From: Thermodesulfobacteriota bacterium
Lineage (GTDB): Bacteria > Desulfobacterota_D > UBA1144
Reading direction: 5' to 3'
DNA length: 64,000 bases
Assembly (NCBI GenBank): GCA_030835345.1
Contig: JAURPH010000007.1
Coordinates: forward strand, 13,542 to 77,541
Part shown: positions 1-64,000 of the stretch, one piece after another
How positions within the stretch are numbered: position 1 is the first letter of the stretch
Layout of the letters: each line of letters begins with the position of its first letter
Translations under genes and position numbers: made by a program
The notes under the pieces: model-generated
The model's database searches: none
What the model saw: only the letters and a program-made list of their open reading frames with translations
Told to the model about the DNA's origin: nothing

Positions 1-503
1 ACTGTTTCAATATTATGATTAATCACTTCGGGGGTAGCTTCTATTATCAAATCAATTGCTTCTGTTTTACCCAGGAAGTCTGGGATTAAAACTTCAACAT
101 CAATATTGAGGTTCAACTTTTTTATTTCTTTAATAGAATTAGCAAATATTTTTGCACTTTCAATATTTTTATCATCTCTATTAACAGAGGTAAGAACTAT
201 ATGACTTATATTCTCATTATTTTTTTTAATATTTTCTATACCTCTTGCAAGTCTTTTCGGTTCAAGTTGATCAATTAATCCGCCATATCCTGTTTTTACA
301 GCACAAAATCCACAGCTTCTAGTACAAGTATCACCCAGTATCATGAAAGTTAGAGTACCCATGCCCCAGCATTCACCTAAATTGGGACACCTAGCTTCTT
401 CGCAAACTGTATGTAGGTTGTTCTCTTTTGTTAGTTTTTTTAAAGAGCTATAGTTTTCACCTTTAGGAATAAGTGATTTAATCCATTTTGGTTTATTTAT
501 CAA
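1..503 (-). CDS. lipA: Lipoyl synthase LipA, N-terminal part (gene runs off the window edge). Probable TTG start at 503..501.
   Basis: Minus-strand translation reads MINKPKWIKSLIPKG...LHTVCEEARCPNLGECWGMGTLTFMILGDTCTRSCGFCAVKTG. This contains both LipA cysteine clusters (CxxxxCxxxxxC and the radical-SAM CTRSCGFC). The ORF is not in the supplied track because it has no stop inside the window. Confidence 0.7.
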   Translation of the reverse strand, partial: MINKPKWIKSLIPKGENYSSLKKLTKENNLHTVCEEARCPNLGECWGMGTLTFMILGDTCTRSCGFCAVKTGYGGLIDQLEPKRLARGIENIKKNNENISHIVLTSVNRDDKNIESAKIFANSIKEIKKLNLNIDVEVLIPDFLGKTEAIDLIIEATPEVINHNIET

Positions 504-504
504 C

Positions 505-795
505 CTACTTCCCCTCTATTTGAGATTTTGATTCAATTGAAGTTATCTTTTTCTGCAGTTCATTTATTTTCATACTTTTTTGCACAATAGTTATTCCCAT
601 AGAGATCAGACAGATTATAACCCCTATAAAAAAACTAATAATAATTAATAACGAATTACTAACTATTTCATTCTCAAAAGAGTAGAAAAAAACATCTAAA
701 GATAAGTTAAATTCAGATAAAAAAACTTGTTGATTTTGAAATATAAAAATTACTGTTAAAACAAATATAATTGAAATTAAGGAAGCTTTAATCAT
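505..795 (-). CDS. Small inner-membrane protein, LapA/YciS-like (DUF1049)
   Basis: 96 aa with two TM helices and an FQNQQVF motif after TM1 (compare E. coli LapA AQNDQQVTF). It has a C-terminal charged coiled tail and lies between sppA and lipA. Confidence 0.5.
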   Translation of the reverse strand: MIKASLISIIFVLTVIFIFQNQQVFLSEFNLSLDVFFYSFENEIVSNSLLIIISFFIGVIICLISMGITIVQKSMKINELQKKITSIESKSQIEGK

Positions 796-816
796 TATAT
801 GATGATTTTAACACAT

Positions 817-1665
817 TTAACTACCAGGGCTATAGAGGTAAAGAATTTTATGTGCAATTGATCCATAGAATTCTTTATTTACTAATGCAGAGGGTATAAA
901 TTTGTCAATTAATTTTTCTTTCTTTTTAGGATAGTAATCTAATTCAAGCTTAGTCAGCCCAATTTTGTTTTCAATATATTGTTTAGCACTATTTAAACCG
1001 CCCAATGAATCGACTAACTTTAACCTTTTCGCTTGCTTCCCGGTAAAAACCTGACCTTTTGAAACGATTTCAATTTCTTCTGTGCTTAATTTTCTCTCTA
1101 TTTTAACTATTTCTTTAAATTGGTCATGAATATCAATTAAAAGATCACTAATCAATTCTTTTTCTTCAGGTGAAAGAGCTTTTGTAATGCTAGATGTATC
1201 TTTGAATTTTCCTGATTTTAGCACTTCTATATCTAGCTTTATAAATTTAAGTAATCCAGAAACATTATAGTATTGGCTTATAACACCTATACTTCCAGTA
1301 ATTGATCCTGAATTGGCAAATATGTGGTCAGCACCACAAGATATCATATAGCCTCCTGAAGCTCCAATATCTACAATACTGGCAACAATAGGTAAATCGG
1401 GTCTCATTTCTTTTAATGAATTATAAATTTCTTGAGAAGATCCAACCGTACCACCAGGAGAATTAACTCTAACAATTAGTCCTTTTATATTTTTATTAGA
1501 ATTAATTTTTTCTAGATTTATCAGATAAATCTTTGGATTTTCTATTACACCGTTTATTTCTAATACGGCAATTCTCTCTCCCTTAATAACATTACTGAAA
1601 GAACTAAAAATAAATAACAATACTACTGATGAAATTAAAATATATTTCAAATTAAAAAATTTCAT
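817..1665 (-). CDS. sppA: Signal peptide peptidase SppA (36K type)
   Basis: N-terminal TM/signal segment. The S49 serine-protease core reads NSPGGTVGSSQEI...ASGGYMISCGADHIFANSGSITGSIGV. Its stop overlaps the rpsA start. Confidence 0.8.
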   Translation of the reverse strand: MKFFNLKYILISSVVLLFIFSSFSNVIKGERIAVLEINGVIENPKIYLINLEKINSNKNIKGLIVRVNSPGGTVGSSQEIYNSLKEMRPDLPIVASIVDIGASGGYMISCGADHIFANSGSITGSIGVISQYYNVSGLLKFIKLDIEVLKSGKFKDTSSITKALSPEEKELISDLLIDIHDQFKEIVKIERKLSTEEIEIVSKGQVFTGKQAKRLKLVDSLGGLNSAKQYIENKIGLTKLELDYYPKKKEKLIDKFIPSALVNKEFYGSIAHKILYLYSPGS

Positions 1666-3281
1666 TATCCATTAAATTTATCTTTTAATAAGTCACCCAG
1701 GGTTGACTTAAACTCAACTTGAGATTTATTAAAAGAATCAATTGCTTCCTCCTGCCTTATTTTTTCGAGCTTTTTTTGATTAATTATGATTTTTTGGTTT
1801 TTATCATCATATTTTTCAACAATACCAGAAATATTTGAACCTACTTTAGATCCAGCTAGAAGCTCATCATCTAAATAAGATTTTGGAACTATTGCTTTAC
1901 AGTGCTCATATTCATCGATTAAAAATTCATAATTATCAATTGAAATAATTTTTAAATCTAAACATTTTTGACCTTTTTTATATTTATCCTTAAAAATATT
2001 CCATGGGTTCTCAGAGGTATGCTTCAAGCTAACCCTTAAAGTATCTTCTTTGGAGGAAAGACCAATTAATTTAACATCGTATTCCTTTTTTAAATCTATT
2101 TCATCTTTTGAAATATCCCAGTTTATATCTTTCTTATTCATTACAACTTTTAGTCCTGAATCTGTAATCCCTAAATAAATATTCTCTAATTTTTTTCTAA
2201 ATAAAACCTTTAGGATCTGATTAGAATTATTTTTTGCAAACTCTTTTTCAGGGCTATTCATAGTTAGTTTGATTGATCCAACTATATTTTTATTCTCTTT
2301 ATTAAATTCTATAATTTTAAATTTTATTTTATCTCCCAATACAAAATTTTTGCTTATGTCATTTTTAGATATTTTATTCCAGCTACATTCGCTTATTGGT
2401 ATTAAGACATCATAAGAATTTTGTATCTCCACAAATATCCCAAAATCCTTAATATTTATTATGGTCCCTTCAATTTCTTTATTGGAATTAAATGAATCGA
2501 TTATATATTTAGTAGGGTCATTTCCATCCTCCAACAATGTAAGATTGATTTGGTAATTTAAATAGTCTATATCTAAAATCTTAAATTCTTTTATCTCATC
2601 AATTTTGAATAGCGAGTTTAGATTCTTTTTATTACCCCAAGTTAAATTATCCCTTTGAACTTCAACTTTATAATTACTAATTAAAACAATTATCGAGTTA
2701 TTTTTAATATTTATTATTTTGCCTTCAATATGAGTTGGATTTTTATCTTTTAAAAGATTAAAAAAATTATTTTTTCTGAGACTGTCAACCTCCACAGTTG
2801 ATAATTCGTATTCACCCTGATTGGATATAATTAAGGAGTCAATAACTTCATTTTTTTTATAGAACTTTGCAAATGAATCTTCCTCCATATTTTGTTTGGA
2901 TATAAAGCCCTCAATTAAAGTTTTTTTGCCTATATTAACAATTATTTTGTCCTTTGTTTTTCCTAGAAAATATGCCCCAATAATTTCTTTTTGTTCGAAT
3001 TTACTTTCAATTTCTTTTATTTCATCTAGTTTTTTTATTTTTTTTATTGAAAGCATAGGAAATGAGAATGAATCATCTATAAATTCTGCATTTATAGCTT
3101 GATCTTTTACTAGCTGTTTTAATTCCAATTGATCAAATTCTTTTATATTGATTCTTCCTTCGGATTTATATCCAAAATCAATATATATAAATTCATCATC
3201 TTTTCTTAAGTATTTCCCAGTAACTATATTCCCCTTCTTTGGAATTTCTATCACTATATCTTGTAATTTTGGTTGTTCCAT
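1665..3281 (-). CDS. rpsA: 30S ribosomal protein S1 (divergent, six S1-like repeats)
   Basis: 538 aa with repeated S1 OB-fold signatures (e.g. GTIINIKDFGIFVEI...VLIPISECSW and FGYKSEGRINIKEF). It occupies the conserved cmk-rpsA neighbourhood. Confidence 0.75.
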   Translation of the reverse strand: MEQPKLQDIVIEIPKKGNIVTGKYLRKDDEFIYIDFGYKSEGRINIKEFDQLELKQLVKDQAINAEFIDDSFSFPMLSIKKIKKLDEIKEIESKFEQKEIIGAYFLGKTKDKIIVNIGKKTLIEGFISKQNMEEDSFAKFYKKNEVIDSLIISNQGEYELSTVEVDSLRKNNFFNLLKDKNPTHIEGKIINIKNNSIIVLISNYKVEVQRDNLTWGNKKNLNSLFKIDEIKEFKILDIDYLNYQINLTLLEDGNDPTKYIIDSFNSNKEIEGTIINIKDFGIFVEIQNSYDVLIPISECSWNKISKNDISKNFVLGDKIKFKIIEFNKENKNIVGSIKLTMNSPEKEFAKNNSNQILKVLFRKKLENIYLGITDSGLKVVMNKKDINWDISKDEIDLKKEYDVKLIGLSSKEDTLRVSLKHTSENPWNIFKDKYKKGQKCLDLKIISIDNYEFLIDEYEHCKAIVPKSYLDDELLAGSKVGSNISGIVEKYDDKNQKIIINQKKLEKIRQEEAIDSFNKSQVEFKSTLGDLLKDKFNG

Positions 3282-3282
3282 T

Positions 3283-4125
3283 TTATGCCATCATCAAGTT
3301 GTCTATAGTTTTCTTTATAAGCCAAGGTGGTGTTGATGCACCCGCACTAATCCCAACAACTTTATCTTTAAAATTAATATTTAAGTCAGAAACTTGATCA
3401 AATGTTTCTATTTGATGAGTCTCTGAATTAATGTCTTTACACATCTTAGTTATTTCTTTTGTATTAGAGCTATTTTTACCACCGATAACAAGCATAATAT
3501 CAACATCTTTGGCAATTTCAACTGCTTCTATCTGTTTGTTGTGAATATCATCACAAAGGGTATCTATTATTTTAAGTTCTATTTTCTTTATTTTTTTAAG
3601 CTTGTTAACAACCTTCCAGAAATCTTCAACAGGTATGGTAGTTTGGGCTACAACACCAATTTTTCTTTTTTCTTTAGGAAGTTGACTTAATTGATTGAGA
3701 TCTCTAATAATAGTTATATCATCTTTAGCATAACTTTTAGCGCCTATTATTTCTGGGTGTTTGTGATCACCGACAATTAGTACATGAAAACCATTTTCAT
3801 AAAGAGATTTAACAGCAAATTGAAGTTTCTTTACGATTGGGCATGTCATATCAACAATGTTTGAATCATTAGATTCTAAAGTATTTTGGTCATCTATTGT
3901 AATACCATGAGCTCTTATAATGATTGTACCTTTTTTATTTTCAATTTTATCTAAGACTCTCAAGCCTTTAGCCTCAAGTTTCTCAATTGTTTGAGGGTTG
4001 TGAATTAAAGGTCCATAAGAAAAAACACTTTGTTCTTGGTCTAATTGCTCCTCTGCAGTTGATACAGCTTTTTCAACACCAAAACATACACCTGCACTGT
4101 CAGCTAAAATAATTTTTTTAGCCAT
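3283..4125 (-). CDS. ispH: 4-hydroxy-3-methylbut-2-enyl diphosphate reductase IspH/LytB
   Basis: MAKKIILADSAGVCFGVEKAV...IHNPQTIEKLEAKGLRV... with conserved Cys residues of the LytB family. 280 aa. Confidence 0.85.
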   Translation of the reverse strand: MAKKIILADSAGVCFGVEKAVSTAEEQLDQEQSVFSYGPLIHNPQTIEKLEAKGLRVLDKIENKKGTIIIRAHGITIDDQNTLESNDSNIVDMTCPIVKKLQFAVKSLYENGFHVLIVGDHKHPEIIGAKSYAKDDITIIRDLNQLSQLPKEKRKIGVVAQTTIPVEDFWKVVNKLKKIKKIELKIIDTLCDDIHNKQIEAVEIAKDVDIMLVIGGKNSSNTKEITKMCKDINSETHQIETFDQVSDLNINFKDKVVGISAGASTPPWLIKKTIDNLMMA

Positions 4126-4816
4126 CTATGATTATCCTATCGCTAATTTTATTAACCACATTATCAATAGATAATTCAGAAGTATCAATAATTACAGAAT
4201 CTTCAGCTGGGTGTAGCGGACAAATTGCCCTTGTTTTATCAAGCTCATCTCTTTCATTTATTTCTTCTAACACTTTAGATTTGTTAACTTTAATTCCTAA
4301 AATTTTCTCCAACTGATTTGCACGTCTTTCTGCTCTTATTTGGGGGTCAGCATCTAAATAAAATTTATAGTTTGCTTCAGGAAATACATATGTACCCATA
4401 TCTCTTCCCTCTGCTACGTAATCTTTTTTTCTAACAATCCTTTTTTGCATTTCTCTTAAAATTCCACGAACAATCTCTAAAGATGCAAACTTGGAGGCAA
4501 GCCTGGAAATTTCATTTGTTCTAATTTCATCAGTAACATCTTCAGTGTTTAAATAAACCTTATCGATTCCATCTTCATTTATAAATTGTATATGAATATC
4601 TATTAAGAGTTTTTTTAACTTATCAGAATCATTCTCTTTAATATTATGCATATCTGCATAAAGTGCTAAAGCCCTATACATAGCACCTGAATCTAAATAT
4701 TTTATATTTAGTTTCTCTGAAATTATTTTAGCTATAGTTCCCTTGCCTACACCAGAAGGACCATCAATTGTAATAATCATATTATATATTTTTTCTGAAT
4801 TGCTCGAAAATTTCAA
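4118..4816 (-). CDS. cmk: Cytidylate kinase (true start probably the internal Met near 4780)
   Basis: P-loop IITIDGPSGVGKGTIAKIISEKLNIKYLDSGAMYRALA is the typical CMP kinase N-terminus. The extended ORF overlaps the aroA 3' end. Confidence 0.85.
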   Translation of the reverse strand: MKFSSNSEKIYNMIITIDGPSGVGKGTIAKIISEKLNIKYLDSGAMYRALALYADMHNIKENDSDKLKKLLIDIHIQFINEDGIDKVYLNTEDVTDEIRTNEISRLASKFASLEIVRGILREMQKRIVRKKDYVAEGRDMGTYVFPEANYKFYLDADPQIRAERRANQLEKILGIKVNKSKVLEEINERDELDKTRAICPLHPAEDSVIIDTSELSIDNVVNKISDRIIIDG

Positions 4817-6071
4817 AGAAATTTGGAAATGATATCGAAACGCAATCCGAGTCTAAAATTTTTACTTGATTTGTGCATCTAGTTGCTGCGATAGCTAACA
4901 TCATTGCAATTCTATGATCAAAATGACTTTTACATATACCTCCATTTAATGATTCTTTACCTTTTATTTTAATATCATCGTTATTTTGATTGATATCAGC
5001 CCCTAGCTGACTTAATTCTGATACTATTGAATTAATTCTATCTGATTCTTTATACCTCAATTCAGTAGCTCCCAGGATATTCGAGGTACCTTCTGCCAAA
5101 CTCATTGCAAGTGATAGTATAGGGATTTCATCTATGATTAAAGGAATATCTTCTCCACAAATATCTATTCCCTTCAAATCGCTATGCTTTACGAGTATAT
5201 CGCCAACTTTTTCACCACTGATATTAGAGATGTTTTCATATGAAATATTTCCACCCATCTTTTGTAGAATCTCAATAAATTTAATTCTTGTTGGATTTAA
5301 ACATATTTTTTCAAGTTTAATAGAAGAGCCTTGGTTTAAAAGTGAGCCCACAATAAAAAACGCTGCACTCGAGGGATCATTTGGAATATCAATTAAATCA
5401 TTCTTGATTATAGGGTCTGGAGTAATCTTTATTATATTATCCTCAGTAACAATATTCTCTGTAAAATATTCTAGAAGTATTTCAGTATGGTCCCTTGATT
5501 TTATTTCTGTTTCAATTGTTAATTCACTTTCACCAGTTAGCCCAGCAAATATTACCGCAGATTTAACTTGTGCAGAACCTGAATTAAGTTTTATATGGCC
5601 ACCTTTTATTTTAGAACTTTTTATAGTCACAGGGAATTTCCCATCAGTTGTATCTATCTCTGCTCCAATTTCTTCTAAGGGAGTTTTTACTCTATCCATT
5701 GGCCTTTTTCTAAGGGACTCATCACCATCTAATACTGATTCAAAATTTTGCCCGGCTAAAAGCCCTGTTAGCAACCTGGCAGTTGTTCCGGAGTTTCCAC
5801 AATCAATGGTCTCTGGAGATTGTATATATTCTTTTACCCCAGTGCCTCTAGTAAAATATTTTCCATTATTCTCTGCAAACATGACTCCAATAGCTCCTAG
5901 TGAATACATTGTTGTTTTAACATCATCTGACATCAATAGATTGGTAATTTTTGTCATTTCTTTATTAAAGCTGGATAAAAAAACAGCCCTATGTGATATA
6001 GACTTGTCAGGAGGTATGTTTACTTCGCCAACAAAAACAAATTTAGATTTATTTACAATATATTCACTCAT
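4782..6071 (-). CDS. aroA: 3-phosphoshikimate 1-carboxyvinyltransferase (EPSP synthase)
   Basis: KSISHRAVFLSSF...GNSGTTARLLTGLLAGQ...LDGDESLRKRPM are EPSPS signature motifs. 429 aa. Confidence 0.9.
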   Translation of the reverse strand: MSEYIVNKSKFVFVGEVNIPPDKSISHRAVFLSSFNKEMTKITNLLMSDDVKTTMYSLGAIGVMFAENNGKYFTRGTGVKEYIQSPETIDCGNSGTTARLLTGLLAGQNFESVLDGDESLRKRPMDRVKTPLEEIGAEIDTTDGKFPVTIKSSKIKGGHIKLNSGSAQVKSAVIFAGLTGESELTIETEIKSRDHTEILLEYFTENIVTEDNIIKITPDPIIKNDLIDIPNDPSSAAFFIVGSLLNQGSSIKLEKICLNPTRIKFIEILQKMGGNISYENISNISGEKVGDILVKHSDLKGIDICGEDIPLIIDEIPILSLAMSLAEGTSNILGATELRYKESDRINSIVSELSQLGADINQNNDDIKIKGKESLNGGICKSHFDHRIAMMLAIAATRCTNQVKILDSDCVSISFPNFFEIFEQFRKNI

Positions 6072-6112
6072 TATTACCTCGCAGTAAGATATAATAACCT
6101 TAAATTATTATT

Positions 6113-7063
6113 ATGAGTAAATTTCTTAAGAAAATAAAAAAAGCTTTAATAATTGGAATTGGGGGTGGAGCAGATATTGTTGGAACAATACCAATGAAAT
6201 CATATCTCGAAGAGCATGGAATAGAATGTTATTTAGGGGGATTGCCATGGGAAAGGTATTCAATTGATCCTTATCCAGGACCTAGAAGGTTTAGTGAAAT
6301 TCAAAAAAAGAGGAGTTTTAATAAAAGTATTTGTTTTATAACAGATAAAACTCTAACTAAAGATGGTCTTCAATTCAGTGAATCTAAAGTGGCAAATTTT
6401 GTACAAAATAAAATTATTTTCGTTAATATTTTTAATTCAATTAGAAGTATTGCAGCTGACTTAATAGAGTTTATTAATGATAAAAAAATTGATTATGTAG
6501 TAGGTGTCGATGTTGGCGGCGATGTTTTAGCTTTGGGAGATGAAAAAGGATTGGCAAGCCCTTTAGCTGATTCAATAATGTTGAATGTACTTAAAATTAT
6601 TGAAGCTAAATGTTTAACACACCTTGGGGTTCTGGGTTATGGAAGTGATGGGGAATTAAAAATAAGTGAAATTAATAAATGTATGGCAATAGCATCTTCA
6701 AAAAAAGGCCTAGTAGGGTCTGTGGGACTTTCTACGGATGCATATAAAACAATGAAGGAAATAGTAAAAAAAGTAGAGACTGATGCAAGCAGAATTCCTT
6801 TACTATCTTTTGAGGGTTCTTATGGAAATCACCCCATAAGGAGAGGAAGAATTCAAGTTGAGGTCCATCCAATGTCTCAAATAACATTTTTATTTAGCCC
6901 CACAATTGTTTTTAAAAATTTATCGAACCCAGCAAGGCTTATATCTAAAAGCAAAAGTTTTTATGAAGCAAATGAAATACTGTTAACGAATAATATTTCT
7001 TCAGAATTCAATTATGAAGTTAAAAAACATATGGAAATTAGCTCATTAAATAATAAAGGATAA
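6113..7063 (+). CDS. Conserved hypothetical protein, tentatively DUF1152-like (glycine-rich GIGGGAD loop)
   Basis: 316 aa with N-terminal ALIIGIGGGADIVGT...GGLPWERYSIDPYPGPRRF. My recollection is that this matches the DUF1152 family pattern, but I cannot verify it. It has no TM segments. Its 3' end overlaps the convergent transporter gene by about 26 nt. Confidence 0.35.
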   Translation: MSKFLKKIKKALIIGIGGGADIVGTIPMKSYLEEHGIECYLGGLPWERYSIDPYPGPRRFSEIQKKRSFNKSICFITDKTLTKDGLQFSESKVANFVQNKIIFVNIFNSIRSIAADLIEFINDKKIDYVVGVDVGGDVLALGDEKGLASPLADSIMLNVLKIIEAKCLTHLGVLGYGSDGELKISEINKCMAIASSKKGLVGSVGLSTDAYKTMKEIVKKVETDASRIPLLSFEGSYGNHPIRRGRIQVEVHPMSQITFLFSPTIVFKNLSNPARLISKSKSFYEANEILLTNNISSEFNYEVKKHMEISSLNNKG

Positions 7064-7919
7064 TAGGAATCGTAAATAAAGACAGCAATGTTGATACAAA
7101 AACTATAGATGCAACTCTATCAGGATTTTTGTCATATTTATCTGCTAAGATAAAATTGAATACAGCTGAAGGCATTGAGTATTGGATTATAAAAACTTTT
7201 ATCAGCAAATTGTCAATATTAAAAAAACCACAAATCACTGAACTTATAATAAATCCATATGTAAGCCTGATGCAGCTTATTATTATATCGCTTTTTATAT
7301 TTATTATTTTTGTTTCAGCAAGTTTATGACCCAAGCTAAACATCATCAAAGGAATACAAGTTGTTCCTATTAATTTTAGAGAATTATTTATTGGTTCATA
7401 AACTTTAACATCATAATTATTTAGTATTAATGCCAAAACAACAGTATAAATTAGTGGAACTTTGAAAACTTCTTGAAGATTACCAATTCCATTAATGAAT
7501 GCAATTCCAACTGAACAATGTAAGAAGAAAACTATAGTTGTAAAAAGAATAGCGTAATCAAATGCTTGTTCGCCAAATGCAAAAAGAACAATGGGTAAGC
7601 CAAGATTTGCTGTATTCGGGAATATTATTGTATTCAGAAAAATCTTTGGATCTTTTTTTATAATTCTGAGTACCAGATAAATTACTGGTACTCCAATCAG
7701 GACAATAGTGCCACCAATATATACAATATTTAGAATTTCATTTAGTTTTATATTGTCATTAGTTAATGAGGTAAAAATTAAGCAAGGGGTTGCAAGATAT
7801 AGCAATATTAAATTAATAGGTTTCATATTTGTTGATGTGAATTTGCCAAATAAGAATCCAACAGACACTACTAAAATGACTGGCAATATTACTTCAAAAA
7901 CTTTTAACCAAAGGTCCAT
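7038..7919 (-). CDS. AEC-family (auxin efflux carrier / malate permease-like) membrane transporter
   Basis: 293 aa, polytopic, with an N-terminal MDLWLKVFEVILPVILVVSVGFLFGK typical of AEC/MleP-type permeases. Confidence 0.6.
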   Translation of the reverse strand: MDLWLKVFEVILPVILVVSVGFLFGKFTSTNMKPINLILLYLATPCLIFTSLTNDNIKLNEILNIVYIGGTIVLIGVPVIYLVLRIIKKDPKIFLNTIIFPNTANLGLPIVLFAFGEQAFDYAILFTTIVFFLHCSVGIAFINGIGNLQEVFKVPLIYTVVLALILNNYDVKVYEPINNSLKLIGTTCIPLMMFSLGHKLAETKIINIKSDIIISCIRLTYGFIISSVICGFFNIDNLLIKVFIIQYSMPSAVFNFILADKYDKNPDRVASIVFVSTLLSLFTIPIILYYLMS

Positions 7920-8077
7920 ACTAAATTCTACACATAAAACTTAGTAATTGATTTAATAATTCTAAAAAATAGATTTAAATAAACATTAGGATGAAATTCC
8001 AAAATAAAGGTTTTTTAAAAAATGTTATTATATTACGATAAACTTGAATTTTTAAACATTTGGAGGAAAATTGATAT

Positions 8078-8473
8078 ATGTGGTTTTTAAGAACTAGCGC
8101 AACATGGGCTACAATATTACCCAGATTAATTTTAGCGCTAACATTTATTCCTGCAGGATGGAATAAGCTTATAGATTTCCAATCTAAGGCATTATCATGG
8201 CAAGTTAACTTTGGTTTTGAGTATTGGCACACTGGTGTTGCCGTTTTTGTTGAATTTTTTGGTGGTATTGCAATTGCTGTAGGACTTTTGACTAGACTTT
8301 CAGCTTTTGGAATTATTGTAGTTATGATTGTTGGTATCTGGGTTGCACATTTAAATAATGGTTTTTATCCTACTTATGACACTTATGGTTATCAACTTTG
8401 TTTAATTGGATTAGCCTATGTATTACTTTTTACTGGTGGAGGAAATTACTCTTTAGATAAAAGATTTTTTTAG
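8078..8473 (+). CDS. DoxX-family membrane protein
   Basis: 131 aa. LPRLILALTFIPAGWNKL...FVEFFGGIAIAVGLLTRLSAFGIIVVMIVGIW is the DoxX signature. A GGAGG RBS sits 8 nt upstream. Confidence 0.7.
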   Translation: MWFLRTSATWATILPRLILALTFIPAGWNKLIDFQSKALSWQVNFGFEYWHTGVAVFVEFFGGIAIAVGLLTRLSAFGIIVVMIVGIWVAHLNNGFYPTYDTYGYQLCLIGLAYVLLFTGGGNYSLDKRFF

Positions 8474-9627
8474 GGGAGCCTTTTTTTAATTAGCTCAACT
8501 GCAGGCTGGTCAAAGGGATTAATATCCAACCTTATTCCGATAAGAGTTACAATAAGTTCAAACATTATAAATAAACTTCCAAGATCTGTAGGACTAATGT
8601 CTTTGATTTCCATCTTTAAAGTTGGAACATGTTTTTCTTTAAGTGCAGCTTGAGTCGCATTTAACTCTAATAAATTAGCATCGTCTATAGTTTTACTTTT
8701 ACTTTGTGATTTTTTTGAAGATAACAAAAATACAACTTTATCTTTGGGGCCATCAAGAATAAGTTGCATTTGTGAATGTTGATCTTTTGGCCCAAGGTAC
8801 TTAATGGGTGTTAACCCAATTGAATACCCTCCAAAATTTTCTTTCCCTAAGCTCTCAGCTATTAATTGCATTAACCATTCTGAAAAGGAGTCCAGGTGAT
8901 TATCGTATGCCATCAAACATATTATGTTCTTTCCATTTCTATAGTTATTTATTAGAAAATTACATACAGATTCGATAAGTATAAAATTTGTTTTTTTCTG
9001 GGTTTCTAGAAAATTTAAGGCACCTTGGTGCATTTCCAACCAATTAAAATTATTTATCTGACATGGAATATATGTGGATTTACTTAGCACAGAGAATCTG
9101 CCCCCAAGCTCCCTATTTATATCAAACACTTTTATATTTTCCTCTTTGGCTATTTTATTTAGATTTGAATTATCTGTATCGGTTATAAAGAAAACATTCT
9201 CAGAACTATTAATTTTCTTTAAAACTTCATTCAGCAATGTTATTACTTCGAAAGTATTTCCAGATTTACTTATAAATAGGAAAATTGTTTGATTAATATC
9301 TAAATTTTTAAAAATATTATTAAATTCTTGTGAATCTAGGTTGTCTATTGTATATGTTTTTTTTGATAGCAGATCGGGAAAAATTTTGAAAATTGCTTTA
9401 GTTCCAAGAGTAGAACCACCAAATCCAATTAAAACAAGATTCTCAATATCTTGTAATTGGATAGAATCAAGCTCAATCGGACTGTGTGGCTGAGAAGATA
9501 GTTCTTTAATGAATTCAGTTGACAACAATAGCTCTCTTTCTTCTGGAGATATATTGCTAGTCTCACTGATTTCTATATCAAAATTTATTTTTTCGTTTAT
9601 CACCATTTGATTACAGCAGAGCCCCAA
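8470..9627 (-). CDS. pgi: Glucose-6-phosphate isomerase, short (about 380 aa) form
   Basis: Both PGI PROSITE-type motifs are present: ELGGRFSVLSKSTY and NPFDQPAVE. SIS-domain motifs are LIGFGGSTLG and FISKSGNTFE. Confidence 0.7.
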   Translation of the reverse strand: MGLCCNQMVINEKINFDIEISETSNISPEERELLLSTEFIKELSSQPHSPIELDSIQLQDIENLVLIGFGGSTLGTKAIFKIFPDLLSKKTYTIDNLDSQEFNNIFKNLDINQTIFLFISKSGNTFEVITLLNEVLKKINSSENVFFITDTDNSNLNKIAKEENIKVFDINRELGGRFSVLSKSTYIPCQINNFNWLEMHQGALNFLETQKKTNFILIESVCNFLINNYRNGKNIICLMAYDNHLDSFSEWLMQLIAESLGKENFGGYSIGLTPIKYLGPKDQHSQMQLILDGPKDKVVFLLSSKKSQSKSKTIDDANLLELNATQAALKEKHVPTLKMEIKDISPTDLGSLFIMFELIVTLIGIRLDINPFDQPAVELIKKRLP

Positions 9628-10556
9628 GCAAAGCCAGCACCAAAGACAGAGAATAAAATGTTATCACCTTTCTTTATTTTTGACTCATTCAAAGCCTCAT
9701 GTAATGCTAACAAAACCGAAGCAGATGAAGTGTTTCCATATCTTTCGATGTTCACATAACATTTCTCTAAGGGAAGATCTAATCTTTCCCTTGCAGCTTC
9801 AATAATTCTCATATTCGCTTGATGTGGAATAAAGAGGTCAATGTCATTAGGGTTAAGGTTAGCAGATTCAATAGCCTCCAATGAATTTGACTGAATAACT
9901 TTTACTGCTTCTTTAAATACTTCTTTACCTTCCATTTTAAGGAAACGATATCCATTGGGATCCTTAGATCCTCCACCGGGCGTATAGAGTAGTTCTGCTT
10001 CTTTTCCACTCGCCCCAAGGCATACTGATAAAATTCCAGGTTCATCACTTTCTTCAAGTACTACAGCCCCTGCACCATCGCCAAACAAGATACATGTACC
10101 TCTGTCTTTGTAGTCAGTTATTTTCGATAAATTTTCTGAACCTACAACTAATAACTTTTTTGCTTGCCCATTTTCAATTAATGCTTTTGCAACATTTAAA
10201 CAATAGATGAATCCAGCACAGCCAGCAGATAAATCAAATGCAAAGATTTTTCTCGTATCAAGTCTATCCTGCAACAAACAAGCAACAGATGGTGTCATAT
10301 AGTCAGGAGTCACGGTTCCAACTATTATTCCGTCAATCTCTTTAGGATCGGTGTGTGAATTTTTTAATGCTTGGACACAAGCCTCGTAGCACATGTCTGA
10401 AGTTGCTTTATCTTTATCAAGAATTCTTCTCTCTGATATTCCTGTTCTAGCCTTTATCCACTCATCAGAGGTATCAACTAATGCCTCTAAGTCTTTGTTA
10501 GAAAGAATTTTATCTGGGATGTAGATTCCTGTTCCTGAAATTTTTGCAAAACTCAA
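9600..10556 (-). CDS. fabH: 3-oxoacyl-[ACP] synthase III
   Basis: MSFAKISGTGIYIPDKILSNKDLE...DEWIKARTGISERR...AGCAGFIYCL (active-site Cys) ...HQANMRI...GNTSSAS. Confidence 0.9.
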   Translation of the reverse strand: MSFAKISGTGIYIPDKILSNKDLEALVDTSDEWIKARTGISERRILDKDKATSDMCYEACVQALKNSHTDPKEIDGIIVGTVTPDYMTPSVACLLQDRLDTRKIFAFDLSAGCAGFIYCLNVAKALIENGQAKKLLVVGSENLSKITDYKDRGTCILFGDGAGAVVLEESDEPGILSVCLGASGKEAELLYTPGGGSKDPNGYRFLKMEGKEVFKEAVKVIQSNSLEAIESANLNPNDIDLFIPHQANMRIIEAARERLDLPLEKCYVNIERYGNTSSASVLLALHEALNESKIKKGDNILFSVFGAGFAWGSAVIKW

Positions 10557-10605
10557 TGTATATCAAACCTAATAGAACTTATTATTTTAAATTATCTAAC
10601 TAAAG

Positions 10606-11043
10606 TCAATTTTTAAAATTAGCCAATTCATTTTTGAATTCATTATAAAGGTACTTGCTAATTATAAAAGATAAAAAAACTTTATTTGAATTATCATACA
10701 AGCAGAATTTTAGGTCTTTCTTACTTAAAAATGAGTACATTTTATCAACATCCTCATCGTTGTTAATAGAAACCAAATGAGAAAATGATTCTATATTTAT
10801 ATGATTTTTAGAAAAAATTAATTTCAATTCAATAGTTGGAAAATCGCCTTGCATTACACTGTTAATTAAGAATTTAAAATCTAGAAGACCCAAATCTTGT
10901 ATATCATAAATTGAGGATGATTCTTTTTTGAATAGCATTATTACTTCATCTTTCAGATTTATGATTTTTGAACCTTCAACTATAAAGTCGAAATATCCAT
11001 TAAATTCATCTTCTGTTATTAATGCCCTTGATTTTTTTATCAT
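10606..11043 (-). CDS. Hypothetical protein (145 aa, no recognisable domain)
   Basis: Called from the ORF alone. AT-rich codon usage is consistent with the host. No motif is recognised. Confidence 0.3.
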   Translation of the reverse strand: MIKKSRALITEDEFNGYFDFIVEGSKIINLKDEVIMLFKKESSSIYDIQDLGLLDFKFLINSVMQGDFPTIELKLIFSKNHINIESFSHLVSINNDEDVDKMYSFLSKKDLKFCLYDNSNKVFLSFIISKYLYNEFKNELANFKN

Positions 11044-11096
11044 CGATAGAGTACAATTGTATAAGCTACACTTTTAGTTATCAAGGAGGAGTGTTA

Positions 11097-11303
11097 ATGA
11101 CAGCTATAGCTATTGCCTTAGGAATGATTGCTTTATTTTGGATGGCAGCAACTAATATTGGTGCTGATTCAGGATCTGCAGCAGATGCTGCAAGTGGAGA
11201 TGCCCCGTCACAGAGGCCTGCTTCAGACTCTTTAACAGATGGTACACCACCAACTGCTGATGGTTCAACAGACCAGTCTGAGTTTCAATCCGCGAAAAGT
11301 TAA
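11097..11303 (+). CDS. Small membrane-anchored protein with an acidic Ala/Ser/Asp/Gly/Thr/Pro-rich tail (68 aa)
   Basis: ATG at 11097 is preceded by a perfect AAGGAGG at 11083-11089, with 7 nt spacing. The product is MTAIAIALGMIALFWMAATNIG (one TM) followed by ADSGSAADAASGDAPSQRPASDSLTDGTPPTADGSTDQSEF. Local GC is clearly above the window background. Confidence 0.4.
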   Translation: MTAIAIALGMIALFWMAATNIGADSGSAADAASGDAPSQRPASDSLTDGTPPTADGSTDQSEFQSAKS

Positions 11304-11309
11304 ATAATT

Positions 11310-12239
11310 TTATCCAGCGAATGATTCAAAATGGATGAAGTTTTGTAGATTCAATATAGAGTCAGGAAGTGGTTCGTGCGTAAAATGCTGGGGACTAATT
11401 GTTCTTGCAATCAATTTGGTCCCTTCAATAATTCTCATAGCTGGTCTTGTATAGTAAGAATCAGCATCAACTATGTATACATTTCCCATATTAAATGCAG
11501 GTATTTTATTTAATTCTGTGTTATTTAATATGCAATCGATATCATTTAGAGTTTTTTCTATGTTCCAACCACAAGGCATTATAAATATAAAATGAGGAGC
11601 ATATTTTTTTATTTCATCCCAATCAACAATCCTTGATTTCTCATTACTCATGCTTAATCCACTTTCGCCGCCTGCAATTTCAATCATTTCGGGTACCCAA
11701 TGACCTGCAGAATATAATGGATCTAACCATTCCATTGCGAAAACTCTGGGTCTATCGATTATATCTTTTGTTGCATTTTTGATTTTATTAATTTGATTCA
11801 TAAATTCATTTTTTAAATCCTCGCCAGCCTTACTTACCGATAAACTATCTGCTAGCTTTGCTATTTCAGTTGGTATCTCTTTAAGATTGGATGGAGAATA
11901 ATCAATAATTTTTCCTTTGACATTTAAATCCAAAGTATCATTTCTTGAAACAGCACAAACACTACATGTCTCCTGGGTGATTATAAAATCAGGATTGAGT
12001 TCGGATATAAGCTCCTTATCAAGAATAAATGGAGATTTATTATCTTTTATTATTTTTTTTAATTCTTCATCAATTTCTTTACTAGAATTTGTTTCCTCGA
12101 GCTTAATCCTCGATGCAACTGGTTTTTCTTTAATACTGTCGGGATAATTACATTCTTCACTTATTCCGACAATTGAATCTGAAAGTCCTAATTCACATAA
12201 GATCTCGGTTGCCGCAGGCAAAAGGGATAAAATTTTCAT
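11310..12239 (-). CDS. btuF: ABC-transporter periplasmic binding protein, BtuF/FhuD (cluster A) family; probable cobalamin-binding protein
   Basis: N-terminal KILSLLPAATEILCELGLSDSIVGIS is a typical BtuF-like start. It lies immediately downstream of btuB, under the cobalamin riboswitch. Confidence 0.65.
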   Translation of the reverse strand: MKILSLLPAATEILCELGLSDSIVGISEECNYPDSIKEKPVASRIKLEETNSSKEIDEELKKIIKDNKSPFILDKELISELNPDFIITQETCSVCAVSRNDTLDLNVKGKIIDYSPSNLKEIPTEIAKLADSLSVSKAGEDLKNEFMNQINKIKNATKDIIDRPRVFAMEWLDPLYSAGHWVPEMIEIAGGESGLSMSNEKSRIVDWDEIKKYAPHFIFIMPCGWNIEKTLNDIDCILNNTELNKIPAFNMGNVYIVDADSYYTRPAMRIIEGTKLIARTISPQHFTHEPLPDSILNLQNFIHFESFAG

Positions 12240-12257
12240 TAAGATATTTTAAGTTAT

Positions 12258-14216
12258 TTATTTAAATGTGTCATATCTAAATCCAATCATTATTGTTCTT
12301 CCTGGTGATGTAAAATTTAAAATTTCTTCTCTTTTATCGTTAAAAAGATTTGAAACTTGTATAAATATTTTACTTGTGTGTAAATCATCTTTTTCTAATA
12401 AGTAGTCTCCATATAAACCAAAGTCCCAAAATGAGTCGTTATAAATTCTTGTCGATGAATTTTCATAATCCCATCTCCCTCCTGTATAGCTCGTATCAAG
12501 AGCTACAAACAAATCATTATGCTTTTTACTAATAATTAATCCACCACTAGTTTTCGGCCTTCTCAACAATGCTTCATCATCTTGCCAATTTGCAAAATTA
12601 AAAGAATTTTGTTGAACTACATTATTAACGTTTACGGCTTTTGTTTCTAGATAGGTAAACCAGTATTTAATGGAAAGTTGATTTTCTAATTTAACCAAAC
12701 CACTCGCCTCAATTCCCTGCGATTTTGCTTCATCTAAATTACCATAGGAAGGGCTTCCTCCTCTGTATGCAATCATATCATTTGTTTTGCTCTTAAAGGC
12801 TGTTAAAGATAATGCATATTTTGTATTTTCAAAATCAATTCCAATCTCGTAAGATTGGTTTTTCTCTGCCTTTAAGCCCGTTACACTGTATGTTTCATAA
12901 ATGCTTGGATACTTAATACCTTTACTAAATCCACTTCGAATTTTAATGGTTTCAGAAATATATTTTGATAAAAATACTGTTGGACTATATGTTGTTCCAT
13001 GATATTCATGATCATCTTTTCTAAAAGCGATATCAGCAAAGAAGTTCTCTTGAAAATTTAGTGCAAGCATTCCATAAATTGAATCTATATATGTTTCATG
13101 ACCATAATCTGTTGCGAATGAACTTGCATTCGCATGATAGTTACTTGTTTCATCTAAGTATTCGTAACCTACTTTTGCATCAACTGATATCGTTGAAAAT
13201 AAAGAATTTTTTATTTTGTAATAATAGTTATAGTTTTTCTTTTTTTCCCACCAATCAACATTTCCACTACCAGCATCTCTAGTAGCTCTTTTATTGAAAA
13301 AATATGAAAAATCAAATCCTATTAAGTTATCTTTATAAACTTCATAACTTGTATTAATGGACCTGCTATTTAAATGTCGCCAATCTCTTTGTGTACCAGA
13401 TGTGGAACTATATGTGCCTACTGTGCCCGTGCTACTAGTCGGATATCGAACTGTCGCCCATCTATCAGATATAAGTGTTTTTATCTGGAGCTTTTCATTT
13501 AATGCAGATAGATTTATTCCTGCATTCAAAGCTTTATTGTTATAAGCATCATTAAAAATCCTAAATCCATCATCATCAACTCTGTCATAAGAAAGCACAT
13601 AACCAATCAAAATATCATTTGACTGTTTATTGAATTGTCCGCTTATTGAAACAGCTTGTTCATTTGATAGGAATGTTCCACCATCAGTTTGCCCAGTAGC
13701 ATCTTTCTTAAAACTTTGGTTAATACCAAAGGATGACATAAGTGAAATTTGAGTTTTATTCGATGGTTTTTTGGTATTAATAATTATTACAGAGCCCAAT
13801 GCAGAAGATCCAAAAAAACCAGCCATTGGACCTCTCAAAACTTCAATGGATTCTATATTATTAATGGAGACAAATTCAAAATTGAAAGATCCACCAACAT
13901 CGTTATATTTAACACCATCAATAATTACTAAATTATGATCTGACTCTGAGCCACGAGAAAATACGCTTATTAATCCACCCCTTCCTCCTGTTTGCTTAAC
14001 AGATAGCCCTGGAACAAGTTTTAGTAAATCTCCAACACTTTGTGCCCCTGATGTTTTTATTTCATCTTCACTGATTATTGTTGCAGATCCACCAAATCTA
14101 TTTGTTTGGATTGTTGTATTTCCAATGGTTTTGGGATTTTTTAGCTCGATATCAGATGATATTGAGTAATTTGTTAATAATAATATGATCAAGAAAAATC
14201 TTAATAAAATGCTCAT
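12258..14216 (-). CDS. btuB: TonB-dependent outer-membrane receptor, vitamin B12 transporter BtuB-like
   Basis: Signal peptide, then a plug domain reading SGAQSVGDLLKLVPGLSVKQTGGRGGLISVFSRGSESDHNLVIIDGVKYND..IEVLRGP, close to the E. coli BtuB plug. A 22-strand barrel-sized C-terminal region follows. A cobalamin riboswitch sits in its 5' leader. Confidence 0.8.
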   Translation of the reverse strand: MSILLRFFLIILLLTNYSISSDIELKNPKTIGNTTIQTNRFGGSATIISEDEIKTSGAQSVGDLLKLVPGLSVKQTGGRGGLISVFSRGSESDHNLVIIDGVKYNDVGGSFNFEFVSINNIESIEVLRGPMAGFFGSSALGSVIIINTKKPSNKTQISLMSSFGINQSFKKDATGQTDGGTFLSNEQAVSISGQFNKQSNDILIGYVLSYDRVDDDGFRIFNDAYNNKALNAGINLSALNEKLQIKTLISDRWATVRYPTSSTGTVGTYSSTSGTQRDWRHLNSRSINTSYEVYKDNLIGFDFSYFFNKRATRDAGSGNVDWWEKKKNYNYYYKIKNSLFSTISVDAKVGYEYLDETSNYHANASSFATDYGHETYIDSIYGMLALNFQENFFADIAFRKDDHEYHGTTYSPTVFLSKYISETIKIRSGFSKGIKYPSIYETYSVTGLKAEKNQSYEIGIDFENTKYALSLTAFKSKTNDMIAYRGGSPSYGNLDEAKSQGIEASGLVKLENQLSIKYWFTYLETKAVNVNNVVQQNSFNFANWQDDEALLRRPKTSGGLIISKKHNDLFVALDTSYTGGRWDYENSSTRIYNDSFWDFGLYGDYLLEKDDLHTSKIFIQVSNLFNDKREEILNFTSPGRTIMIGFRYDTFK

Positions 14217-14317
14217 AGTAACTCTCCTTAAGTTACTTCGAACGATTAAGAAAATAGATTATAAATAAATTTATAAAATTATTTTTCCTTTAACCTCGAA
14301 GAAAAATTATTAAATGT

Positions 14318-14468
14318 TTTTGGCAGGTCTTCTGACTTTAAGCACTACAGTTGCCTTCCCATTTGTATTAAACAGTGGCATATTAACTGCAATTTTTTTG
14401 CTTATTACAGCAGCGGGTCTGTGATGGACTTTCACCATACTTCCCTATTAAACTCTTGCGAGTACCGA
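14318..14468 (-). ncRNA. Cobalamin (AdoCbl) riboswitch in the btuB 5' leader
   Basis: The minus-strand RNA reads UAAUAGGGAAGUAUGGUGAAAGUCCAUCACAGACCCGCUGCUGUAAUAAG ... AUAUGCCACUGUUUAAUACAAAUGGGAAGGCAACUG ... AGACCUGCCA. This carries the conserved AAUAGGGAAG/GGUGAAA-UCC core, the CCCGC-CUGUAA element, the B12 box GCCACUG and the GGGAAGGC/ACCUGCC pairing elements. Confidence 0.8.
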
Positions 14469-14495
14469 TTATGAATTATCATGTAGAATTAAGTC

Positions 14496-15422
14496 ATGTC
14501 AAGAAAATATAGAGTTGTAACCCTTGGTGGAGGAGTAGGTGCAGGTAAATTTCTTGAAGGACTTTACGAATTTAAAAATGAAATAAATTTGAACCTGATT
14601 ATAAACACCTCAGACGATATAGACATTTATGGTGTAAGAGTTAGCCCTGATGTCGATACAGTTATTTATTGGCTTTCTGATAATATTGATCGAAAAAAAG
14701 GTTGGGGTATAAAAGGGGATACTTTAAATCTTGTAAATGAATCATCATCGAATTGGTTTAATCTAGGCGATTTAGATTATCAATATAATAAAAAGAAGAA
14801 AGTTGATATGGATAAAGGTATGACTTTACAAGAAAATATAAAATTTAGATGTAAAGAATTAGGTTTATTTGATGTAACTATTCTTCCCATGACAAATGAT
14901 AAAGTTGAAACTTATATTTTAACTTCCGAGGGAAAAATGCATTTTCAAAAATATCTTATCAAAAATAAAATGTTACCAAAAGTTTTAGGAATTGAATTTC
15001 AGAATATAGCTAATGCAAGTCCAGCTCATTCTTTGCTTGATTTGGTCAAAGAATCAGATTTAATTATTTATTGTCCTAGTAATCCTCTTATAAGTATTGA
15101 TCCAATATTAGAGGTAAAAGGTATTTATGATGAAATTCAAATGTCAGATTCAAAAAAGGTCGCAATCTCACCAATAGTAAATGATAAAGCATTTAAAGGA
15201 CCGATTCTTAACTTAATGAAACTTAAAGGTTTAGAATTATCTGTTTTAGGTGTTGCAGAATATTATAAAACAAAAGCTGATTTTCTATTAATCGATAATT
15301 CAGATAAACATTACGAGAAAAGAATCAAAGAATTTGGTTTAGAGCCAATTGTTACAAATATAAATATGACATCCAAAGATGTCTCTATTAATATATCAAA
15401 AATTATTTTAGATTTGTTATAG
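14496..15422 (+). CDS. cofD: 2-phospho-L-lactate transferase CofD (F420 biosynthesis; CofD/UPF0052 family)
   Basis: N-terminal VVTLGGGVGAGKFLEGL glycine loop. The VSPDVDTVIYWLSDNIDRKKGWGIKGDT block matches the CofD family. It is followed directly by cofE, cofG and cofH. Confidence 0.7.
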   Translation: MSRKYRVVTLGGGVGAGKFLEGLYEFKNEINLNLIINTSDDIDIYGVRVSPDVDTVIYWLSDNIDRKKGWGIKGDTLNLVNESSSNWFNLGDLDYQYNKKKKVDMDKGMTLQENIKFRCKELGLFDVTILPMTNDKVETYILTSEGKMHFQKYLIKNKMLPKVLGIEFQNIANASPAHSLLDLVKESDLIIYCPSNPLISIDPILEVKGIYDEIQMSDSKKVAISPIVNDKAFKGPILNLMKLKGLELSVLGVAEYYKTKADFLLIDNSDKHYEKRIKEFGLEPIVTNINMTSKDVSINISKIILDLL

Positions 15423-15429
15423 TTTAATT

Positions 15430-16176
15430 ATGAATAAAGTTGAACTCATACCAGTTCAAGGCCTCCCAAGTATTGATCCTGGCGACAATATCCCTCTTAT
15501 TATTTCGCAAGCCTTAGAAGAAAATAATTTGATTCTAAATCAAAATGATATTCTAGTAATAGCTCATAAAATTGTTTCAATTTCCGAAAAGAGATTGGTT
15601 AATATACAAGAAGTTAAAGCAGGGAAAAAAGCAATTTTAATGGCTAAAAAATGTAAAAAGGATCCAAAGCTTATTCAATTAATACTCGATAATGCAAAAG
15701 ATGTGCTTAGAATTAACAAGGATTTTCTAATAACTAGAGATTTAAATGGTATTGTTGCTGCCAATTCAGGAATTGATCAGTCAAATTATTTCCACAAAGA
15801 TTTTGCAGTTCTACTTCCTAAAAATTCTAATAAATCAGCTAAAAAAATATCTCTAGATTTAAAAAAAATCTTAAATAAAGACATATCAGTAATTATAACA
15901 GATAGTGTTGGAAGGCCTTGGAGAAATGGACTAACCCAAATTGCACTAGGTTCTTTTGGTATTCCCTCCATTGTTAGTTATAAACAAGATCTCTATGATA
16001 GCCCACTTTTTGATACAGATATACCCATAGTGGATGAGCTTTGTTCTACTGCTGGTATTCTAATGATTAAAGATAAAGGTATTCCTGTAGTTATCATAAG
16101 GGGGTATAATTATTCTTTTATCAAACAAGGTTTAAGGAACATTATTAGGTCTGAGAAAAATGATATCTTTAAGTAA
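15430..16176 (+). CDS. cofE: Coenzyme F420-0:L-glutamate ligase CofE
   Basis: 248 aa. N-terminal VELIPVQGLPSIDPGDNIPLIISQAL...DILVIAHKIVSISEKRLVNI fits the CofE N-terminus pattern. It is part of the cof cluster and overlaps the cofG start. Confidence 0.65.
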   Translation: MNKVELIPVQGLPSIDPGDNIPLIISQALEENNLILNQNDILVIAHKIVSISEKRLVNIQEVKAGKKAILMAKKCKKDPKLIQLILDNAKDVLRINKDFLITRDLNGIVAANSGIDQSNYFHKDFAVLLPKNSNKSAKKISLDLKKILNKDISVIITDSVGRPWRNGLTQIALGSFGIPSIVSYKQDLYDSPLFDTDIPIVDELCSTAGILMIKDKGIPVVIIRGYNYSFIKQGLRNIIRSEKNDIFK

Positions 16177-17419
16177 AATTTATAATGACTTTTTAAAATA
16201 TAATAATTCCTCGGAATTGCTAGAACTCCATTCTATTCCTTATAACAATTATGATTCTATCCCAAATAAATTTCTGACTGTGCTTGAAAATTACTTAGAC
16301 GATAACGAACTAGATAGAGAACAATTAAAAATCTTAACAAGTATGGAAATCGAACATGTTTCTGTCTTGATGGCGGTGGCCAATTATATAAGAAGAACAA
16401 AAAAGGGAGATTTAATTAGTTTCTCCAAGAATGTTTTTATTCCGCTAACTCAACTATGTAGAGATCAATGTTCATATTGTACATTTAAAATTGAACCAGG
16501 CGAAGGTGAATTACTTGTCCCACCAGAGAAAGTTTTAGAATCTGCAAGAAAAGCTGCTCAGGCAGGATGTACTGAATTATTATTTGTTTCTGGTGATAAG
16601 CCTGAAATTATTTATGATGTATATAAAGATAAGCTCCAATCTATGGGATATAGTTCAACTGCGGACTATATGATTTCCATGAGTGAAATTTGTTTGGAAG
16701 AAAATATATTTCCACATTCAAATTTAGGTATTGCTAATCAAGCAGAATTGAAAAGATTTAGAAAATCCAACCCTAGTATGGGCCTAATGTTGGAAAATAT
16801 AAGTGAGAGATTGATGAAGCCAGGTATGGCACATCATAAATGCCCTGACAAATATCCAAAAGCCAGAGTTAATACTATACTTACAGCAGGTAAACTTAAA
16901 ATTCCATGGACATCTGGCATTCTTATTGGTATTGGTGAAAATTGGGACGAAAGAATTGATTCGATTCTAGAATTGAGAAAAATTAATGATTTATATGGTC
17001 ATATCCAAGAAATAATAATTCAAAATTTTAGCCCCAAACCAGGAATTAAAATGGAAGGACATCCTGTTCCTACTGATTTAGATATGATCAAAACAGTAGC
17101 ACTATCAAAATTAATCATGGGTGATGCTGTTAGTATTCAGGTTCCCCCAAACCTTAATTCGAAGTCATATATGTTACATGTTTTTTCTGGGGTAAGTGAT
17201 CTTGGGGGTGTTTCACCTCTAACAATTGATTTTGTTAATCCAGAATCACCATGGCCGCAAATTGATATAATGAAAAAAACTTTAACTGAATTTGGCTTTA
17301 CTCTCAGGGAGAGATTACCAGTATATCCAGGTTATTTAAAAAGTGAGTTTATTGAAGATCATATATACCAAAGGGCAATTAAATTTGTTGACGAAACAGG
17401 GTTTGTAGCTGAAAATTAG
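16160..17419 (+). CDS. cofG: FO (7,8-didemethyl-8-hydroxy-5-deazariboflavin) synthase subunit CofG, radical SAM
   Basis: CRDQCSYCTF radical-SAM cluster motif as in the CofG consensus (CxxxCxYCxF). 419 aa. Confidence 0.8.
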   Translation: MISLSKIYNDFLKYNNSSELLELHSIPYNNYDSIPNKFLTVLENYLDDNELDREQLKILTSMEIEHVSVLMAVANYIRRTKKGDLISFSKNVFIPLTQLCRDQCSYCTFKIEPGEGELLVPPEKVLESARKAAQAGCTELLFVSGDKPEIIYDVYKDKLQSMGYSSTADYMISMSEICLEENIFPHSNLGIANQAELKRFRKSNPSMGLMLENISERLMKPGMAHHKCPDKYPKARVNTILTAGKLKIPWTSGILIGIGENWDERIDSILELRKINDLYGHIQEIIIQNFSPKPGIKMEGHPVPTDLDMIKTVALSKLIMGDAVSIQVPPNLNSKSYMLHVFSGVSDLGGVSPLTIDFVNPESPWPQIDIMKKTLTEFGFTLRERLPVYPGYLKSEFIEDHIYQRAIKFVDETGFVAEN

Positions 17420-17428
17420 GTTTTTATT

Positions 17429-18616
17429 ATGGAAGATGCTCTAAAGAAGATTATAGATAAGATTGAAGGTAATAGGATCAAAGGTTTAGATTCAAGCCTA
17501 TCTAGTTCCTCGTCTGAAATTGCAAAAATTATAAACAAGCCATTTGAAAAGAAAGAAATTAGTGAAGAAGAAGCAGTAAAACTTTTTTTGATTGAGGATT
17601 CAGATGAGCTTGCCTCACTAATAATTGCAGCAGATAATGCAAGAAAAGAAGATGTTGGGGACGATGTAACATACGTAGTCAATAGAAATATAAACTTTAC
17701 AAATATTTGTAATACCTATTGTGGTTTTTGTAACTTCATGGCTCCAGAGGGAGACTCTAGGGCATATTTTCTAACTATGGATGAGATTAAGGAAAAGGTT
17801 CTTGAAGCAAAAGATAATGGTGCCACAGAAGTCTGTATGCAAGGTGGTATGCACCCTGATATTGATGGGAATTTTTATGTTGAGATTATTAAAAGTGTTA
17901 AAGAGGCTGTTCCTAACATGCATACGCATTGCTTTTCACCTTTTGAAGTTCATTATGGGGCAGAAACGCTTGGAATTCCTATTCTAGATTTTGTTAAAAT
18001 GCTCAAAGATGTCGGACATGGTACTTTCCCTGGAACGGCTGCAGAAATTTTAAGTGAAGATGTAAGGAAAATTATTGCACCAGGGAAAATTACAACTGAC
18101 CAATGGGTGAATACAATTAAAGAAATACATAGAGCAGGTATGAAAACTACTTCAACTATCATGTATGGACATGTTGACAAGCCTCATCACTGGGCAAGAC
18201 ATTTTGAAGTCATAAGAGAAATACAAAAAGAAACTATGGGAATTACTGAGTTTGTTCCACTAAGGTTTATTCCCTGGGATACAAGAATATTTAAGAAAGG
18301 TATATCTAGAGAAGGCCCTAGTGATTTGGATCAATTGAAAATGTATGCAATTTCTAGGCTTTATTTCAGAGGATTGATAAAAAATATACAAGTGTCCTGG
18401 GTAAAACAAGGGCCAGAATTTGCTCAATATTGTCTAACTGCAGGAGCCAATGATTTTGGCGGTACTTTAATGGAAGAAAAAATTACGACTGCAGCAGGCG
18501 GTAAGTTTGGGCAATATTTCGCACCTGAAGATTTTAGAAAATTAAGCTTCGAAATAAATAGAAGACCCGTAGAAAGATCTACTTCTTATGAATATTTGAA
18601 AGTTTTTGAAAATTAA
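17429..18616 (+). CDS. cofH: FO synthase subunit CofH, radical SAM
   Basis: NICNTYCGFCNF motif (CofH-type CxxxCxFCxF). 395 aa. Sits immediately after cofG. Confidence 0.8.
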   Translation: MEDALKKIIDKIEGNRIKGLDSSLSSSSSEIAKIINKPFEKKEISEEEAVKLFLIEDSDELASLIIAADNARKEDVGDDVTYVVNRNINFTNICNTYCGFCNFMAPEGDSRAYFLTMDEIKEKVLEAKDNGATEVCMQGGMHPDIDGNFYVEIIKSVKEAVPNMHTHCFSPFEVHYGAETLGIPILDFVKMLKDVGHGTFPGTAAEILSEDVRKIIAPGKITTDQWVNTIKEIHRAGMKTTSTIMYGHVDKPHHWARHFEVIREIQKETMGITEFVPLRFIPWDTRIFKKGISREGPSDLDQLKMYAISRLYFRGLIKNIQVSWVKQGPEFAQYCLTAGANDFGGTLMEEKITTAAGGKFGQYFAPEDFRKLSFEINRRPVERSTSYEYLKVFEN

Positions 18617-18639
18617 ACATTTAGTTTATTCTTATCTGA

Positions 18640-19281
18640 ATGGCCATCTTTAGAAATTTGAATTTAGATATCAAAGCTGTATTTGAAAAAGATCCAGCTG
18701 CAAGGAATTTATTCGAAGTAATTCTTACTTATCCAGGATTTCATGCAATTTTTTGGTATAGAGTTTCGCATGTTTTATGGAAAATTAAATTAAAGCTTTT
18801 CGCAAGAGTTATATCAAATATTGTTAGAATGTTGACTGGTATAGAAATACATCCTGGTGCAAAAATTGATGGAGGGTTTTTTATTGATCATGGAATGGGA
18901 GTCGTCATAGGTGAGACAACTGAAATAGGATCCAATGTGACAATTTATCAAGGTGTGACATTAGGTGGAATTAGTTCGAACAAAGGTAAGAGGCATCCGA
19001 CAATTTCTAATAATGTTATTGTAGGTGCAGGTAGCAAAATTTTGGGCCCACTTAATATTGGAACAAATACTAAAATTGGAGCAAATTCTGTTGTAATCGA
19101 CAATGTTCCTGAGGGTTCAACTGTTGTAGGAATACCCGGAAGAGTTGTTAGTAAAGAGTTTTCATCTAATGCACCGGATTTATATCATAATAAAATATCT
19201 GATCCAAATACAGATGAGATGGCATTATTGGAAGAAAGATTAAAGAATCTAGAAATAAAAATTAACAAATTAAAACCCTAG
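18640..19281 (+). CDS. cysE: Serine O-acetyltransferase
   Basis: SATase N-terminal helical domain ([27 protein letters not shown]) followed by hexapeptide repeats. Confidence 0.85.
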
Positions 19282-20283
19282 TGATTCATCTAATGAATAC
19301 ATTAGATTCATGTTTTGTATAGCTTGGCCTGAAGCACCCTTTATGAGATTATCAATTACCGATGAAATTAAAAGTACATTGCTATTTTTAAAAGTTTTTA
19401 ATCCAATGTGGCAATTGTTAGTAAATTGAACATCTTTGATAGCCGGTAATTCATCTTTACAAATTTTTACAAATTTTTGGTTTTGATAAAAATCTGTAAA
19501 TTTTTTATAAATTGAATCAATATTTACTTTGTTTTCAAACTGAATGTAAATGTTTGATAAAATCCCCCTAGTTATTGGCAGTAAGTGAGGAACTATTAGT
19601 ATATTAATATCTGATTTGTAATTTTTTTTAAGAATATATTCAATCTCTGGTTTATGTCTGTGAGTTCCAACAGCATATGTACTTAGATTCTCATTCACTT
19701 CATTATAAATATGCTCAATTTTGTTACTCTTTCCTGCACCAGAAACTCCAGACTTTGTATCAACTATAATATCTTTTTTATTAATCTCTTTAGCTATCGG
19801 AGATAGCCCTAGGAGAATTGATGTTGCATAACATCCAGGATTTGCAATATTACCTTTATTAACATCTCTGTTTATTTCAGGTAAAACATATTTAAAAATT
19901 TTGGCATCCACAGATTTAGGTCTTTTTTTATACCAATTATTGTGAATTTTATCTGGAAGCCTAAAGTCTGCACTTAAATCAATTATATTTGTTTCTTTTT
20001 TTATTTTAAATTTTTTCAAATTTTTTGCCAGTTCACCATGCGGCAAACAAGAGAAAATTACATCTAAATTATAGTTTTTAATATTTTCATTTTTATTAAT
20101 TTTGATATTTCCAAAATTCTTTAGATTTGATACAAGATTTATAGCACTTTTACCAACAACATTATGTGCTCCAAGAAATACTATTTTTACATTTGGATGT
20201 GAATCTAGCTTTTTTAATAACTCCATCCCTGTATATCCTGTAGCACCAAGGATGCCAACTTTTATTTTCATCATAAATTTCAC
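19270..20283 (-). CDS. argC: N-acetyl-gamma-glutamyl-phosphate reductase
   Basis: [19 protein letters not shown]...ANPGCYATS (active-site Cys). Confidence 0.85.
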
Positions 20284-20372
20284 AATATCATCTTATTATC
20301 AGTTCTTCAATCGTTTGAATTCCAAACATGAAAAGGTAATATTTAAAAATCATTTTACTTTAGGAGAAATTA

Positions 20373-21380
20373 ATGGCTATTAAAGTTGGAATAAATGGTT
20401 TTGGTAGAATTGGCAGACAGGTATTAAGGATAGCTCTTTCTAATAAGGATATAGAAGTTGTAGCTATTAACGATATAGCAGATTTAAAAACTTGTTCTCA
20501 ATTGTTAAAATATGATTCGATATTTGGCGTCTTAGATGCTGAGGTTAATTTGCTTGATGATGGGATAAGTATTGATGGAAAGAAAGTTCGTTTTTTTTCT
20601 GAAATGTCCCCTAGTGATATCAATTGGACAGATGAAAAATGTGACATAGTAATTGAATCAACCGGAATTTTTACTACTCAAGAAAAAGCCTCAATGCATT
20701 TGGGCGGGACTGTTAAGAAAGTAGTTATTTCTGCCCCTGCGAGTGGAGATGTTGATTTAACAACAGTCATGGGAGCAAATGATTCATTGTATGATAACGA
20801 AAAGCACAATATTATTTCTAATGCATCTTGTACAACAAATTGTTTAGCAATGATTGTTAAAGTTCTTAGGGATAATTTTGGTTTGCAAAGTGGTCATATG
20901 ACAACTGTCCACTCTTATACTAACGACCAACGTATAGTTGACTCACCCCATAAGGACTTAAGAAGGGCAAGAGCTGGTGGCTTATCAATGATTCCCACTA
21001 GCACAGGAGCAACCAAAGCAATTGAAGTTATTTTCCCAGAGCTAAAAGGGAATTTGTCAGCTATATCAATTAGAGTTCCAACACCAAATGTTTCTTTGAT
21101 AGATTTCGTTGCAAGAATAGATAAAAAGATATCATTAGAGGATTTAAATAATGCTTTTATTGATGCTTCCAAAAATGATTTGAAAGGCTATTTGGGAATT
21201 GCTCATGATGGTGCTGTTTCAGTCGATTTATTAGGTAATCCACATTCTGCGATTTATGATCCTTTTGGTGCTAGCGTTATCGCCAATGATTTTGTTAAGG
21301 TAATTGCATGGTATGACAACGAATATGGCTACTCATCTAGGGTTATTGATTTAGTTACTAAAATTGGAAGTCAGCTTTGA
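20373..21380 (+). CDS. gap: Glyceraldehyde-3-phosphate dehydrogenase
   Basis: MAIKVGINGFGRIGRQVLR...ASCTTNCLAP-type active site (SNASCTTNCLAM). Confidence 0.95.
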   Translation: MAIKVGINGFGRIGRQVLRIALSNKDIEVVAINDIADLKTCSQLLKYDSIFGVLDAEVNLLDDGISIDGKKVRFFSEMSPSDINWTDEKCDIVIESTGIFTTQEKASMHLGGTVKKVVISAPASGDVDLTTVMGANDSLYDNEKHNIISNASCTTNCLAMIVKVLRDNFGLQSGHMTTVHSYTNDQRIVDSPHKDLRRARAGGLSMIPTSTGATKAIEVIFPELKGNLSAISIRVPTPNVSLIDFVARIDKKISLEDLNNAFIDASKNDLKGYLGIAHDGAVSVDLLGNPHSAIYDPFGASVIANDFVKVIAWYDNEYGYSSRVIDLVTKIGSQL

Positions 21381-22573
21381 AAACCAAAAAAGTAATTACT
21401 GATAATCCTAAAGATTTTTATCACGGGAAAAAGGTTTTCGTAAGAGTTGACTTTAATGTTCCAATTGACAATGAAAAGAATACTATAAGAGAAGATTATA
21501 GGATTAGAAGGGCTATACCTACTATAGATTTCTTGATAAATGCAGGTGCTAAAGTCATACTAGGCTCTCATTTAGGAAGGCCTAAAGGTAAAAAAAATAA
21601 AAATCTCTCTTTAGAACTTGTAGCAGTAAGGTTGTCCCAATTAATAGATAAAAAAGTTTATTTTTGTGATGATTTTACTGATAAGGGATGGCCAGAAAAA
21701 ATTAATAATTTAGATAATGGCTCAGTGGTTCTGTTAGAGAATTTAAGATTTTATAATGAAGAAACAGAAAATGATGATCATTTTTCTGTTACTCTTGCAT
21801 CTTTGGCTGATATTTATGTGAATGATGCTTTTGGAACATCCCATAGAGCACATGCATCTACTTATGGTATGGCACTTAAATTCAAGTCAAAACTTGCAGG
21901 TTTTTTAGTTGATAAAGAATTAAAATTTATATCAAAAATGATTGGGGAAGTTGAACATCCATTTGTAGTAATAATAGGTGGTTCCAAAATCAAAGATAAA
22001 ATTACTGCCATGGCAAAACTGCTAGACAAGGCAGATAAGATTATTATTGCAGGTGGTGCGGCATATACATTCCTAAAGGCAAGAGGAATAAATATTGGAA
22101 ATTCAATTTTCGAACAAGATATGTTGGATTGGGCGAAGGATGTTTACTCTAAATATTCAGATAAAATAGTACTCCCAGTTGATCACTTAGTTTCAGAATC
22201 AATAGAAAAAACTAATTCGTGTTTGATAGTTGATCAGGAGATTCCCGATGATTATCAAGCTTTTGATATTGGCCCTAAAACCATTGAGCTTTTTAATTCC
22301 ATTATTAAAGGACCGGGATGTATATTTTGGAACGGTCCAATGGGTGTTTTCGAACTTGATAAATATTCATCTGGAACAATCCATGTGGCTCGTGCTGTTG
22401 CATTAGCTACTTGGAGAGGAGCAGTATCGGTAGTAGGTGGAGGCGAAACTATAGCTGCTTTAAGAAAAGCCGAAGTTTTAGAATCCGAAATTTCTCACAT
22501 GTCTACAGGTGGAGGAGCTTTGTTGGAATATTTGGGTGGATCTGATTTGCCAGGTATAGAAATTTTGGATTAA
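21377..22573 (+). CDS. pgk: Phosphoglycerate kinase
   Basis: [11 protein letters not shown]...GSHLGRPKG.. with full-length PGK motifs. Overlaps the gap stop. Confidence 0.95.
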
Positions 22574-22590
22574 TATTTTATAATTCAATC

Positions 22591-23667
22591 ATGGCAAAGT
22601 CCCGCCCAACAAATAATTTAGAATGGATTGAATCTATAATAGGTAAAGATTCAGAATATCTTTTAAATCATAAATGTAATAAAATTGACAAAAATTTACT
22701 TTCGTTACCAGGTCCTAAGTTCATAGATAATTTTGTTAAAGAATCAAACAGGTCAAATGTAGTCTTGAGAAACTTCCAAACTCTTTTTAATCATGGAAGA
22801 CTCAAAGGTACAGGTTATTTGTCTATACTGCCTGTAGATCAAGGTGTCGAGCATTCTGCTGGGGCATCATTTACACCCAATCCTATATACTTTGATCCGG
22901 AAAATTTAGTTGAACTAGCTATTAATGGTGGTTGTAGTGCAGTTACATCTACTCTTGGAATGCTTGGAGCAGTCTCAAGAAAATATGCCCATAAAATTCC
23001 TTTTATCGTAAAATTAAACCACAATGAATTTTTATCTTATCCAAATAAATATGATCAAATTCCTTTTGCATCAGTAGACCAAGCATTTAATATGGGTGCA
23101 ATTGGAGTTGGTGCTACCATTTATTTTGGCTCTGATGAAAGTGCAAGGCAAATACAAGAAGTCTCTCAAATGTTTGAATATGCTCATTCTCTAGGATTGG
23201 TTACAATTCTTTGGGCATATCTTAGAAATTCTAATTTTAAAACCAAAACAAAGGACTATCATGTGGCAGCTGATTTAACTGGACAAGCAAACCATTTAGC
23301 TTCTACAATTGAGGCAGATATTGTTAAGCAAAAGATTGCCGAAACTAATGGTGGTTTTATAGACTTAAATTTTGGTAAAACAGATAAAGGTGTTTATTCC
23401 GATTTAACATCAGATAACCCAATTGATTTAAATAGATATCAAGTTCTTAATTGTCATGCGGGAAGGTCCGGACTTATAAATTCTGGAGGACCATCTGGAA
23501 ATGATGATTATGCGCAGGCTGTCAAAACCGCTGTTATAAATAAAAGGTCTGGTGGAATGGGACTTATTACAGGAAGAAAAGCTTTTCAAAAGCCTATGAA
23601 AGATGGAATAGAAATTTTAAACTTAGTTCAAGATGTTTATTTGAATAAAAAAATCACAATTGCTTAG
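22591..23667 (+). CDS. fbaB: Fructose-bisphosphate aldolase, class I (FbaB/DhnA type)
   Basis: 358 aa. [18 protein letters not shown] and overall similarity to bacterial class I FBA (DhnA family). Clustered with gap-pgk. Confidence 0.8.
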
Positions 23668-24674
23668 TTGAATAATTTACTTTTTAAAAATTTACTAATT
23701 TGTTTCACCATATCTGATGATCCTATAAATATTGGCGACTTTTGATGTATCGAACTGGGACTTATATCAAGAATTCTTTTTTTTCCATCAATAGCAAGTC
23801 CTCCAGCTTGTTCAATTATAAAAGCCATAGGATTACATTCATACATTAATCTTAATTTTCCATTAGGGGCTTTTTTTGATGCTGAATAAATAAATAAACC
23901 TCCCTTTAATAAACTTCTATGTATGTCAGCAACCATAGAGCCAACATATCTTAAGGAGTATGGCCTTTTAGTTTTTTCATCTTTTTGCTCACACCATCTT
24001 ATATATTCTTGAACAGATAGGGGGAATTCATAAAAGTTTCCTTGATTCACAGAGTACATATGACCTTTTTTTGGTATTTTTATATTTTCATGAGATAGAT
24101 AGAATTCTTGAACTATAGGATCTAAAGTAAAAGCATCGACTCCTTTTCCTACAGTAATTACATAAATTGTAGAGGATCCGTAAATTATATATCCTGCAGC
24201 AACTTGTCTGCTCCCTATTTGTAAGAAATCCTTTGTATAAGTTTTATCAATTATCGATGGCCTTTTTAATATTGAAAAAATTGTTCCCACTGGAACATTA
24301 ACATCTAGGTTGGATGAGCCATCAAGAGGATCAATACAAACTAAGTATTTAGAATTTTTAGATACCTCATTGTTAAATATTAATACTTTTTCTCTCTCTT
24401 CAGATACTATACCAGCACAATTGCCACCATTTTCAAGGGATTTTATAAATAAATTATTAGCAATAACATCTAATTTTTTAACATCCTCACCATGGGAATT
24501 TTTATTTCCCATAAAGTCTCCAATTGTATTATCTAAAGATGCATTATTTAGTTCTTTAGAAACTTGTCGCGCCGCAAGTTTAATATCCTTTAATAATGCT
24601 ATGAGTTCTCTATTTTTATCTCCGGTTAATTTATCTTTCAGTAAATATTGATAAGCGGTTAGCTTTTCTTTCAT
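23664..24674 (-). CDS. fbp: Fructose-1,6-bisphosphatase class 1
   Basis: ...[24 protein letters not shown]... and [21 protein letters not shown] motifs of FBPase I. Confidence 0.9.
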
Positions 24675-25118
24675 TTAATTAAACACCTTTATTTTTATAA
24701 ACTCATTAATTGAATTGTACATGTATGATTCTATATTAAAAAATTTAAATAAAATAATTAAAAATAAATATCCTACAATTAAACCCAGAGCTGTAGAAGT
24801 TAAAGCACCAGTTATTCGATTAAATAAACTTAAACCCGATGCTAAAGTTATTGATTCTATTATAAAAAAAAGAATTTTTAATAAAAAGTAAAATATAATA
24901 AAACTTATTATAGAAGAGACACCTTCTGGTATTTCCCAAGATAGAAAATTAATAATATTGTTTAGATAATTATTAATATTTTCAGAGCCAAAATATGTAA
25001 TTGATATTGGAATTAATAGAGTTAGGAATTTTGATATTCCTTTTATGAGCCCTACATAAAAACCAAAAATAAAAAAACTTATTATTATCGAAAAAAAAAT
25101 ATAATCAAAAAGGATCAT
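24675..25118 (-). CDS. cvpA: CvpA-family (colicin V production) membrane protein
   Basis: 147 aa with four TM segments. N-terminal MILFDYIFFSIIISFFIFGFYVGLIKG is CvpA-like. Confidence 0.5.
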   Translation of the reverse strand: MILFDYIFFSIIISFFIFGFYVGLIKGISKFLTLLIPISITYFGSENINNYLNNIINFLSWEIPEGVSSIISFIIFYFLLKILFFIIESITLASGLSLFNRITGALTSTALGLIVGYLFLIILFKFFNIESYMYNSINEFIKIKVFN

Positions 25119-25175
25119 TTCTATATATTCTATATTATTTTTGACTTAATTCTTATTTCTGATACCTTAAAAAAA

Positions 25176-26156
25176 ATGAACAACAAAAAAATTTTCTCGA
25201 TTTTAGATAGAGAGTTACTCAAAATTGAGAATGTTCTATTAAGTGTTGTTAAAACTGATATTAAAATTTCTAAGGAAATATCTGAACATATTGTTTTAAA
25301 GCCTGGGAAAAGGTTCCGCCCACTACTGTTAGTATTAAGCTATTTAGCCTTTAATAGAAGGGTTAATATGAAAGTTATTAATTCTGCTGCGGCTGTAGAA
25401 CTTCTACATAATGCATCTCTAGTTCACGATGATATTGTTGACTTAGCTTCAATGAGAAGAGGGCAAAAAACGGCTAATGTTATTTGGGGAGATCATGCAA
25501 GTGTACTTGCTGGTGACTTTTTACTTTCAAAATCTTTATGGTTAGTAAACAAAGTCAACAACTTCCGAGTAATGGATACTGTAACAAATGCAGCATCAGA
25601 GTTAGCTAACGGTCAGATTTTAGATATGTCTTTATCAAAAAGCCCTAGCTCATTTAATCTTAATCTTTATTATAAAATGATATCTCTTAAAACCGCATCT
25701 TTATTATCTTCATGCTCCGAGGTCGGTGCAATCATTGCTAATGCAGATTCAGGCAAAATAAGGAAAATGAAAAATTTTGGCTTTAATCTCGGTATGTGCT
25801 TTCAAATAGTTGATGATTTGTTAGACTTTACAGGTTCCTCAGATAACCTTGGAAAAAAGCCCTTGCAAGACTTGAGTAATGGTAAAATAACACTTCCATT
25901 AATTATTGCACTTGAGAAAGCTAGAAAAAAAGATTTTTCCAAAGCTACTTTGATTTTAAACAATTCAAAATTTGATAGTAAGAATATAGATTTTCTGTAT
26001 AATTTAATACTTAAAGAGGATGCAATTGAGGATTCCAGGAAAGTCTTAAACAAGTTTACAAATAAGGCATTAAATAATATTAGCTTCCTCGAAGATAATG
26101 ACTACAGTAAGTCTTTAAGATATCTTTTAGAGGCAAGTTTAACAAGGGTTAATTAG
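25176..26156 (+). CDS. ispB: Polyprenyl diphosphate synthase (octaprenyl-diphosphate synthase-like)
   Basis: First DDxxD motif LVHDDIVDLASMRRGQ and second FQIVDDLLDFTGSSDNLGK motif. Confidence 0.85.
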   Translation: MNNKKIFSILDRELLKIENVLLSVVKTDIKISKEISEHIVLKPGKRFRPLLLVLSYLAFNRRVNMKVINSAAAVELLHNASLVHDDIVDLASMRRGQKTANVIWGDHASVLAGDFLLSKSLWLVNKVNNFRVMDTVTNAASELANGQILDMSLSKSPSSFNLNLYYKMISLKTASLLSSCSEVGAIIANADSGKIRKMKNFGFNLGMCFQIVDDLLDFTGSSDNLGKKPLQDLSNGKITLPLIIALEKARKKDFSKATLILNNSKFDSKNIDFLYNLILKEDAIEDSRKVLNKFTNKALNNISFLEDNDYSKSLRYLLEASLTRVN

Positions 26157-26158
26157 AT

Positions 26159-27778
26159 ATGAAAAAAAATTGGGAAGAAAAATTTAAAGAAAAAATTAAA
26201 GAGAGAAAACAAAAGTTTTCAACATCTTCTGGAATTAAAGTCGATAGATTTTATACAGCAGATGATTTATCAAAAGATGTAGATTCTAAAAATTCTTTGC
26301 CTGGAGAATTCCCATTTGTTAGAGGTGTTCAGCCAACAATGTATAGAGGCCGTTATTGGACTATGCGCCAATATGCGGGATTTGGTTCTGCCAAAGACAC
26401 AAATAATAGATTTAAAAGCTTATTGGATAAAGGTCAAACGGGTTTGAGTGTAGCTTTTGACCTACCAACCCAGATGGGTTATGACTCAGATCATATGATT
26501 AGCAAAGGCGAGGTTGGCAAAGTAGGAGTAGCAATCGATTCTTTAGAAGATATGGAAATTCTTCTTGAAGGTATACCTTTAGATAAAGTTTCAACTTCCA
26601 TGACTATAAATGCAACAGCCTCAATGTTGCTGGCAATGTATATGATTGCTGCTGAGAAACAAGGAGTTGGGCCTGAACAAATAATGGGTACTATTCAAAA
26701 CGATTTGTTAAAAGAGTTCATTGCTCGAGGTACATATGCATTTCCACCTGAACCATCTGTAAAATTAACAGTCGATATAATGGAATATTGTAAGGATAAT
26801 ATTCCTAAGTGGAATCCAATTAGTGTTAGCGGCTATCATATTCGTGAAGCAGGATCAACCGCTGTTCAAGAACTAGCTTTTATGCTAGCCGATGCAATTG
26901 AGTATCTTGAAATTGCTAAATCTAGAAATATTGATGTACAAAAAATTTGCCAGCGAGTTTCTTTTTTCTTTGCCGTTCATAATAATTTCTTTGAGGAGAT
27001 TGCTAAATACAGAGCTGCAAGAAGAATATGGTCAAATATCTTAAGAAAACAATTTAAAATCACTGACGATAATTCATGTAAATTTAGAGTTCATTCTCAA
27101 ACTGGTGGTGTTACTTTAACTGCTCAGCAACCTCTTAATAATGTTGTAAGAGTCTCTATGCAGGCCTTAGCTGCTGTTTTAGGGGGCACACAATCTTTAC
27201 ACACTAACTCATTTGATGAAGCTTTAGGGTTACCTACTGAGGATTCTGCAACCATTGCATTGAGGACTCAGCAAATTATTGCATATGAGTCTGAGGTGGC
27301 TGATTCCATTGATCCTTTGGCAGGCTCATATTATATTGAGAATTTAACTGATGAGATTGAAAAGAAAGTTTACGATTACTTAGAAATAATAAAACAAAAA
27401 GGTGGAATGATTAAGTGTATTGAGGATACATATATTCAAGGAGAAATTGAGAATTCAGCTTTTGATTTTCAAATTGAGCTTGAGAAGAAAGATAGAACTG
27501 TTGTTGGGGTTAACGATTTTAAAGCTGAGCAAGAAAAACCAATGCCTATTCAAGAAATAGATCCTATGTTAGAAAAAGATCAAGTAGAAAGATTGAGATC
27601 TTTAAGAGAAAGAAGAGATTCTAGTTTAGTAGATAAGTGTTTAGCCGATTTAGAAAATGCAGCTAATAAAAATGAAAATCTAATGCCGTATATAGTAGAT
27701 GCTGTAAGGGCATATTGTACCATTGGTGAAATGACAATGTCTTTAGAGAAGGTTTATGGACGCTTTAAGGGAGTATAA
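26159..27778 (+). CDS. Methylmalonyl-CoA mutase, catalytic (large/N-terminal) subunit without a B12-binding domain
   Basis: FVRGVQPTMYRGRYWTMRQYAGFGSAKDTNNRFKSLLDKGQTGLSVAFDLPTQMGYDSD is close to MutB substrate-binding barrel motifs. The MCM-type Tyr is present. The protein ends at 539 aa before any DxHxxG cobalamin domain. Confidence 0.85.
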   Translation: MKKNWEEKFKEKIKERKQKFSTSSGIKVDRFYTADDLSKDVDSKNSLPGEFPFVRGVQPTMYRGRYWTMRQYAGFGSAKDTNNRFKSLLDKGQTGLSVAFDLPTQMGYDSDHMISKGEVGKVGVAIDSLEDMEILLEGIPLDKVSTSMTINATASMLLAMYMIAAEKQGVGPEQIMGTIQNDLLKEFIARGTYAFPPEPSVKLTVDIMEYCKDNIPKWNPISVSGYHIREAGSTAVQELAFMLADAIEYLEIAKSRNIDVQKICQRVSFFFAVHNNFFEEIAKYRAARRIWSNILRKQFKITDDNSCKFRVHSQTGGVTLTAQQPLNNVVRVSMQALAAVLGGTQSLHTNSFDEALGLPTEDSATIALRTQQIIAYESEVADSIDPLAGSYYIENLTDEIEKKVYDYLEIIKQKGGMIKCIEDTYIQGEIENSAFDFQIELEKKDRTVVGVNDFKAEQEKPMPIQEIDPMLEKDQVERLRSLRERRDSSLVDKCLADLENAANKNENLMPYIVDAVRAYCTIGEMTMSLEKVYGRFKGV

Positions 27779-28232
27779 TTTTTTTACTCATTAAAATTGC
27801 ATCTTCATTGCTTTTTTGATAGTATTTCTTTCTTATTGAATCAGTTTTAAAACCATTTTTCCTATAAAAATTTATAGCTTCAAAATTATTAGAATTTACA
27901 TCTAAAAAAATCTTATTTATTTCTCTTCTTATACAAAAATCATTTAATTTTAATATTATTAAATTTGCTAAACCTTTTCTTCTTAATAATTCTGTAGTAG
28001 CAATTTTCATTATCTCTAAAAAATCTACTTCAATTCTAGAAAATGCATAAGCAAGTAGTTTATTATTTTCTTTTATACATATATTATAATTTTTTTCTCT
28101 AATCAGTTCTGAATTAATTTGGGATATGCTCCATGAATATTTAAAAGATTTATTTTCTATTTGATAAATCTCATCAGCATCATCTAAAACTATTTCTTCA
28201 ATATTTATCACTATATGTATTATAATAAACAC
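27765..28232 (-). CDS. GNAT-family N-acetyltransferase (RimI-like)
   Basis: 155 aa with an acetyl-CoA binding-like segment RRKGLANLIILKL and a C-terminal NFYRKNGF. Overlaps neighbouring gene ends. Confidence 0.55.
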   Translation of the reverse strand: MFIIIHIVINIEEIVLDDADEIYQIENKSFKYSWSISQINSELIREKNYNICIKENNKLLAYAFSRIEVDFLEIMKIATTELLRRKGLANLIILKLNDFCIRREINKIFLDVNSNNFEAINFYRKNGFKTDSIRKKYYQKSNEDAILMSKKIILP

Positions 28233-28961
28233 AAAATGAAGAAAGCACTTATTGTATTAAGTGGGGGACAGGATTCGACCACATGTTTGTTCTGGGCACT
28301 CAATCAAGGCTATGAATGTTCAGCAATAACATTTGATTACAACCAACTTCATTCTATTGAAATTGATTCAGCTAGGAAAATAGTGGATATAGCTAAGCTT
28401 AAAAATCATAAAATCTTAAAACTTGGATCAATATTTGATGGAGAATCACCTTTAACAAACTTAACGAGAGAATTGCAAACTCATAATAGCTTAGAGGAAT
28501 TTCCTCGTGGGCTACAACCAACATTTGTACCATCAAGAAATATTGTTTTTTTATCTTTAGCATCTAATTATGCTTATTCTTTGGGGATTGATACTATTGT
28601 TACTGGAGTTTGTGAAACAGATTATGCTGGGTATCCAGATTGCCGAAAAGAATTTATAGAATCATTAGAATCTTCAATTTCACTGGGCTTAGATAAGAAA
28701 ATTAAAATCTTAACACCGTTAATTAGCATAAAAAAATCTGATATAGTTAAACTTGCTTGGCAGCTTGGACCTATTTGTTGGAATGCTTTATCTTTTTCAC
28801 ATACAAGTTATGATGGAAAATATCCCCCAACAATCGGTGACCATGCTAATTTATTAAGAGCAAAGGGGTTTTTAGATGCAGGGCTACCTGATCCGTTAGT
28901 TCTTCGTGCAGTTAAAGATGGTCTAATGGAGAAACCAAAAACAAAGAATTATGAAGATTAA
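28215..28961 (+). CDS. queC: 7-cyano-7-deazaguanine synthase QueC (start probably MKKAL at 28236)
   Basis: KKALIVLSGGQDSTTCL PP-loop, with C-terminal Zn-binding cysteines. Confidence 0.9.
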   Translation: MYYNKHKMKKALIVLSGGQDSTTCLFWALNQGYECSAITFDYNQLHSIEIDSARKIVDIAKLKNHKILKLGSIFDGESPLTNLTRELQTHNSLEEFPRGLQPTFVPSRNIVFLSLASNYAYSLGIDTIVTGVCETDYAGYPDCRKEFIESLESSISLGLDKKIKILTPLISIKKSDIVKLAWQLGPICWNALSFSHTSYDGKYPPTIGDHANLLRAKGFLDAGLPDPLVLRAVKDGLMEKPKTKNYED

Positions 28962-29595
28962 GATAAGTGAAGTTTTTTATTCGCTACAAGGGGAAGGCAT
29001 ACAAATTGGAACCCCTACAGTATTTGTAAGATTGTTTGGATGTGATTTAAGGTGTTCTTGGTGTGATTCAATGTATGCAGTTGAAGGAAGGGATTTTAGC
29101 GTTTTAGAGATAAACCAGGTAATTGATAATGTATTATCATACCAATGTGGAAATGTTTGTATTACTGGTGGTGAACCCTTACTTCAATTGGAACAAACAC
29201 TATTTCTTACAGAAAAATTTATAGAAATAGATAAAAAAGTTATATTAGAAACAGCTGGCCATAGAAAGCCACCAGAAATTTTTAAAAATCCTGAAACCAT
29301 AGTAAGTATGGATTGTAAATGCCCATCTTCAGGTATGAATTTTAAATCAGATCTGCAAAATTTGATTCAATTAAAATCTAAGGATCAAATAAAGTTTGTT
29401 ATCGCGGATGACAATGATTATGTTTTTGCAAAAAAGATAGTAAAACAAAATTCTTTTAATGCAGAAATTATATTTCAACCGGTTTATGGCTCAAGCATAT
29501 CGGAAATCGCTAATGCTGTAATTAAGGATAAATTGAGAGTTAGAGTATTGCCACAGCTACATAAGGATATTTGGGGTGATATTAAAGGTGTTTAA
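28951..29595 (+). CDS. queE: 7-carboxy-7-deazaguanine synthase QueE (radical SAM)
   Basis: LQGEGIQIGTPTVFVRLFGCDLRCSWCDSMYA is the QueE CxxxCxxC cluster region. Confidence 0.85.
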   Translation: MKIKISEVFYSLQGEGIQIGTPTVFVRLFGCDLRCSWCDSMYAVEGRDFSVLEINQVIDNVLSYQCGNVCITGGEPLLQLEQTLFLTEKFIEIDKKVILETAGHRKPPEIFKNPETIVSMDCKCPSSGMNFKSDLQNLIQLKSKDQIKFVIADDNDYVFAKKIVKQNSFNAEIIFQPVYGSSISEIANAVIKDKLRVRVLPQLHKDIWGDIKGV

Positions 29596-29909
29596 TCTTT
29601 TTCACATTCAAGAGCTAACAGGGACTCAAAAGAATAAATACCAGTATCATGACCATCTCCCCATTTAAATTTTAAAGCATATGATCCCATTATTTCAACT
29701 GAAATTAGTTCAAAGCACTCTGGATTTTTTACTTCAATTTTCTTTTTAAAGCCCTTTAGTGCTGCCTTACATGTAGCGCATGGACATGCATTTCTTATGT
29801 CTCTAAGTAATAAATAGCTCTGTTGGTTATTGCTCCATGTAATTGAAAAAAGATTGTCATTTAATAATTCAAATTCTCTAACTGAAATGCTCATGATACA
29901 ATTATACAC
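29592..29909 (-). CDS. DUF971 family protein (gamma-butyrobetaine hydroxylase-like N-terminal domain)
   Basis: 105 aa with a CPCATC Zn-ribbon-like motif and a KFKWGDGHDTGIYSF block, characteristic of DUF971. Confidence 0.55.
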   Translation of the reverse strand: MYNCIMSISVREFELLNDNLFSITWSNNQQSYLLLRDIRNACPCATCKAALKGFKKKIEVKNPECFELISVEIMGSYALKFKWGDGHDTGIYSFESLLALECEKD

Positions 29910-29911
29910 AA

Positions 29912-30577
29912 ATGAAAGTTAGATTAGTTAGTTATTCAACTCCCACGAAAGAATTTTTAGATGATGGAATATCCGATGTACAAGAATTGGTAGCATTTTG
30001 TGCTCGTGTTTCAAATCCTTCAAACCAACATAATAAAGACACTTCAGAGAAGTTAATAAAATATTTAATAAAGAATAAGCATTGGTCACCATTAGAAATG
30101 GTGACAGCTTGTATTGAGATTGAAACAACTAGGGATATAGCCCGTCAAATTTTAAGGCATAGATCTTTTAGTTTTCAAGAGTTTAGTCAAAGATATGCAG
30201 ATCCTACTAAAGATTTATCTTTTGTGACAAGAGATGCAAGACTCCAAGATGAAAAGAATAGACAAAATTCTGTTGAGACTGAGGACATACAATTAAAAAA
30301 AGATTGGGAAAGAAAGCAGTCCGAGTTAATTGATTTATCTGTTAAAACTTATAAATGGGCAATAGATAATGGTATAGCAAAAGAGCAGGCTAGAGCAGTT
30401 TTACCTGAGGGTAATACAGTAAGTAGAATGTATATGAATGGAACCCTTAGAAGCTGGGTTCATTATATTGAGCTACGAAGTGCTAATGGAACACAAAAAG
30501 AACATATGGATATAGCTGTTGCGATTGCCGAGATTATTAGCGAAATTTTTCCAATGATGGATACATTCATTGAATAG
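29912..30577 (+). CDS. thyX: FAD-dependent thymidylate synthase ThyX
   Basis: ThyX motif RHRSFSFQEFSQRY (RHRx7-8S). 221 aa. Confidence 0.85.
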   Translation: MKVRLVSYSTPTKEFLDDGISDVQELVAFCARVSNPSNQHNKDTSEKLIKYLIKNKHWSPLEMVTACIEIETTRDIARQILRHRSFSFQEFSQRYADPTKDLSFVTRDARLQDEKNRQNSVETEDIQLKKDWERKQSELIDLSVKTYKWAIDNGIAKEQARAVLPEGNTVSRMYMNGTLRSWVHYIELRSANGTQKEHMDIAVAIAEIISEIFPMMDTFIE

Positions 30578-30579
30578 CT

Positions 30580-31446
30580 TTAAATATTAACTAATTCTAT
30601 ACCACTAGCATTTAAGTCTTTTTTTAAGTTCATGTCAACAAGGTTATGAGAAATTATCTTTTTTACTTTCCCACCTAAAAAATACTTTAAATCAATTTTT
30701 TTATGATTACAAAAATCATAAATTTTTTTGATATTATTGCTATCAACAAATAGATATGTTGGTATTGTTTCATTTATGTTCTCAATAAATTCCAACCAAT
30801 TTTTAAAGTTGATAAATTTTTTTTTATTCTTTAATAATCCAGAACAAATAGAATTACCAAATTTGATATTATTTTGATAAAAAATATTAACAAATTCAGT
30901 TTCTGAAATTTCTGAAATGACTTTGTGAAGTTGTTTTTCATCGAAGTTTAAACTGTTATTAAGATCGAATACCATTAATTTGTTGATTTTGGATTCATCC
31001 AATTTTTTCTTTGACATCATTCCAAATTTATTAATTGTTTTAAATGTTATTAAATTTTTATTTCCTATTTCTTTCTTAATTGAACTGTCTAATGAAATTA
31101 CTGAGAAAAAATCATCAGTATTAATCCTAATTGATTCTTCAATTTGATCTATGACCAATATGTCAAAATTTTTATTTAAATTATCAATATTTGAATCATA
31201 ATTTATTGAACAATTTAGAGCCTTTAAGCAATTAAGAGTTAAAAAATTTTCTAATGTTGTTGAACCACAACTGAATACTTTTTTATTCTCAAACCCATTT
31301 GTGGAGAAATATGCAATTGTATTATCTAGCGAATGTTTTATATCAGAGTAAGTATGCTGTTTCCAGTTCATTCCATCTAAAAACTGATAAGCGAGTGCCT
31401 GGCCATTATTTTTTAAAGCATCCTGTAATGAATTTAAATTTTGCAT
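30580..31446 (-). CDS. Hypothetical protein; N-terminal part is reminiscent of the N-terminal subdomain of acyl-CoA synthetases but lacks the AMP-binding P-loop
   Basis: 288 aa. GQALAYQFLDGMNWKQHTYSDIKHSLDNTIAYF...NKKVFSCGSTTLENFLTLNCLKALNCSIN resembles the start of adenylate-forming enzymes. No (S/T)SGTTGxPKG motif anywhere. Confidence 0.3.
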   Translation of the reverse strand: MQNLNSLQDALKNNGQALAYQFLDGMNWKQHTYSDIKHSLDNTIAYFSTNGFENKKVFSCGSTTLENFLTLNCLKALNCSINYDSNIDNLNKNFDILVIDQIEESIRINTDDFFSVISLDSSIKKEIGNKNLITFKTINKFGMMSKKKLDESKINKLMVFDLNNSLNFDEKQLHKVISEISETEFVNIFYQNNIKFGNSICSGLLKNKKKFINFKNWLEFIENINETIPTYLFVDSNNIKKIYDFCNHKKIDLKYFLGGKVKKIISHNLVDMNLKKDLNASGIELVNI

Positions 31447-31466
31447 AGATTTATTAAAATTGATTT

Positions 31467-32861
31467 TTGTCTATACTATACATTAATGTTATTTATAAAC
31501 AATTGAGCCCTATGATAAAAATTCCAAATGAAGTCAAAAATTCTCAGAAATATATTTTTGCAATTAAAGTTGTTGAAACTCTTAGAAAAAAATCACACGA
31601 TGCTTTTTTTGTAGGAGGAGCAGTTAGAGATATGTTGCTTGGTTTAGTGCCAAAAGAATTCGACATAAATACCTCTGCAACACCTGATGAAATTAAACAT
31701 CTTTTTCCTGTTACAAAATTGGTGGGACAAAAGTTTGGTGTAACTTTGATCGTAGATCGGAATATGTTCATTGAAGTTGCAACTTTCAGAGAAGAATCAG
31801 GTTATTCAGATAAAAGAAGGCCTGATACGGTACTGTATACATCTAATGTAACAAATGATATAAAAAGAAGAGATTTTACTATAAATGGCTTACTTTATGA
31901 CCCACTAACTGGCTCTGTTATTGATCATTGTGATGGATTAAAAGATATTCAAGACAAAGTTTTAAGAACAATTGGAGAACCAAGAGAACGTCTTACTGAA
32001 GACTATCTTAGAATATTAAGGGGAATACGATTTGCAAATCATTTATCATTTTCAATTCATAAAGATACTGAGCTTGCAATGAGATTGAAAGTAAAAAATA
32101 TTAAAGAGATTAGTATTGAGAGGATTAGAGATGAAATTACCTCTATATTATCAGGAAATAGGCCAGGAGATGGTCTTAAATTACTTGATAATTTTGGTGT
32201 TTTAAAAGAAGTTATACCTGAGTTGATAGAAATGAAAGGTGTACAACAGCCGCCTGATTTTCATCCCGAGGGTGATGTTTTTGTCCATACATGTCTAGCA
32301 CTTGATATGTTAAAAGATGAGAAAGAAAAAGGAGTAGAACTATTATATGGAACATTGTTTCATGATATAGGTAAACCCGATACTTATACAGTTACAGATA
32401 GAATAAGATTTAATAGGCATGAATATGTTGGTGCTATAAAGGCTCAAAAAATTTGCAAGAGATTAAAATTTTCAAAAAAACAAACAGAGCTTATATGTTC
32501 TCTGGTAAAAGAGCATATGAAGTTCGGAAACATAAAAGATATGAAGCTTAGTACTTTTAAAAAATTTGTTTCAATGGACTCGTTCAATCAGCATCTAAGA
32601 TTACACAAAGCTGATTGTCTAGCTAGTCATGGTGATTTGTCATTATTAGAATTTACTCAAAATAAAATAATCGAAATTCAGAGTGAGCCAAAGTTGCCTC
32701 AGCCTTTGATTAATGGTAACGACTTGTTATCTATTGGTTTAAAACCTGGTCCTAGTTTTAAAGAAATTCTTGCGAAAGTATTTGATGAACAATTAGAAGG
32801 AAATATAAAAAATAAACAAGAAGGTATGATATTAGTAAGGAAGATATTAAAAATAGAATGA
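31467..32861 (+). CDS. cca: CCA tRNA nucleotidyltransferase with HD domain (start probably MIKIPNE at about 31512)
   Basis: Pol-beta nucleotidyltransferase head FFVGGAVRDMLLG. HD domain reads VFVHTCLA...GTLFHDIGKP. Confidence 0.8.
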   Translation: MSILYINVIYKQLSPMIKIPNEVKNSQKYIFAIKVVETLRKKSHDAFFVGGAVRDMLLGLVPKEFDINTSATPDEIKHLFPVTKLVGQKFGVTLIVDRNMFIEVATFREESGYSDKRRPDTVLYTSNVTNDIKRRDFTINGLLYDPLTGSVIDHCDGLKDIQDKVLRTIGEPRERLTEDYLRILRGIRFANHLSFSIHKDTELAMRLKVKNIKEISIERIRDEITSILSGNRPGDGLKLLDNFGVLKEVIPELIEMKGVQQPPDFHPEGDVFVHTCLALDMLKDEKEKGVELLYGTLFHDIGKPDTYTVTDRIRFNRHEYVGAIKAQKICKRLKFSKKQTELICSLVKEHMKFGNIKDMKLSTFKKFVSMDSFNQHLRLHKADCLASHGDLSLLEFTQNKIIEIQSEPKLPQPLINGNDLLSIGLKPGPSFKEILAKVFDEQLEGNIKNKQEGMILVRKILKIE

Positions 32862-33868
32862 GAAATTTAAGATTAGTCCAAGAGAATTTCGGATCAATAA
32901 GCCAAATTAAACTTAAAGAATCAGAAGTTCCAATACCTAATGATAATGAAGTGTTATTAGAAGTATTTAGCATTGGTGTTAGTTTTGCTGATGTTTTAGC
33001 TTATGAAGGTAATTATCAAGATAAGCCTGATCTACCATTTGTCGCGGGATTAGAGGTCTCTGGAGTTGTTGTAGCTAAAGGTAAAGCGATTACTTCATTA
33101 GATATTGGAGACGAAGTTATTGCTCTTACTAAGTGGGGAGGTTTTTCTGAGTATGTAACAGTCGATGTTAACTATGTTATTAAGAAGTCTAGCAATATTC
33201 CTCATTCAATAGCCTCAACGATTATAATAAATTATGGTACTTCAATTTATACGATTGAGGATAGATTGGCTTGTGAAGAGAACTGCAGAGTTATAATTTT
33301 AGGGGCATCAGGAGGAATCGGGTTAGCATGTATTGAATTGCTAAAGATTAAAAATGCAGAAATAACAGCAGTAGCTTCATCTCAAGATAAATTAAATGAG
33401 TGTAAAAAGTACGGAGCCACAAATTTGATTCTAAGAGAACCAGATAAGTCTTTAAAGCAAATCCTTAGAGATAATAAAGTTAAAAAAGTCGATTATATTA
33501 TAGATACTATTGGTGGACAAGAAACAATTGATTCTTTGAGTTTCTTAAATTGGGAAGGCTCATTAGTGCCAATGGGTTTTGCATCTGGCGATATTTCTAA
33601 TATCCCTGCGAATCTTATATTATTAAAAAATATTTCAATTGTTGGAGTTTTTTGGGGACCTTTTGCAAGGGGCAACAATAACTTTAACCTCCATTCAATT
33701 AGTAAAATTAATGATTACTATGATAAAGGTCTTCTCAAAATTGCAAATCCTACAAAGGTAAAATTCGAAAATTATTTAGATGCTTTTAAAGCCATTAAAG
33801 AAAGAAAATCAATTGGCAAGCTTTGTTTGATAACAGAAAAATATAATCAAAAAAAAGGAAGGCCATAA
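32858..33868 (+). CDS. MDR-family NADPH:quinone oxidoreductase / zinc-type alcohol dehydrogenase-like protein
   Basis: GroES-like N-domain followed by a Rossmann ILGASGGIGLACIELLK. Confidence 0.7.
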   Translation: MRNLRLVQENFGSISQIKLKESEVPIPNDNEVLLEVFSIGVSFADVLAYEGNYQDKPDLPFVAGLEVSGVVVAKGKAITSLDIGDEVIALTKWGGFSEYVTVDVNYVIKKSSNIPHSIASTIIINYGTSIYTIEDRLACEENCRVIILGASGGIGLACIELLKIKNAEITAVASSQDKLNECKKYGATNLILREPDKSLKQILRDNKVKKVDYIIDTIGGQETIDSLSFLNWEGSLVPMGFASGDISNIPANLILLKNISIVGVFWGPFARGNNNFNLHSISKINDYYDKGLLKIANPTKVKFENYLDAFKAIKERKSIGKLCLITEKYNQKKGRP

Positions 33869-33889
33869 GACCTTCCTTTCAATTTTTTT
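33854..33889. terminator. Bidirectional rho-independent terminator between the convergent qor-like gene and atpE
   Basis: Perfect 9-bp stem AAAGGAAGG / CCTTCCTTT around an 8-nt loop. It is flanked by an A-run upstream and a T-run downstream, so it reads as a hairpin plus U-tract on both strands. Confidence 0.6.
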
Positions 33890-34199
33890 ATATTTTACTC
33901 TGTAATAAGAATGTTATAGCAAGTGCATAAATGACAAGAGACTCGATTAGAGCCAAACCAATAATCATTGGTGTTTGAATTTGTCCAGCTGCACCAGGAT
34001 TTCTACCGATGGCATTTAATGCAGCATCCATAGTTTTACCTTGTGCAATTGCACCTCCTGCAGCAGCTATACCAATTCCTAGTCCAGCACCTAAGGCTAG
34101 TCCAGAAACAGCATCTCCACTTGCTGCAGCATATACTTCCGGTGAAAGAAGAAACATTACTGCTAACATAGAAAAAGCAAAAAGTGAAAAGTTTCTCAT
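33888..34199 (-). CDS. atpE: F0F1 ATP synthase subunit c, with about 25-aa N-terminal signal-peptide-like extension
   Basis: Hairpin [52 protein letters not shown] carries the ion-binding carboxylate E in helix 2 within an ESLVIY (E-S-x-x-x-Y) context. N-terminal segment reads [24 protein letters not shown]. Confidence 0.85.
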
Positions 34200-34222
34200 T
34201 GTAGTCCTCCTTTAAAAATTCT

Positions 34223-34924
34223 TTAATGATCGTGACTTGTTGATAATGAAATATAAATACTAGATAAAATTGTAAAAATAAATGCCTGTAAAAACGAAAC
34301 AAAAACCCCTAGCCCTATAAATATTGCAGGTACAACATAGGGTGTCAGATTTGAGAAAATTTGAAGGACTAAATGATCACCCGTCATATTCCAAAACAAT
34401 CTCAATGAAAGAGAGGCGGGCCTAACAAGGTGACTAATAACCTCAATAATAATCATTAATGGTGCTAAATAGATAACTGGTCCCATAAAATGCTTTAAAT
34501 ATCCGACTCCATGTTCTTTGAATCCCATATAATTATATGTAACGAAAATAACTGTTGCACAAGCAAGAGTCGAGTTTAAATTCTGAGTAGCTGGATAAAA
34601 GCCAGGAAATACTCCTAATAAGTTCGAAAAGAATATAAAGAAGAATGATCCACCTAGTAATGGCAAATATTTTTTTGCTTTTTCCTCAGTTCCGAAAATA
34701 TCAGTCAATAATTTTAATAAAAAATCTAGGGTTAAAAATTCAAATAAATTGGATAATGAAAATTTAGAACTTGGTATTAAAGATGAATCTCCAGTGGTTT
34801 TCGCTCTGACCTTAAGAGATACTAGGATTAAAAAAAGCACCACAATACCTGACCCAATAATATGGTCATATTGATTAACACCTATTAGTTCCGTCCATTG
34901 GGCATGTTCTAATGCTGCGCTCAT
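34223..34924 (-). CDS. atpB: F0F1 ATP synthase subunit a
   Basis: Conserved Arg motif LSLRLFWNMTGDH (compare E. coli LGLRLFGNMYAG). 233 aa, polytopic. Confidence 0.85.
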   Translation of the reverse strand: MSAALEHAQWTELIGVNQYDHIIGSGIVVLFLILVSLKVRAKTTGDSSLIPSSKFSLSNLFEFLTLDFLLKLLTDIFGTEEKAKKYLPLLGGSFFFIFFSNLLGVFPGFYPATQNLNSTLACATVIFVTYNYMGFKEHGVGYLKHFMGPVIYLAPLMIIIEVISHLVRPASLSLRLFWNMTGDHLVLQIFSNLTPYVVPAIFIGLGVFVSFLQAFIFTILSSIYISLSTSHDH

Positions 34925-34928
34925 AATA

Positions 34929-35255
34929 TTATTTACCTTGGATTAGTAGAATAAACACAATTAAAATTACACTAAAACCAGTCAAAAATCCAATTAAGTT
35001 GATTGATAAATATTTAACCAAATAAAGTGTGACTAATGCAAGTATGGTGATTTTTAAAATTGTAGTAAAAAAAGGAATAAATTTACTTTTATTACTTGAT
35101 ATGAACAAATTTGAGATTGTCTTTACCCCAATGGAATTGATATATGAAAGAGTAGATCCATAGAAAAAACCCTCAATAAAATCAACACTTTTATATAGAT
35201 ATATACAATATGAGGCAATAATAATAAGCGATCCGATTCTTAAAAAATTTTTCAT
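34929..35255 (-). CDS. atpI: AtpI-like small membrane protein (ATP synthase protein I)
   Basis: 108 aa with three to four TM segments. Called from position, immediately upstream of atpB, as in alpha-proteobacterial atpI-B-E operons. Confidence 0.4.
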   Translation of the reverse strand: MKNFLRIGSLIIIASYCIYLYKSVDFIEGFFYGSTLSYINSIGVKTISNLFISSNKSKFIPFFTTILKITILALVTLYLVKYLSINLIGFLTGFSVILIVFILLIQGK

Positions 35256-35455
35256 TTTTCCTTTTTATCAAAATTATTGATGATTTTAAACATCAAATAA
35301 AACCCTCCAATTGTTCCTAGAATTATACCCACAATAGAAAACAAAGATTCTGTTTCAAGCTTAGAGTCCAAAATGCTACCTAAAAACATACCACCTAATA
35401 TAGATGAAGCTAATTCAGTTCCAACAATAAAATATTTTAACCAGGGATTTCTCAT
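35252..35455 (-). CDS. atpZ: AtpZ family protein (putative F0F1-ATPase accessory subunit, PF09527-like)
   Basis: 67 aa. VGTELASSILGGMFLGSILDSKLET plus a second TM, typical of AtpZ/ATPase_gene1 proteins. Confidence 0.5.
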   Translation of the reverse strand: MRNPWLKYFIVGTELASSILGGMFLGSILDSKLETESLFSIVGIILGTIGGFYLMFKIINNFDKKEK

Positions 35456-36807
35456 AAAATTTTATTCAAAGCCTTGTTACAGATTTCTGCCGTTCTTTCA
35501 ATATCCTCATTCGTATGTGAATCAGAAATGAATATTGTTTCATATTGAGAAGGCGGGAACATAATGCCATTGTCTAGTATAGTTTGAAAAAATTTGCCGT
35601 GATTTTTTAGATTACAATTATTTACATCATTAAAATTTGTTGGCTCTTTATCAGTAAAAAAAATTGTTAACATTGAACCTAGTTGGTTAATATGGATACC
35701 CTTTTTATGGTTATCTTCAATTAAAGTTTTTAATTTTTTTGCTTTATTATTTAAATTTAGGTAGATTTCGGAACTTTTTTCAATTAAAAGTTCAAGAGTT
35801 TTTATTCCTGCAGCAACAGCAACTGGATTTCCTGATAATGTACCAGCCTGATAAATATCACCAGATGGAGACATTTTTCCCATTACATCTTTTCTTCCTC
35901 CAAATGCTCCCACAGGGAATCCACCTCCTATTATTTTACCAATACAGGAAAGGTCTGGCTTAATGCCATAAAAGGATTCTGCACCACCAAGGCATAATCT
36001 AAATCCGGTAATTACCTCGTCAAAAATTAATAAACAATTATTTTCATCACAAATTTTTTTTATTTTTTTCAAAAAACCTTCTTTTGGATAGATTAATCCC
36101 ATATTGGCAGGAACAGGTTCTATTATTATTGCTGCAATTTTATTCTTATATTTATTAAAAATTTCTTCTACATTTTTAATATTATTGTATTCCGCTACTA
36201 AGGTATGTTTTGTAAAGTCCTTTGGAACACCTGGTGAAGATGGTTCTCCAAAGGTTGAGAGGCCAGAACCTGCACTAACCAGTAGATGATCTGCATGACC
36301 ATGATAACACCCTTCAAATTTAACTATTTTATCTTTATTCGTGAAACCTCTTGCAAGTCTGATTGCACTCATAGTTGCTTCAGTACCAGAGTTTGTAAGT
36401 CTAACCATTTCCATCGATGGCATTAGCCTTGAAATTAATTTAGCAATTTTAATTTCTCCCTTGTGGCATGCACCATAAGTGGTTCCTTTTTCCAGAGCAT
36501 CTATTGCGGCATTTTTTATTTCAACATTAGCATGACCAAGTATTAAGGGACCAAATGAGGATATGTAATCAATATATTTATTATTATCCTCATCTTCAAT
36601 ATATGCACCATAAGCTTTTTTTATATATCTTGGATTACTACTAACAGCTTTAAAAGACCTTACAGGACTATTAACACCACCTGGTATGAAACTTAATGCT
36701 TCGTTAAACAATATTTCTGAATTTTGATTTTTTTTCATATAAAAGACAAGAATATCATCTATATTATATTTGTGTATGGAAAAAATTAGTATCTTATCAC
36801 CAGCCAA
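35452..36807 (-). CDS. hemL: Glutamate-1-semialdehyde 2,1-aminomutase (start probably MKKNQ at about 36741)
   Basis: Class III aminotransferase with HemL-type N-terminus LFNEALSFIPGGVNSPVRSF and the PLP-Lys region. Confidence 0.9.
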   Translation of the reverse strand: MAGDKILIFSIHKYNIDDILVFYMKKNQNSEILFNEALSFIPGGVNSPVRSFKAVSSNPRYIKKAYGAYIEDEDNNKYIDYISSFGPLILGHANVEIKNAAIDALEKGTTYGACHKGEIKIAKLISRLMPSMEMVRLTNSGTEATMSAIRLARGFTNKDKIVKFEGCYHGHADHLLVSAGSGLSTFGEPSSPGVPKDFTKHTLVAEYNNIKNVEEIFNKYKNKIAAIIIEPVPANMGLIYPKEGFLKKIKKICDENNCLLIFDEVITGFRLCLGGAESFYGIKPDLSCIGKIIGGGFPVGAFGGRKDVMGKMSPSGDIYQAGTLSGNPVAVAAGIKTLELLIEKSSEIYLNLNNKAKKLKTLIEDNHKKGIHINQLGSMLTIFFTDKEPTNFNDVNNCNLKNHGKFFQTILDNGIMFPPSQYETIFISDSHTNEDIERTAEICNKALNKIL

Positions 36808-37645
36808 ATTAAACTTAACTCTTAAAGTGCAAGAAAAAATGGATAATGGTTACCACAAAATTCATTCAGTTGTTCAGATTATAAATTTTTTTGATGAAAT
36901 TCGATTGTCTAAATCATCAATAAACAATGGAGTAATATTTAACTTTTCTGATTCATCAGTAAAAGAAAATGAAAATTTAGCTTTTATAGCCATTCAAAGA
37001 TTTATTAATTATTTTGAAATAAAAGAGGGCATTAAAGTTGATATTAAGAAAAATATACCTATGGGCGCGGGACTTGGGGGTGGAAGTAGTAATGCTGCAG
37101 CCGTGCTTTTAGGCATGTCTAAGCTTTTCAAAATTAATAATTTTGATCAATTGGTTAGATTAGGCGAGGAAATAGGTTCAGATGTTCCACTTTTTTTATA
37201 TGGAAGATCTGCAAATATTGCGGGAAGAGGAGAAATCGTTGAGACTGTTAAAAATCCTTTCAATTTGAATTATTTGGTTTTAATTCCTCAAATACACTCA
37301 TCAACAAAAGAACTTTATTCCGAATGGGATGAAAATGAGAAGTTTGTTAGTCAATATTTTCAAAAAAAAGACACCAGAATAAACATTAAAAATAATATAA
37401 TTGAGTTGAGAAATGATTTCTTACCTTTATTGTCAAAGAAATTTGAAATTTATGATGAAGTTTTTTCTGTTTTAAAGAATTTTGGCTTATCAAATATTTC
37501 GGTATCAGGAACCGGTTCGGCAATTTTTTCTATCATTAACGATTCTTATGATTGTGAGCCAATAATAAATTATTTTAAATCTTCAAACAAATTAAAAGTT
37601 TTTCAAGCACAATCTATAGAAGGCTGGCAACTGCAAATCGATTGA
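36770..37645 (+). CDS. ispE: 4-diphosphocytidyl-2-C-methyl-D-erythritol kinase
   Basis: ISILSPAKLNLTLKV... and GHMP kinase motif PMGAGLGGGSSNAAA. Confidence 0.85.
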   Translation: MCMEKISILSPAKLNLTLKVQEKMDNGYHKIHSVVQIINFFDEIRLSKSSINNGVIFNFSDSSVKENENLAFIAIQRFINYFEIKEGIKVDIKKNIPMGAGLGGGSSNAAAVLLGMSKLFKINNFDQLVRLGEEIGSDVPLFLYGRSANIAGRGEIVETVKNPFNLNYLVLIPQIHSSTKELYSEWDENEKFVSQYFQKKDTRINIKNNIIELRNDFLPLLSKKFEIYDEVFSVLKNFGLSNISVSGTGSAIFSIINDSYDCEPIINYFKSSNKLKVFQAQSIEGWQLQID

Positions 37646-37677
37646 AATTAGAAAAAAAAACTGTATTATCTATGGAT

Positions 37678-37748
37678 TGGCCCGTCGTCTAATGGCAGGA
37701 CTCTTGGTTTTGGTCCAAGCAATGGAGGTTCGAATCCTTCCGGGCCAG
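37678..37748 (+). tRNA. tRNA-Gln (anticodon UUG)
   Basis: Hand-folded cloverleaf. Acceptor TGGCCCG/CGGGCCA (7 bp). D-arm GTCT..GGAC. Anticodon stem CTTGG/CCAAG with loop TTTTGGT (U33, UUG). T-arm GGAGG-TTCGAAT-CCTTC. Discriminator G. A U-run follows directly. Confidence 0.8.
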
Positions 37749-37824
37749 GTTTTTTTACTTCCTTTTATATTGCATAAATAGTATAATAGGCAAGCAGTAT
37801 TTTGATTAGAAATAAGGATTTATA

Positions 37825-38955
37825 ATGAGTTCAGAGGATTTTCAACAATATAATAATTCAGAGCAACAATCTAATGATAATGAATTAGATGATAAAGCAT
37901 TGCTTGAAGAATATCAGAAAACAACCTTAAGAAATGTAACCTCAAAAGCTAAGAAAAAAGACTGGGTACCTGATGAGCAATATAGACTCTTATATGTATA
38001 TTTTAAAGATATGTCACTTGAGCCATTGCTTAAGTCCAAGCAAGAAGTTGAGGTTTCTGCCAAAATAAAGAAATCTGAACTTATCGCGAGCAATTTCGCT
38101 AAACTTTTAGAGGATGTAGAAACCTCATCTATAACTGCAACCCAGAACGAAAAACTAGTTGCATTAAAAGGTGGAAAGAAAAGAAGAATTGCTGAGGTTG
38201 AGGGTTATGTAAGAGCTTATACTAATCTGGCCAATACTTTAAAAGAGAGATTCGTCAAAGCAAATTTAAGATTAGTTGTAAGTATTGCCAAGAGATATAT
38301 TGGCAGAGGACTTGCTTTACAGGATTTAATACAAGAAGGTAATGTAGGATTGATGAGAGCAGTCGAAAGATTTGATCATACTAAAGGATTTAAGTTTTCA
38401 ACCTATGCATCATGGTGGATTCATCAGGCAATATCAAGAGCCTTATTAGATCAAACCAGAACTATAAGAGTTCCTGTTTATGTTTTGGAGCAGGCAAGTA
38501 AAGTATTTAAGGCTAGCACTGCCCTTCAAAAAGATCTTGGAAGAAAGCCTACACCAGCAGAAATTGCTGAAAAGGTTGGAATTTCGGTAGATGGGGTTAA
38601 AAGAATTCTAGAGTCAACTAACGAAGTTGTTCAATTAGACACCCCTGTTTTTGATGGTGAAAAAGCAACATTATTAGATTTCATTCCTGATGAAGGATCT
38701 CCTATTCCTGATAAAATTGTTGCCGAGAGTTCCTTAACTGAAAGAATAAAAGGTGCTTTAAAAGCTTTGACACCTAGAGAAGAAGAGATTATAAAAATGC
38801 GTTTTGGTATTGATATGGAAAGCACATATACACTTGATGAAATTGGTAAAAAGTTTGATTTGACCAGAGAAAGAATAAGGCAAATTGAGAAGAAAGCTCT
38901 AGAAAAATTAGCCAAATCTGACGTAGGTGAAGTCTTAAAAAGCTTTTTAGAATAA
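37825..38955 (+). CDS. rpoD: RNA polymerase sigma-70 family factor, RpoD-like, compact (376 aa)
   Basis: Region 2 reads [62 protein letters not shown]. Regions 3-4 end ...[41 protein letters not shown], nearly identical to the RpoD C-terminus of E. coli. Confidence 0.85.
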
Positions 38956-38965
38956 GAAGGTATAT

Positions 38966-40018
38966 ATGGATAAGATTAAATTTGGACTTGTTCCCCCAAT
39001 GCCCGGGGCTGATTGTCAGGGTCTAGTAGATTTCTCAGTAAAAGCAGATAATATGGGTTTTGATAGTCTTTGGTTTCCTGATCATTTAGCTTTTATAGCT
39101 CCAAGTCCTGCATATGAGGCATGGACGATAGCTGCTGCAGTCGCCCAACAAACAAAAAATATAACAATTGGTACTACTTCTGACCCACATCGTAATCATC
39201 CTGCTGTCTTTGCCCAGAGACTTGCAACAGTAGATCATCTTTCTAAAGGAAGAGTTGCTCTTGGTTTAGGTGTAGGCGAGTCAATGAATACTGATGCTTA
39301 TGGTATTCCCTGGGATAGTCCATTCAAAAGAATGACTGAATCAATGGATATCATGAAGCTTTTATGGTCTACAAATGAAACAGTAAATTATAACGGCGAC
39401 TTTTTTAAACTGAAAGATGCTTCATTACTTTTAAATTTATATGAGGATAGACAAAGTGTCCCTTTTTATTTTGCAACACATACTGATAAAGGACTAGACT
39501 TGATTGGTAAATCTGGTGATGGCTGGATGCCATTGGACTTAACTCCAGGACTTTATAAAGAATCTCTAGATAAAATCGAAAAGTCAGCCTTGAATTCAGG
39601 AAGAGATATGAAAGAAATTGATACAACACTTTGGATTTTTACTTCTTTGGGTGAAAACGAAGATGAAGCCTATAAAACATTGGAGCCTTTTAGATATGTT
39701 TGTATAATGCAAGATCAATTAAAGAAAGCGGGTTATGATATCGAAATTCCTGATGAGTATAAAGGTTTGAATTACTTTAATATTACTCCTACAGATGAAC
39801 TAAGAAAACAAAAATTTAGAGATTTGGGTAAATTTTTCCCTAGAGAAGCAGTTATAGATTTTACAATTACTGGATCTAAGAAAGATTGTATAAAAAAGAT
39901 AGAAAAGTATGTTGATAAGGGTGTAAAGCATTTTGTACTGTTCCATTATTTTAGTCCTGATCCATCAAAGGCAATGGAAATCTACTCTAAAGAAATACTT
40001 CCTTACTTTAATTCTTAA
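38966..40018 (+). CDS. LLM-class (luciferase-like) flavin-dependent oxidoreductase, probably F420-dependent
   Basis: 350 aa TIM-barrel LLM protein. KFGLVPPMPGADCQGLVDFSVKADNMGFDSLWFPDHL resembles the N-terminus of F420-dependent Mer/Fgd/Adf-type reductases. A cof cluster is present in the same window. Confidence 0.7.
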   Translation: MDKIKFGLVPPMPGADCQGLVDFSVKADNMGFDSLWFPDHLAFIAPSPAYEAWTIAAAVAQQTKNITIGTTSDPHRNHPAVFAQRLATVDHLSKGRVALGLGVGESMNTDAYGIPWDSPFKRMTESMDIMKLLWSTNETVNYNGDFFKLKDASLLLNLYEDRQSVPFYFATHTDKGLDLIGKSGDGWMPLDLTPGLYKESLDKIEKSALNSGRDMKEIDTTLWIFTSLGENEDEAYKTLEPFRYVCIMQDQLKKAGYDIEIPDEYKGLNYFNITPTDELRKQKFRDLGKFFPREAVIDFTITGSKKDCIKKIEKYVDKGVKHFVLFHYFSPDPSKAMEIYSKEILPYFNS

Positions 40019-41561
40019 GTGTTAAATTTGAAAAGTCTATTATTCCAAGCTTAGAATACTCAAACTCACTAATTCTTTTATTCCTTAAAAATAATTGATT
40101 TGATTGAAACAACGGGACTATTACACTATCTTCTTCAATTAAAATCTTTTGAGCTTTTTTATAAATTTGTTTTCTTGAGATTTCTTCTGCTACCTCTGAT
40201 CCTTTATTTATAAGTTCATCGTAATAATTATTACACCAGCCTGTCTCGTTATTACCACTGTTACAGGTAAAAAGGTTCATAAAATTATGTGGGTCTGGAT
40301 AATCTGCTGCCCACCCGGCTCTAAAAATATTAGGCCTATTTGAATCAAGTTGCATGAGATAAACTTTCCACTCCAAGCCTTTTATTTCTACATCAATACC
40401 AAGATTTTCTTTCCACATGTTTTGAAGTATCTCTGCAATAATTCTGTTATTTCCAGAATGTGGATATAAAAATTTAATCTTAGTACTCTTTTCGAAATTT
40501 TCATCATTAATTATTTTTTTGGCTAAAGTTGGATTGTATTCTTCTTTGTATTCATCATAACCAATCATTCCTTCTGGTATCCATGAATTTGTCGGGCTCA
40601 CAGTACCATGTAAAACTTTTTTAAATACACTTTTATTTATCGCAAGTGAAAATGCTCTTCTTATATTCGAATTATTAAAGGGAGGAAGGTCAACATTAAA
40701 TCCTATATAATTATTACGATATTGTTTCTTAACATTTAGAATACCCTTGCTTTTTAATCTAGGTATCTCGAGTAATGGTATGCCGCTACCATCAATTATA
40801 TCAACTTCCCCATTTTCAAACATTGCTAATGCAGAAGATGAATTTTCATTAATAATAATTTTTACTGGATGACTGATTTTATTTTTCGGTTCTAATAGGA
40901 TATGGCTGTTATTCTTTCTTTCAATTAAATTATATGGCCCAATTGAAACCATATTCTTAGGATCAGTCCATTTCACTCCATATTTATTTATTAAATCTAA
41001 TCTTATTGGGAATGTTGACATAAAGCTCATTAAGCTTGGAAAATAAGCTTTATTGTTTCTTAGAGTAATTTCAATAGTATATTTATCAATACTCTTTACT
41101 CCAACCTTATTAAAATCTTTGATTACACCTGAGTTAAATTCCTTAGCATTTTTAATATCAAATAAAAAATACGCATAATCTGCTGCAGTTGAGGGTTCCA
41201 GTAGTCTTTGCCATGAATCTATGAAATGTTTAGAATTAAGCTCAATACCATCAGACCAATAAATATTTTTCTTTAGTTCGAAATATAATTTGTTGTCATC
41301 TTCAAAGTACCACTTTTTTGCAAAATTATTTTTAATTCGAAAATTATGGTCAAGTTTTGTTAAGCCCCCCATAATATTATTTATTATTTGGAATGAAGCA
41401 CTGTCTGTAGCTAGATTCCAATCTAAAGTCGAGGGTTCGCTAGACATATGAATTTTTATTATTTGCTTTGCTTGACCTGGATATGATGAAAGAAATAAAA
41501 GAAGTTGAATTAATAGAAAAAAATGGGAAAGAAAATATCTATTCTTCTGCATCATCAGCAA
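40008..41561 (-). CDS. ABC-transporter substrate-binding protein, family 5 (oligopeptide/dipeptide/nickel type)
   Basis: Signal peptide followed by SBP_bac_5-type sequence (SSEPSTLDWNLATDSASFQIINNIMGGLTKL). 517 aa. Confidence 0.8.
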   Translation of the reverse strand: MLMMQKNRYFLSHFFLLIQLLLFLSSYPGQAKQIIKIHMSSEPSTLDWNLATDSASFQIINNIMGGLTKLDHNFRIKNNFAKKWYFEDDNKLYFELKKNIYWSDGIELNSKHFIDSWQRLLEPSTAADYAYFLFDIKNAKEFNSGVIKDFNKVGVKSIDKYTIEITLRNNKAYFPSLMSFMSTFPIRLDLINKYGVKWTDPKNMVSIGPYNLIERKNNSHILLEPKNKISHPVKIIINENSSSALAMFENGEVDIIDGSGIPLLEIPRLKSKGILNVKKQYRNNYIGFNVDLPPFNNSNIRRAFSLAINKSVFKKVLHGTVSPTNSWIPEGMIGYDEYKEEYNPTLAKKIINDENFEKSTKIKFLYPHSGNNRIIAEILQNMWKENLGIDVEIKGLEWKVYLMQLDSNRPNIFRAGWAADYPDPHNFMNLFTCNSGNNETGWCNNYYDELINKGSEVAEEISRKQIYKKAQKILIEEDSVIVPLFQSNQLFLRNKRISEFEYSKLGIIDFSNLTLKN

Positions 41562-42042
41562 CGACTGTAATAAGGTGGGCTCCTAGATCTACAGTATCAC
41601 CATCTTTTGCACTAACCTCTGTAACAGTACCGTCGATAGAAGATTTTAGTTCGCTCTCCATTTTCATGGCTTCAACTATTATAACCCCTTCGCCCTCATT
41701 TACTTTATCCCCAGAAGCTTTTAAAACTTTTACAACTCTTCCAGGCATTGGTGCTACTATCTTATCAATTCCTGATGCATTTTCTAATGCACTCTTGTCT
41801 CTTGTTGAGGGGACTTCAAAAATAAAAGTTTCACCCTTATAAAAAATTTCAATAATTTTGCCTTCTTTTTTAAGGGCAATTGTATATGTTTTACCATTTA
41901 AAATCATGGAATACAGATTTGAATCAATCTTTATTAGTTCACTTTTAAATTTCTTTTCGTCGGTTTCAATTCTGTATCCATTATTCTCTGGGAATAATTC
42001 AAAGTTTATTAATTCTTTACCGATTTTTAGACTATATTTCAT
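41539..42042 (-). CDS. accB: Biotin carboxyl carrier protein with N-terminal BT-like segment (acyl-CoA carboxylase BCCP subunit)
   Basis: C-terminal biotinyl domain VNEGEGVIIVEAMKMESELKSSIDGTVTEV (biotin-Lys in the AMKM motif). 167 aa. RBS AAGGA about 8 nt upstream. Tandem TAG TAA stops end the upstream biotin carboxylase gene. Confidence 0.8.
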   Translation of the reverse strand: MKYSLKIGKELINFELFPENNGYRIETDEKKFKSELIKIDSNLYSMILNGKTYTIALKKEGKIIEIFYKGETFIFEVPSTRDKSALENASGIDKIVAPMPGRVVKVLKASGDKVNEGEGVIIVEAMKMESELKSSIDGTVTEVSAKDGDTVDLGAHLITVVADDAEE

Positions 42043-42057
42043 ATTTAAATTTCCTTA

Positions 42058-43554
42058 CTAAAACATTGAATTCCTTGACAAACTAGATCGTCTAGCAATG
42101 TATTTCCAAGGTGTAAATCTTGGATCTTTAATTGTTTCAACTTCACCTGATGCTGAATCAAGTATAATAGCTCCGGCAATAGAAGCTATTTCAAGATTCT
42201 CTTTAGGAACCTTTAAAAGCTTTTTATGCTTTTCTATAAATCCTGTATCTAGTTTTCCACTTATGAAATCTTTATCATCCATTAGTCTATTAAGAAATCC
42301 TAAATTTGTTTTCAAACCTAATACAATATATTCCTCTAAAGCTCTTTTCATTCTTTTAATTGCATCATTCCTATCTTTGCCCCAAACTATTAATTTTGAA
42401 AGCATTGGATCATAAAAAGTTGTTACTTCATATCCATTAAATAGAGAAGAATCATCTCTAACTCCAGGTCCTTGAGGTGACTTAATATATGTTGCAACGC
42501 CTGGAGAAGGTATAAAATTATTATTAGGGTCTTCAGCACAGATTCTGCACTCTATAGCATGCCCATTAATACCTATATCCTTTTGTTTAATACTTAATGG
42601 CTGACCTGATGAAACTTTAATCATTTCTTTAACTATATCAATCCCTGTAATCATTTCAGTAATAGGATGCTCAACTTGAACCCTTGTATTCATTTCTAAG
42701 AAATAAAAATTCTCTTTTTGATCCATAATAAATTCAACTGTTCCTGCTCCAGAATAAGATACTTTTTTGGCCAATTTAACAGCAATTTTCCCCATGAGCT
42801 CTCTCGTTTTCTTACTTACACCAGGAGAGGGGGCTTCTTCAACAACTTTTTGATGTCTTCTTTGAATTGAACATTCTCTTTCAAAAAGATGTATAACATT
42901 TCCTTTTTTATCACCTAAAATTTGGATTTCGATATGCCTTGGTTCTTGGATAAATCTTTCAATAAAAACTGCATCATTATTGAATGCAGATTTAGCTTCA
43001 CTTTTTGCCATTTTCAGCGAATTTTCAAAATCAGACATCTGATGAACCAATCTCATTCCTTTACCGCCACCTCCTGCTGAGGCTTTAATCATTAATGGAA
43101 ATCCAATTTTTTTAGCTACATCAACTGCTTCATCATCTTTTACTTCTCCCTCGGTTCCAGGAACCAGTGGAACTTTAGCTGCTTTTGCTATTTCTCTAGA
43201 AGTAATTTTATCACCCATAAGTCTAATCGCCTCTGCGCTGGGTCCAATAAAATCAATTTTATTTTTTATACATTTCTCAGCAAATTCTGCATTTTCAGAT
43301 AAAAAGCCATACCCAGGATGAATACCATCACACTTGGCTTTTTTTGCAACTTTTATAATATTATCTCCAATTAAATAACTTTCATTAGGTAGTGGGCCAC
43401 CAATGTTATATGCCTCATCTGCCATATTTACATGGAGAGAATTTCTGTCTGCATCAGAAAAAACTGCAACAGTCTTGATTTCAAGCTCTTTACAAGCCCT
43501 AATAATCCTTACCGCTATTTCACCTCTATTTGCTATTAGAATTTTTTTATACAT
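42058..43554 (-). CDS. accC: Biotin carboxylase subunit of acyl-CoA (acetyl/propionyl-CoA) carboxylase, with about 50-aa C-terminal extension
   Basis: MYKKILIANRGEIAVRIIRACKELEIKTVAVFSD... ATP-grasp and BC C-terminal domains. 498 aa. Confidence 0.9.
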   Translation of the reverse strand: MYKKILIANRGEIAVRIIRACKELEIKTVAVFSDADRNSLHVNMADEAYNIGGPLPNESYLIGDNIIKVAKKAKCDGIHPGYGFLSENAEFAEKCIKNKIDFIGPSAEAIRLMGDKITSREIAKAAKVPLVPGTEGEVKDDEAVDVAKKIGFPLMIKASAGGGGKGMRLVHQMSDFENSLKMAKSEAKSAFNNDAVFIERFIQEPRHIEIQILGDKKGNVIHLFERECSIQRRHQKVVEEAPSPGVSKKTRELMGKIAVKLAKKVSYSGAGTVEFIMDQKENFYFLEMNTRVQVEHPITEMITGIDIVKEMIKVSSGQPLSIKQKDIGINGHAIECRICAEDPNNNFIPSPGVATYIKSPQGPGVRDDSSLFNGYEVTTFYDPMLSKLIVWGKDRNDAIKRMKRALEEYIVLGLKTNLGFLNRLMDDKDFISGKLDTGFIEKHKKLLKVPKENLEIASIAGAIILDSASGEVETIKDPRFTPWKYIARRSSLSRNSMF

Positions 43555-43571
43555 AAATGAATCTCTCTTGT

Positions 43572-45134
43572 TTAAAGTGGAATTAACCCATGCTTTTTTG
43601 GAGGGTTATTTTGCCTTTTTCCTTCGAGCATCTCAAATGAATTAACAACCCTTATTCTTGTATCTTCGGGCTTGATTACTTCATCGATATAACCCAGGTT
43701 TGCTGCTCTATATGGATTAGCAAATAATTCTTTATATTCTTCTACAAGTCTGGCCTTTTCCGCTACTGGGTCAGAGGCTTCTGCTATTTCTCTTCTATTT
43801 ACAATGTTCACTGCACCATCGGGTCCCATAACAGCAATTTCAGCTGTAGGGAAAGCCAAGTTTATATCGCCTCTTAAATGTTTAGATGACATAACATCAT
43901 ATGCTCCACCATAAGCTTTTCTGGTTATAACTGTAACTCGTGGAACTGTTGCTTCGCAGTATGCATATAACAATTTGGCACCATGTAAGATAATTCCATT
44001 CAATTCCTGATCTACACCAGGCAAAAATCCAGGAACATCTACTAGAGTAAGTAAAGGGATGTTGAAACAATCACAAAATCTTACAAATCTGGCCCCCTTA
44101 ATAGAAGATTTAATATCAAGTACACCAGCTAGAACATTTGGTTGGTTTCCAACTACTCCAACAGTTTTTCCGTTTACTCTTGCGAATCCTACTATAATGT
44201 TAGGTGCATAATTTTCAGCAACTTCAAAGAAGTATTCATTATCTACGATTGATGAAACTACTTCTTTCATATCATAAGGCTTATTTGGATTTGTTGGAAC
44301 TATATCTCTTAATTTATCAACTTTTCTATCAATTGGATCATCACATTTTATTGCTGGTGGATCTTCCATATTGTTTAATGGAAGAAAAGTAAAAAGCTCT
44401 CTTAATAATGATAGACAATCTTCATCGTTCTCTGCTGCAAATTGAGCAACACCACTTTCAGTTGTATGAACTACAGCACCACCAAGTTCTTCCGAAGTTA
44501 CTTCTTCATTTGTAACTGTTTTTACAACATCAGGGCCAGTTATAAACATATAGCTAGTATCTTTAACCATTGCTATGAAATCTGTCATAGCAGGAGAATA
44601 TACAGCTCCACCAGCACTTGGTCCCATGATTGCGGAAATTTGAGGTATTACACCTGATGCTTGAACATTTCTTAAGAAGATTTCTGCATAACCTGCAAGG
44701 CCTCTTACGCCTTCTTGAATCCTTGCACCACCTGAATCACTTAAACCAATTACAGGACAACCGACTTGAACAGCCATATCCATAATTTTTGTAATTTTTC
44801 TTGCATGAGCTAAACCCAGGGCACCACCAAAAATAGTAAAGTCTTGGGCATAAACAAAAACTTGTCGCCCATCAATTTTTCCATACCCAGTTACAACACC
44901 ATCTCCAAGAAATTTGGTTTTTTCCATTCCAAAATTATAATTTTGATGTTCTACAAATTTATCAAGCTCAACAAAAGAACCATTATCAAGCAATAAATTG
45001 ATTCTTTCCCTAGCGGTAAGCTTTCCTTGCTTATGTTGCTTTTCAACTCTAGCATCACCACCAGCTTCATTAGCTTGAGAAATTTTATCCTCAAGTACTT
45101 TTATTTTTTGTTCCATCGTTATTTCTTCACTCAT
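43572..45134 (-). CDS. pccB: Propionyl-CoA carboxylase beta chain / carboxyltransferase subunit (12S type)
   Basis: 520 aa carboxyl transferase domain. [20 protein letters not shown]...[27 protein letters not shown]. Confidence 0.9.
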
Positions 45135-45206
45135 ATGAAACCTCTATATATAATTAATAATTCTAAATTTTAAAAAAATTAAAAAAAATGCTTATAAAAA
45201 TATAAT

Positions 45207-45845
45207 CTAATGAGATATTTTTTCTAGTATTGAATTTAACTTTCCAATCAAATGGCTTATTTCGTGATTATTATTAACAATGAAGTCAAAGTCATACTTA
45301 TTGTGTGCCATTCCTTTTTGTGCAAAAAGAATTTTTTTAATTTCTTCTTTCGTTTTATTATCCCTGGTCAAAACTCTTTGAATTATTATTTTTTGAAATG
45401 CCTTAATAAGTATTATTTTATCAAGAAATTTGCCAATTTTAGTTGTTTTTTTTATTAAAGCACCTTCAAAAACAATAAATTCCTTTTTTTTATGATTATT
45501 TTCAACTGTTAATGCTTTTACTTTTTTTAAGAGTTCTGGATGAACTATTGAATTTAATTTGTCCCTTTTTCTTTTATCATTAAAAACTATTTCAGCAATT
45601 TTTCTTCTATTTAACGTTTTGTTTTTATTTAAAACTTCTTTACCAAAAGTATTTAAAATTTTTTCATAGCAAGGCATTCCACGCTTCATTATTTTTCTTG
45701 ATTCTAAATCTAAATTATAACAAGGAATATTTATTGATTTTAAATAATTCAAAGCGGCACTTTTGCCGCTTCCTATTTTTCCAGAAATTCCTATTTTTAT
45801 AATTTTATTTTTCATTGTTCTTAATAAATTTTTTAATTCTTTCAA
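45207..45845 (-). CDS. coaE: Dephospho-CoA kinase (start probably the internal Met, MKNKIIKIGISG)
   Basis: P-loop IKIGISGKIGSGKSAALNYL and CoaE lid region. Confidence 0.8.
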   Translation of the reverse strand: MKELKNLLRTMKNKIIKIGISGKIGSGKSAALNYLKSINIPCYNLDLESRKIMKRGMPCYEKILNTFGKEVLNKNKTLNRRKIAEIVFNDKRKRDKLNSIVHPELLKKVKALTVENNHKKKEFIVFEGALIKKTTKIGKFLDKIILIKAFQKIIIQRVLTRDNKTKEEIKKILFAQKGMAHNKYDFDFIVNNNHEISHLIGKLNSILEKISH

Positions 45846-47178
45846 TAACTATTTCATGCCCAAGTATTTTTAGAATTTCAAATATACCTGGTGATGACTT
45901 AGTTCCTGTTAGTAAAATTCTTAGAGGTAAAGCTAAAGATTTCATTTTTATTTCATTTTCATTTAAATAGTTGGTGAATACTTCTTTGATCTCTTCAATT
46001 TCTTTTGGTTTTTTTTCTTCCCAAACAATTATGAATTTTTTTAGTTCTGATACAGCTTGGTTATCTAATTCATTGATTAGTTCATTTTCGTAAGATTCAT
46101 TTGTCAACAAGCAAAAGTTTAATGACTTCTGTAATTCATTTAAATCTTTATTTTTTTCTTTAACTGCATTTATTGCTAATTCTTCATCAACTCCATCTAT
46201 GAATTCTAATTTCAATCTTTCCTTTAATTCACTATTTGGGTAATTTTTGATTTGAATATTGTTTACCCATGATAGTTTTTCGGAATCAAATACAGCGGGT
46301 GATTTACTAAGGTTGTCTAATGAAAAGTTGGAAATCATTTCGTTTAAAGTAAATATTTCTTGATCACCATAAGCCCAACCAAGCCGTGCTAAATAATTAA
46401 TAATAGATATTGGCAAATAACCTTTCTCTTTGAAGCTATTAATTGATTCTGCTCCATGCCTCTTGCTTAATTTGGTCTTATCTTTACCCAAAATCATTGA
46501 TACATGTGTGAAATTTGGTAATTTTTTCTTTATAGAGTTAAATATTAAAACTTGCTTAGGTGTATTAGATAAATGGTCCTCACCTCTAATTATGTTAGTG
46601 ATACCCATTTCAGCATCATCTAAAGCTGAAGCAAAGTTATAAGTAGGAAATCCATCACTTTTTATAATTATAAAATCATCCAAGGTGCTTGAATCAATCG
46701 TTATATTTCCTCTAAGTGTGTCATTAAAATTTATCTTTGTTTGATAGGGTGTTTTAAATCTAATAACAAAGTCTCTTCCATTTGGATTTTCTTTTTTTTC
46801 ACGCCATGTATTTGGATATTTATATACTTTATTTTCTGCCTTAGCCTTATCTTTCAACAAATTTACTTCTTCTTGAGTCATATAACATCTATAAGCTAAG
46901 TCTTCATCTATCAGTTTGTCAGCTGCTGCTTTATAAATCTCAAGTCTATTAGACTGCTTAATTGGTCCCTCATCCCAATCTAAACCTAACCAGCGCAGTG
47001 ATTCTAATATTTCGATAAGGGATTCATTTGAAGATCTCTCCTTATCTGTATCTTCTATCCTAACAAGAATTTTACCATTGTTTTTTTTTGCAAAAAGATA
47101 ATTAAAAATAGCTGTCCTAACGGCTCCAAGATGAAGAGAACCCGTAGGACTTGGGGCAAACCTTACTTTTACATTCAT
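45805..47178 (-). CDS. gltX: Glutamyl-tRNA synthetase
   Basis: VRFAPSPTGSLHLGAVRTAIFNYL (HIGH-type motif) and KLSKRHG (KMSKS). Confidence 0.9.
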   Translation of the reverse strand: MNVKVRFAPSPTGSLHLGAVRTAIFNYLFAKKNNGKILVRIEDTDKERSSNESLIEILESLRWLGLDWDEGPIKQSNRLEIYKAAADKLIDEDLAYRCYMTQEEVNLLKDKAKAENKVYKYPNTWREKKENPNGRDFVIRFKTPYQTKINFNDTLRGNITIDSSTLDDFIIIKSDGFPTYNFASALDDAEMGITNIIRGEDHLSNTPKQVLIFNSIKKKLPNFTHVSMILGKDKTKLSKRHGAESINSFKEKGYLPISIINYLARLGWAYGDQEIFTLNEMISNFSLDNLSKSPAVFDSEKLSWVNNIQIKNYPNSELKERLKLEFIDGVDEELAINAVKEKNKDLNELQKSLNFCLLTNESYENELINELDNQAVSELKKFIIVWEEKKPKEIEEIKEVFTNYLNENEIKMKSLALPLRILLTGTKSSPGIFEILKILGHEIVIERIKKFIKNNEK

Positions 47179-47185
47179 TGAGTCA

Positions 47186-47725
47186 TTATACTTTAATTTT
47201 AATATTTTTAATTATTACTTCTTTTATTAATAAGCAAGAAAAAGCAAGACCAAAAAAAATATTTAAATTTTTGAAATTAATGGTGGATCCTAATTCATTA
47301 AAAACTATTATAAGGCTCCATGTAATAATATTTAAAATTATAAGAAATGACATTTTATTCGTTAGGTTGTTTAGTTTTAAATTTGATATGTATAAGGATA
47401 AAAAAATTACTATGATGCTACATATTGATAAAAATTTTGTAGATATTCCCAACTCAAAATTAGTAATAAAGATGTAATCAATATAAGAAAAAGGTAATAG
47501 GTATTGATGATTATTATATAAATAATCTGCATGGATTTTTGTCAAAGGACAATATCCTAGACCGAAGAAAAATCCAAGAATCGTCCAACAAAATATAGTT
47601 AGTAATATTAAGAGGACACTTATTCTTCTGGTTTTTTCAAAAATCCACCCAAATGCATTTATTATTATAATTGCTATATGAATCATATTCATAGCTAGGT
47701 CAAAATTATCAAAGTATAAGAACAT
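47186..47725 (-). CDS. Hypothetical polytopic membrane protein (possibly DUF2784-like; GYCPLT motif)
   Basis: 179 aa with about five TM segments. Conserved-looking GLGYCPLTKIHADYLY. Confidence 0.3.
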   Translation of the reverse strand: MFLYFDNFDLAMNMIHIAIIIINAFGWIFEKTRRISVLLILLTIFCWTILGFFFGLGYCPLTKIHADYLYNNHQYLLPFSYIDYIFITNFELGISTKFLSICSIIVIFLSLYISNLKLNNLTNKMSFLIILNIITWSLIIVFNELGSTINFKNLNIFFGLAFSCLLIKEVIIKNIKIKV

Positions 47726-47758
47726 AAGATAGATATATAATATATATTAATTATACGA

Positions 47759-48166
47759 ATGAGTATTCTTGGAATTGATTATGGTTTAAAACGAATTGGA
47801 ATCGCATGTACCGATGAATTAAATATTTCTAGCTATCCCTTATTGCAGATTGAGAACAAAGATGACAATTCACATTTTAATGAAATTTTGGAAGTTATTA
47901 GCCAAAGGCCAATTGATTTAATTTTAATAGGTATCCCTTTTAAGGATGATGGTAGATTGAAAATTCAAGATCATATAGAAAAGTTTTCTGAAGATTTATC
48001 AAAATTAATCGATATTAAAATTCTTCATTGGGATGAGAATTTTACATCCGATGAGGCTGAGGATTTTCTTATAAAAAATAATGTTTCAAGAAAGAAAAGG
48101 AAAAATTTAAAAGATAAATTGGCAGCTTGTAATATAATCAATAGTTATTTAAGGAGTTTATCATAG
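47759..48166 (+). CDS. ruvX: Holliday-junction resolvase-like RNase YqgF/RuvX
   Basis: MSILGIDYGLKRIGIACTDE... is the RuvX N-terminus. 135 aa. Confidence 0.85.
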   Translation: MSILGIDYGLKRIGIACTDELNISSYPLLQIENKDDNSHFNEILEVISQRPIDLILIGIPFKDDGRLKIQDHIEKFSEDLSKLIDIKILHWDENFTSDEAEDFLIKNNVSRKKRKNLKDKLAACNIINSYLRSLS

Positions 48167-48948
48167 CGAAATTACAAACATCTCAAGGAAAAATAAATTA
48201 TAAACTATATAGAAATAGGAATAAAAAATTTATCACTCTAATTGGTGGACTAGGTAGTAATATTTCAAGTTGGGACAACCAAATCAAGTTGTATAAAAAA
48301 CATTTTTCAATACTAGTATTTGACAACTTAGGCTCAGGGAAAAGTGATGAGCCCAAAGATGCTAATTCTATGGAATTGTTTGCGGAAAATACGCTTGAGA
48401 TTCTAGACCTATTAAAAATTAAAAGAACACATATTGTAGGGAAATCAATGGGTGGAATGATTGCTCAAGTCTTATGTGCAAAATATCCTAGATATATAAA
48501 TAAACTCGTTTTAGGTTGTACTGCTGCATCAAGAGATAATGTTGGCAAAGAGATAATAGCAATAGCTAAAAAAATTGCTAAGAATGTTGGATTAAAAGAA
48601 TTATGGTTTAATGCTCTTATGCTTGGTTATTCTCGTAACTATATTATGAGAAATTTTAAAGAATATAGAAATACTGAAGTATTAACTAATAAAAAGAATT
48701 TGGATGGTTATTTAAAACAATGTGAAGCAATCGACAAACTTAACAATATAAAATATTTACCCCAAATTAAATGTGAGACCTTAATTGTTTATGGGAAAAA
48801 TGATTTAATTGTTGATGTTACAAAGTCACATGAGTTAGCAAAATTAATTAAAAACACACAAACAATCTCTTTTCCCGGGGGACATGGTTTTTGGAAAGAA
48901 AATAGAGATTTGGTTGATCAAGAAATCATAGAATTTTTAATTAATTGA
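48163..48948 (+). CDS. Alpha/beta-hydrolase fold protein. The track ORF begins at TTG 48289, but the domain needs an upstream start in an open frame beginning at 48145.
   Basis: The frame is open from 48145 and encodes ...AKLQTSQGKINYKLYRNRNKKFITLIGGLGSNISSWDNQIKLYKKHFSILVFDNLGSGKS..., the start of the abhydrolase domain. A strong AAGGAG at 48151-48156 precedes only ATC/ATA candidate codons. Nucleophile elbow is GKSMGG. Confidence 0.55.
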   Translation: MAKLQTSQGKINYKLYRNRNKKFITLIGGLGSNISSWDNQIKLYKKHFSILVFDNLGSGKSDEPKDANSMELFAENTLEILDLLKIKRTHIVGKSMGGMIAQVLCAKYPRYINKLVLGCTAASRDNVGKEIIAIAKKIAKNVGLKELWFNALMLGYSRNYIMRNFKEYRNTEVLTNKKNLDGYLKQCEAIDKLNNIKYLPQIKCETLIVYGKNDLIVDVTKSHELAKLIKNTQTISFPGGHGFWKENRDLVDQEIIEFLIN

Positions 48949-49629
48949 TTCTGAGTCTTTATCTGGTAATTCAATTTTACCCATCAGATAATCAATTCTT
49001 GATTCTAAAGTTTCTATTAACTTTAAAGCCCTTTTTGCTTCATTTGTCTCTTCGAGAAACCATTGCCTTTCATTAGTCGAGGTCACTACAATAGATGAAA
49101 GAGAATCAGTAAGCTTAGATAAGGAAGCATCAGGGTCAACTTTAATTTTGTAATTTTCGTTATAGTCTTCAAGCAATAAATTCCATTCACTGGTTAAATC
49201 TGTAATCCTTTTGCTTAAAGGGATTGAATCTGAAGATTTGGTTTGGGATACAATATTTATTTTTGCTTGCCTGTAGGGTTTTGTATAAATTATTTCATCA
49301 ATTTTGATTCTACTAATCCCATATAAGATTATATTTTTTCTACCTTCATCTGTTTCTTCATTACTAATAATTCTTCCAACACATCCAATTTTTGCAATAT
49401 TGCTGCTATCTTGGTTGCCTTTTGAACTATCATACATAAGACTCATACATATAAGATTATTCGAGTTAGTAGAGTCTTCAATCATTTCTTTATATCTTTC
49501 TTCGAATATATGAAGCGGCAATACAGTATTAGGAAAAAAAACTACATTATCTAATGGAAATAAAGGAACAACTTCATCTAAATTGGCTGCAATTTTTTCT
49601 TCGTCAAAATCAACATATAAAGTTTTCAT
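48937..49629 (-). CDS. Stand-alone LON substrate-binding (Lon N-terminal, PUA-like) domain protein
   Basis: VPLFPLDNVVFFPNTVLPLHIFEERYKEMI is the Lon N-domain consensus start. 230 aa, with no ATPase or protease part. Confidence 0.65.
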   Translation of the reverse strand: MKTLYVDFDEEKIAANLDEVVPLFPLDNVVFFPNTVLPLHIFEERYKEMIEDSTNSNNLICMSLMYDSSKGNQDSSNIAKIGCVGRIISNEETDEGRKNIILYGISRIKIDEIIYTKPYRQAKINIVSQTKSSDSIPLSKRITDLTSEWNLLLEDYNENYKIKVDPDASLSKLTDSLSSIVVTSTNERQWFLEETNEAKRALKLIETLESRIDYLMGKIELPDKDSESIN

Positions 49630-49673
49630 AATTTTATTATACCAACATTGATAAAATAAATTATAATTTCTAT

Positions 49674-50786
49674 ATGGAATCGGACTCGAGTACCTTTACT
49701 AAACTTTTATTGGGGCCTGGACCAAGTACTGTCCCAGACAGAATTTTAAAAGCAATGGCTAATCAAACCATTAGTCATTTAGATCCAGAGTTCTTCAAAA
49801 TTTTAGATGAGACAAGTGAAAATCTAAGGCTATTGTTTAAAACAAAAAATGAAGCGACATTTGCCGTATCAGGTACGGGAAGTGCAGGAATGGAAACCGT
49901 TTTTGCAAATTTGATAGAAAAAAACGACAAGGTTCTAATCTTTAACAATGGGCTGTTTGGAGACAGAATGGCAGATGTTGCAGCCAGATATGGTGCCAAT
50001 GTTCTTGAATACAAAAAAGACTGGGGGACTTCATTTAAAACAAGCGAAATGATAAATCAAATTGACCAATGTGATAATTTAAAAATTGTTGCTATTGTTC
50101 ATGCCGAAACCTCTACTGGAGTTTTGCAAGATATAAAAAACATAGGTAATCATTTAAAAGAGAAAGAAATCTTGTTTGTTGTTGATGCTGTTACTTCATT
50201 CACTGGAGCTGAATTAAAAATAGATGATTGGGGGATAGATGTTTGTTATTCAGGAACACAAAAATGCTTAAATGTGCCACCCGGCCTTTCTCCAATAACT
50301 TTTAATGATAGATCTTTAGAAAAAATAACTAAAAGAAAATCTAAAGTAGTTTCATGGTATCTAGATATGAATTTACTGCAAGACTATCTAGGTTCTAACA
50401 GGATATATCATCACACTGCTCCCGTTAATATGCTTTTTGCTTTAAATGAGGGATTAAAGATTTGTTTAGAGGAGGGGTTAACTTCGAGAATTACACGTCA
50501 TAACCAAGTTGGAAAATATTTTGATAAAAAATTGGAATCTTCAAATTTTAAACCCTTCGTTAACATTGATGAATCAAAAAGTTTACCAATGTTGAAATCA
50601 TTGATTTTACCAAAAGATTTTGATGATTCGTTAGTAAGGTTAAAAATTTTAAATGAAAGGAAAATTGAAATCGGAGGAGGACTTGGAAGTACAAAAGGAA
50701 AAATTTGGAGAGTGGGACTTATGGGCTGTAATGCTAGAAATGATATCGTAGACTTGTTTTTCGAAACCACAAGAGATTATTTATAA
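49674..50786 (+). CDS. Class V aminotransferase (serine-pyruvate / alanine-glyoxylate aminotransferase type)
   Basis: AGXT/SPT-like. ...VHAETSTGVLQDI... and SGTQKCLNVPPGLSPITFN (PLP-Lys region). Confidence 0.8.
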   Translation: MESDSSTFTKLLLGPGPSTVPDRILKAMANQTISHLDPEFFKILDETSENLRLLFKTKNEATFAVSGTGSAGMETVFANLIEKNDKVLIFNNGLFGDRMADVAARYGANVLEYKKDWGTSFKTSEMINQIDQCDNLKIVAIVHAETSTGVLQDIKNIGNHLKEKEILFVVDAVTSFTGAELKIDDWGIDVCYSGTQKCLNVPPGLSPITFNDRSLEKITKRKSKVVSWYLDMNLLQDYLGSNRIYHHTAPVNMLFALNEGLKICLEEGLTSRITRHNQVGKYFDKKLESSNFKPFVNIDESKSLPMLKSLILPKDFDDSLVRLKILNERKIEIGGGLGSTKGKIWRVGLMGCNARNDIVDLFFETTRDYL

Positions 50787-50805
50787 TAATGGAGATGATT
50801 AAATA

Positions 50806-51771
50806 TTGAGTAATGAGCCATCATTTAACGAAATAGATATTTTAAAATTGTTTAGAAGCAATAAAGCCAATTCAAGTTTTCTTAATGGTATTGGAGACGA
50901 TGCTGCAGTTATAAAAATAAAAAATCAAAAACTTGCCGTTTCATGCGATTCTCAAATTAATAATGTTCATTTTAAACTCGAATTCTCCACCATACGCCAG
51001 ATAGCATTTAGAGCAGTCTCAGTTGCATTAAGTGATTTAGCTGCAATGGGAGCAAACCCACTTTTTTTTACCAATTCCCTTCACATACCCAAAGGTTTCT
51101 CAAAGAAAGAGATTTCTTTGGTCAAGAAAGGTTTTATAAAAGCCGAGGAAGAATTTAATGTTCAATTAATAGGTGGAAATGTTGCTTCTTCTAAAGTTTT
51201 CGCAATAGATGTAACAGTAATTGGTTCTCTAAATAATTATATATCTAGAGGGTCATATAAAGATGAAAAGATTTATGTTAGCGGTAATATAGGTAGTGCA
51301 AATGCAGGTTTAAACCTTCTAAAGATGAAAAAACTGGATAAAGAGTTAGTGCAGAAATACAGGGCTCCAATACCTAGAGTAGAGTTGGCGAAAATATTAT
51401 CTTCTAAAGGATTCTTATCATCAATGATTGATATTACAGATGGTTTAGCAATTGATTTAGAAAGACTTGTAAAGTTTAAAAGAAAATCTTTAGGAGCTCA
51501 GATAATTTGGTCAAGAATACCAAAATCATTAAATCTAGAAAAATATTTTTCAAAAAAGAAAATCTTTGAAATGGTTTTATTTGGAGGAGATGACTATGAA
51601 TTATTATTTACTGTTAAGAAAGATAAGCAGAGATACTTTGAAAATTATGTAAAAAATAATAATTTGAATGTATTTGAGATTGGTACTACTAATGCAACTG
51701 GAGATATATTTATTTATAAAAATGGTAAAAATATAAAAATTAAAAATGGAGGATATGTTCATAAATTCTAA
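50806..51771 (+). CDS. thiL: Thiamine-monophosphate kinase
   Basis: GIGDDAAVIKIKNQKLAVSCD... AIR-synthase-related fold, ThiL-type. Confidence 0.8.
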   Translation: MSNEPSFNEIDILKLFRSNKANSSFLNGIGDDAAVIKIKNQKLAVSCDSQINNVHFKLEFSTIRQIAFRAVSVALSDLAAMGANPLFFTNSLHIPKGFSKKEISLVKKGFIKAEEEFNVQLIGGNVASSKVFAIDVTVIGSLNNYISRGSYKDEKIYVSGNIGSANAGLNLLKMKKLDKELVQKYRAPIPRVELAKILSSKGFLSSMIDITDGLAIDLERLVKFKRKSLGAQIIWSRIPKSLNLEKYFSKKKIFEMVLFGGDDYELLFTVKKDKQRYFENYVKNNNLNVFEIGTTNATGDIFIYKNGKNIKIKNGGYVHKF

Positions 51772-53081
51772 TGACTGAGAATCTATTTTTTTTACTTTTA
51801 ATTTTAGGCTTAATTTTGTTATCAGGTTTTTTTTCAATAACCGAAAGTTCAATATTTTCATTGCAAAGATACCAGGTTGAGCTAATTAAAAAAAGATCAA
51901 AAGTTGGAAAAATATTAGAGTCTTTTATTAAAAAACCAGCTTCCATCATTGCTACAATTTTGTTAGCTGATGAAATTTTGAATGTGACCATAACTAGTTT
52001 AATTTCAACCAAATTAGATGAAGTTTTCACTGGCAGAATCTCTGAGGAATTAATTTCAGTAATCGCAATTTTAGTGACATCAATAATTGTTCTCATTTTT
52101 TGTGAAATTATTCCAAAAACCATAGGTGTTAAATTTTCAAGAACACTTTCCGTTATTGTTGCCAGGCCCGTGGATATTTTGAATAAAATTTTATACCCCT
52201 TAACTTTGTTTTTTGATTATTTATCAAATCAATTAATTAAGATTTTTGGTGTTAAATCTGAAGTGATTATTGCAAGTGAAAATTCAGCACCAATTACTAG
52301 TCTCATCGATATTGGGGAGGATTCTGGTTCTGTTAAACGAAGCGAAAGTCAATTGATAGATAATTTTTTAAAACTAGAAGAAATCCCATTGTCTAAGATT
52401 TTAACTCCTGAACCAGATTTACTTATTCTTAACTCTAGTGCAAGCTCTGATGAAGCCCTAAGACTTATTAAAAACAAAGGCTTCTCAAGAGTCCCTGTTT
52501 ACCAGGGAGATTCCGATAATATTATCGGCGTTTTATATTCTAAAGACTTGCTTAATAGCCCATCTTCAGATTTTTATCCTCTTCTTAGAGAGCCTTTTTT
52601 TGTTCCAATTCAAAAAAATGCTTTCTCTCTTTTAAGAGAAATGCAGCTGATGAGGTTGCATATGGCAATAGTGATAGATGAATATGGAAGATTAGAGGGA
52701 ATAGTTACATTAGATGACATATTGGAAGAAATATTTGGTGAGATAGAGGATGAAACTGATAGAGAAAATCAGAATATTTTTATAGTTGACCAAGAAGTTT
52801 ATATTTTAGGGAAAACAAAAATAAAAGAATTTAATGAAACGAGTTTGTTTGTTGCTCTTCGAAAATCAGGCTTGGCAAATATTACTAATGAGATTGAACA
52901 ATCTTACATTGATGAGAACTTAGGGATTGAAACCATTGGAGGATTTATATTTACTTCCTTGGGTAGGTTGCCAAAAGTTGGTGAATCTATAATTAATGGA
53001 AATATACAATTAATAGTTAAGGAAATTGTTGATAATAGAATAACAAAAATTAATGTTAGGAGAATAAATTCTAATGATTAA
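51771..53081 (+). CDS. CNNM/HlyC-CorC family transporter (DUF21 + 2 CBS + CorC_HlyC)
   Basis: N-terminal DUF21 TM domain (LSGFFSITESSIFSL), a CBS pair and a C-terminal transporter-associated domain. Confidence 0.8.
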   Translation: MTENLFFLLLILGLILLSGFFSITESSIFSLQRYQVELIKKRSKVGKILESFIKKPASIIATILLADEILNVTITSLISTKLDEVFTGRISEELISVIAILVTSIIVLIFCEIIPKTIGVKFSRTLSVIVARPVDILNKILYPLTLFFDYLSNQLIKIFGVKSEVIIASENSAPITSLIDIGEDSGSVKRSESQLIDNFLKLEEIPLSKILTPEPDLLILNSSASSDEALRLIKNKGFSRVPVYQGDSDNIIGVLYSKDLLNSPSSDFYPLLREPFFVPIQKNAFSLLREMQLMRLHMAIVIDEYGRLEGIVTLDDILEEIFGEIEDETDRENQNIFIVDQEVYILGKTKIKEFNETSLFVALRKSGLANITNEIEQSYIDENLGIETIGGFIFTSLGRLPKVGESIINGNIQLIVKEIVDNRITKINVRRINSND

Positions 53082-54051
53082 TTTAGTAACATTGCCACTA
53101 ATAACAATATTTCTACTTTCGCTGCAGGCGATTTTTGCTGGGTCAGAGATAGCCCTTCTTTCTTGTGATAAAGCAAGGATTAGAGAAAAAGCTGATTCAG
53201 GTAATTCAGCTGCAAAGTTGGTAGCTCAATCTATAAACAGAATTGAAGAATATGTTTCTACTAGCTTGGTAGGAGAGAATTTGTGCATAGTTATAAATAC
53301 TGCGCTGGTTTCATTATATATTAAAAGGAATTACCCAGAATATGATCCACATCTAATTTCTGTTTTAATCCTTACACCATTAATTGTTATTTTTGGTCAA
53401 GTTGTACCAAAGTCCATTTTTCAGAAACAAAGTACTTATTTCGTTTTGAAAACAATTTATTTTTCAATTTTTTTTAGTATTATATTCAAACCCTTATTAG
53501 CCTTAGTAAAACTTTTAACAGATACAATTGTTAAAGTTCTGGGAACAACTGGTAAATTAATAACTCGAGAAGAACTAATACATGCCATAGAGGTTGAATC
53601 AAATGTTGAAAGCTCTTCACAAGGATTTCGTGACAATATTTTAAATAAAATATTCTCTTTTGATAAAGTTCGAGTGAGGGACATTATGATACCAATATCA
53701 CGAACAGTTTCGCTCCCACTTGAATCTACAGTAGGAGAAGCAAAAAAAATAATCAAAAAGACAGGCTATTCTAGACTCCCTGTTTTTTATAACAAGGAAA
53801 GAAATATTATTGGAGTTATTCACTCATCCTATTTGCTTGGAATCCATGACAGTCAAAAAATAAAGGATTTCGTGGACAAAGGATTGTATACAAGTGAAAA
53901 TACCTTAGCTTCTTCTTTATTGAATGAAATTAGAAAATCAAAATCTACTTTAGTTGTTGTTGGACAGATGTCATCTGCTTCAGGAATTGTAACTTTGGAA
54001 GACATATTGGAAGAAATATTGGGGGAAATTAAAGATGAACACGATAAATAA
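53074..54051 (+). CDS. CNNM-like DUF21 + CBS-pair membrane protein (paralog lacking the C-terminal CorC_HlyC domain)
   Basis: LQAIFAGSEIALLS DUF21 start, with a CBS pair ending IVTLEDILEEILGEIKDEHDK. Confidence 0.7.
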   Translation: MINLVTLPLITIFLLSLQAIFAGSEIALLSCDKARIREKADSGNSAAKLVAQSINRIEEYVSTSLVGENLCIVINTALVSLYIKRNYPEYDPHLISVLILTPLIVIFGQVVPKSIFQKQSTYFVLKTIYFSIFFSIIFKPLLALVKLLTDTIVKVLGTTGKLITREELIHAIEVESNVESSSQGFRDNILNKIFSFDKVRVRDIMIPISRTVSLPLESTVGEAKKIIKKTGYSRLPVFYNKERNIIGVIHSSYLLGIHDSQKIKDFVDKGLYTSENTLASSLLNEIRKSKSTLVVVGQMSSASGIVTLEDILEEILGEIKDEHDK

Positions 54052-54092
54052 GAGAAATTGAAATTTTCGTCTTTTAGGTTTAACATCAGAAT

Positions 54093-54680
54093 ATGATTAG
54101 AGAATCAACAGTAAAAAGAAAAACCAGCGAAGTTGAGGTTTATACAAAAATAAACATTGATGGCGAGGGTAAATATAAAATTGATACTGGCATACCCTTC
54201 TTCAATCACATGCTAGAGCAGCTAGCAAAACATGGACTTTTTGATATTGAAATCAGCGCTAAAGGTGATACTGAGATAGATTTCCATCATACAGTTGAAG
54301 ATGTTGGTATTGCTTTGGGTGAAGCTTTTAGTCAAGCATTAGGTGATAAAAAAGGTATCAAAAGGTATGGCTTTAGTTCGATTCCTTTTGATGAAACATT
54401 ATCAAGTTCATCCTTAGACTTAAGTGGTAGACCTTTTTTTATTTTTAAAGTTGATATGCCCTCAACCAAAGTAGGGGAGTTTGATGTTGAACTTACAAGA
54501 GAGTTTTTCCAATCATTCACAAATAATATAAAAGCAAATATTCACATTGAAACAAAATATGGAACTAATAATCATCATATTATTGAGTCAATTTTTAAAT
54601 CAATTGCTAAATCTTTAGATCTTGCAACCACTTATGACCCAAGATCAAACACGATACCATCAACCAAAGGAAATCTATGA
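54093..54680 (+). CDS. hisB: Imidazoleglycerol-phosphate dehydratase
   Basis: DTGIPFFNHMLEQLAKHGLFDIEISAKGDTEIDFHHTVEDVGIALG are the IGPD signature motifs. Confidence 0.9.
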   Translation: MIRESTVKRKTSEVEVYTKINIDGEGKYKIDTGIPFFNHMLEQLAKHGLFDIEISAKGDTEIDFHHTVEDVGIALGEAFSQALGDKKGIKRYGFSSIPFDETLSSSSLDLSGRPFFIFKVDMPSTKVGEFDVELTREFFQSFTNNIKANIHIETKYGTNNHHIIESIFKSIAKSLDLATTYDPRSNTIPSTKGNL

Positions 54681-55285
54681 TTTCAATAATTGATTATGGA
54701 CTTGGAAATTTAAAATCTGTCCATAAAGCTTTAAATTCCCTGGGGTTCACATCAAAGGTAACAAGTTCAGTAAGAGATATTGATAATTGCAATGGCATTA
54801 TTTTCCCGGGTGTTGGCTCTTTCGGAGATTGTATGAAAGAGCTAGATGAAAGAGGTTTGATTGATTCTTTAAAAAAGTCTATTAATTCTGGAAAGCCATT
54901 CATGGGAATATGTTTAGGTCTTCAAATTTTATTCGAAAAAAGTGAAGAGTCCCCCAATGTCCAAGGCTTATCAATTTTAAAAGGAGAAATATCCAAGATA
55001 AAATTTACCAAGAATTTAAAAGTTCCTCATATGGGATGGAACAAGATTAATAAAACTAAAAATTCTAATATCCTTGAAGGAATAAATTCTGATGCCTGGA
55101 TGTACTTTGTTCACTCTTTTAAATTTGACAATGATCTTAAAATAACCGATTCAATTTCAAGTTATGGTGAAACATTCTCAGCTTCAATCAATAAAGATAA
55201 TGTTTTTGCCACTCAGTTTCATCCTGAAAAGAGCAGTAGTGTTGGACTCAATGTTTTAAAAAATTTTGCTGACCTCTGTATTTAA
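54677..55285 (+). CDS. hisH: Imidazole glycerol phosphate synthase, glutamine amidotransferase subunit
   Basis: MISIIDYGLGNLKSV...GVGSFG...FMGICLGLQ (Cys nucleophile) ...HSF. Confidence 0.9.
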   Translation: MISIIDYGLGNLKSVHKALNSLGFTSKVTSSVRDIDNCNGIIFPGVGSFGDCMKELDERGLIDSLKKSINSGKPFMGICLGLQILFEKSEESPNVQGLSILKGEISKIKFTKNLKVPHMGWNKINKTKNSNILEGINSDAWMYFVHSFKFDNDLKITDSISSYGETFSASINKDNVFATQFHPEKSSSVGLNVLKNFADLCI

Positions 55286-57234
55286 AGGTTTTTATATTTA
55301 GTGATACTTCTCATAACTCTTTTTACATATCCGTGAGTTTCTTTAAATGGAATACTCTCTACAAATTCATCATCATCTAGTCCTTGGAATCTTTTTAACC
55401 ATTTTTCTACATTGTGTGGACCTGCATTATATGCCGATATAGCCAGAAAATAATTTCCATCAAATTTTTTAAGCAATTTTGACAAATAATAAGTCCCAAG
55501 TTCAATATTATTTTCATAATTAAAAGAATTTATATTTGTCGGTTTTCCAATTTCTTTAGCAAGATTAGATTTTGTTTTATCCATTAATTGCATTAAGCCT
55601 TTTGCACCTACAATTGATATTGCATTAACATCAAAGAGACTTTCTTCCCTAGTTAGAGCTAGAATTAAGCTTTCTTCAACATTATAAATCCCAGCATATT
55701 TTTCTACTGTTTCAAGAAATCCGAGGGGATATCGATGATGTTCTTCTGAGCTAACCTTATAACTTAAATTAATTGTCAGATTGAATTCTTTATTAGCAAT
55801 CAAGTTGTTTAATAAAGTGTTTAAATTCTCTTTAGATAATTGATTAAGGAAATATTTTATACTTTTGTTATACAGTGGTTTGTTCTTGTAAATTGTTGAA
55901 ATAAAAGAAGTAGTTTCTGCAAGATTATCATTAAATTTTACAACTTTCCTTTTTGTATTTTTAAAATTTTTATTATCTAAATTTAATTTTTTAGAGGCTA
56001 AATAGCCATAGTATCCATAATTATAATTATTATATAAATTATTGAATATCTTTAAAGATTCCTTTGTCTTACCCATTTTTTCCAAAGATCTAGCCTTCCA
56101 ATACATTCCTTTTGTTTTATAGTATGGCTTTTTAGATTGTTCAAGATATGCAAATATATTTAAGGAATCTTTATAATTACCCATCATATATTTAGACCAC
56201 CCCAATCCCCAATAAGAATCATCAAGATAGCTTTTTGATTTAGTTTTAATTAGCCAATCGTAAACTTTATGTGCATTTTTATATTCTTTATTGAGTATGT
56301 ACAAACGAGCTGCTAAGTAAGCTACTTTTTCATTTTTTGGGAAATTTGGATATTTTTTATATAATTTCGTAAGTTCTTTTGCAGTAGCATTGTTATCATC
56401 ATATTTTTTAAGATTAAATAATATAATTTGAAATTTAGCTTCAGCAGAGATATTTAAATCTTTTAAGCTACTTTCCTTGAGACTCTTTTTTTCTAATTCT
56501 GAAAATATTTTTAATCCTTTTTCATTCTGTCCGGCCTTAATATAGGCTTTTCCAACTAAAAGTTTTATTTCATTACTTTCGTATTTATTACCCTCTTCTA
56601 ATATTTGCTTGTATTTGCCAGAAGATAAGAGTCTTTTGTATCTGGTAGTCCTCTCGGAGGTCTTTATATTGTATTTATTATTTCTGTTAAGTTCTTTTAA
56701 CTTTATTTTTATAAATTCTTCTTTAAAGTTTGGATATTTGGACCAAAGCTTCAAATATTTCAAAAATGCTTTTTTAGTTTTATTATTTTTTTCAAGAACT
56801 TTTGCCTCAAATAATAGTAAGTACTTTTTATTTCTAGAGCTTAATTTATATTTTTTATTGATTAATTTAATTTGATTTTTTAATTCACTTATATTCGAAT
56901 TTCTGTATAAAATATTCGCTAAAAAAAGATCAACATCTTTATTAAATATTGAATCAGGATAAGTTTGTTTAAACTTTTTAATTTTTCTTTTTGATTCTGC
57001 AGTAGCTTTTTTACCTAAATTTCTTAATTTAATTTCATAATAATCATAAAAATCACTAAATTTAGAACTTTTGGATTTAGCCTCTACCAAATGTTCGAGT
57101 GCAAGATTATAATTTTCAGCTTTTTCATAACAAAAGCTCTTTCCTAGATTTCCCTTAATTGAATTACATTGATTAGCATTTGATTCTATAGCTGTTAGGA
57201 TTAAAAATATTAAAATTAAAAATATTTTTTTCAT
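55282..57234 (-). CDS. slt: Soluble lytic murein transglycosylase (Slt70-like: superhelical N-domain + SLT domain). Start is probably MKKIFLIL at 57234, not the track's 57303.
   Basis: Signal peptide MKKIFLILIFLILTAIESNA. C-terminal SLT catalytic motif LTREESLFDVNAISIVGAKGLMQLM...AYNAGP. Confidence 0.85.
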   Translation of the reverse strand: MKKIFLILIFLILTAIESNANQCNSIKGNLGKSFCYEKAENYNLALEHLVEAKSKSSKFSDFYDYYEIKLRNLGKKATAESKRKIKKFKQTYPDSIFNKDVDLFLANILYRNSNISELKNQIKLINKKYKLSSRNKKYLLLFEAKVLEKNNKTKKAFLKYLKLWSKYPNFKEEFIKIKLKELNRNNKYNIKTSERTTRYKRLLSSGKYKQILEEGNKYESNEIKLLVGKAYIKAGQNEKGLKIFSELEKKSLKESSLKDLNISAEAKFQIILFNLKKYDDNNATAKELTKLYKKYPNFPKNEKVAYLAARLYILNKEYKNAHKVYDWLIKTKSKSYLDDSYWGLGWSKYMMGNYKDSLNIFAYLEQSKKPYYKTKGMYWKARSLEKMGKTKESLKIFNNLYNNYNYGYYGYLASKKLNLDNKNFKNTKRKVVKFNDNLAETTSFISTIYKNKPLYNKSIKYFLNQLSKENLNTLLNNLIANKEFNLTINLSYKVSSEEHHRYPLGFLETVEKYAGIYNVEESLILALTREESLFDVNAISIVGAKGLMQLMDKTKSNLAKEIGKPTNINSFNYENNIELGTYYLSKLLKKFDGNYFLAISAYNAGPHNVEKWLKRFQGLDDDEFVESIPFKETHGYVKRVMRSITKYKNL

Positions 57235-58055
57235 ACAAACTTCCTTTTGATAAAATTGCCTATATTTAAAAAGCTCATAGTAGATATAAATATAAAAATA
57301 CATGGAAATATAATTAAATGCGGATAACTCCTAATCCCTTCCCATCCTGTGCTAGCCATTAATCCCCAACTTATCTCTGGCGAAGATATTCCAATTCCTA
57401 AAAAACTTAATGTTGATTCTGCCAATATTGAGCTTGGTATTGTAAATGTAAAGGTTACAACCAATGGAGCTAGTATATTTGGAAGGATTTCTTTAAAAAT
57501 TATATGTGTCTTACCAAAGCCTTTTAATTTAGCCGATATAATGAATGGCAGATTTTTTAATTCTAAAACGCTAGACCTTGAAATCCTAGCAACTCTCATC
57601 CAGCTTAGTAGAGATAAGGCTAGAGTTATTCCCAATAAACCTTTTCCAAATATTAAAATAAATATTGAAATCAATAAGAGATCTGGAATTGAATAAAATA
57701 TATCAACTATTTTCATCATAATTTCATCTACATAAGATCCATATAAACCAGAAATACAGCCATAGATTCCACCAAAAATTAATGAAATGGTCGATGCTGA
57801 AAGTGCAATGAATAAAGAGACTTTGGTTCCATATATCAAACGACTTAATATATCTCTTCCTAATTCATCTGTACCTAAATAGTTCAACCAAGATGGCGTT
57901 GATAATATATTGTTATAATCTGATTTGGAAGCTTTATATGGGGCAAATATTTCAGGAAAAACACTAAAAAGTAGAAGTAAAATGATTATTGAAAGTGAAA
58001 TATAGAATTTATAAGCTTCTTTTCTTCCTAGACTTCTTATGTTCAACTTTAACAA
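57231..58055 (-). CDS. ABC-transporter permease, DppC/OppC-like (BPD_transp_1)
   Basis: C-terminal EILPNILAPLVVTFTFTIPSSILAESTLSFLGIG is the DppC/OppC signature. Its extended N-terminus overlaps the queF 3' end. Confidence 0.75.
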   Translation of the reverse strand: MLKLNIRSLGRKEAYKFYISLSIIILLLLFSVFPEIFAPYKASKSDYNNILSTPSWLNYLGTDELGRDILSRLIYGTKVSLFIALSASTISLIFGGIYGCISGLYGSYVDEIMMKIVDIFYSIPDLLLISIFILIFGKGLLGITLALSLLSWMRVARISRSSVLELKNLPFIISAKLKGFGKTHIIFKEILPNILAPLVVTFTFTIPSSILAESTLSFLGIGISSPEISWGLMASTGWEGIRSYPHLIIFPCIFIFISTMSFLNIGNFIKRKFV

Positions 58056-58368
58056 TAGTTTTAACCCCTCCTCTCACATTAAAGTCTCCAATTATTGATA
58101 CATATTTTGGATTACAGGATTTTACGAAATCATCTAAAATCCTATTGGTCACATTTTCATGGAATTCGCCTACATTTCTATAAGATTGAAAATATAATTT
58201 TAAAGATTTTAGTTCAACACACTTCTTATCTGGAACATATTTTATATATATTGTAGCAAAGTCAGGCTGTCCAGTTTTTGGACAAACAGATGTAAATTCT
58301 GGACAAGAAATTTCTATTTCATAATCTCTTTTTGTATTTTTATTCTGAAAAGTATCAATAAGACTCAT
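58009..58368 (-). CDS. queF: NADPH-dependent 7-cyano-7-deazaguanine reductase QueF (type I, short)
   Basis: EISCPEFTSVCPKTGQPDFATIYIKYVPDKKCVELKSLKLYFQSYRN is almost identical to the B. subtilis QueF core, including the Cys nucleophile and E(S/L)K(S/A)hK motif. Confidence 0.85.
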   Translation of the reverse strand: MSLIDTFQNKNTKRDYEIEISCPEFTSVCPKTGQPDFATIYIKYVPDKKCVELKSLKLYFQSYRNVGEFHENVTNRILDDFVKSCNPKYVSIIGDFNVRGGVKTIVKVEHKKSRKKRSL

Positions 58369-58416
58369 GATGTAATTGTAAACAACATTCTATTAAGCTC
58401 AAGATTTACTGAGTGC

Positions 58417-59805
58417 TTAGTTTCCACTATTTTTTATAATTTTTTTATATAGGACAATCATTTTTTTTATATTCTGAGGTGCTGTGCCCCCGAAGGACTT
58501 CTTTGAGCTCATTGAAGCTTTATTGTCGATTGATTTATAAATATCAGCATCTATTTTATTTGAAAATGATTTGAACTCTTTTAATTCAAGATCAAATAAT
58601 TTGATGTTTTTATTTTCACAGTAAGCTACTATTTGACCAGTTATATGATGAGCATCTCTAAAGGGTACATTTTTTTTCGCTAGATAATCTGCAAGATCTG
58701 TAGCTGTCATAAAGCCGGAATTAATATTCTTATCAATTTCCTTTCTCTTAAATTTTATTGATTTTAATAAATCTATGAATAAGGATGCACAACTAATTGT
58801 TGTTTCAAAAGATGAAAATAATGGATGCTTATCTTCTTGAAGATCTCTGTTATAGCTTGTGGGCAGCCCCTTTAAGTTACCTAGAATATTAATTAAATTT
58901 CCATATAATGAACTAGTTTTCCCTCTTATAAGTTCCAATATGTCTGGATTCTTTTTTTGAGGCATTATGCTTGAACCAGTTGTATAGTCATCTCCAATCT
59001 CAATAAATCCAAATTCATAGGTATTCCATATTATTAAATCTTCAGAAAACCTTGATAAGTGAGTCATAAGCAGAGAGCATGTGTAAATTGAGTCTCCGAT
59101 AAAATCTCTATCACTAACCGAATCAAGACTGTTTCTAGTAATATTTTTAAATCCAAGTTTTTTTGAGGTATAACTTCTGTCTATATCGAATGATGTTCCT
59201 GCTCCTGCACATGAACCTAGTGGGTTTGAGTCAACTAATTTGATAGAATTGTTAATTCTTTCCAAATCTCTTAAAAACATTTCTATGTATGCATTTAAAT
59301 AATGTGAAGCAGAGATTGGTTGTGCCTTCTGAAGGTGTGTATAAAAAGGAATAATAATATCTATATTTTGCTCTGATTTTTTGATTAATCCTTTAATTAA
59401 AGAAATTGTAAGCATCTTAAGTTTAGATAAGGAACTTTTAGTGAAAAGCTTAAGGTCTGTTGCAACTTGATCATTTCTACTTCTGGCTGTATGAACTTTT
59501 TTTCCGATATCTCCAATTTCACTTATCAAAGCACTTTCAATATTCATATGGATATCTTCCAACGAGTCTTTAAAAGTAAATTTATTGTTTTCAATCTTTG
59601 ATTTAATCTTTTTAAGGCCATCAATTATCTTCTTTGATTCAATTTTAGAAATAATTTTTTGTTTCGATAACATTTGCACATGTGCTATGGAGCCATTAAT
59701 ATCATGTTCGTATAGTTTTTTATCTTGATCCACTGAAGAAGTAAAAGATTCAACTTTATTATTAGTAGGTTTTTTAAATCTGCCACCCCACATTTTCTTT
59801 GTCAT
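58417..59805 (-). CDS. argH: Argininosuccinate lyase
   Basis: MWGGRFKKPTN... and fumarate-lyase signature GSSIMPQKKNPD. Confidence 0.9.
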   Translation of the reverse strand: MTKKMWGGRFKKPTNNKVESFTSSVDQDKKLYEHDINGSIAHVQMLSKQKIISKIESKKIIDGLKKIKSKIENNKFTFKDSLEDIHMNIESALISEIGDIGKKVHTARSRNDQVATDLKLFTKSSLSKLKMLTISLIKGLIKKSEQNIDIIIPFYTHLQKAQPISASHYLNAYIEMFLRDLERINNSIKLVDSNPLGSCAGAGTSFDIDRSYTSKKLGFKNITRNSLDSVSDRDFIGDSIYTCSLLMTHLSRFSEDLIIWNTYEFGFIEIGDDYTTGSSIMPQKKNPDILELIRGKTSSLYGNLINILGNLKGLPTSYNRDLQEDKHPLFSSFETTISCASLFIDLLKSIKFKRKEIDKNINSGFMTATDLADYLAKKNVPFRDAHHITGQIVAYCENKNIKLFDLELKEFKSFSNKIDADIYKSIDNKASMSSKKSFGGTAPQNIKKMIVLYKKIIKNSGN

Positions 59806-60887
59806 TGCTTGCCTCCTTCATTGTGAACATGAATGGTTCTTGTTGGGAATGCAAAATCTATTTTTTCCTTAGAAAATTTCTCGAAAATCTTTAGTCTTAT
59901 TTTATGATTAGTTTCTATAAAATCTGAATAATCAGAACTTAGCACATTGTATACAAGCTCAAAATTCAATGAAAAATCTGCAAAATCTACCATACTTGCT
60001 CTTATGAATTCTGTTGACTCTGATGTGTTAACTATTTCTGTTAGTAATGACTGAATAGAGCTTAATTTTACATAACTAGTGTTATAAACTACACCAATCA
60101 TTATTGTTGTTCTTCTTTTTTGCATTCTTGATTGGTGATAATTTCTTAGTCTGCTATTCAGTAAATCAGAATTAGATATGATAATTTCTTCTCCGGATAT
60201 ACTTTCAATCTTTGTGCTTTTAATTCCAATAGATTTTACTGTCCCCATGTAGTTGTCTACAACAATGTAGTCTCCAAGTGCTATAGGTTTATCTATCATT
60301 ATTGTTAATGAAGCAAACAGGTCGCCAAGTATGCTTTGGGCTGCAAGAGCAATTGCCAAACCTCCTATTCCTAGACCAGCCACTAAGGCAGTAATATCAA
60401 CACCTATATTGTCCAATGCCAATAGGAGAAAAAGGGACCATATTAAAAATTTTGCAAGTTTACTAAAACCTGTTATTGCTGTGACACTATGCATATCGTT
60501 GTCTGATTTTTTATTATTTTTATATTTTTCAAATGCAAGATTTGCAATCATTATTGCCCATTTTGTTAATTGCCAAAAGAAAATTAATAGAAAAAATTGT
60601 GAAACTCTTTCATTTATTTTTTCATCTAAACTTATTAGGTTTGAGCTTATAAACATGGCCAAAAAGAGAATGAATATTCCAGATACTGATTTGACTGAGG
60701 CACTTAGATAGTCATCTATTTTATTTGCGGTTTTTTGCGATATTGCAGATAGGTTTTTATAAATAATAGATTGAAAGATTTTCCCAAATATAAACAATCC
60801 AATTGAAGAAAATACAAACAGGCCCCAATTTAGTAAAGTATTATTTAAAAATTCAGTTTTAATTAAGTTGTTGATAGTTTCTAACAT
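59802..60887 (-). CDS. Small-conductance mechanosensitive channel (MscS family)
   Basis: TM region followed by the MscS beta-domain signature (IALGDYIVVDNYMGTVKSIGIKSTKI). Confidence 0.8.
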   Translation of the reverse strand: MLETINNLIKTEFLNNTLLNWGLFVFSSIGLFIFGKIFQSIIYKNLSAISQKTANKIDDYLSASVKSVSGIFILFLAMFISSNLISLDEKINERVSQFFLLIFFWQLTKWAIMIANLAFEKYKNNKKSDNDMHSVTAITGFSKLAKFLIWSLFLLLALDNIGVDITALVAGLGIGGLAIALAAQSILGDLFASLTIMIDKPIALGDYIVVDNYMGTVKSIGIKSTKIESISGEEIIISNSDLLNSRLRNYHQSRMQKRRTTIMIGVVYNTSYVKLSSIQSLLTEIVNTSESTEFIRASMVDFADFSLNFELVYNVLSSDYSDFIETNHKIRLKIFEKFSKEKIDFAFPTRTIHVHNEGGKQ

Positions 60888-60908
60888 TAAAAAACATTAT
60901 AGAGTAAA

Positions 60909-62384
60909 ATGAAATTTTTATCACTAGGTATAAAGAAAATGGAAAGTTTTTTAAACCCAATAAGAATTAGAACTCAAAACATAAAAGTTTTAGTGACTGG
61001 TGCTACCGGCTATATTGGAGGTCGTTTGATACCTAGACTTTTGGCAAACAATATTAAAGTTAGAGTTTTAGTCAGAGATAGGGCTAAAATCCAAAATAAA
61101 TCTTGGATCAACAATGTAGAAATTTTTGAAGGCGATTTAACAAAAGTTGAAACTTTAAAAGATTTATGTCTTGGGATTGATCAAGCTTTTTATTTGATTC
61201 ATTCAATGACTACTTCAGAAGAGTACATAGAACTTGATAGATTAGCTGTAAAGAATTTTGTTAAAAATGCCAAAGGATTAAAGCATGTCGTTTATTTAGG
61301 TGGAATTTCACCAGAAGAAAAAAATATTTCCGATCATTTAAGAAGTAGAATAGAAGTTGGTGAAATTCTTAGACAATCATTACCAACAACTGAGTTTTGT
61401 GCCGGTCCAATTATTGGTTCTGGTTCAGCATCTTTTGAGATGCTTAGACATTTAAGTGAAAAGTTGCCAATTATGATTGCTCCAAAATGGATTAATAATT
61501 CTGTTAGACCAATTAGTGTCAGAGATGTTTTAAAATATTTAGTCCTTTCGATTGATAGAAAGCCATGCATAAAGATGGACATTGGAACCAATCCTATGAC
61601 TTTCAAGGATTTAATGTTGGAGTACTGTAAGTTTAGAGGTTTAAAGAGATATGTCTTCCCAGTACCTGTTTTGGCACCTAGTCTTGCCGCACGTTGGATT
61701 GGACTTGTGACACCAATACCTAATACATTGGCAATGCCAATTGTTAAAAGTGTAATAAACAATATCACAGGGGATATTTCTAAGTCTCATAAGTTCTTTC
61801 CTGAGATTAAAACACTGAACTTTAATGATTCAATCAAATCAGCTTTAGATAAAACAAAAAAGGAGTTTATTGAAACTTCATGGAATAAAGAAAAGATAAC
61901 TTTTAATTATAAATTGCTCCAGCATCGAGGAAGATTTGAGGAGATTAGGATTTCTAAAACTACAGCTTCAACTAATTCACTTTATAAATCATTTATTTCT
62001 CTAGGAGGGGCAAATGGTTGGAAGGCTTGGAATTTTTTATGGGCAATAAGAAAATTTATTGATCGTATATTGGGCGGAAAATCAATAGGTGAACCAGACC
62101 GAGATAATCTTGTTGAAGGAAGCTTGTTTGATTGTTTTATTGTTGAGAAAATAGAAATTAATAAGAAGCTTCTTTTAAGAATGAACTTGAAAACTCCTGG
62201 AGAAGCCTGGCTTAAATTTGAGGCAATTGAGGATTCTGATTGTTCTTATTTAGTTGTTTCTGCGATTTTTGAACCAAAAGGAATTTGGGGATATTTTTAT
62301 TGGTATTCTATTTTACCGTTGCATAAATTTATTTTTAGAGATCTTACCAATGCAATCAAGAGCGAAGCAGAAGCAAACATATAG
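60909..62384 (+). CDS. Two-domain protein: N-terminal NAD(P)-binding SDR/epimerase-like domain + C-terminal DUF2867
   Basis: VLVTGATGYIGGRLIPRLL Rossmann start with an extended-SDR-like half. About 200-aa C-terminal region matches the DUF2867 architecture commonly fused to it. Confidence 0.65.
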   Translation: MKFLSLGIKKMESFLNPIRIRTQNIKVLVTGATGYIGGRLIPRLLANNIKVRVLVRDRAKIQNKSWINNVEIFEGDLTKVETLKDLCLGIDQAFYLIHSMTTSEEYIELDRLAVKNFVKNAKGLKHVVYLGGISPEEKNISDHLRSRIEVGEILRQSLPTTEFCAGPIIGSGSASFEMLRHLSEKLPIMIAPKWINNSVRPISVRDVLKYLVLSIDRKPCIKMDIGTNPMTFKDLMLEYCKFRGLKRYVFPVPVLAPSLAARWIGLVTPIPNTLAMPIVKSVINNITGDISKSHKFFPEIKTLNFNDSIKSALDKTKKEFIETSWNKEKITFNYKLLQHRGRFEEIRISKTTASTNSLYKSFISLGGANGWKAWNFLWAIRKFIDRILGGKSIGEPDRDNLVEGSLFDCFIVEKIEINKKLLLRMNLKTPGEAWLKFEAIEDSDCSYLVVSAIFEPKGIWGYFYWYSILPLHKFIFRDLTNAIKSEAEANI

Positions 62385-62432
62385 CTCTAAATTATTGATT
62401 TTAATAGCTTTTTTAAAAAAAAATATTTTTTC

Positions 62433-62487
62433 TTGACTGACACTATATATAGTGGTTTAATCAAAATATAATCACAAGATGTTGTTG
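62433..62487 (+). promoter_or_regulatory. nrdA promoter overlapped by two NrdR boxes
   Basis: TTGACT (62433-62438), 17-nt spacer, TTTAAT (62456-62461). Perfect palindrome CACTATATATAGTG at 62441-62454. Second imperfect palindrome ACAAGATGTTGT at 62474-62485. Box centres are 32 bp apart, the typical tandem NrdR-box spacing. Confidence 0.55.
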
Positions 62488-62628
62488 AATTGATCTTTAG
62501 GAAGTTTTAGAAAGGCGTGATTATCCATGGGGCAAGGTAAAGTTTAAAAACCCCCTTTTGCACCCCGTTATAGCTTTTCCTTGCCTCTAAAAAACAACTG
62601 AAGAGCATATTGTTAGGAGAATTATTTT

Positions 62629-64000
62629 ATGAACCAAATAGATGAACTTTTAGTCGTTAAAAGATCAGGTGAAATTGTTGAATTTGACCCTGAAAGAATT
62701 AAAAACGCAATCGAGGCTGCGATTAATGCCGGTGATGAAGGATTTGACCTATCATCTGTCCCCGAGATTGTTGATGGAGTTCATAAAGAATTAAATGATA
62801 GATTTACAGAGTTTTATCCAAATGTTGAGAATATTCAAGATATTGTTGAAAAACATTTAATAAGATCAGATATGTTTACTGTTGCTCGAAGATATATAAT
62901 TTACAGAGCAGAAAGATCTAGAGAAAGGGAAAAACTAAAAGAAAATATTTCTAAAAAAGCTGAGTTAGGAAAGTTAAAGGTTACAAAAAGTGACGGAAAA
63001 ACAGTTCTATTTAATCCTCAAAAGATTAGAGAAACTATATCTAGGGTATGTTCTAAGTATCCTGATACAACATCAGTTGATTCTATAGCTAAAGAGCTAA
63101 ATAGAAACATATTTGATGGAGCTTCTACAGCTGATTTAGAAAGAGCACTTTTATTAGCTTCAACTGCATTTATTGAAAGGGATCCAGATTATAGCAAAGT
63201 TTCTGCTGGCTTCTTTATGCAAAGGCTATACAAAGAAGGCATGGGTGTTTCTGTTAATGAGCACACTCTTGAAGATGAATACAGAAAAGCCTTTATTAGC
63301 GGTATAAATCTTGGAGTTGAAAATAAGTATTTAGATGAAAAATTATTAAATTTTGATTTAGAGAAACTAAGCCTAGCGATTGATATCGAAAGAGATGAGC
63401 TTTTTGAATTTCTTGGAATTCAAACTCTCTATGAAAGATATCTTCAAAAACATGAAGAGAAGAGATTTGAATTACCTCAGGCCTTTTGGATGAGGGTAGC
63501 AATGGGATTAGCTTTTAATGAGAACAATAAAGAGGCAAGGGCAATTGAATTCTATAATGTTCTGTCTAAAATGCAGTTTGTATCTTCAACACCAACATTA
63601 TTTCATTCAGGAACACCACACCCACAACTTAGCTCTTGTTATTTGACAACAGTGAGTGATGACTTATCTCATATTTTTAAATGCATAGGAGATAATGCAC
63701 AACTTTCAAAGTGGTCTGGTGGGCTTGGTAATGATTGGACCAATATTAGAGGAACAGGTTCACATATTAAAAGTACAAATGTTGAGAGCCAAGGAGTAGT
63801 TCCATTTTTAAAAATAGCAAATGATGTAACAGTGGCAATTAATAGAAGTGGTAAAAGAAGAGGTGCAACCTGTGCATACCTTGAAACTTGGCATCTGGAT
63901 ATCGAAGATTTCTTAGATTTAAGAAGAAATACTGGAGATGACAGAAGAAGAACTCATGATATGAATACATCAAATTGGATTCCTGATTTATTTATGAAAA
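62629..64000 (+). CDS. nrdA: Ribonucleoside-diphosphate reductase alpha subunit (class I, NrdA) with two N-terminal ATP-cone domains; 3' end beyond the window
   Basis: ATG at 62629 with AGGAGA RBS. ATP cones read VVKRSGEIVEFDPERIKNAI and VTKSDGKTVLFNPQKIRETI. Catalytic region reads PTLFHSGTPHPQLSSCYL ... SNWIPDLFMK. It is missing from the ORF track because it has no stop in the window. Confidence 0.85.
   Translation, partial: MNQIDELLVVKRSGEIVEFDPERIKNAIEAAINAGDEGFDLSSVPEIVDGVHKELNDRFTEFYPNVENIQDIVEKHLIRSDMFTVARRYIIYRAERSREREKLKENISKKAELGKLKVTKSDGKTVLFNPQKIRETISRVCSKYPDTTSVDSIAKELNRNIFDGASTADLERALLLASTAFIERDPDYSKVSAGFFMQRLYKEGMGVSVNEHTLEDEYRKAFISGINLGVENKYLDEKLLNFDLEKLSLAIDIERDELFEFLGIQTLYERYLQKHEEKRFELPQAFWMRVAMGLAFNENNKEARAIEFYNVLSKMQFVSSTPTLFHSGTPHPQLSSCYLTTVSDDLSHIFKCIGDNAQLSKWSGGLGNDWTNIRGTGSHIKSTNVESQGVVPFLKIANDVTVAINRSGKRRGATCAYLETWHLDIEDFLDLRRNTGDDRRRTHDMNTSNWIPDLFMK

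What the first reader, a model, noticed from the sequence alone, without database searches (positions are those of the whole stretch)
14496..18616. Complete-looking deazaflavin/F420 cluster cofD-cofE-cofG-cofH in an AT-rich diderm genome
The CofG (CRDQCSYCTF) and CofH (NICNTYCGFCNF) radical-SAM signatures are read directly from the sequence. Immediately upstream lie a CofD-like 2-phospho-L-lactate transferase and a CofE-like gamma-glutamyl ligase. Having cofD and cofE means this is more than a photolyase FO chromophore supply (which would need only cofG/H); it looks like genuine F420 production. F420 in low-GC, streamlined Gram-negative lineages is poorly documented. No cofC/fbiD and no Fno/Fgd-type F420 reductase are in this window. 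The only candidate user is the LLM gene at 38966-40018.
Basis: partly seen in the sequence, partly recalled or inferred. Interest (0 to 1): 0.6.

Follow-up and report, generated by a model that had tools for sequence, protein, structure and literature searches.

The report
F420 cofactor operon in marine Dadabacteria
The four genes are real and make the F420 cofactor core in a tiny-genome ocean bacterium (pelagic Dadabacteria); the gene that looked missing (cofC) lies elsewhere in the genome in a sister lineage, so this is an ordinary pathway in a little-studied host.

Summary
ORFs at 14496-15422, 15430-16176, 16160-17419 and 17429-18616 are CofD, CofE, CofG and CofH. They are tightly packed (7-nt gap, 17-nt overlap, 9-nt gap). 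CofE, CofG and CofH pass NCBIfam equivalog cut-offs. CofD scores 243.8 bits against a 257.45 cut-off, but only 39 bits against YvcK. The window comes from a "Marine Pelagic I" Dadabacterium (closest MAG TOBG-NAT53), with a single-contig genome of about 1.05 Mb at about 30% GC. The operon is syntenic in a pelagic relative whose CofD is only 52% identical. All four genes are under purifying selection (dN/dS 0.03-0.14).

The window has no cofC, fno, photolyase or FDOR. In that relative, however, the same 432,528-bp scaffold carries fno-groES-cofC about 120 kb from the operon, and both pass their equivalog cut-offs. For the window's own genome this split layout is inferred, not shown. The pelagic CofC has Gly at the 3-PG diagnostic site, so it is a 2-PL/PEP type. 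The LLM at 38966-40018 resembles F420-dependent Adf/Mer/Fgd enzymes and is unusually conserved across Dadabacteria.

F420 genes in Dadabacteria were already noted in a 2021 review, and PGAP annotates them. This is a new member of a known kind, of modest interest.

The parts
14217..14495 (.). Divergent intergenic control region between the btuB-like receptor gene and cofD. The cofD promoter must lie here or inside the receptor gene's 5' end.
   Evidence: A minus-strand cobalamin riboswitch occupies 14305-14484. The best promoter-like match in the region is on the minus strand (TTGACA-16-GATAAT, 14502->14475) and overlaps the cofD start codon. No plus-strand match stands out above chance, so the cofD promoter is not located; its position is inferred.
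14496..15422 (+). cofD: transferase that puts the phospholactyl or enolpyruvyl group onto FO (308 aa)
   Evidence: TIGR01819 243.8 bits (cut-off 257.45) versus YvcK 39.3 bits. PF01933 125 bits. Best PDB match is M. mazei CofD 3C3D (E=1.8e-49, 172 bits), ahead of mycobacterial FbiA 6UVX (109 bits). Motifs GGGVGAGK, NTSDD, SPDVDT, PSNP and SPIV are conserved. dN/dS 0.14 versus L009.
15430..16176 (+). cofE: F420-0:gamma-glutamyl ligase, stand-alone (248 aa, no FbiB-type nitroreductase domain)
   Evidence: TIGR01916 218.1 > 180.65. The fused FbiB model NF009810 scores only 154.6 against a 304 cut-off and matches only its N-terminal half. PDB matches are A. fulgidus CofE 2PHN/7ULD (E~3e-29), with GIDQSN, ITDSVGRPWR and VDEL conserved. 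dN/dS 0.10.
16160..17419 (+). cofG: radical-SAM FO synthase subunit (419 aa). Its start overlaps the end of cofE by 17 nt.
   Evidence: TIGR03550 424.4 > 213.35. CxxxCxxC at nt 16457-16480. NCBI names a >=90%-identical cluster member CofG. dN/dS 0.03.
17429..18616 (+). cofH: radical-SAM FO synthase subunit (395 aa)
   Evidence: TIGR03551 477.7 > 374.1. MqnC and MqnE models fall below their cut-offs. PF19288 CofH_C matches. CxxxCxxC at nt 17708-17731. dN/dS 0.03.
38966..40018 (+). Luciferase-like oxidoreductase (350 aa), the candidate F420-dependent enzyme. It lies 20 kb downstream and is not part of the operon.
   Evidence: The 12 best NCBIfam hits are F420-dependent LLM classes (Mer 138 bits), all below their cut-offs; the best non-F420 LLM class scores 68 bits. 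The 10 best PDB matches are all F420 enzymes (Adf 1RHC 116 bits, Mer, Fgd, fHMAD), while FMN enzymes score 54 bits or less. The sequence has DH at aa 39-40 and GVGESMN at aa 102-108; these align with Adf's 'DDH' and 'GAGEAMN' stretches, which I recall to contain the Adf/Fgd catalytic His and Glu. Orthologs are 82-85% identical in other pelagic clades and 62-66% identical in non-pelagic Dadabacteria, including CSP1-2.

Best explanation
This is the core of a functional coenzyme F420 pathway in a streamlined marine Dadabacterium. CofH and CofG (radical-SAM enzymes) build the deazaflavin FO from tyrosine and the riboflavin intermediate 5-amino-6-ribitylamino-uracil. CofD couples FO to a C3-acid phosphate taken from a guanylylated donor, giving F420-0. 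Stand-alone CofE then adds the gamma-glutamyl tail. The donor is made by CofC, which in this clade is not in the operon. In a sister lineage it sits beside the NADPH:F420 oxidoreductase gene fno (fno-groES-cofC) about 120 kb away, near the replication origin. The linker most likely derives from 2-phospho-L-lactate (archaeal type), or from PEP with a separate reductase; it is not 3-PG. Reduced F420 would be used or produced by the highly conserved Adf/Mer/Fgd-like LLM at 38966-40018, and FO may also serve photolyases. Shown here: the gene identities, operon structure, conservation and selection, the organism, and cofC plus fno in the sister lineage. Inferred: cofC and fno in the window's own genome, the linker chemistry, the LLM's cofactor and role, and any chemical production of F420.
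For: The HMM, Pfam and PDB identities of the four proteins agree. Gene spacing is tight, consistent with co-transcription and possible translational coupling. Gene order is identical in NAT53 (L009) and in a relative with 52% CofD identity (L011). dN/dS is 0.03-0.14, like the flanking housekeeping genes. All five proteins lie on one 1,045,770-bp contig, so a genome of about 1.05 Mb keeps them. The same TARA scaffold_8 (432,528 bp) holds cofDEGH (L011, 93-114 kb) and fno-groES-cofC (L102, 217-238 kb), with CofC TIGR03552 120.6 > 105 and Fno TIGR01915 224.9 > 149.8. Further AT-rich marine CofC clusters exist, including the very AT-rich P0514. CofC has Gly at the 3-PG diagnostic site. The LLM resembles F420 enzymes and is strongly conserved. 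The literature already lists Dadabacteria among phyla encoding the pathway.
Against: cofC and fno were not demonstrated in the window's own lineage. The P0514 CofC cluster could not be tied to the ~1.05-Mb contigs. CofD is 14 bits below the curated equivalog cut-off. The LLM reaches no curated F420-LLM cut-off, and PGAP calls it only 'LLM class flavin-dependent oxidoreductase'. No DF420 reductase and no source of 2-PL was identified. There are no chemical data.
Confidence: 0.8

Rival explanations
1. The FO supply is what matters. The operon's key product is FO as a light-harvesting antenna for photolyases in a surface-ocean, proteorhodopsin-bearing organism. In this lineage cofD and cofE are dispensable, or F420 is only a minor by-product.
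For: NAT53 belongs to the surface clade that carries proteorhodopsin. cofG and cofH are the most strongly constrained genes of the four (dN/dS 0.03 versus 0.10-0.14; 67-82% versus 52-53% aa identity to L011). No F420 reductase lies in the window.
Against: cofD and cofE are intact, conserved in synteny across deep divergence, and under purifying selection in a ~1.05-Mb genome. A sister lineage has cofC and fno, which are useless for FO alone. An F420-type LLM is conserved. No photolyase gene lies in the window. The review states that FO genes usually co-occur with F420 genes as a precursor supply.
Confidence: 0.07
2. The window's NAT53-like lineage has lost cofC and/or fno during streamlining. 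It then either uses a non-homologous activating enzyme or scavenged intermediates, or reduces F420 only through the LLM.
For: No Fno locus at ~30% GC appeared among the best 80 metagenome loci, although lineages at 55-58% identity did. In L021 an abhydrolase gene lies two genes upstream of fno, but the window's only abhydrolase (48289-48948) is followed by a Lon-domain gene and no fno; orthology of the two abhydrolases was not tested. None of the 15 listed members of the P0514 CofC cluster lies on a >1-Mb contig.
Against: All of these negatives come from capped, pattern-limited or partially listed searches. CofD has no known substrate without CofC (review), yet cofD is under purifying selection. 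Four distinct AT-rich marine CofC clusters exist, and one of them (P0514) has amino-acid usage as AT-biased as the window's proteins.
Confidence: 0.1
3. The 14496 ORF is a YvcK/UPF0052-type protein and the 15430 ORF is a folate-type gamma-glutamyl ligase, so only FO synthase is genuine.
For: CofD falls slightly below the TIGR01819 trusted cut-off.
Against: YvcK scores 39.3 against a 196 cut-off. The folate-ligase model TIGR04132 scores 67 against 350, while CofE passes its own cut-off. The best PDB matches are CofD and CofE themselves. The genes form an operon with cofG/cofH.
Confidence: 0.02

Closest known systems
Archaeal-type F420 pathway (CofG, CofH, CofC, CofD, CofE as separate proteins; e.g. 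Methanosarcina / Archaeoglobus)
   Same: FO synthase is split into CofG and CofH. CofE is stand-alone with no nitroreductase domain. CofD is closer to M. mazei CofD (172 bits) than to mycobacterial FbiA (109 bits). CofC has Gly at the 3-PG diagnostic site, as in 2-PL/PEP enzymes.
   Different: The host is a bacterium, aerobic and photoheterotrophic according to Graham & Tully (PMC8115339). The genes are split into two loci (cofDEGH, and fno-groES-cofC). The use of 2-PL and its source are not shown.
Proteobacterial F420 clusters (e.g. Leisingera caerulea plasmid cofG-cofH-cofD-cofC-cofE-npdG-LLM; Aromatoleum and Paraburkholderia plasmids)
   Same: They have the same set of enzymes, a stand-alone CofE, Fno as the NADPH link, and an associated F420-type LLM.
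   Different: In those clusters cofC and npdG sit inside the cluster. In pelagic Dadabacteria they are about 120 kb away. CofD identity is only about 34%. Several proteobacterial clusters have a fused cofGH gene.
Mycobacterial Fbi pathway (FbiC, FbiD, FbiA, FbiB)
   Same: The overall chemistry is the same; a PEP-derived route cannot be excluded.
   Different: There is no CofG-CofH fusion and no CofE-nitroreductase fusion. The bifunctional FbiC model NF006687 and the FbiB model NF009810 both fall far below their cut-offs.
Ca. Actinomarinales: streamlined AT-rich epipelagic F420 producers (PMC7771536)
   Same: Same niche (epipelagic, rhodopsin-bearing), genome of about 1 Mb and low GC, with the F420 pathway and F420-dependent oxidoreductases retained despite streamlining.
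   Different: They are monoderm Actinobacteria in which F420 is ancestral to the phylum. Here the host is a diderm Dadabacterium.
Non-pelagic Dadabacteria (CSP1-2, Ca. Mycalebacterium, HR37-like, the 2.8-Mb genome behind L021)
   Same: They carry orthologous CofD (40-45% identity), the LLM (62-66%) and Fno (TIGR01915 232 bits).
   Different: In them cofD stands alone next to SMC/SurA and the suf operon, or is otherwise isolated. The compact cofDEGH operon was seen only in the pelagic clade.

Membership tests
FO synthase CofG/CofH (radical SAM, split form) | Two radical-SAM proteins that each carry a CxxxCxxC cluster motif and pass the CofG and CofH equivalog models rather than the MqnC/MqnE/ThiH models | tested here: met
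   TIGR03550 424.4 > 213.35 and TIGR03551 477.7 > 374.1. MqnC scores 338.9 < 428.1 and MqnE 284.4 < 434.55. Motifs located.
CofD (LPPG:FO 2-phospho-L-lactate transferase) | Scores as CofD rather than as the YvcK/UPF0052 subfamily | tested here: met
   TIGR01819 243.8 bits versus TIGR01826 39.3 bits. The best PDB hits are CofD 3C3D and FbiA 6UVX only.
CofD (LPPG:FO 2-phospho-L-lactate transferase) | Reaches the curated equivalog cut-off of TIGR01819 | tested here: not met
   243.8 against 257.45 bits, a 14-bit shortfall. This is plausibly due to AT-driven amino-acid bias. NCBI names 56%-identical homologs '2-phospho-L-lactate transferase'.
CofE (F420-0:gamma-glutamyl ligase), stand-alone form | Passes the CofE equivalog model and lacks a C-terminal FbiB nitroreductase domain | tested here: met
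   TIGR01916 218.1 > 180.65. The protein is 248 aa. NF009810 (FbiB-type) scores 154.6 < 304 and aligns only to positions 11-243 of 449.
Complete F420 biosynthesis pathway | CofC/FbiD guanylyltransferase present in the same genome | tested here: inconclusive
   It is absent from the 64-kb window. It is present on the same scaffold as the syntenic operon in a sister pelagic lineage (TIGR03552 120.6 > 105). It was neither shown nor excluded for the window's own genome.
Complete F420 biosynthesis pathway | An F420-reducing enzyme (Fno, Fgd, Adf or similar) in the same genome | tested here: inconclusive
   No Fno lies in the window. Fno is present in the sister lineage and in a larger Dadabacterium. 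The window LLM is Adf/Fgd-like but uncharacterised.
Complete F420 biosynthesis pathway | F420 chemically detectable (420-nm absorbance/fluorescence, LC-MS) | not testable with these tools
   The lineage is uncultured. The review states there are no experimental studies outside a few phyla.
F420-dependent luciferase-like oxidoreductases | Passes a curated F420-LLM subfamily model | tested here: not met
   The best is Mer NF002619 at 137.8 < 276; all others are also below their cut-offs. The ranking nonetheless favours F420 classes over FMN classes, and the top 10 PDB matches are all F420 enzymes.
3PG-F420 variant pathway (Mycetohabitans type) | Ser/Thr at the CofC position equivalent to Mrhiz-CofC S162 | tested here: not met
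   The pelagic CofC has 'FFGSNS' where 7P97 has 'FFSGPS', and P0514 has 'CFGENS'. The diagnostic role of S162 is from PMC8764529. This was tested on sister-lineage CofC, not on the window genome.
FO-only photolyase chromophore supply | cofG/cofH (or fbiC) present without cofD/cofE/cofC, plus an FO-binding photolyase | tested here: not met
   cofD and cofE are present and constrained. No photolyase domain occurs in the window. The rest of the genome was not tested.

The most novel reading that the evidence does not exclude
In globally distributed ~1.05-Mb pelagic Dadabacteria, F420 is retained mainly to serve one exceptionally conserved Adf/Mer/Fgd-like LLM of unknown substrate. That enzyme is 82-85% identical across pelagic clades whose CofD is only ~52% identical. 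This would mean an undescribed core F420-dependent reaction in an abundant ocean photoheterotroph. The NAT53-like lineage might also have dispensed with canonical fno or cofC.
Probability: 0.15. Interest if true: 0.5.

Novelty: new member of a known kind. Interest (0 to 1): 0.25.

Why it matters
The result documents that a cosmopolitan bacterioplankton clade with an extremely streamlined genome keeps the whole F420 machinery. The paper describing that clade never mentions F420. This adds a diderm counterpart to Ca. Actinomarinales, and it points to one strongly conserved LLM as the likely reason the cofactor is kept. The result is useful for annotating ocean metagenomes and for choosing an enzyme to characterise. 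It does not change what is known about F420 biosynthesis.

Tried and rejected
1. I looked for cofC next to cofD in relatives (HR37-like L010, Thermodesulfobacteriota L012, L013, Ca. Mycalebacterium L015, L016). It was never adjacent.

2. A profile search with four plasmid-derived CofC sequences (A1) was flooded by GC-rich proteobacterial and Chloroflexi CofCs. No hit came from a ~1.05-Mb contig and no hit was AT-rich. The result is uninformative.

3. The supplements of Graham & Tully were searched for F420, cof genes, KO and COG identifiers. Nothing was found, because the stored eggNOG table is truncated.

4. The one genome-contig scan returned only NAT53, so that genome could not be scanned for cofC.

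5. I tried to tie the AT-rich CofC P0514 to the window's genome through contig lengths. This was not achieved.

6. YvcK, FbiB-fusion, FbiC-fusion and folate-ligase readings were rejected on HMM scores.

7. Promoter and terminator scans gave no more sites than expected by chance, so I make no claim about a cofD promoter or terminator.

8. Searches failed because of malformed search terms and yielded nothing.

Structure prediction was not run, because the sequence-level matches were already unambiguous.


Full report
**Observation.** They are packed as an operon, with a 7-nt gap, a 17-nt overlap and a 9-nt gap. cysE follows 23 nt later.

**Identity of the four proteins.**
- Against NCBIfam, CofE (TIGR01916, 218.1 vs cut-off 180.65), CofG (TIGR03550, 424.4 vs 213.35) and CofH (TIGR03551, 477.7 vs 374.1) pass their curated equivalog cut-offs.
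- The menaquinone paralog models MqnC and MqnE fall below their own cut-offs.
- CofD scores 243.8 bits on TIGR01819 (E=2e-72). That is 14 bits under the trusted cut-off of 257.45, but six times its score on the YvcK model (39.3 vs cut-off 196).
- Pfam agrees.
- Among solved structures, the CofD candidate matches only M. mazei CofD (3C3D, 172 bits) and mycobacterial FbiA (109 bits). The nucleotide- and FO-binding motifs are conserved.
- The CofE candidate matches A. fulgidus CofE (2PHN/7ULD), with the metal/GTP-site motifs conserved.
- CofE is stand-alone: the fused FbiB model aligns only over its N-terminal half and is far below its cut-off.

**Organism.**
- The window is about 30% GC throughout.
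- The exact CofD sequence occurs in many marine and TARA assemblies.
- All five proteins of interest lie on one 1,045,770-bp contig. Near-identical variants lie on other single contigs of 1.05-1.08 Mb.
- The only GTDB species representative with a close CofD (91%) is 'bacterium NAT53', which has the same gene order.
- TOBG-NAT53 (GCA_002701605) is a member of the 'Marine Pelagic I' clade of Dadabacteria in Graham & Tully (PMC8115339). It is streamlined, about 1.2 Mb by estimate, and carries proteorhodopsin.
- Further support: more distant CofD hits are named Ca. Mycalebacterium, HR37 and Thermodesulfobacteriota. The window's LLM is 64% identical to that of Ca. Dadabacteria CSP1-2.
- The adjacent TonB-dependent receptor confirms a diderm envelope.

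**Conservation.**
- A pelagic relative whose CofD is only 52% identical (L011, TARA scaffold_8) has the same arrangement: receptor gene, then cofD-cofE-cofG-cofH-cysE, then argC-gap-pgk.
- Against NAT53, dN/dS is 0.14, 0.10, 0.03 and 0.03 for cofD, cofE, cofG and cofH. This is within the range of flanking housekeeping genes.
- In non-pelagic Dadabacteria and other Thermodesulfobacteriota, cofD stands alone or is followed only by cofG and cofH. The compact four-gene operon was seen only in the pelagic clade.

**What is missing from the window.**
- Nearly every ORF of 110 aa or more in the window was annotated.
- There is no CofC (PF01983), Fno (PF03807 alone), photolyase, FDOR or nitroreductase.
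- tblastn with genuine CofC and Fno sequences from a Leisingera plasmid cluster found nothing.
- Profile searches of all six-frame ORFs of 40 aa or more also found nothing.
- In reference clusters, cofC lies next to cofD, and in the three proteobacterial ones npdG is in the cluster too.

**Finding cofC and fno.**
- A profile search with plasmid CofCs was swamped by GC-rich homologs.
- The lead came from the LLM. Its ortholog in a 2.8-Mb Dadabacterium (L021) lies 9 kb from a bona fide Fno (TIGR01915 232.5 > 149.8).
- I used that Fno as the lead sequence in the one metagenome scan. This returned AT-rich marine loci (L037-L040, 34-38% GC, 55-58% identical) that keep the yggS-proC-yggT-DUF167-fno synteny.
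- Immediately after fno and groES in L038 lies a CofC (PF01983, 77.7 bits).
- The 90%-identity cluster of that Fno includes a member on a 432,528-bp contig.
- A look-up confirmed that this contig is the same record as L011, TARA_SAMEA2619907_METAG-scaffold_8. It carries cofDEGH at 93-114 kb and fno-groES-cofC at 217-238 kb, near dnaA/dnaN/dnaB.
- Both proteins pass their equivalog cut-offs: CofC 120.6 > 105 and Fno 224.9 > 149.8.
- So a pelagic Dadabacterium with this very operon has the complete pathway plus the NADPH link, split between two loci.

**The window's own lineage.**
- I could not close this gap for the window's own lineage.
- An exhaustive search with the pelagic CofC found a distinct, very AT-rich, full-length CofC cluster (P0514; 43% identical; TIGR03552 105.3 vs 105).
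- None of the 15 listed members of that cluster lies on a >1-Mb contig.
- cofC and fno in the window's genome are therefore inferred, at roughly 85-90% confidence, not shown.

**Which F420 variant.**
- Hasan et al. (PMC8764529) showed that Ser162 of Mycetohabitans CofC is diagnostic for 3-PG use.
- The pelagic CofC has Gly at that position ('FFGSNS' against 'FFSGPS' in 7P97). P0514 also has Gly.
- With a stand-alone CofE and a CofD closer to the archaeal enzyme, the likeliest linker is 2-phospho-L-lactate, as in archaea.
- A PEP route with a separate DF420 reductase is the alternative. No such reductase was seen in the window.
- This part is inference.

**Candidate user.**
- The LLM at 38966-40018 scores best on F420-dependent LLM classes (Mer 138 bits; best non-F420 LLM class 68 bits), but reaches no curated cut-off.
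- Its ten best PDB matches are all F420 enzymes (Adf, Mer, Fgd, fHMAD).
- It has DH at aa 39-40 and GVGESMN at aa 102-108, aligned with Adf's 'DDH' and 'GAGEAMN' stretches; my recollection is that these hold the Adf/Fgd catalytic His and Glu.
- It is far more conserved than the biosynthetic genes: 82-85% identical in other pelagic clades and 62-66% across Dadabacteria.
- I infer that it is a core F420-dependent dehydrogenase or reductase of unknown substrate.

**Comparison with what is known.**
- Grinter & Greening 2021 (PMC8498797) already list Dadabacteria among phyla whose MAGs encode the F420 genes. They note that no experimental work exists for such lineages.
- F420 in Gram-negative Proteobacteria is established (same review).
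- Ca. Actinomarinales provide a direct ecological parallel: a ~1-Mb, AT-rich epipelagic photoheterotroph that keeps F420 (PMC7771536).
- The paper describing the pelagic Dadabacteria never mentions F420 or photolyase.
- NCBI's pipeline already names CofG and CofH in this lineage.

**Verdict.** This is a new member of a known kind. Its modest points of interest are the clade-specific split of the pathway (cofDEGH here; fno-groES-cofC near the origin) and one unusually conserved F420-type LLM kept in a 1.05-Mb genome.

Noticed in passing
window 14305-14484 (-), with 12258-14216 (-) and 11310-12239 (-): A cobalamin riboswitch (RF00174, 95 bits) precedes a TonB-dependent receptor and a Peripla_BP_2 binding protein, forming a btuB/btuF-like B12 uptake unit. 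Its best promoter match (TTGACA-16-GATAAT, 14502->14475) places the -35 box inside the first codons of cofD. The two divergent units therefore share about 280 nt of control DNA, and any cofD 5' leader would be antisense to the riboswitch.
   Followed up: partly
window 26159-27778 (+); 42058-45134 (-): A B12-dependent methylmalonyl-CoA mutase and a biotin carboxylase/carboxyltransferase pair (propionyl-CoA-carboxylase-like) lie in the same window as the B12 uptake unit. This is consistent with B12 scavenging to support propionate/methylmalonyl metabolism.
   Followed up: no
window 6113-7063 (+): A DUF1152 protein (316 aa) has no NCBIfam match. It is conserved in synteny in NAT53 (87% identical, dN/dS 0.12) and in the distant pelagic relative L011 (57%). 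Function unknown.
   Followed up: partly
window 37825-38955 (+) and 38966-40018 (+): The conserved F420-type LLM starts 10 nt after a sigma-70 family gene (376 aa) and just downstream of tRNA-Gln, which suggests co-transcription with a sigma factor. In a 2.8-Mb Dadabacterium (L021) the LLM ortholog instead sits back-to-back with a second LLM and the TBDR/PBP/fabH block that flanks cofD in the window. This implies rearrangement during streamlining.
   Followed up: partly
window 28215-29595 (+), 58009-58368 (-): The 7-deazaguanine/queuosine genes queC and queE are adjacent, and queF lies 29 kb away. This is a second deaza-cofactor/base pathway in the window, unrelated to F420. thyX (29912-30577) lies next to them.
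   Followed up: no
window 30580-31446 (-) and 10606-11043 (-): Two ORFs (288 aa and 145 aa) have no Pfam or NCBIfam match. The 145-aa ORF is poorly conserved (32% identity to L011, dN/dS 0.22 versus NAT53).
   Followed up: partly
L102 10001-11653 (TARA scaffold_8, 227-229 kb); also L038 and L039: In pelagic Dadabacteria fno, groES and cofC are contiguous (cofC convergent, overlapping the end of groES by 8 nt). They lie near dnaA/dnaN/dnaB. CofC diverges fast (65% identity between contigs whose Fno is at least 90% identical).
   Followed up: yes
L009 (NZWF02000010.1) about 14100-16900: The apparent low amino-acid identity of cysE, argC and gap to the window (72-83%), despite near-zero dN, probably results from masked N runs in the stored MAG sequence, which I did not inspect directly, rather than from real divergence.
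   Followed up: no

Follow-up and report, generated by a model that had tools for sequence, protein, structure and literature searches.

A stand-alone atpZ-atpI-atpB-atpE cluster of marine Dadabacteria, probably the membrane-sector half of an ordinary F1F0 ATP synthase

Genes and features of the locus

The minus strand of the window, the whole 64 kb stretch of DNA that was analysed, carries the genes atpZ, atpI, atpB and atpE at positions 33888-35455, and all features given in the preliminary description are present in the sequence. The GC content of the window is about 30%, and its best genomic matches are the marine MAG NAT53, with 98% identity in subunit a, followed by MAGs assigned to Dadabacteria/Thermodesulfobacteriota. 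The features of the locus are listed in the order of transcription.

35452..36807, minus strand: hemL, glutamate-1-semialdehyde aminomutase (PF00202, E 5.9e-74)
35252..35455, minus strand: atpZ, ATPase_gene1-type small membrane protein, 67 aa (PF09527)
34929..35255, minus strand: atpI (uncI-type) small membrane protein, 108 aa (PF03899-like, and position)
34223..34924, minus strand: atpB, F0 subunit a, 233 aa (PF00119, TIGR01131)
34206..34212, minus strand: Shine-Dalgarno sequence AAGGAGG, 6 nt 5' of the atpE ATG (read from the sequence)
33888..34199, minus strand: atpE, subunit c, 103 aa (PF00137)
34128..34199, minus strand: atpE codons 1-24, signal-peptide-like extension (homolog pattern)
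33888..34127, minus strand: predicted mature part of atpE, the c hairpin, 79 aa plus stop (PF00137, BLASTP to 1yce)
33853..33880, no strand assigned: bidirectional intrinsic-terminator-like hairpin shared by atpE and a convergent dehydrogenase gene (12-bp stem)

The four gene identities proposed earlier were supported, three by profile matches and that of atpI by its orthologs and position. AtpZ belongs to PF09527, which it matches with an E value of 1.9e-13 and 50.7 bits (cut-off 26.6) over profile positions 1-53 of 54, and orthologs are found at the same position in related loci wherever tblastn or gene calls could detect them. Some gene callers give the relatives' atpZ in a 77-aa form instead. 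The AtpI of the window scores 19.9 bits against PF03899, under the gathering score of 25.1, but 8 of 12 positional AtpI orthologs match this profile (best E 4.7e-7), and a slot between the PF09527 gene and atpB is the canonical order. Subunit a was identified by PF00119 (E 1.3e-46, 159.6 bits) and by the generic F-type equivalog TIGR01131 (131.4 bits, cut-off 102.6); its stator arginine R175 lies in LSLRLFWN, aligned with the LSxRLFGN of solved chloroplast and bacterial structures. AtpE is a c subunit according to PF00137 (E 8.4e-16, 58.4 bits, cut-off 24), its PDB matches are F-type c subunits, and the R66-N67-P68 loop and E86 are invariant in the 120 closest homologs listed. It falls below every NCBIfam equivalog cut-off tried.

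The hemL gene is located directly upstream of atpZ, with a 4-nt overlap between its stop and the atpZ ATG; atpZ and atpI likewise overlap by 4 nt. Probably hemL is co-transcribed with the atp genes, and its translation probably starts at Met24, near 36738. At the other end, a convergent gene for a Zn-dependent dehydrogenase stops at 33868, leaving 19 nt between it and the atpE stop. The hairpin at 33853-33880 has 5 G-C pairs in its 12-bp stem and T-runs on both strands, and it scores as a terminator on both; 4 terminator-like sites were counted in 3.5 kb, where 1.2 are expected. Both the close convergent gene and the bidirectional terminator that had been reported after atpE were thus found.

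Separation of the atp genes after atpE

Neither b nor F1 genes, among them those for alpha and beta, were found in the 64 kb window; the absence of b agrees with the initial statement. A search of the window for b-like open reading frames, crudely defined by an N-terminal transmembrane helix and a charged helical tail, gave none. Likewise, tblastn probes for alpha and beta had no match in the window, nor within 10 kb on either side of the locus in 13 Dadabacteria loci; the same probes match unified operons in other phyla.

The lack of b had been put forward as a special trait of this cluster, a view that does not survive comparison. The order hemL-atpZ-atpI-atpB-atpE is kept in 13/13 related Dadabacteria-type loci, and the break between atpE and b is seen in the window as well as in the loci of all 13 relatives. 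A split between c and b is the published norm in delta/epsilon-proteobacteria, Aquificae and several other phyla (PMC4154653), and Deltaproteobacteria often have "c-a" as a unit of its own (PMC5709465).

The N-terminal extension of subunit c

The first 24 residues of AtpE consist of an MRN n-region, a hydrophobic core and the sequence P-E-V-Y-A, with predicted cleavage after Ala24, followed by AAS. The extension is present in all 120 nearest homologs listed and is widespread in the c-subunit clade. Lys or Arg occupies positions 2-3 of these 120 listed homologs, with Pro at -5 in 71, Ala, Val or Leu at -3 in 115 and Ala at -1 in 117, and a crude signal-peptide rule is passed by 111/117 homologs. 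Between the window and the related locus L002, non-synonymous codons amount to 12/24 in the extension and 16/79 in the mature part, and the architecture is kept. A pattern in which the small residues at -3 and -1 hardly vary while the remainder diverges is characteristic of cleaved signal peptides. The signal peptide is thus probably removed by signal peptidase I after V-Y-A, as judged from the sequence pattern and by analogy with the c subunit of Aquifex aeolicus, which reportedly loses an equivalent peptide, an experimental precedent.

A mis-called start, with the internal Met11 as the alternative, had also been considered, and this start was rejected. The sequence AAGGAGG precedes the same atpE start codon in the loci L001, L081 and L002, placed 6 nt before Met1, whereas Met11 occurs in only 6/120 of the homologs listed. 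Together with the Ala at -1, these observations confirm the long N-terminal extension as genuine and signal-peptide-like.

Alternatively, the first 24 residues could stay uncleaved and form a third transmembrane helix in mature c, which would alter the lipid contacts or the packing of the ring. The segment is long enough to cross the membrane, is hydrophobic, and could take an N-in orientation without conflict with the topology of the hairpin. On the other hand, the pattern of small residues at -3 and -1, the helix-breaking Pro at -5 in more than half of the listed homologs, the freedom of the rest to diverge and the reported Aquifex case all argue for removal, and the predicted mature c of 79 residues has the normal length of a c subunit. 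Retention of the segment is therefore considered unlikely.

The best NCBIfam model for this protein is PRK08482, which describes the long epsilonproteobacterial c and aligns from residue 1. The score of 55 bits against a cut-off of 135 bits places the c subunit of the window in a different subfamily.

The ion-binding site of subunit c

The motif E86-S87-L88-V89-I90-Y91 is present in AtpE as first described. A BLASTP alignment with the c subunit of I. tartaricus (1yce) pairs Q53 with Q32, E86 with E65, S87 with S66, L88 with T67 and Y91 with Y70, so the helix-1 Gln, for which a check had been proposed, is present. Compared with the Na+ motif (Mulkidjanian 2008), AtpE has the residues required at the positions Gln/Glu32, Glu65, Ser/Thr66 and Tyr70, but not at the Thr67 position, where it has L88. 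Identity of the hairpin to the I. tartaricus-type c is 38%.

In published surveys, every predicted Na+ enzyme is polar at the Thr67 position, whereas H+ enzymes are aliphatic there (PMC2359735). ProAD applies the same rule, and an enzyme in which this ligand is missing is predicted to use H+ (PMC11738941). Because the residue at this position is Leu and the Na+ motif is incomplete, H+ coupling is predicted. Most likely the enzyme is proton-coupled, as are the chloroplast and cyanobacterial rings that share its residue set; in PDB 22vl, the c subunit from a chloroplast reads GQG...MESLTIY and has the same Gln, Ser, Leu and Tyr.

The residues in question are typical of the lineage. Among the closest homologs listed, S87 is found in 118/120 and L88 in 119/120, and the groundwater relatives (Rifle Dadabacteria, L039) carry the same S87/L88 site. 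Position 53 is Gln in 115/120 of the homologs listed and Met in the other 5, all from the closest sister marine clade. The reading of the site as Na+-type, offered in the preliminary description, is thus not supported, given the Leu in place of Thr67, a Ser that is common to the lineage and the identical set in 22vl. Its description of the c subunit as atypical holds in comparison with E. coli-type c subunits but not within the lineage, since all 120 closest homologs listed are alike. A marine-specific Na+ adaptation was also considered and rejected, because the same site is found in groundwater and hot-spring relatives and in the chloroplast.

A c-ring that is Na+-coupled, or that uses both Na+ and H+, would have to bind Na+ through Q53, E86, S87, Y91 and a backbone carbonyl without the water held by Thr67. 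Four of the five Na+-motif residues do align with the I. tartaricus ligands, and the habitat is marine, with about 0.5 M Na+. Selectivity between Na+ and H+ is moreover graded, set by the number of polar groups and by the Na+/H+ ratio, and intermediate rings such as that of M. acetivorans can use both ions (PMC3692424). This reading is nevertheless judged to be distinctly improbable, as the Thr67 position is Leu in nearly all listed homologs and polar in the predicted Na+ enzymes of published surveys, the site recurs in non-marine L039 and in the chloroplast, and the sister marine clade has exchanged the Gln ligand for Met. In addition, nothing in the window stood out as a Na+-pumping complex.

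Use of Na+ in part is conceivable, given four of five motif residues, the Na+ concentration of the habitat and the graded selectivity. In its specific form, a Gln/Glu/Ser/Tyr site without the water-holding Thr would have intermediate selectivity, and the only ATP synthase of this very abundant, streamlined organism would run partly on Na+ at seawater Na+ and mildly alkaline pH. This is very unlikely. If it were true, the Gln-to-Met exchange in the sister clade would represent a shift in ion preference between marine clades.

Ordinary or auxiliary enzyme

The probability that the cluster is the membrane-sector half of the ordinary housekeeping F1F0 ATP synthase of a streamlined marine Dadabacteria member is estimated at roughly 80%. 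The further reading, that this is the sole housekeeping enzyme, would follow from lineage precedent and a genome of about 1 Mb. The identical c protein was found on contigs of 1.04-1.05 Mb, and marine Dadabacteria genomes are about 1.2 Mb in size with few or no duplications (PMC8115339).

That the cluster instead belongs to an auxiliary or N-ATPase-like second enzyme and not to the main ATP synthase has a negligible probability: two small membrane-protein genes do lead the cluster, b and F1 are not adjacent and N-ATPases are common in the former Deltaproteobacteria (PMC4154653), but none of the N-ATPase order beta-epsilon-I-R-a-c-b-alpha-gamma with AtpR (PF12966) present and delta absent (PMC4154653, PMC11738941) is seen here, PF12966 has no match in either small protein at E <= 0.01, the N-ATPase models score far below cut-off for both a (TIGR03306, 108.1 vs 302.1) and c (TIGR03322, 43.8 vs 130.85), the cluster sits among housekeeping genes whose synteny is conserved, and the small genome has few duplications. 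Membership in the N-ATPases was rejected on these Pfam and TIGR scores and on gene order. The alpha-proteobacterial or N-ATPase flavour initially ascribed to the atpZ/atpI pair is also not supported, as the inferred ancestral order of the F-type operon is I(PF09527)-sI(PF03899)-a-c-b (PMC4154653) and the pair followed by a and c is simply its start.

The missing b gene, the long c and the Glu-Ser pair are lineage-wide traits and give no sign of a sodium-driven or auxiliary enzyme.

Proposed role of the locus

In the proposed picture, the locus would supply the assembly factors AtpZ and AtpI, the stator subunit a and the rotor subunit c. Since the atp genes of this lineage are split after atpE, the b/b' and F1 genes presumably lie elsewhere in the genome of roughly 1 Mb. 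The four atp genes trail hemL, with overlapping or near-abutting reading frames, and end at the shared hairpin terminator. Subunit c would be made as a 103-aa precursor in which residues 1-24 act as a Sec/SRP-type signal peptide that helps to bring the N-terminus to the outer face. Removal of this peptide by signal peptidase I after V-Y-A, suggested by the sequence pattern and the reported Aquifex precedent, would leave a 79-aa hairpin. The assembled ring is expected to bind the coupling ion at E86 with support from Q53, S87 and Y91 and with Leu at the fifth Na+-motif position, and to be driven by protons in the manner of the cyanobacterial and chloroplast rings.

Beyond correct annotation, the locus has little consequence. 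The string "ES...Y" should not by itself be taken for a mark of Na+ use, since the residue at the Thr67-equivalent position has to be checked too. In the large clade formed by Dadabacteria, the former Deltaproteobacteria and related groups, a stand-alone atpZ-I-B-E unit and a c precursor of about 100 aa are normal. Genomes with a DNA identity of only about 88% encode a c precursor that is 100% identical in protein sequence, its signal peptide too, and hundreds of public marine assemblies contain this identical protein. Being so widespread, it is an easy target for tests of ion selectivity or of how c-subunit signal peptides are processed in a marine lineage that is abundant and uncultured.

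Comparison with known systems

The c subunit resembles those of the Na+ c11 rings of Ilyobacter tartaricus and Propionigenium modestum (1yce, 2wgm), with which the helix-1 Gln and the Glu, Ser and Tyr are identical. It differs from them in that Thr67, which holds the fifth ligand, a water, is replaced by Leu88, and Gly68 by Val. The H+ rings of chloroplasts and cyanobacteria (22vl, 4mjn/6fkf, 2wie) are among the best PDB matches of both c and a, and the c subunit of 22vl shares the set GQG ... ESL.IY with that of the window. Unlike the protein described here, the chloroplast and cyanobacterial c subunits have no N-terminal signal peptide, and their loop reads RQPE where the window has RNPG.

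In its precursor, the c subunit is similar to Aquifex aeolicus AtpE and to the PRK08482-type c of 105 aa, all with about 100-110 aa, a basic n-region, a hydrophobic core, an AxA-type site and a two-helix hairpin. In contrast to the PRK08482-type proteins, it remains under the equivalog cut-off, and cleavage in the Dadabacteria lineage is predicted from sequence.

With the N-ATPase (atpDCQRBEFAG) operons, the cluster shares a small gene of the PF09527 type ahead of a and c; it departs from them in the order of the genes, in AtpR, in delta, which N-ATPases have fused or lack, and in its scores against the subfamily models. The closest parallel in layout is provided by the split atp loci of delta-/epsilon-proteobacteria, Aquificae, Acidobacteria and Deferribacteres (Koumandou & Kossida 2014; Niu et al. 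2017), in which a-c is set apart from b-delta-alpha-gamma-beta-epsilon. As in those loci, the genes part exactly between atpE and atpF, the PF09527 and PF03899-like genes lead, and a-c lies among unrelated housekeeping genes. Unlike those loci, the unit here adjoins hemL at its 3' end, the hemL stop codon overlapping the first start codon of the unit, an arrangement kept across the Dadabacteria loci examined.

Organization of the atp region

Four tightly packed ORFs occupy the region, which had been described from the sequence as a partial F0 cluster.

Features of the atp region
33888-35455 (-), atpZ-atpI-atpB-atpE
35452-35455, ATGA shared by the hemL stop and the atpZ start
33888-34199 (-), gene of the c subunit
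33853-33880, hairpin with a 12-bp stem, scored as a terminator on either strand

Proteins encoded by the cluster
AtpZ (ATPase_gene1); 67 aa; (-); PF09527, E 1.9e-13
AtpI; 108 aa; (-); PF03899, weak, 19.9 bits, below the cut-off of 25.1
Subunit a (atpB); 233 aa; (-); PF00119, E 1.3e-46; generic equivalog TIGR01131 passed, 131 bits against a cut-off of 102.6
Subunit c (atpE); 103 aa; (-); PF00137, E 8.4e-16

The four gene identities were borne out, that of AtpI with the help of its orthologs, since 8 of 12 positional orthologs in related genomes match PF03899 (best E 4.7e-7). Subunit a contains the stator arginine R175 in the motif LSLRLFWN, through which it aligns with its counterparts in chloroplast and bacterial enzymes of known structure. 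The atpZ start overlaps the hemL stop by 4 nt, atpZ and atpI also overlap by 4 nt, and atpI and atpB are 4 nt apart. The 23-nt gap between atpB and atpE includes AAGGAGG, 6 nt 5' of the atpE ATG. Gene callers differ on the atpZ start, giving either 67 or 77 aa. The convergent gene reported within 20 bp of atpE was seen, a Zn-dependent dehydrogenase gene stopping 19 nt past the atpE stop, as was the bidirectional terminator.

The window has a GC content of about 30% throughout. When subunit a was scanned against one genome per species, the marine MAG NAT53 ranked first (98% identity), followed by MAGs labelled Thermodesulfobacteriota or Candidatus Dadabacteria (58-78%). An identical 103-aa c protein occurs in 849 blocks of public assemblies, among them contigs of 1.04-1.05 Mb whose DNA is about 88% identical to the window across 20 kb. 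Marine pelagic Dadabacteria have streamlined, low-GC genomes of about 1.2 Mb with few or no gene duplications (PMC8115339). One c-subunit homolog, P0012 (159 aa, on an 860-bp ENA contig), is predicted to join a piece of a BCCT transporter (PF02028) to the mature c part, probably through an assembly or gene-calling artefact of the short contig.

Absence of nearby b and F1 genes

None of the alpha, beta, gamma, delta, epsilon and b subunits was found among all ORFs of at least 120 aa read in the 64 kb window. Searches of the window by tblastn with alpha and beta probes gave no match, and a crude filter for b-like ORFs gave no candidate. The order hemL, (atpZ, atpI), atpB, atpE recurs in 13/13 Dadabacteria-type loci from related genomes (L001-L012, L039), where atpE is followed by unrelated genes and, a few kb on, by cca. 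All 13 lacked alpha and beta within 10 kb on either side by tblastn; the same probes readily detected both genes in phyla with unified operons, where they lie a few kb past atpB on its downstream side. A split between atpE and atpF is typical, according to the literature, of the delta/epsilon-proteobacterial grouping, Aquificae and other phyla (PMC4154653). A large share of Deltaproteobacteria likewise have a separate 'c-a' unit (Niu et al. 2017, PMC5709465). The absence of b from the cluster thus stands, but not as something unusual: it is how the lineage normally arranges these genes, in agreement with the literature. The cluster is most probably one half, encoding a and c, of an ordinary split locus for the F-type ATP synthase of a marine Dadabacteria genome, whose b and F1 genes would lie elsewhere. 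Because hemL directly adjoins the a/c unit on its 5' side in all 13 loci (junction around 9400-9700), a conserved hemL-atpZIBE transcription unit is suggested.

The preliminary description had also likened atpZ/atpI to N-ATPase accessory genes. The pair is an ordinary F-type operon head without any N-ATPase mark, because the inferred ancestral order, I-sI-0A-0C-0B-..., itself starts with a PF09527 (I) and a PF03899 (sI) protein (PMC4154653). What defines an N-ATPase is the gene order beta-epsilon-I-R-a-c-b-alpha-gamma, the presence of AtpR (PF12966) and a delta subunit that is either fused or missing (PMC4154653; PMC11738941); the window cluster has none of these. Membership was rejected on the order, on AtpR and on the subfamily models, which scored far under their cut-offs (TIGR03306, 108 against 302; TIGR03322, 44 against 131).

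N-terminal extension of subunit c

A mis-called start, with translation from Met11, had been considered for the long c subunit. The Met1 start is well supported: the AAGGAGG 6 nt before its codon is kept in three related loci (L001, L081, L002), independent gene callers in public assemblies give the same 103-aa product, and Met11 occurs in just 6 of the best 120 of 6,811 homologs.

The extension has the layout of a three-part Sec-type signal peptide, as had been proposed, with K/R common at positions 2-3 before a hydrophobic core. Among the same best 120 of 6,811 homologs, Pro is found at -5 in 71, A/V/L at -3 in 115 and Ala at -1 in 117, and 111 of the 117 full-length sequences pass a simple signal-peptide rule. 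Of the 24 signal codons, half differ non-synonymously from those in the sister clade, against one fifth of the mature codons; the architecture is retained all the same, which is the pattern expected of a signal peptide. Between the window and L001 or L081-L084 (genomes about 88% identical in DNA overall) only 3-4 codons of the c gene differ, all synonymously, indicating very strong conservation, signal peptide included. Cleavage past V-Y-A would leave 79 residues, the usual c-subunit size. The top NCBIfam model, PRK08482 (a 105-aa epsilonproteobacterial c type), aligned from residue 1 with a score below its cut-off. Zhang et al. are said to have shown experimentally in 2013 that the signal peptide of Aquifex aeolicus subunit c is cleaved. 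We infer cleavage in the window lineage as well; the main alternative, that the segment stays on as a third helix, is unlikely.

Other features of the window

Further genes and elements were noted.

14305-14484 (-), cobalamin riboswitch (RF00174, 95 bits), preceding the genes of a TonB-dependent receptor (12258-14216) and of a protein resembling periplasmic binding proteins (11310-12239)
14496-18616 (+) and 38966-40018 (+), coenzyme F420 biosynthesis run: CofD (PF01933), F420 ligase CofE (PF01996) and a pair of radical-SAM proteins, of which the second carries a CofH_C domain; also a luciferase-like oxidoreductase adjoining rpoD
11098-11304 (+), island of 43-50% GC amid 25-30% GC; its ORF of 68 aa is preceded by a strong ribosome-binding site (AGGAGG) and encodes one hydrophobic helix and then an acidic low-complexity Ser/Ala/Asp/Thr/Pro tail; nothing above threshold in Rfam (best E 0.17)
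6113-7063 (+), DUF1152 protein, E 9e-81
30580-31446 (-), 288-aa ORF, no Pfam match, position conserved in L081-L084
10606-11043 (-), 145-aa ORF, no Pfam match
37677-37749 (+), single tRNA-Gln (TTG) between ispE and rpoD

The use of F420 by a streamlined marine heterotroph may merit attention.

Ion-binding site and coupling ion

The site had been read as Na+-type from its E/S/Y arrangement. An Ilyobacter tartaricus c sequence served as the reference, and its whole length matched PDB 1yce (E 8.6e-50). BLASTP paired Q53 with Q32, E86 with E65, S87 with S66, L88 with T67 and Y91 with Y70. The helix-1 Gln is therefore present along with E/S/Y, but the fifth position of the Na+ motif is leucine.

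Residues in the best 120 of 6,811 homologs of the window c subunit
Q53: Gln 115, Met 5
E86: Glu 119
S87: Ser 118
L88: Leu 119
Y91: Tyr 118

Thus, S87 is no peculiarity of the window gene. The site is not a marine adaptation either, since Rifle groundwater Dadabacteria (L039) and HR37, a bacterium from a hot spring, are among these homologs.

The coordination of Na+ is completed in the Na+ rings by a water molecule bound to Thr67 (PMC3692424). According to Mulkidjanian et al. 2008 (PMC2359735), this position is Ser, Thr, Gln or Arg in all predicted Na+ enzymes and aliphatic in H+ enzymes, and enzymes lacking at least one ligand are predicted to use protons only; the 2025 ProAD survey used the same ligand rule (PMC11738941). 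By that rule the leucine leaves the ligand set incomplete, and the earlier suggestion of Na+ coupling was not upheld. Because ion selectivity is graded and varies with the Na+/H+ ratio (PMC3692424), a minor contribution of Na+ to coupling in seawater is conceivable, though improbable. The five Met variants at Q53 all belong to the nearest sister marine clade (P0007, P0008, P0009, P0011, P0013; L002/L003), in which GMGR replaces AQGK next to an identical LIESLVIY helix (L002 10725-11036, L003 10698-11039). The Met is a non-ligand in place of a direct Na+ ligand, the rest being unaltered; the Gln is kept in the window's own clade and in most other homologs among the best 120 of 6,811.

Proton coupling is the best-supported prediction for the window enzyme. 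The lack of b, the length of subunit c and the E-S...Y site, all flagged as unusual, are common to the whole surrounding clade and covered by published descriptions. Chloroplast c (PDB 22vl) reads GQG ... MESLTIY, a Gln/Glu/Ser/Leu/Tyr set identical to that of the window subunit, and chloroplast ATP synthases are proton-driven.
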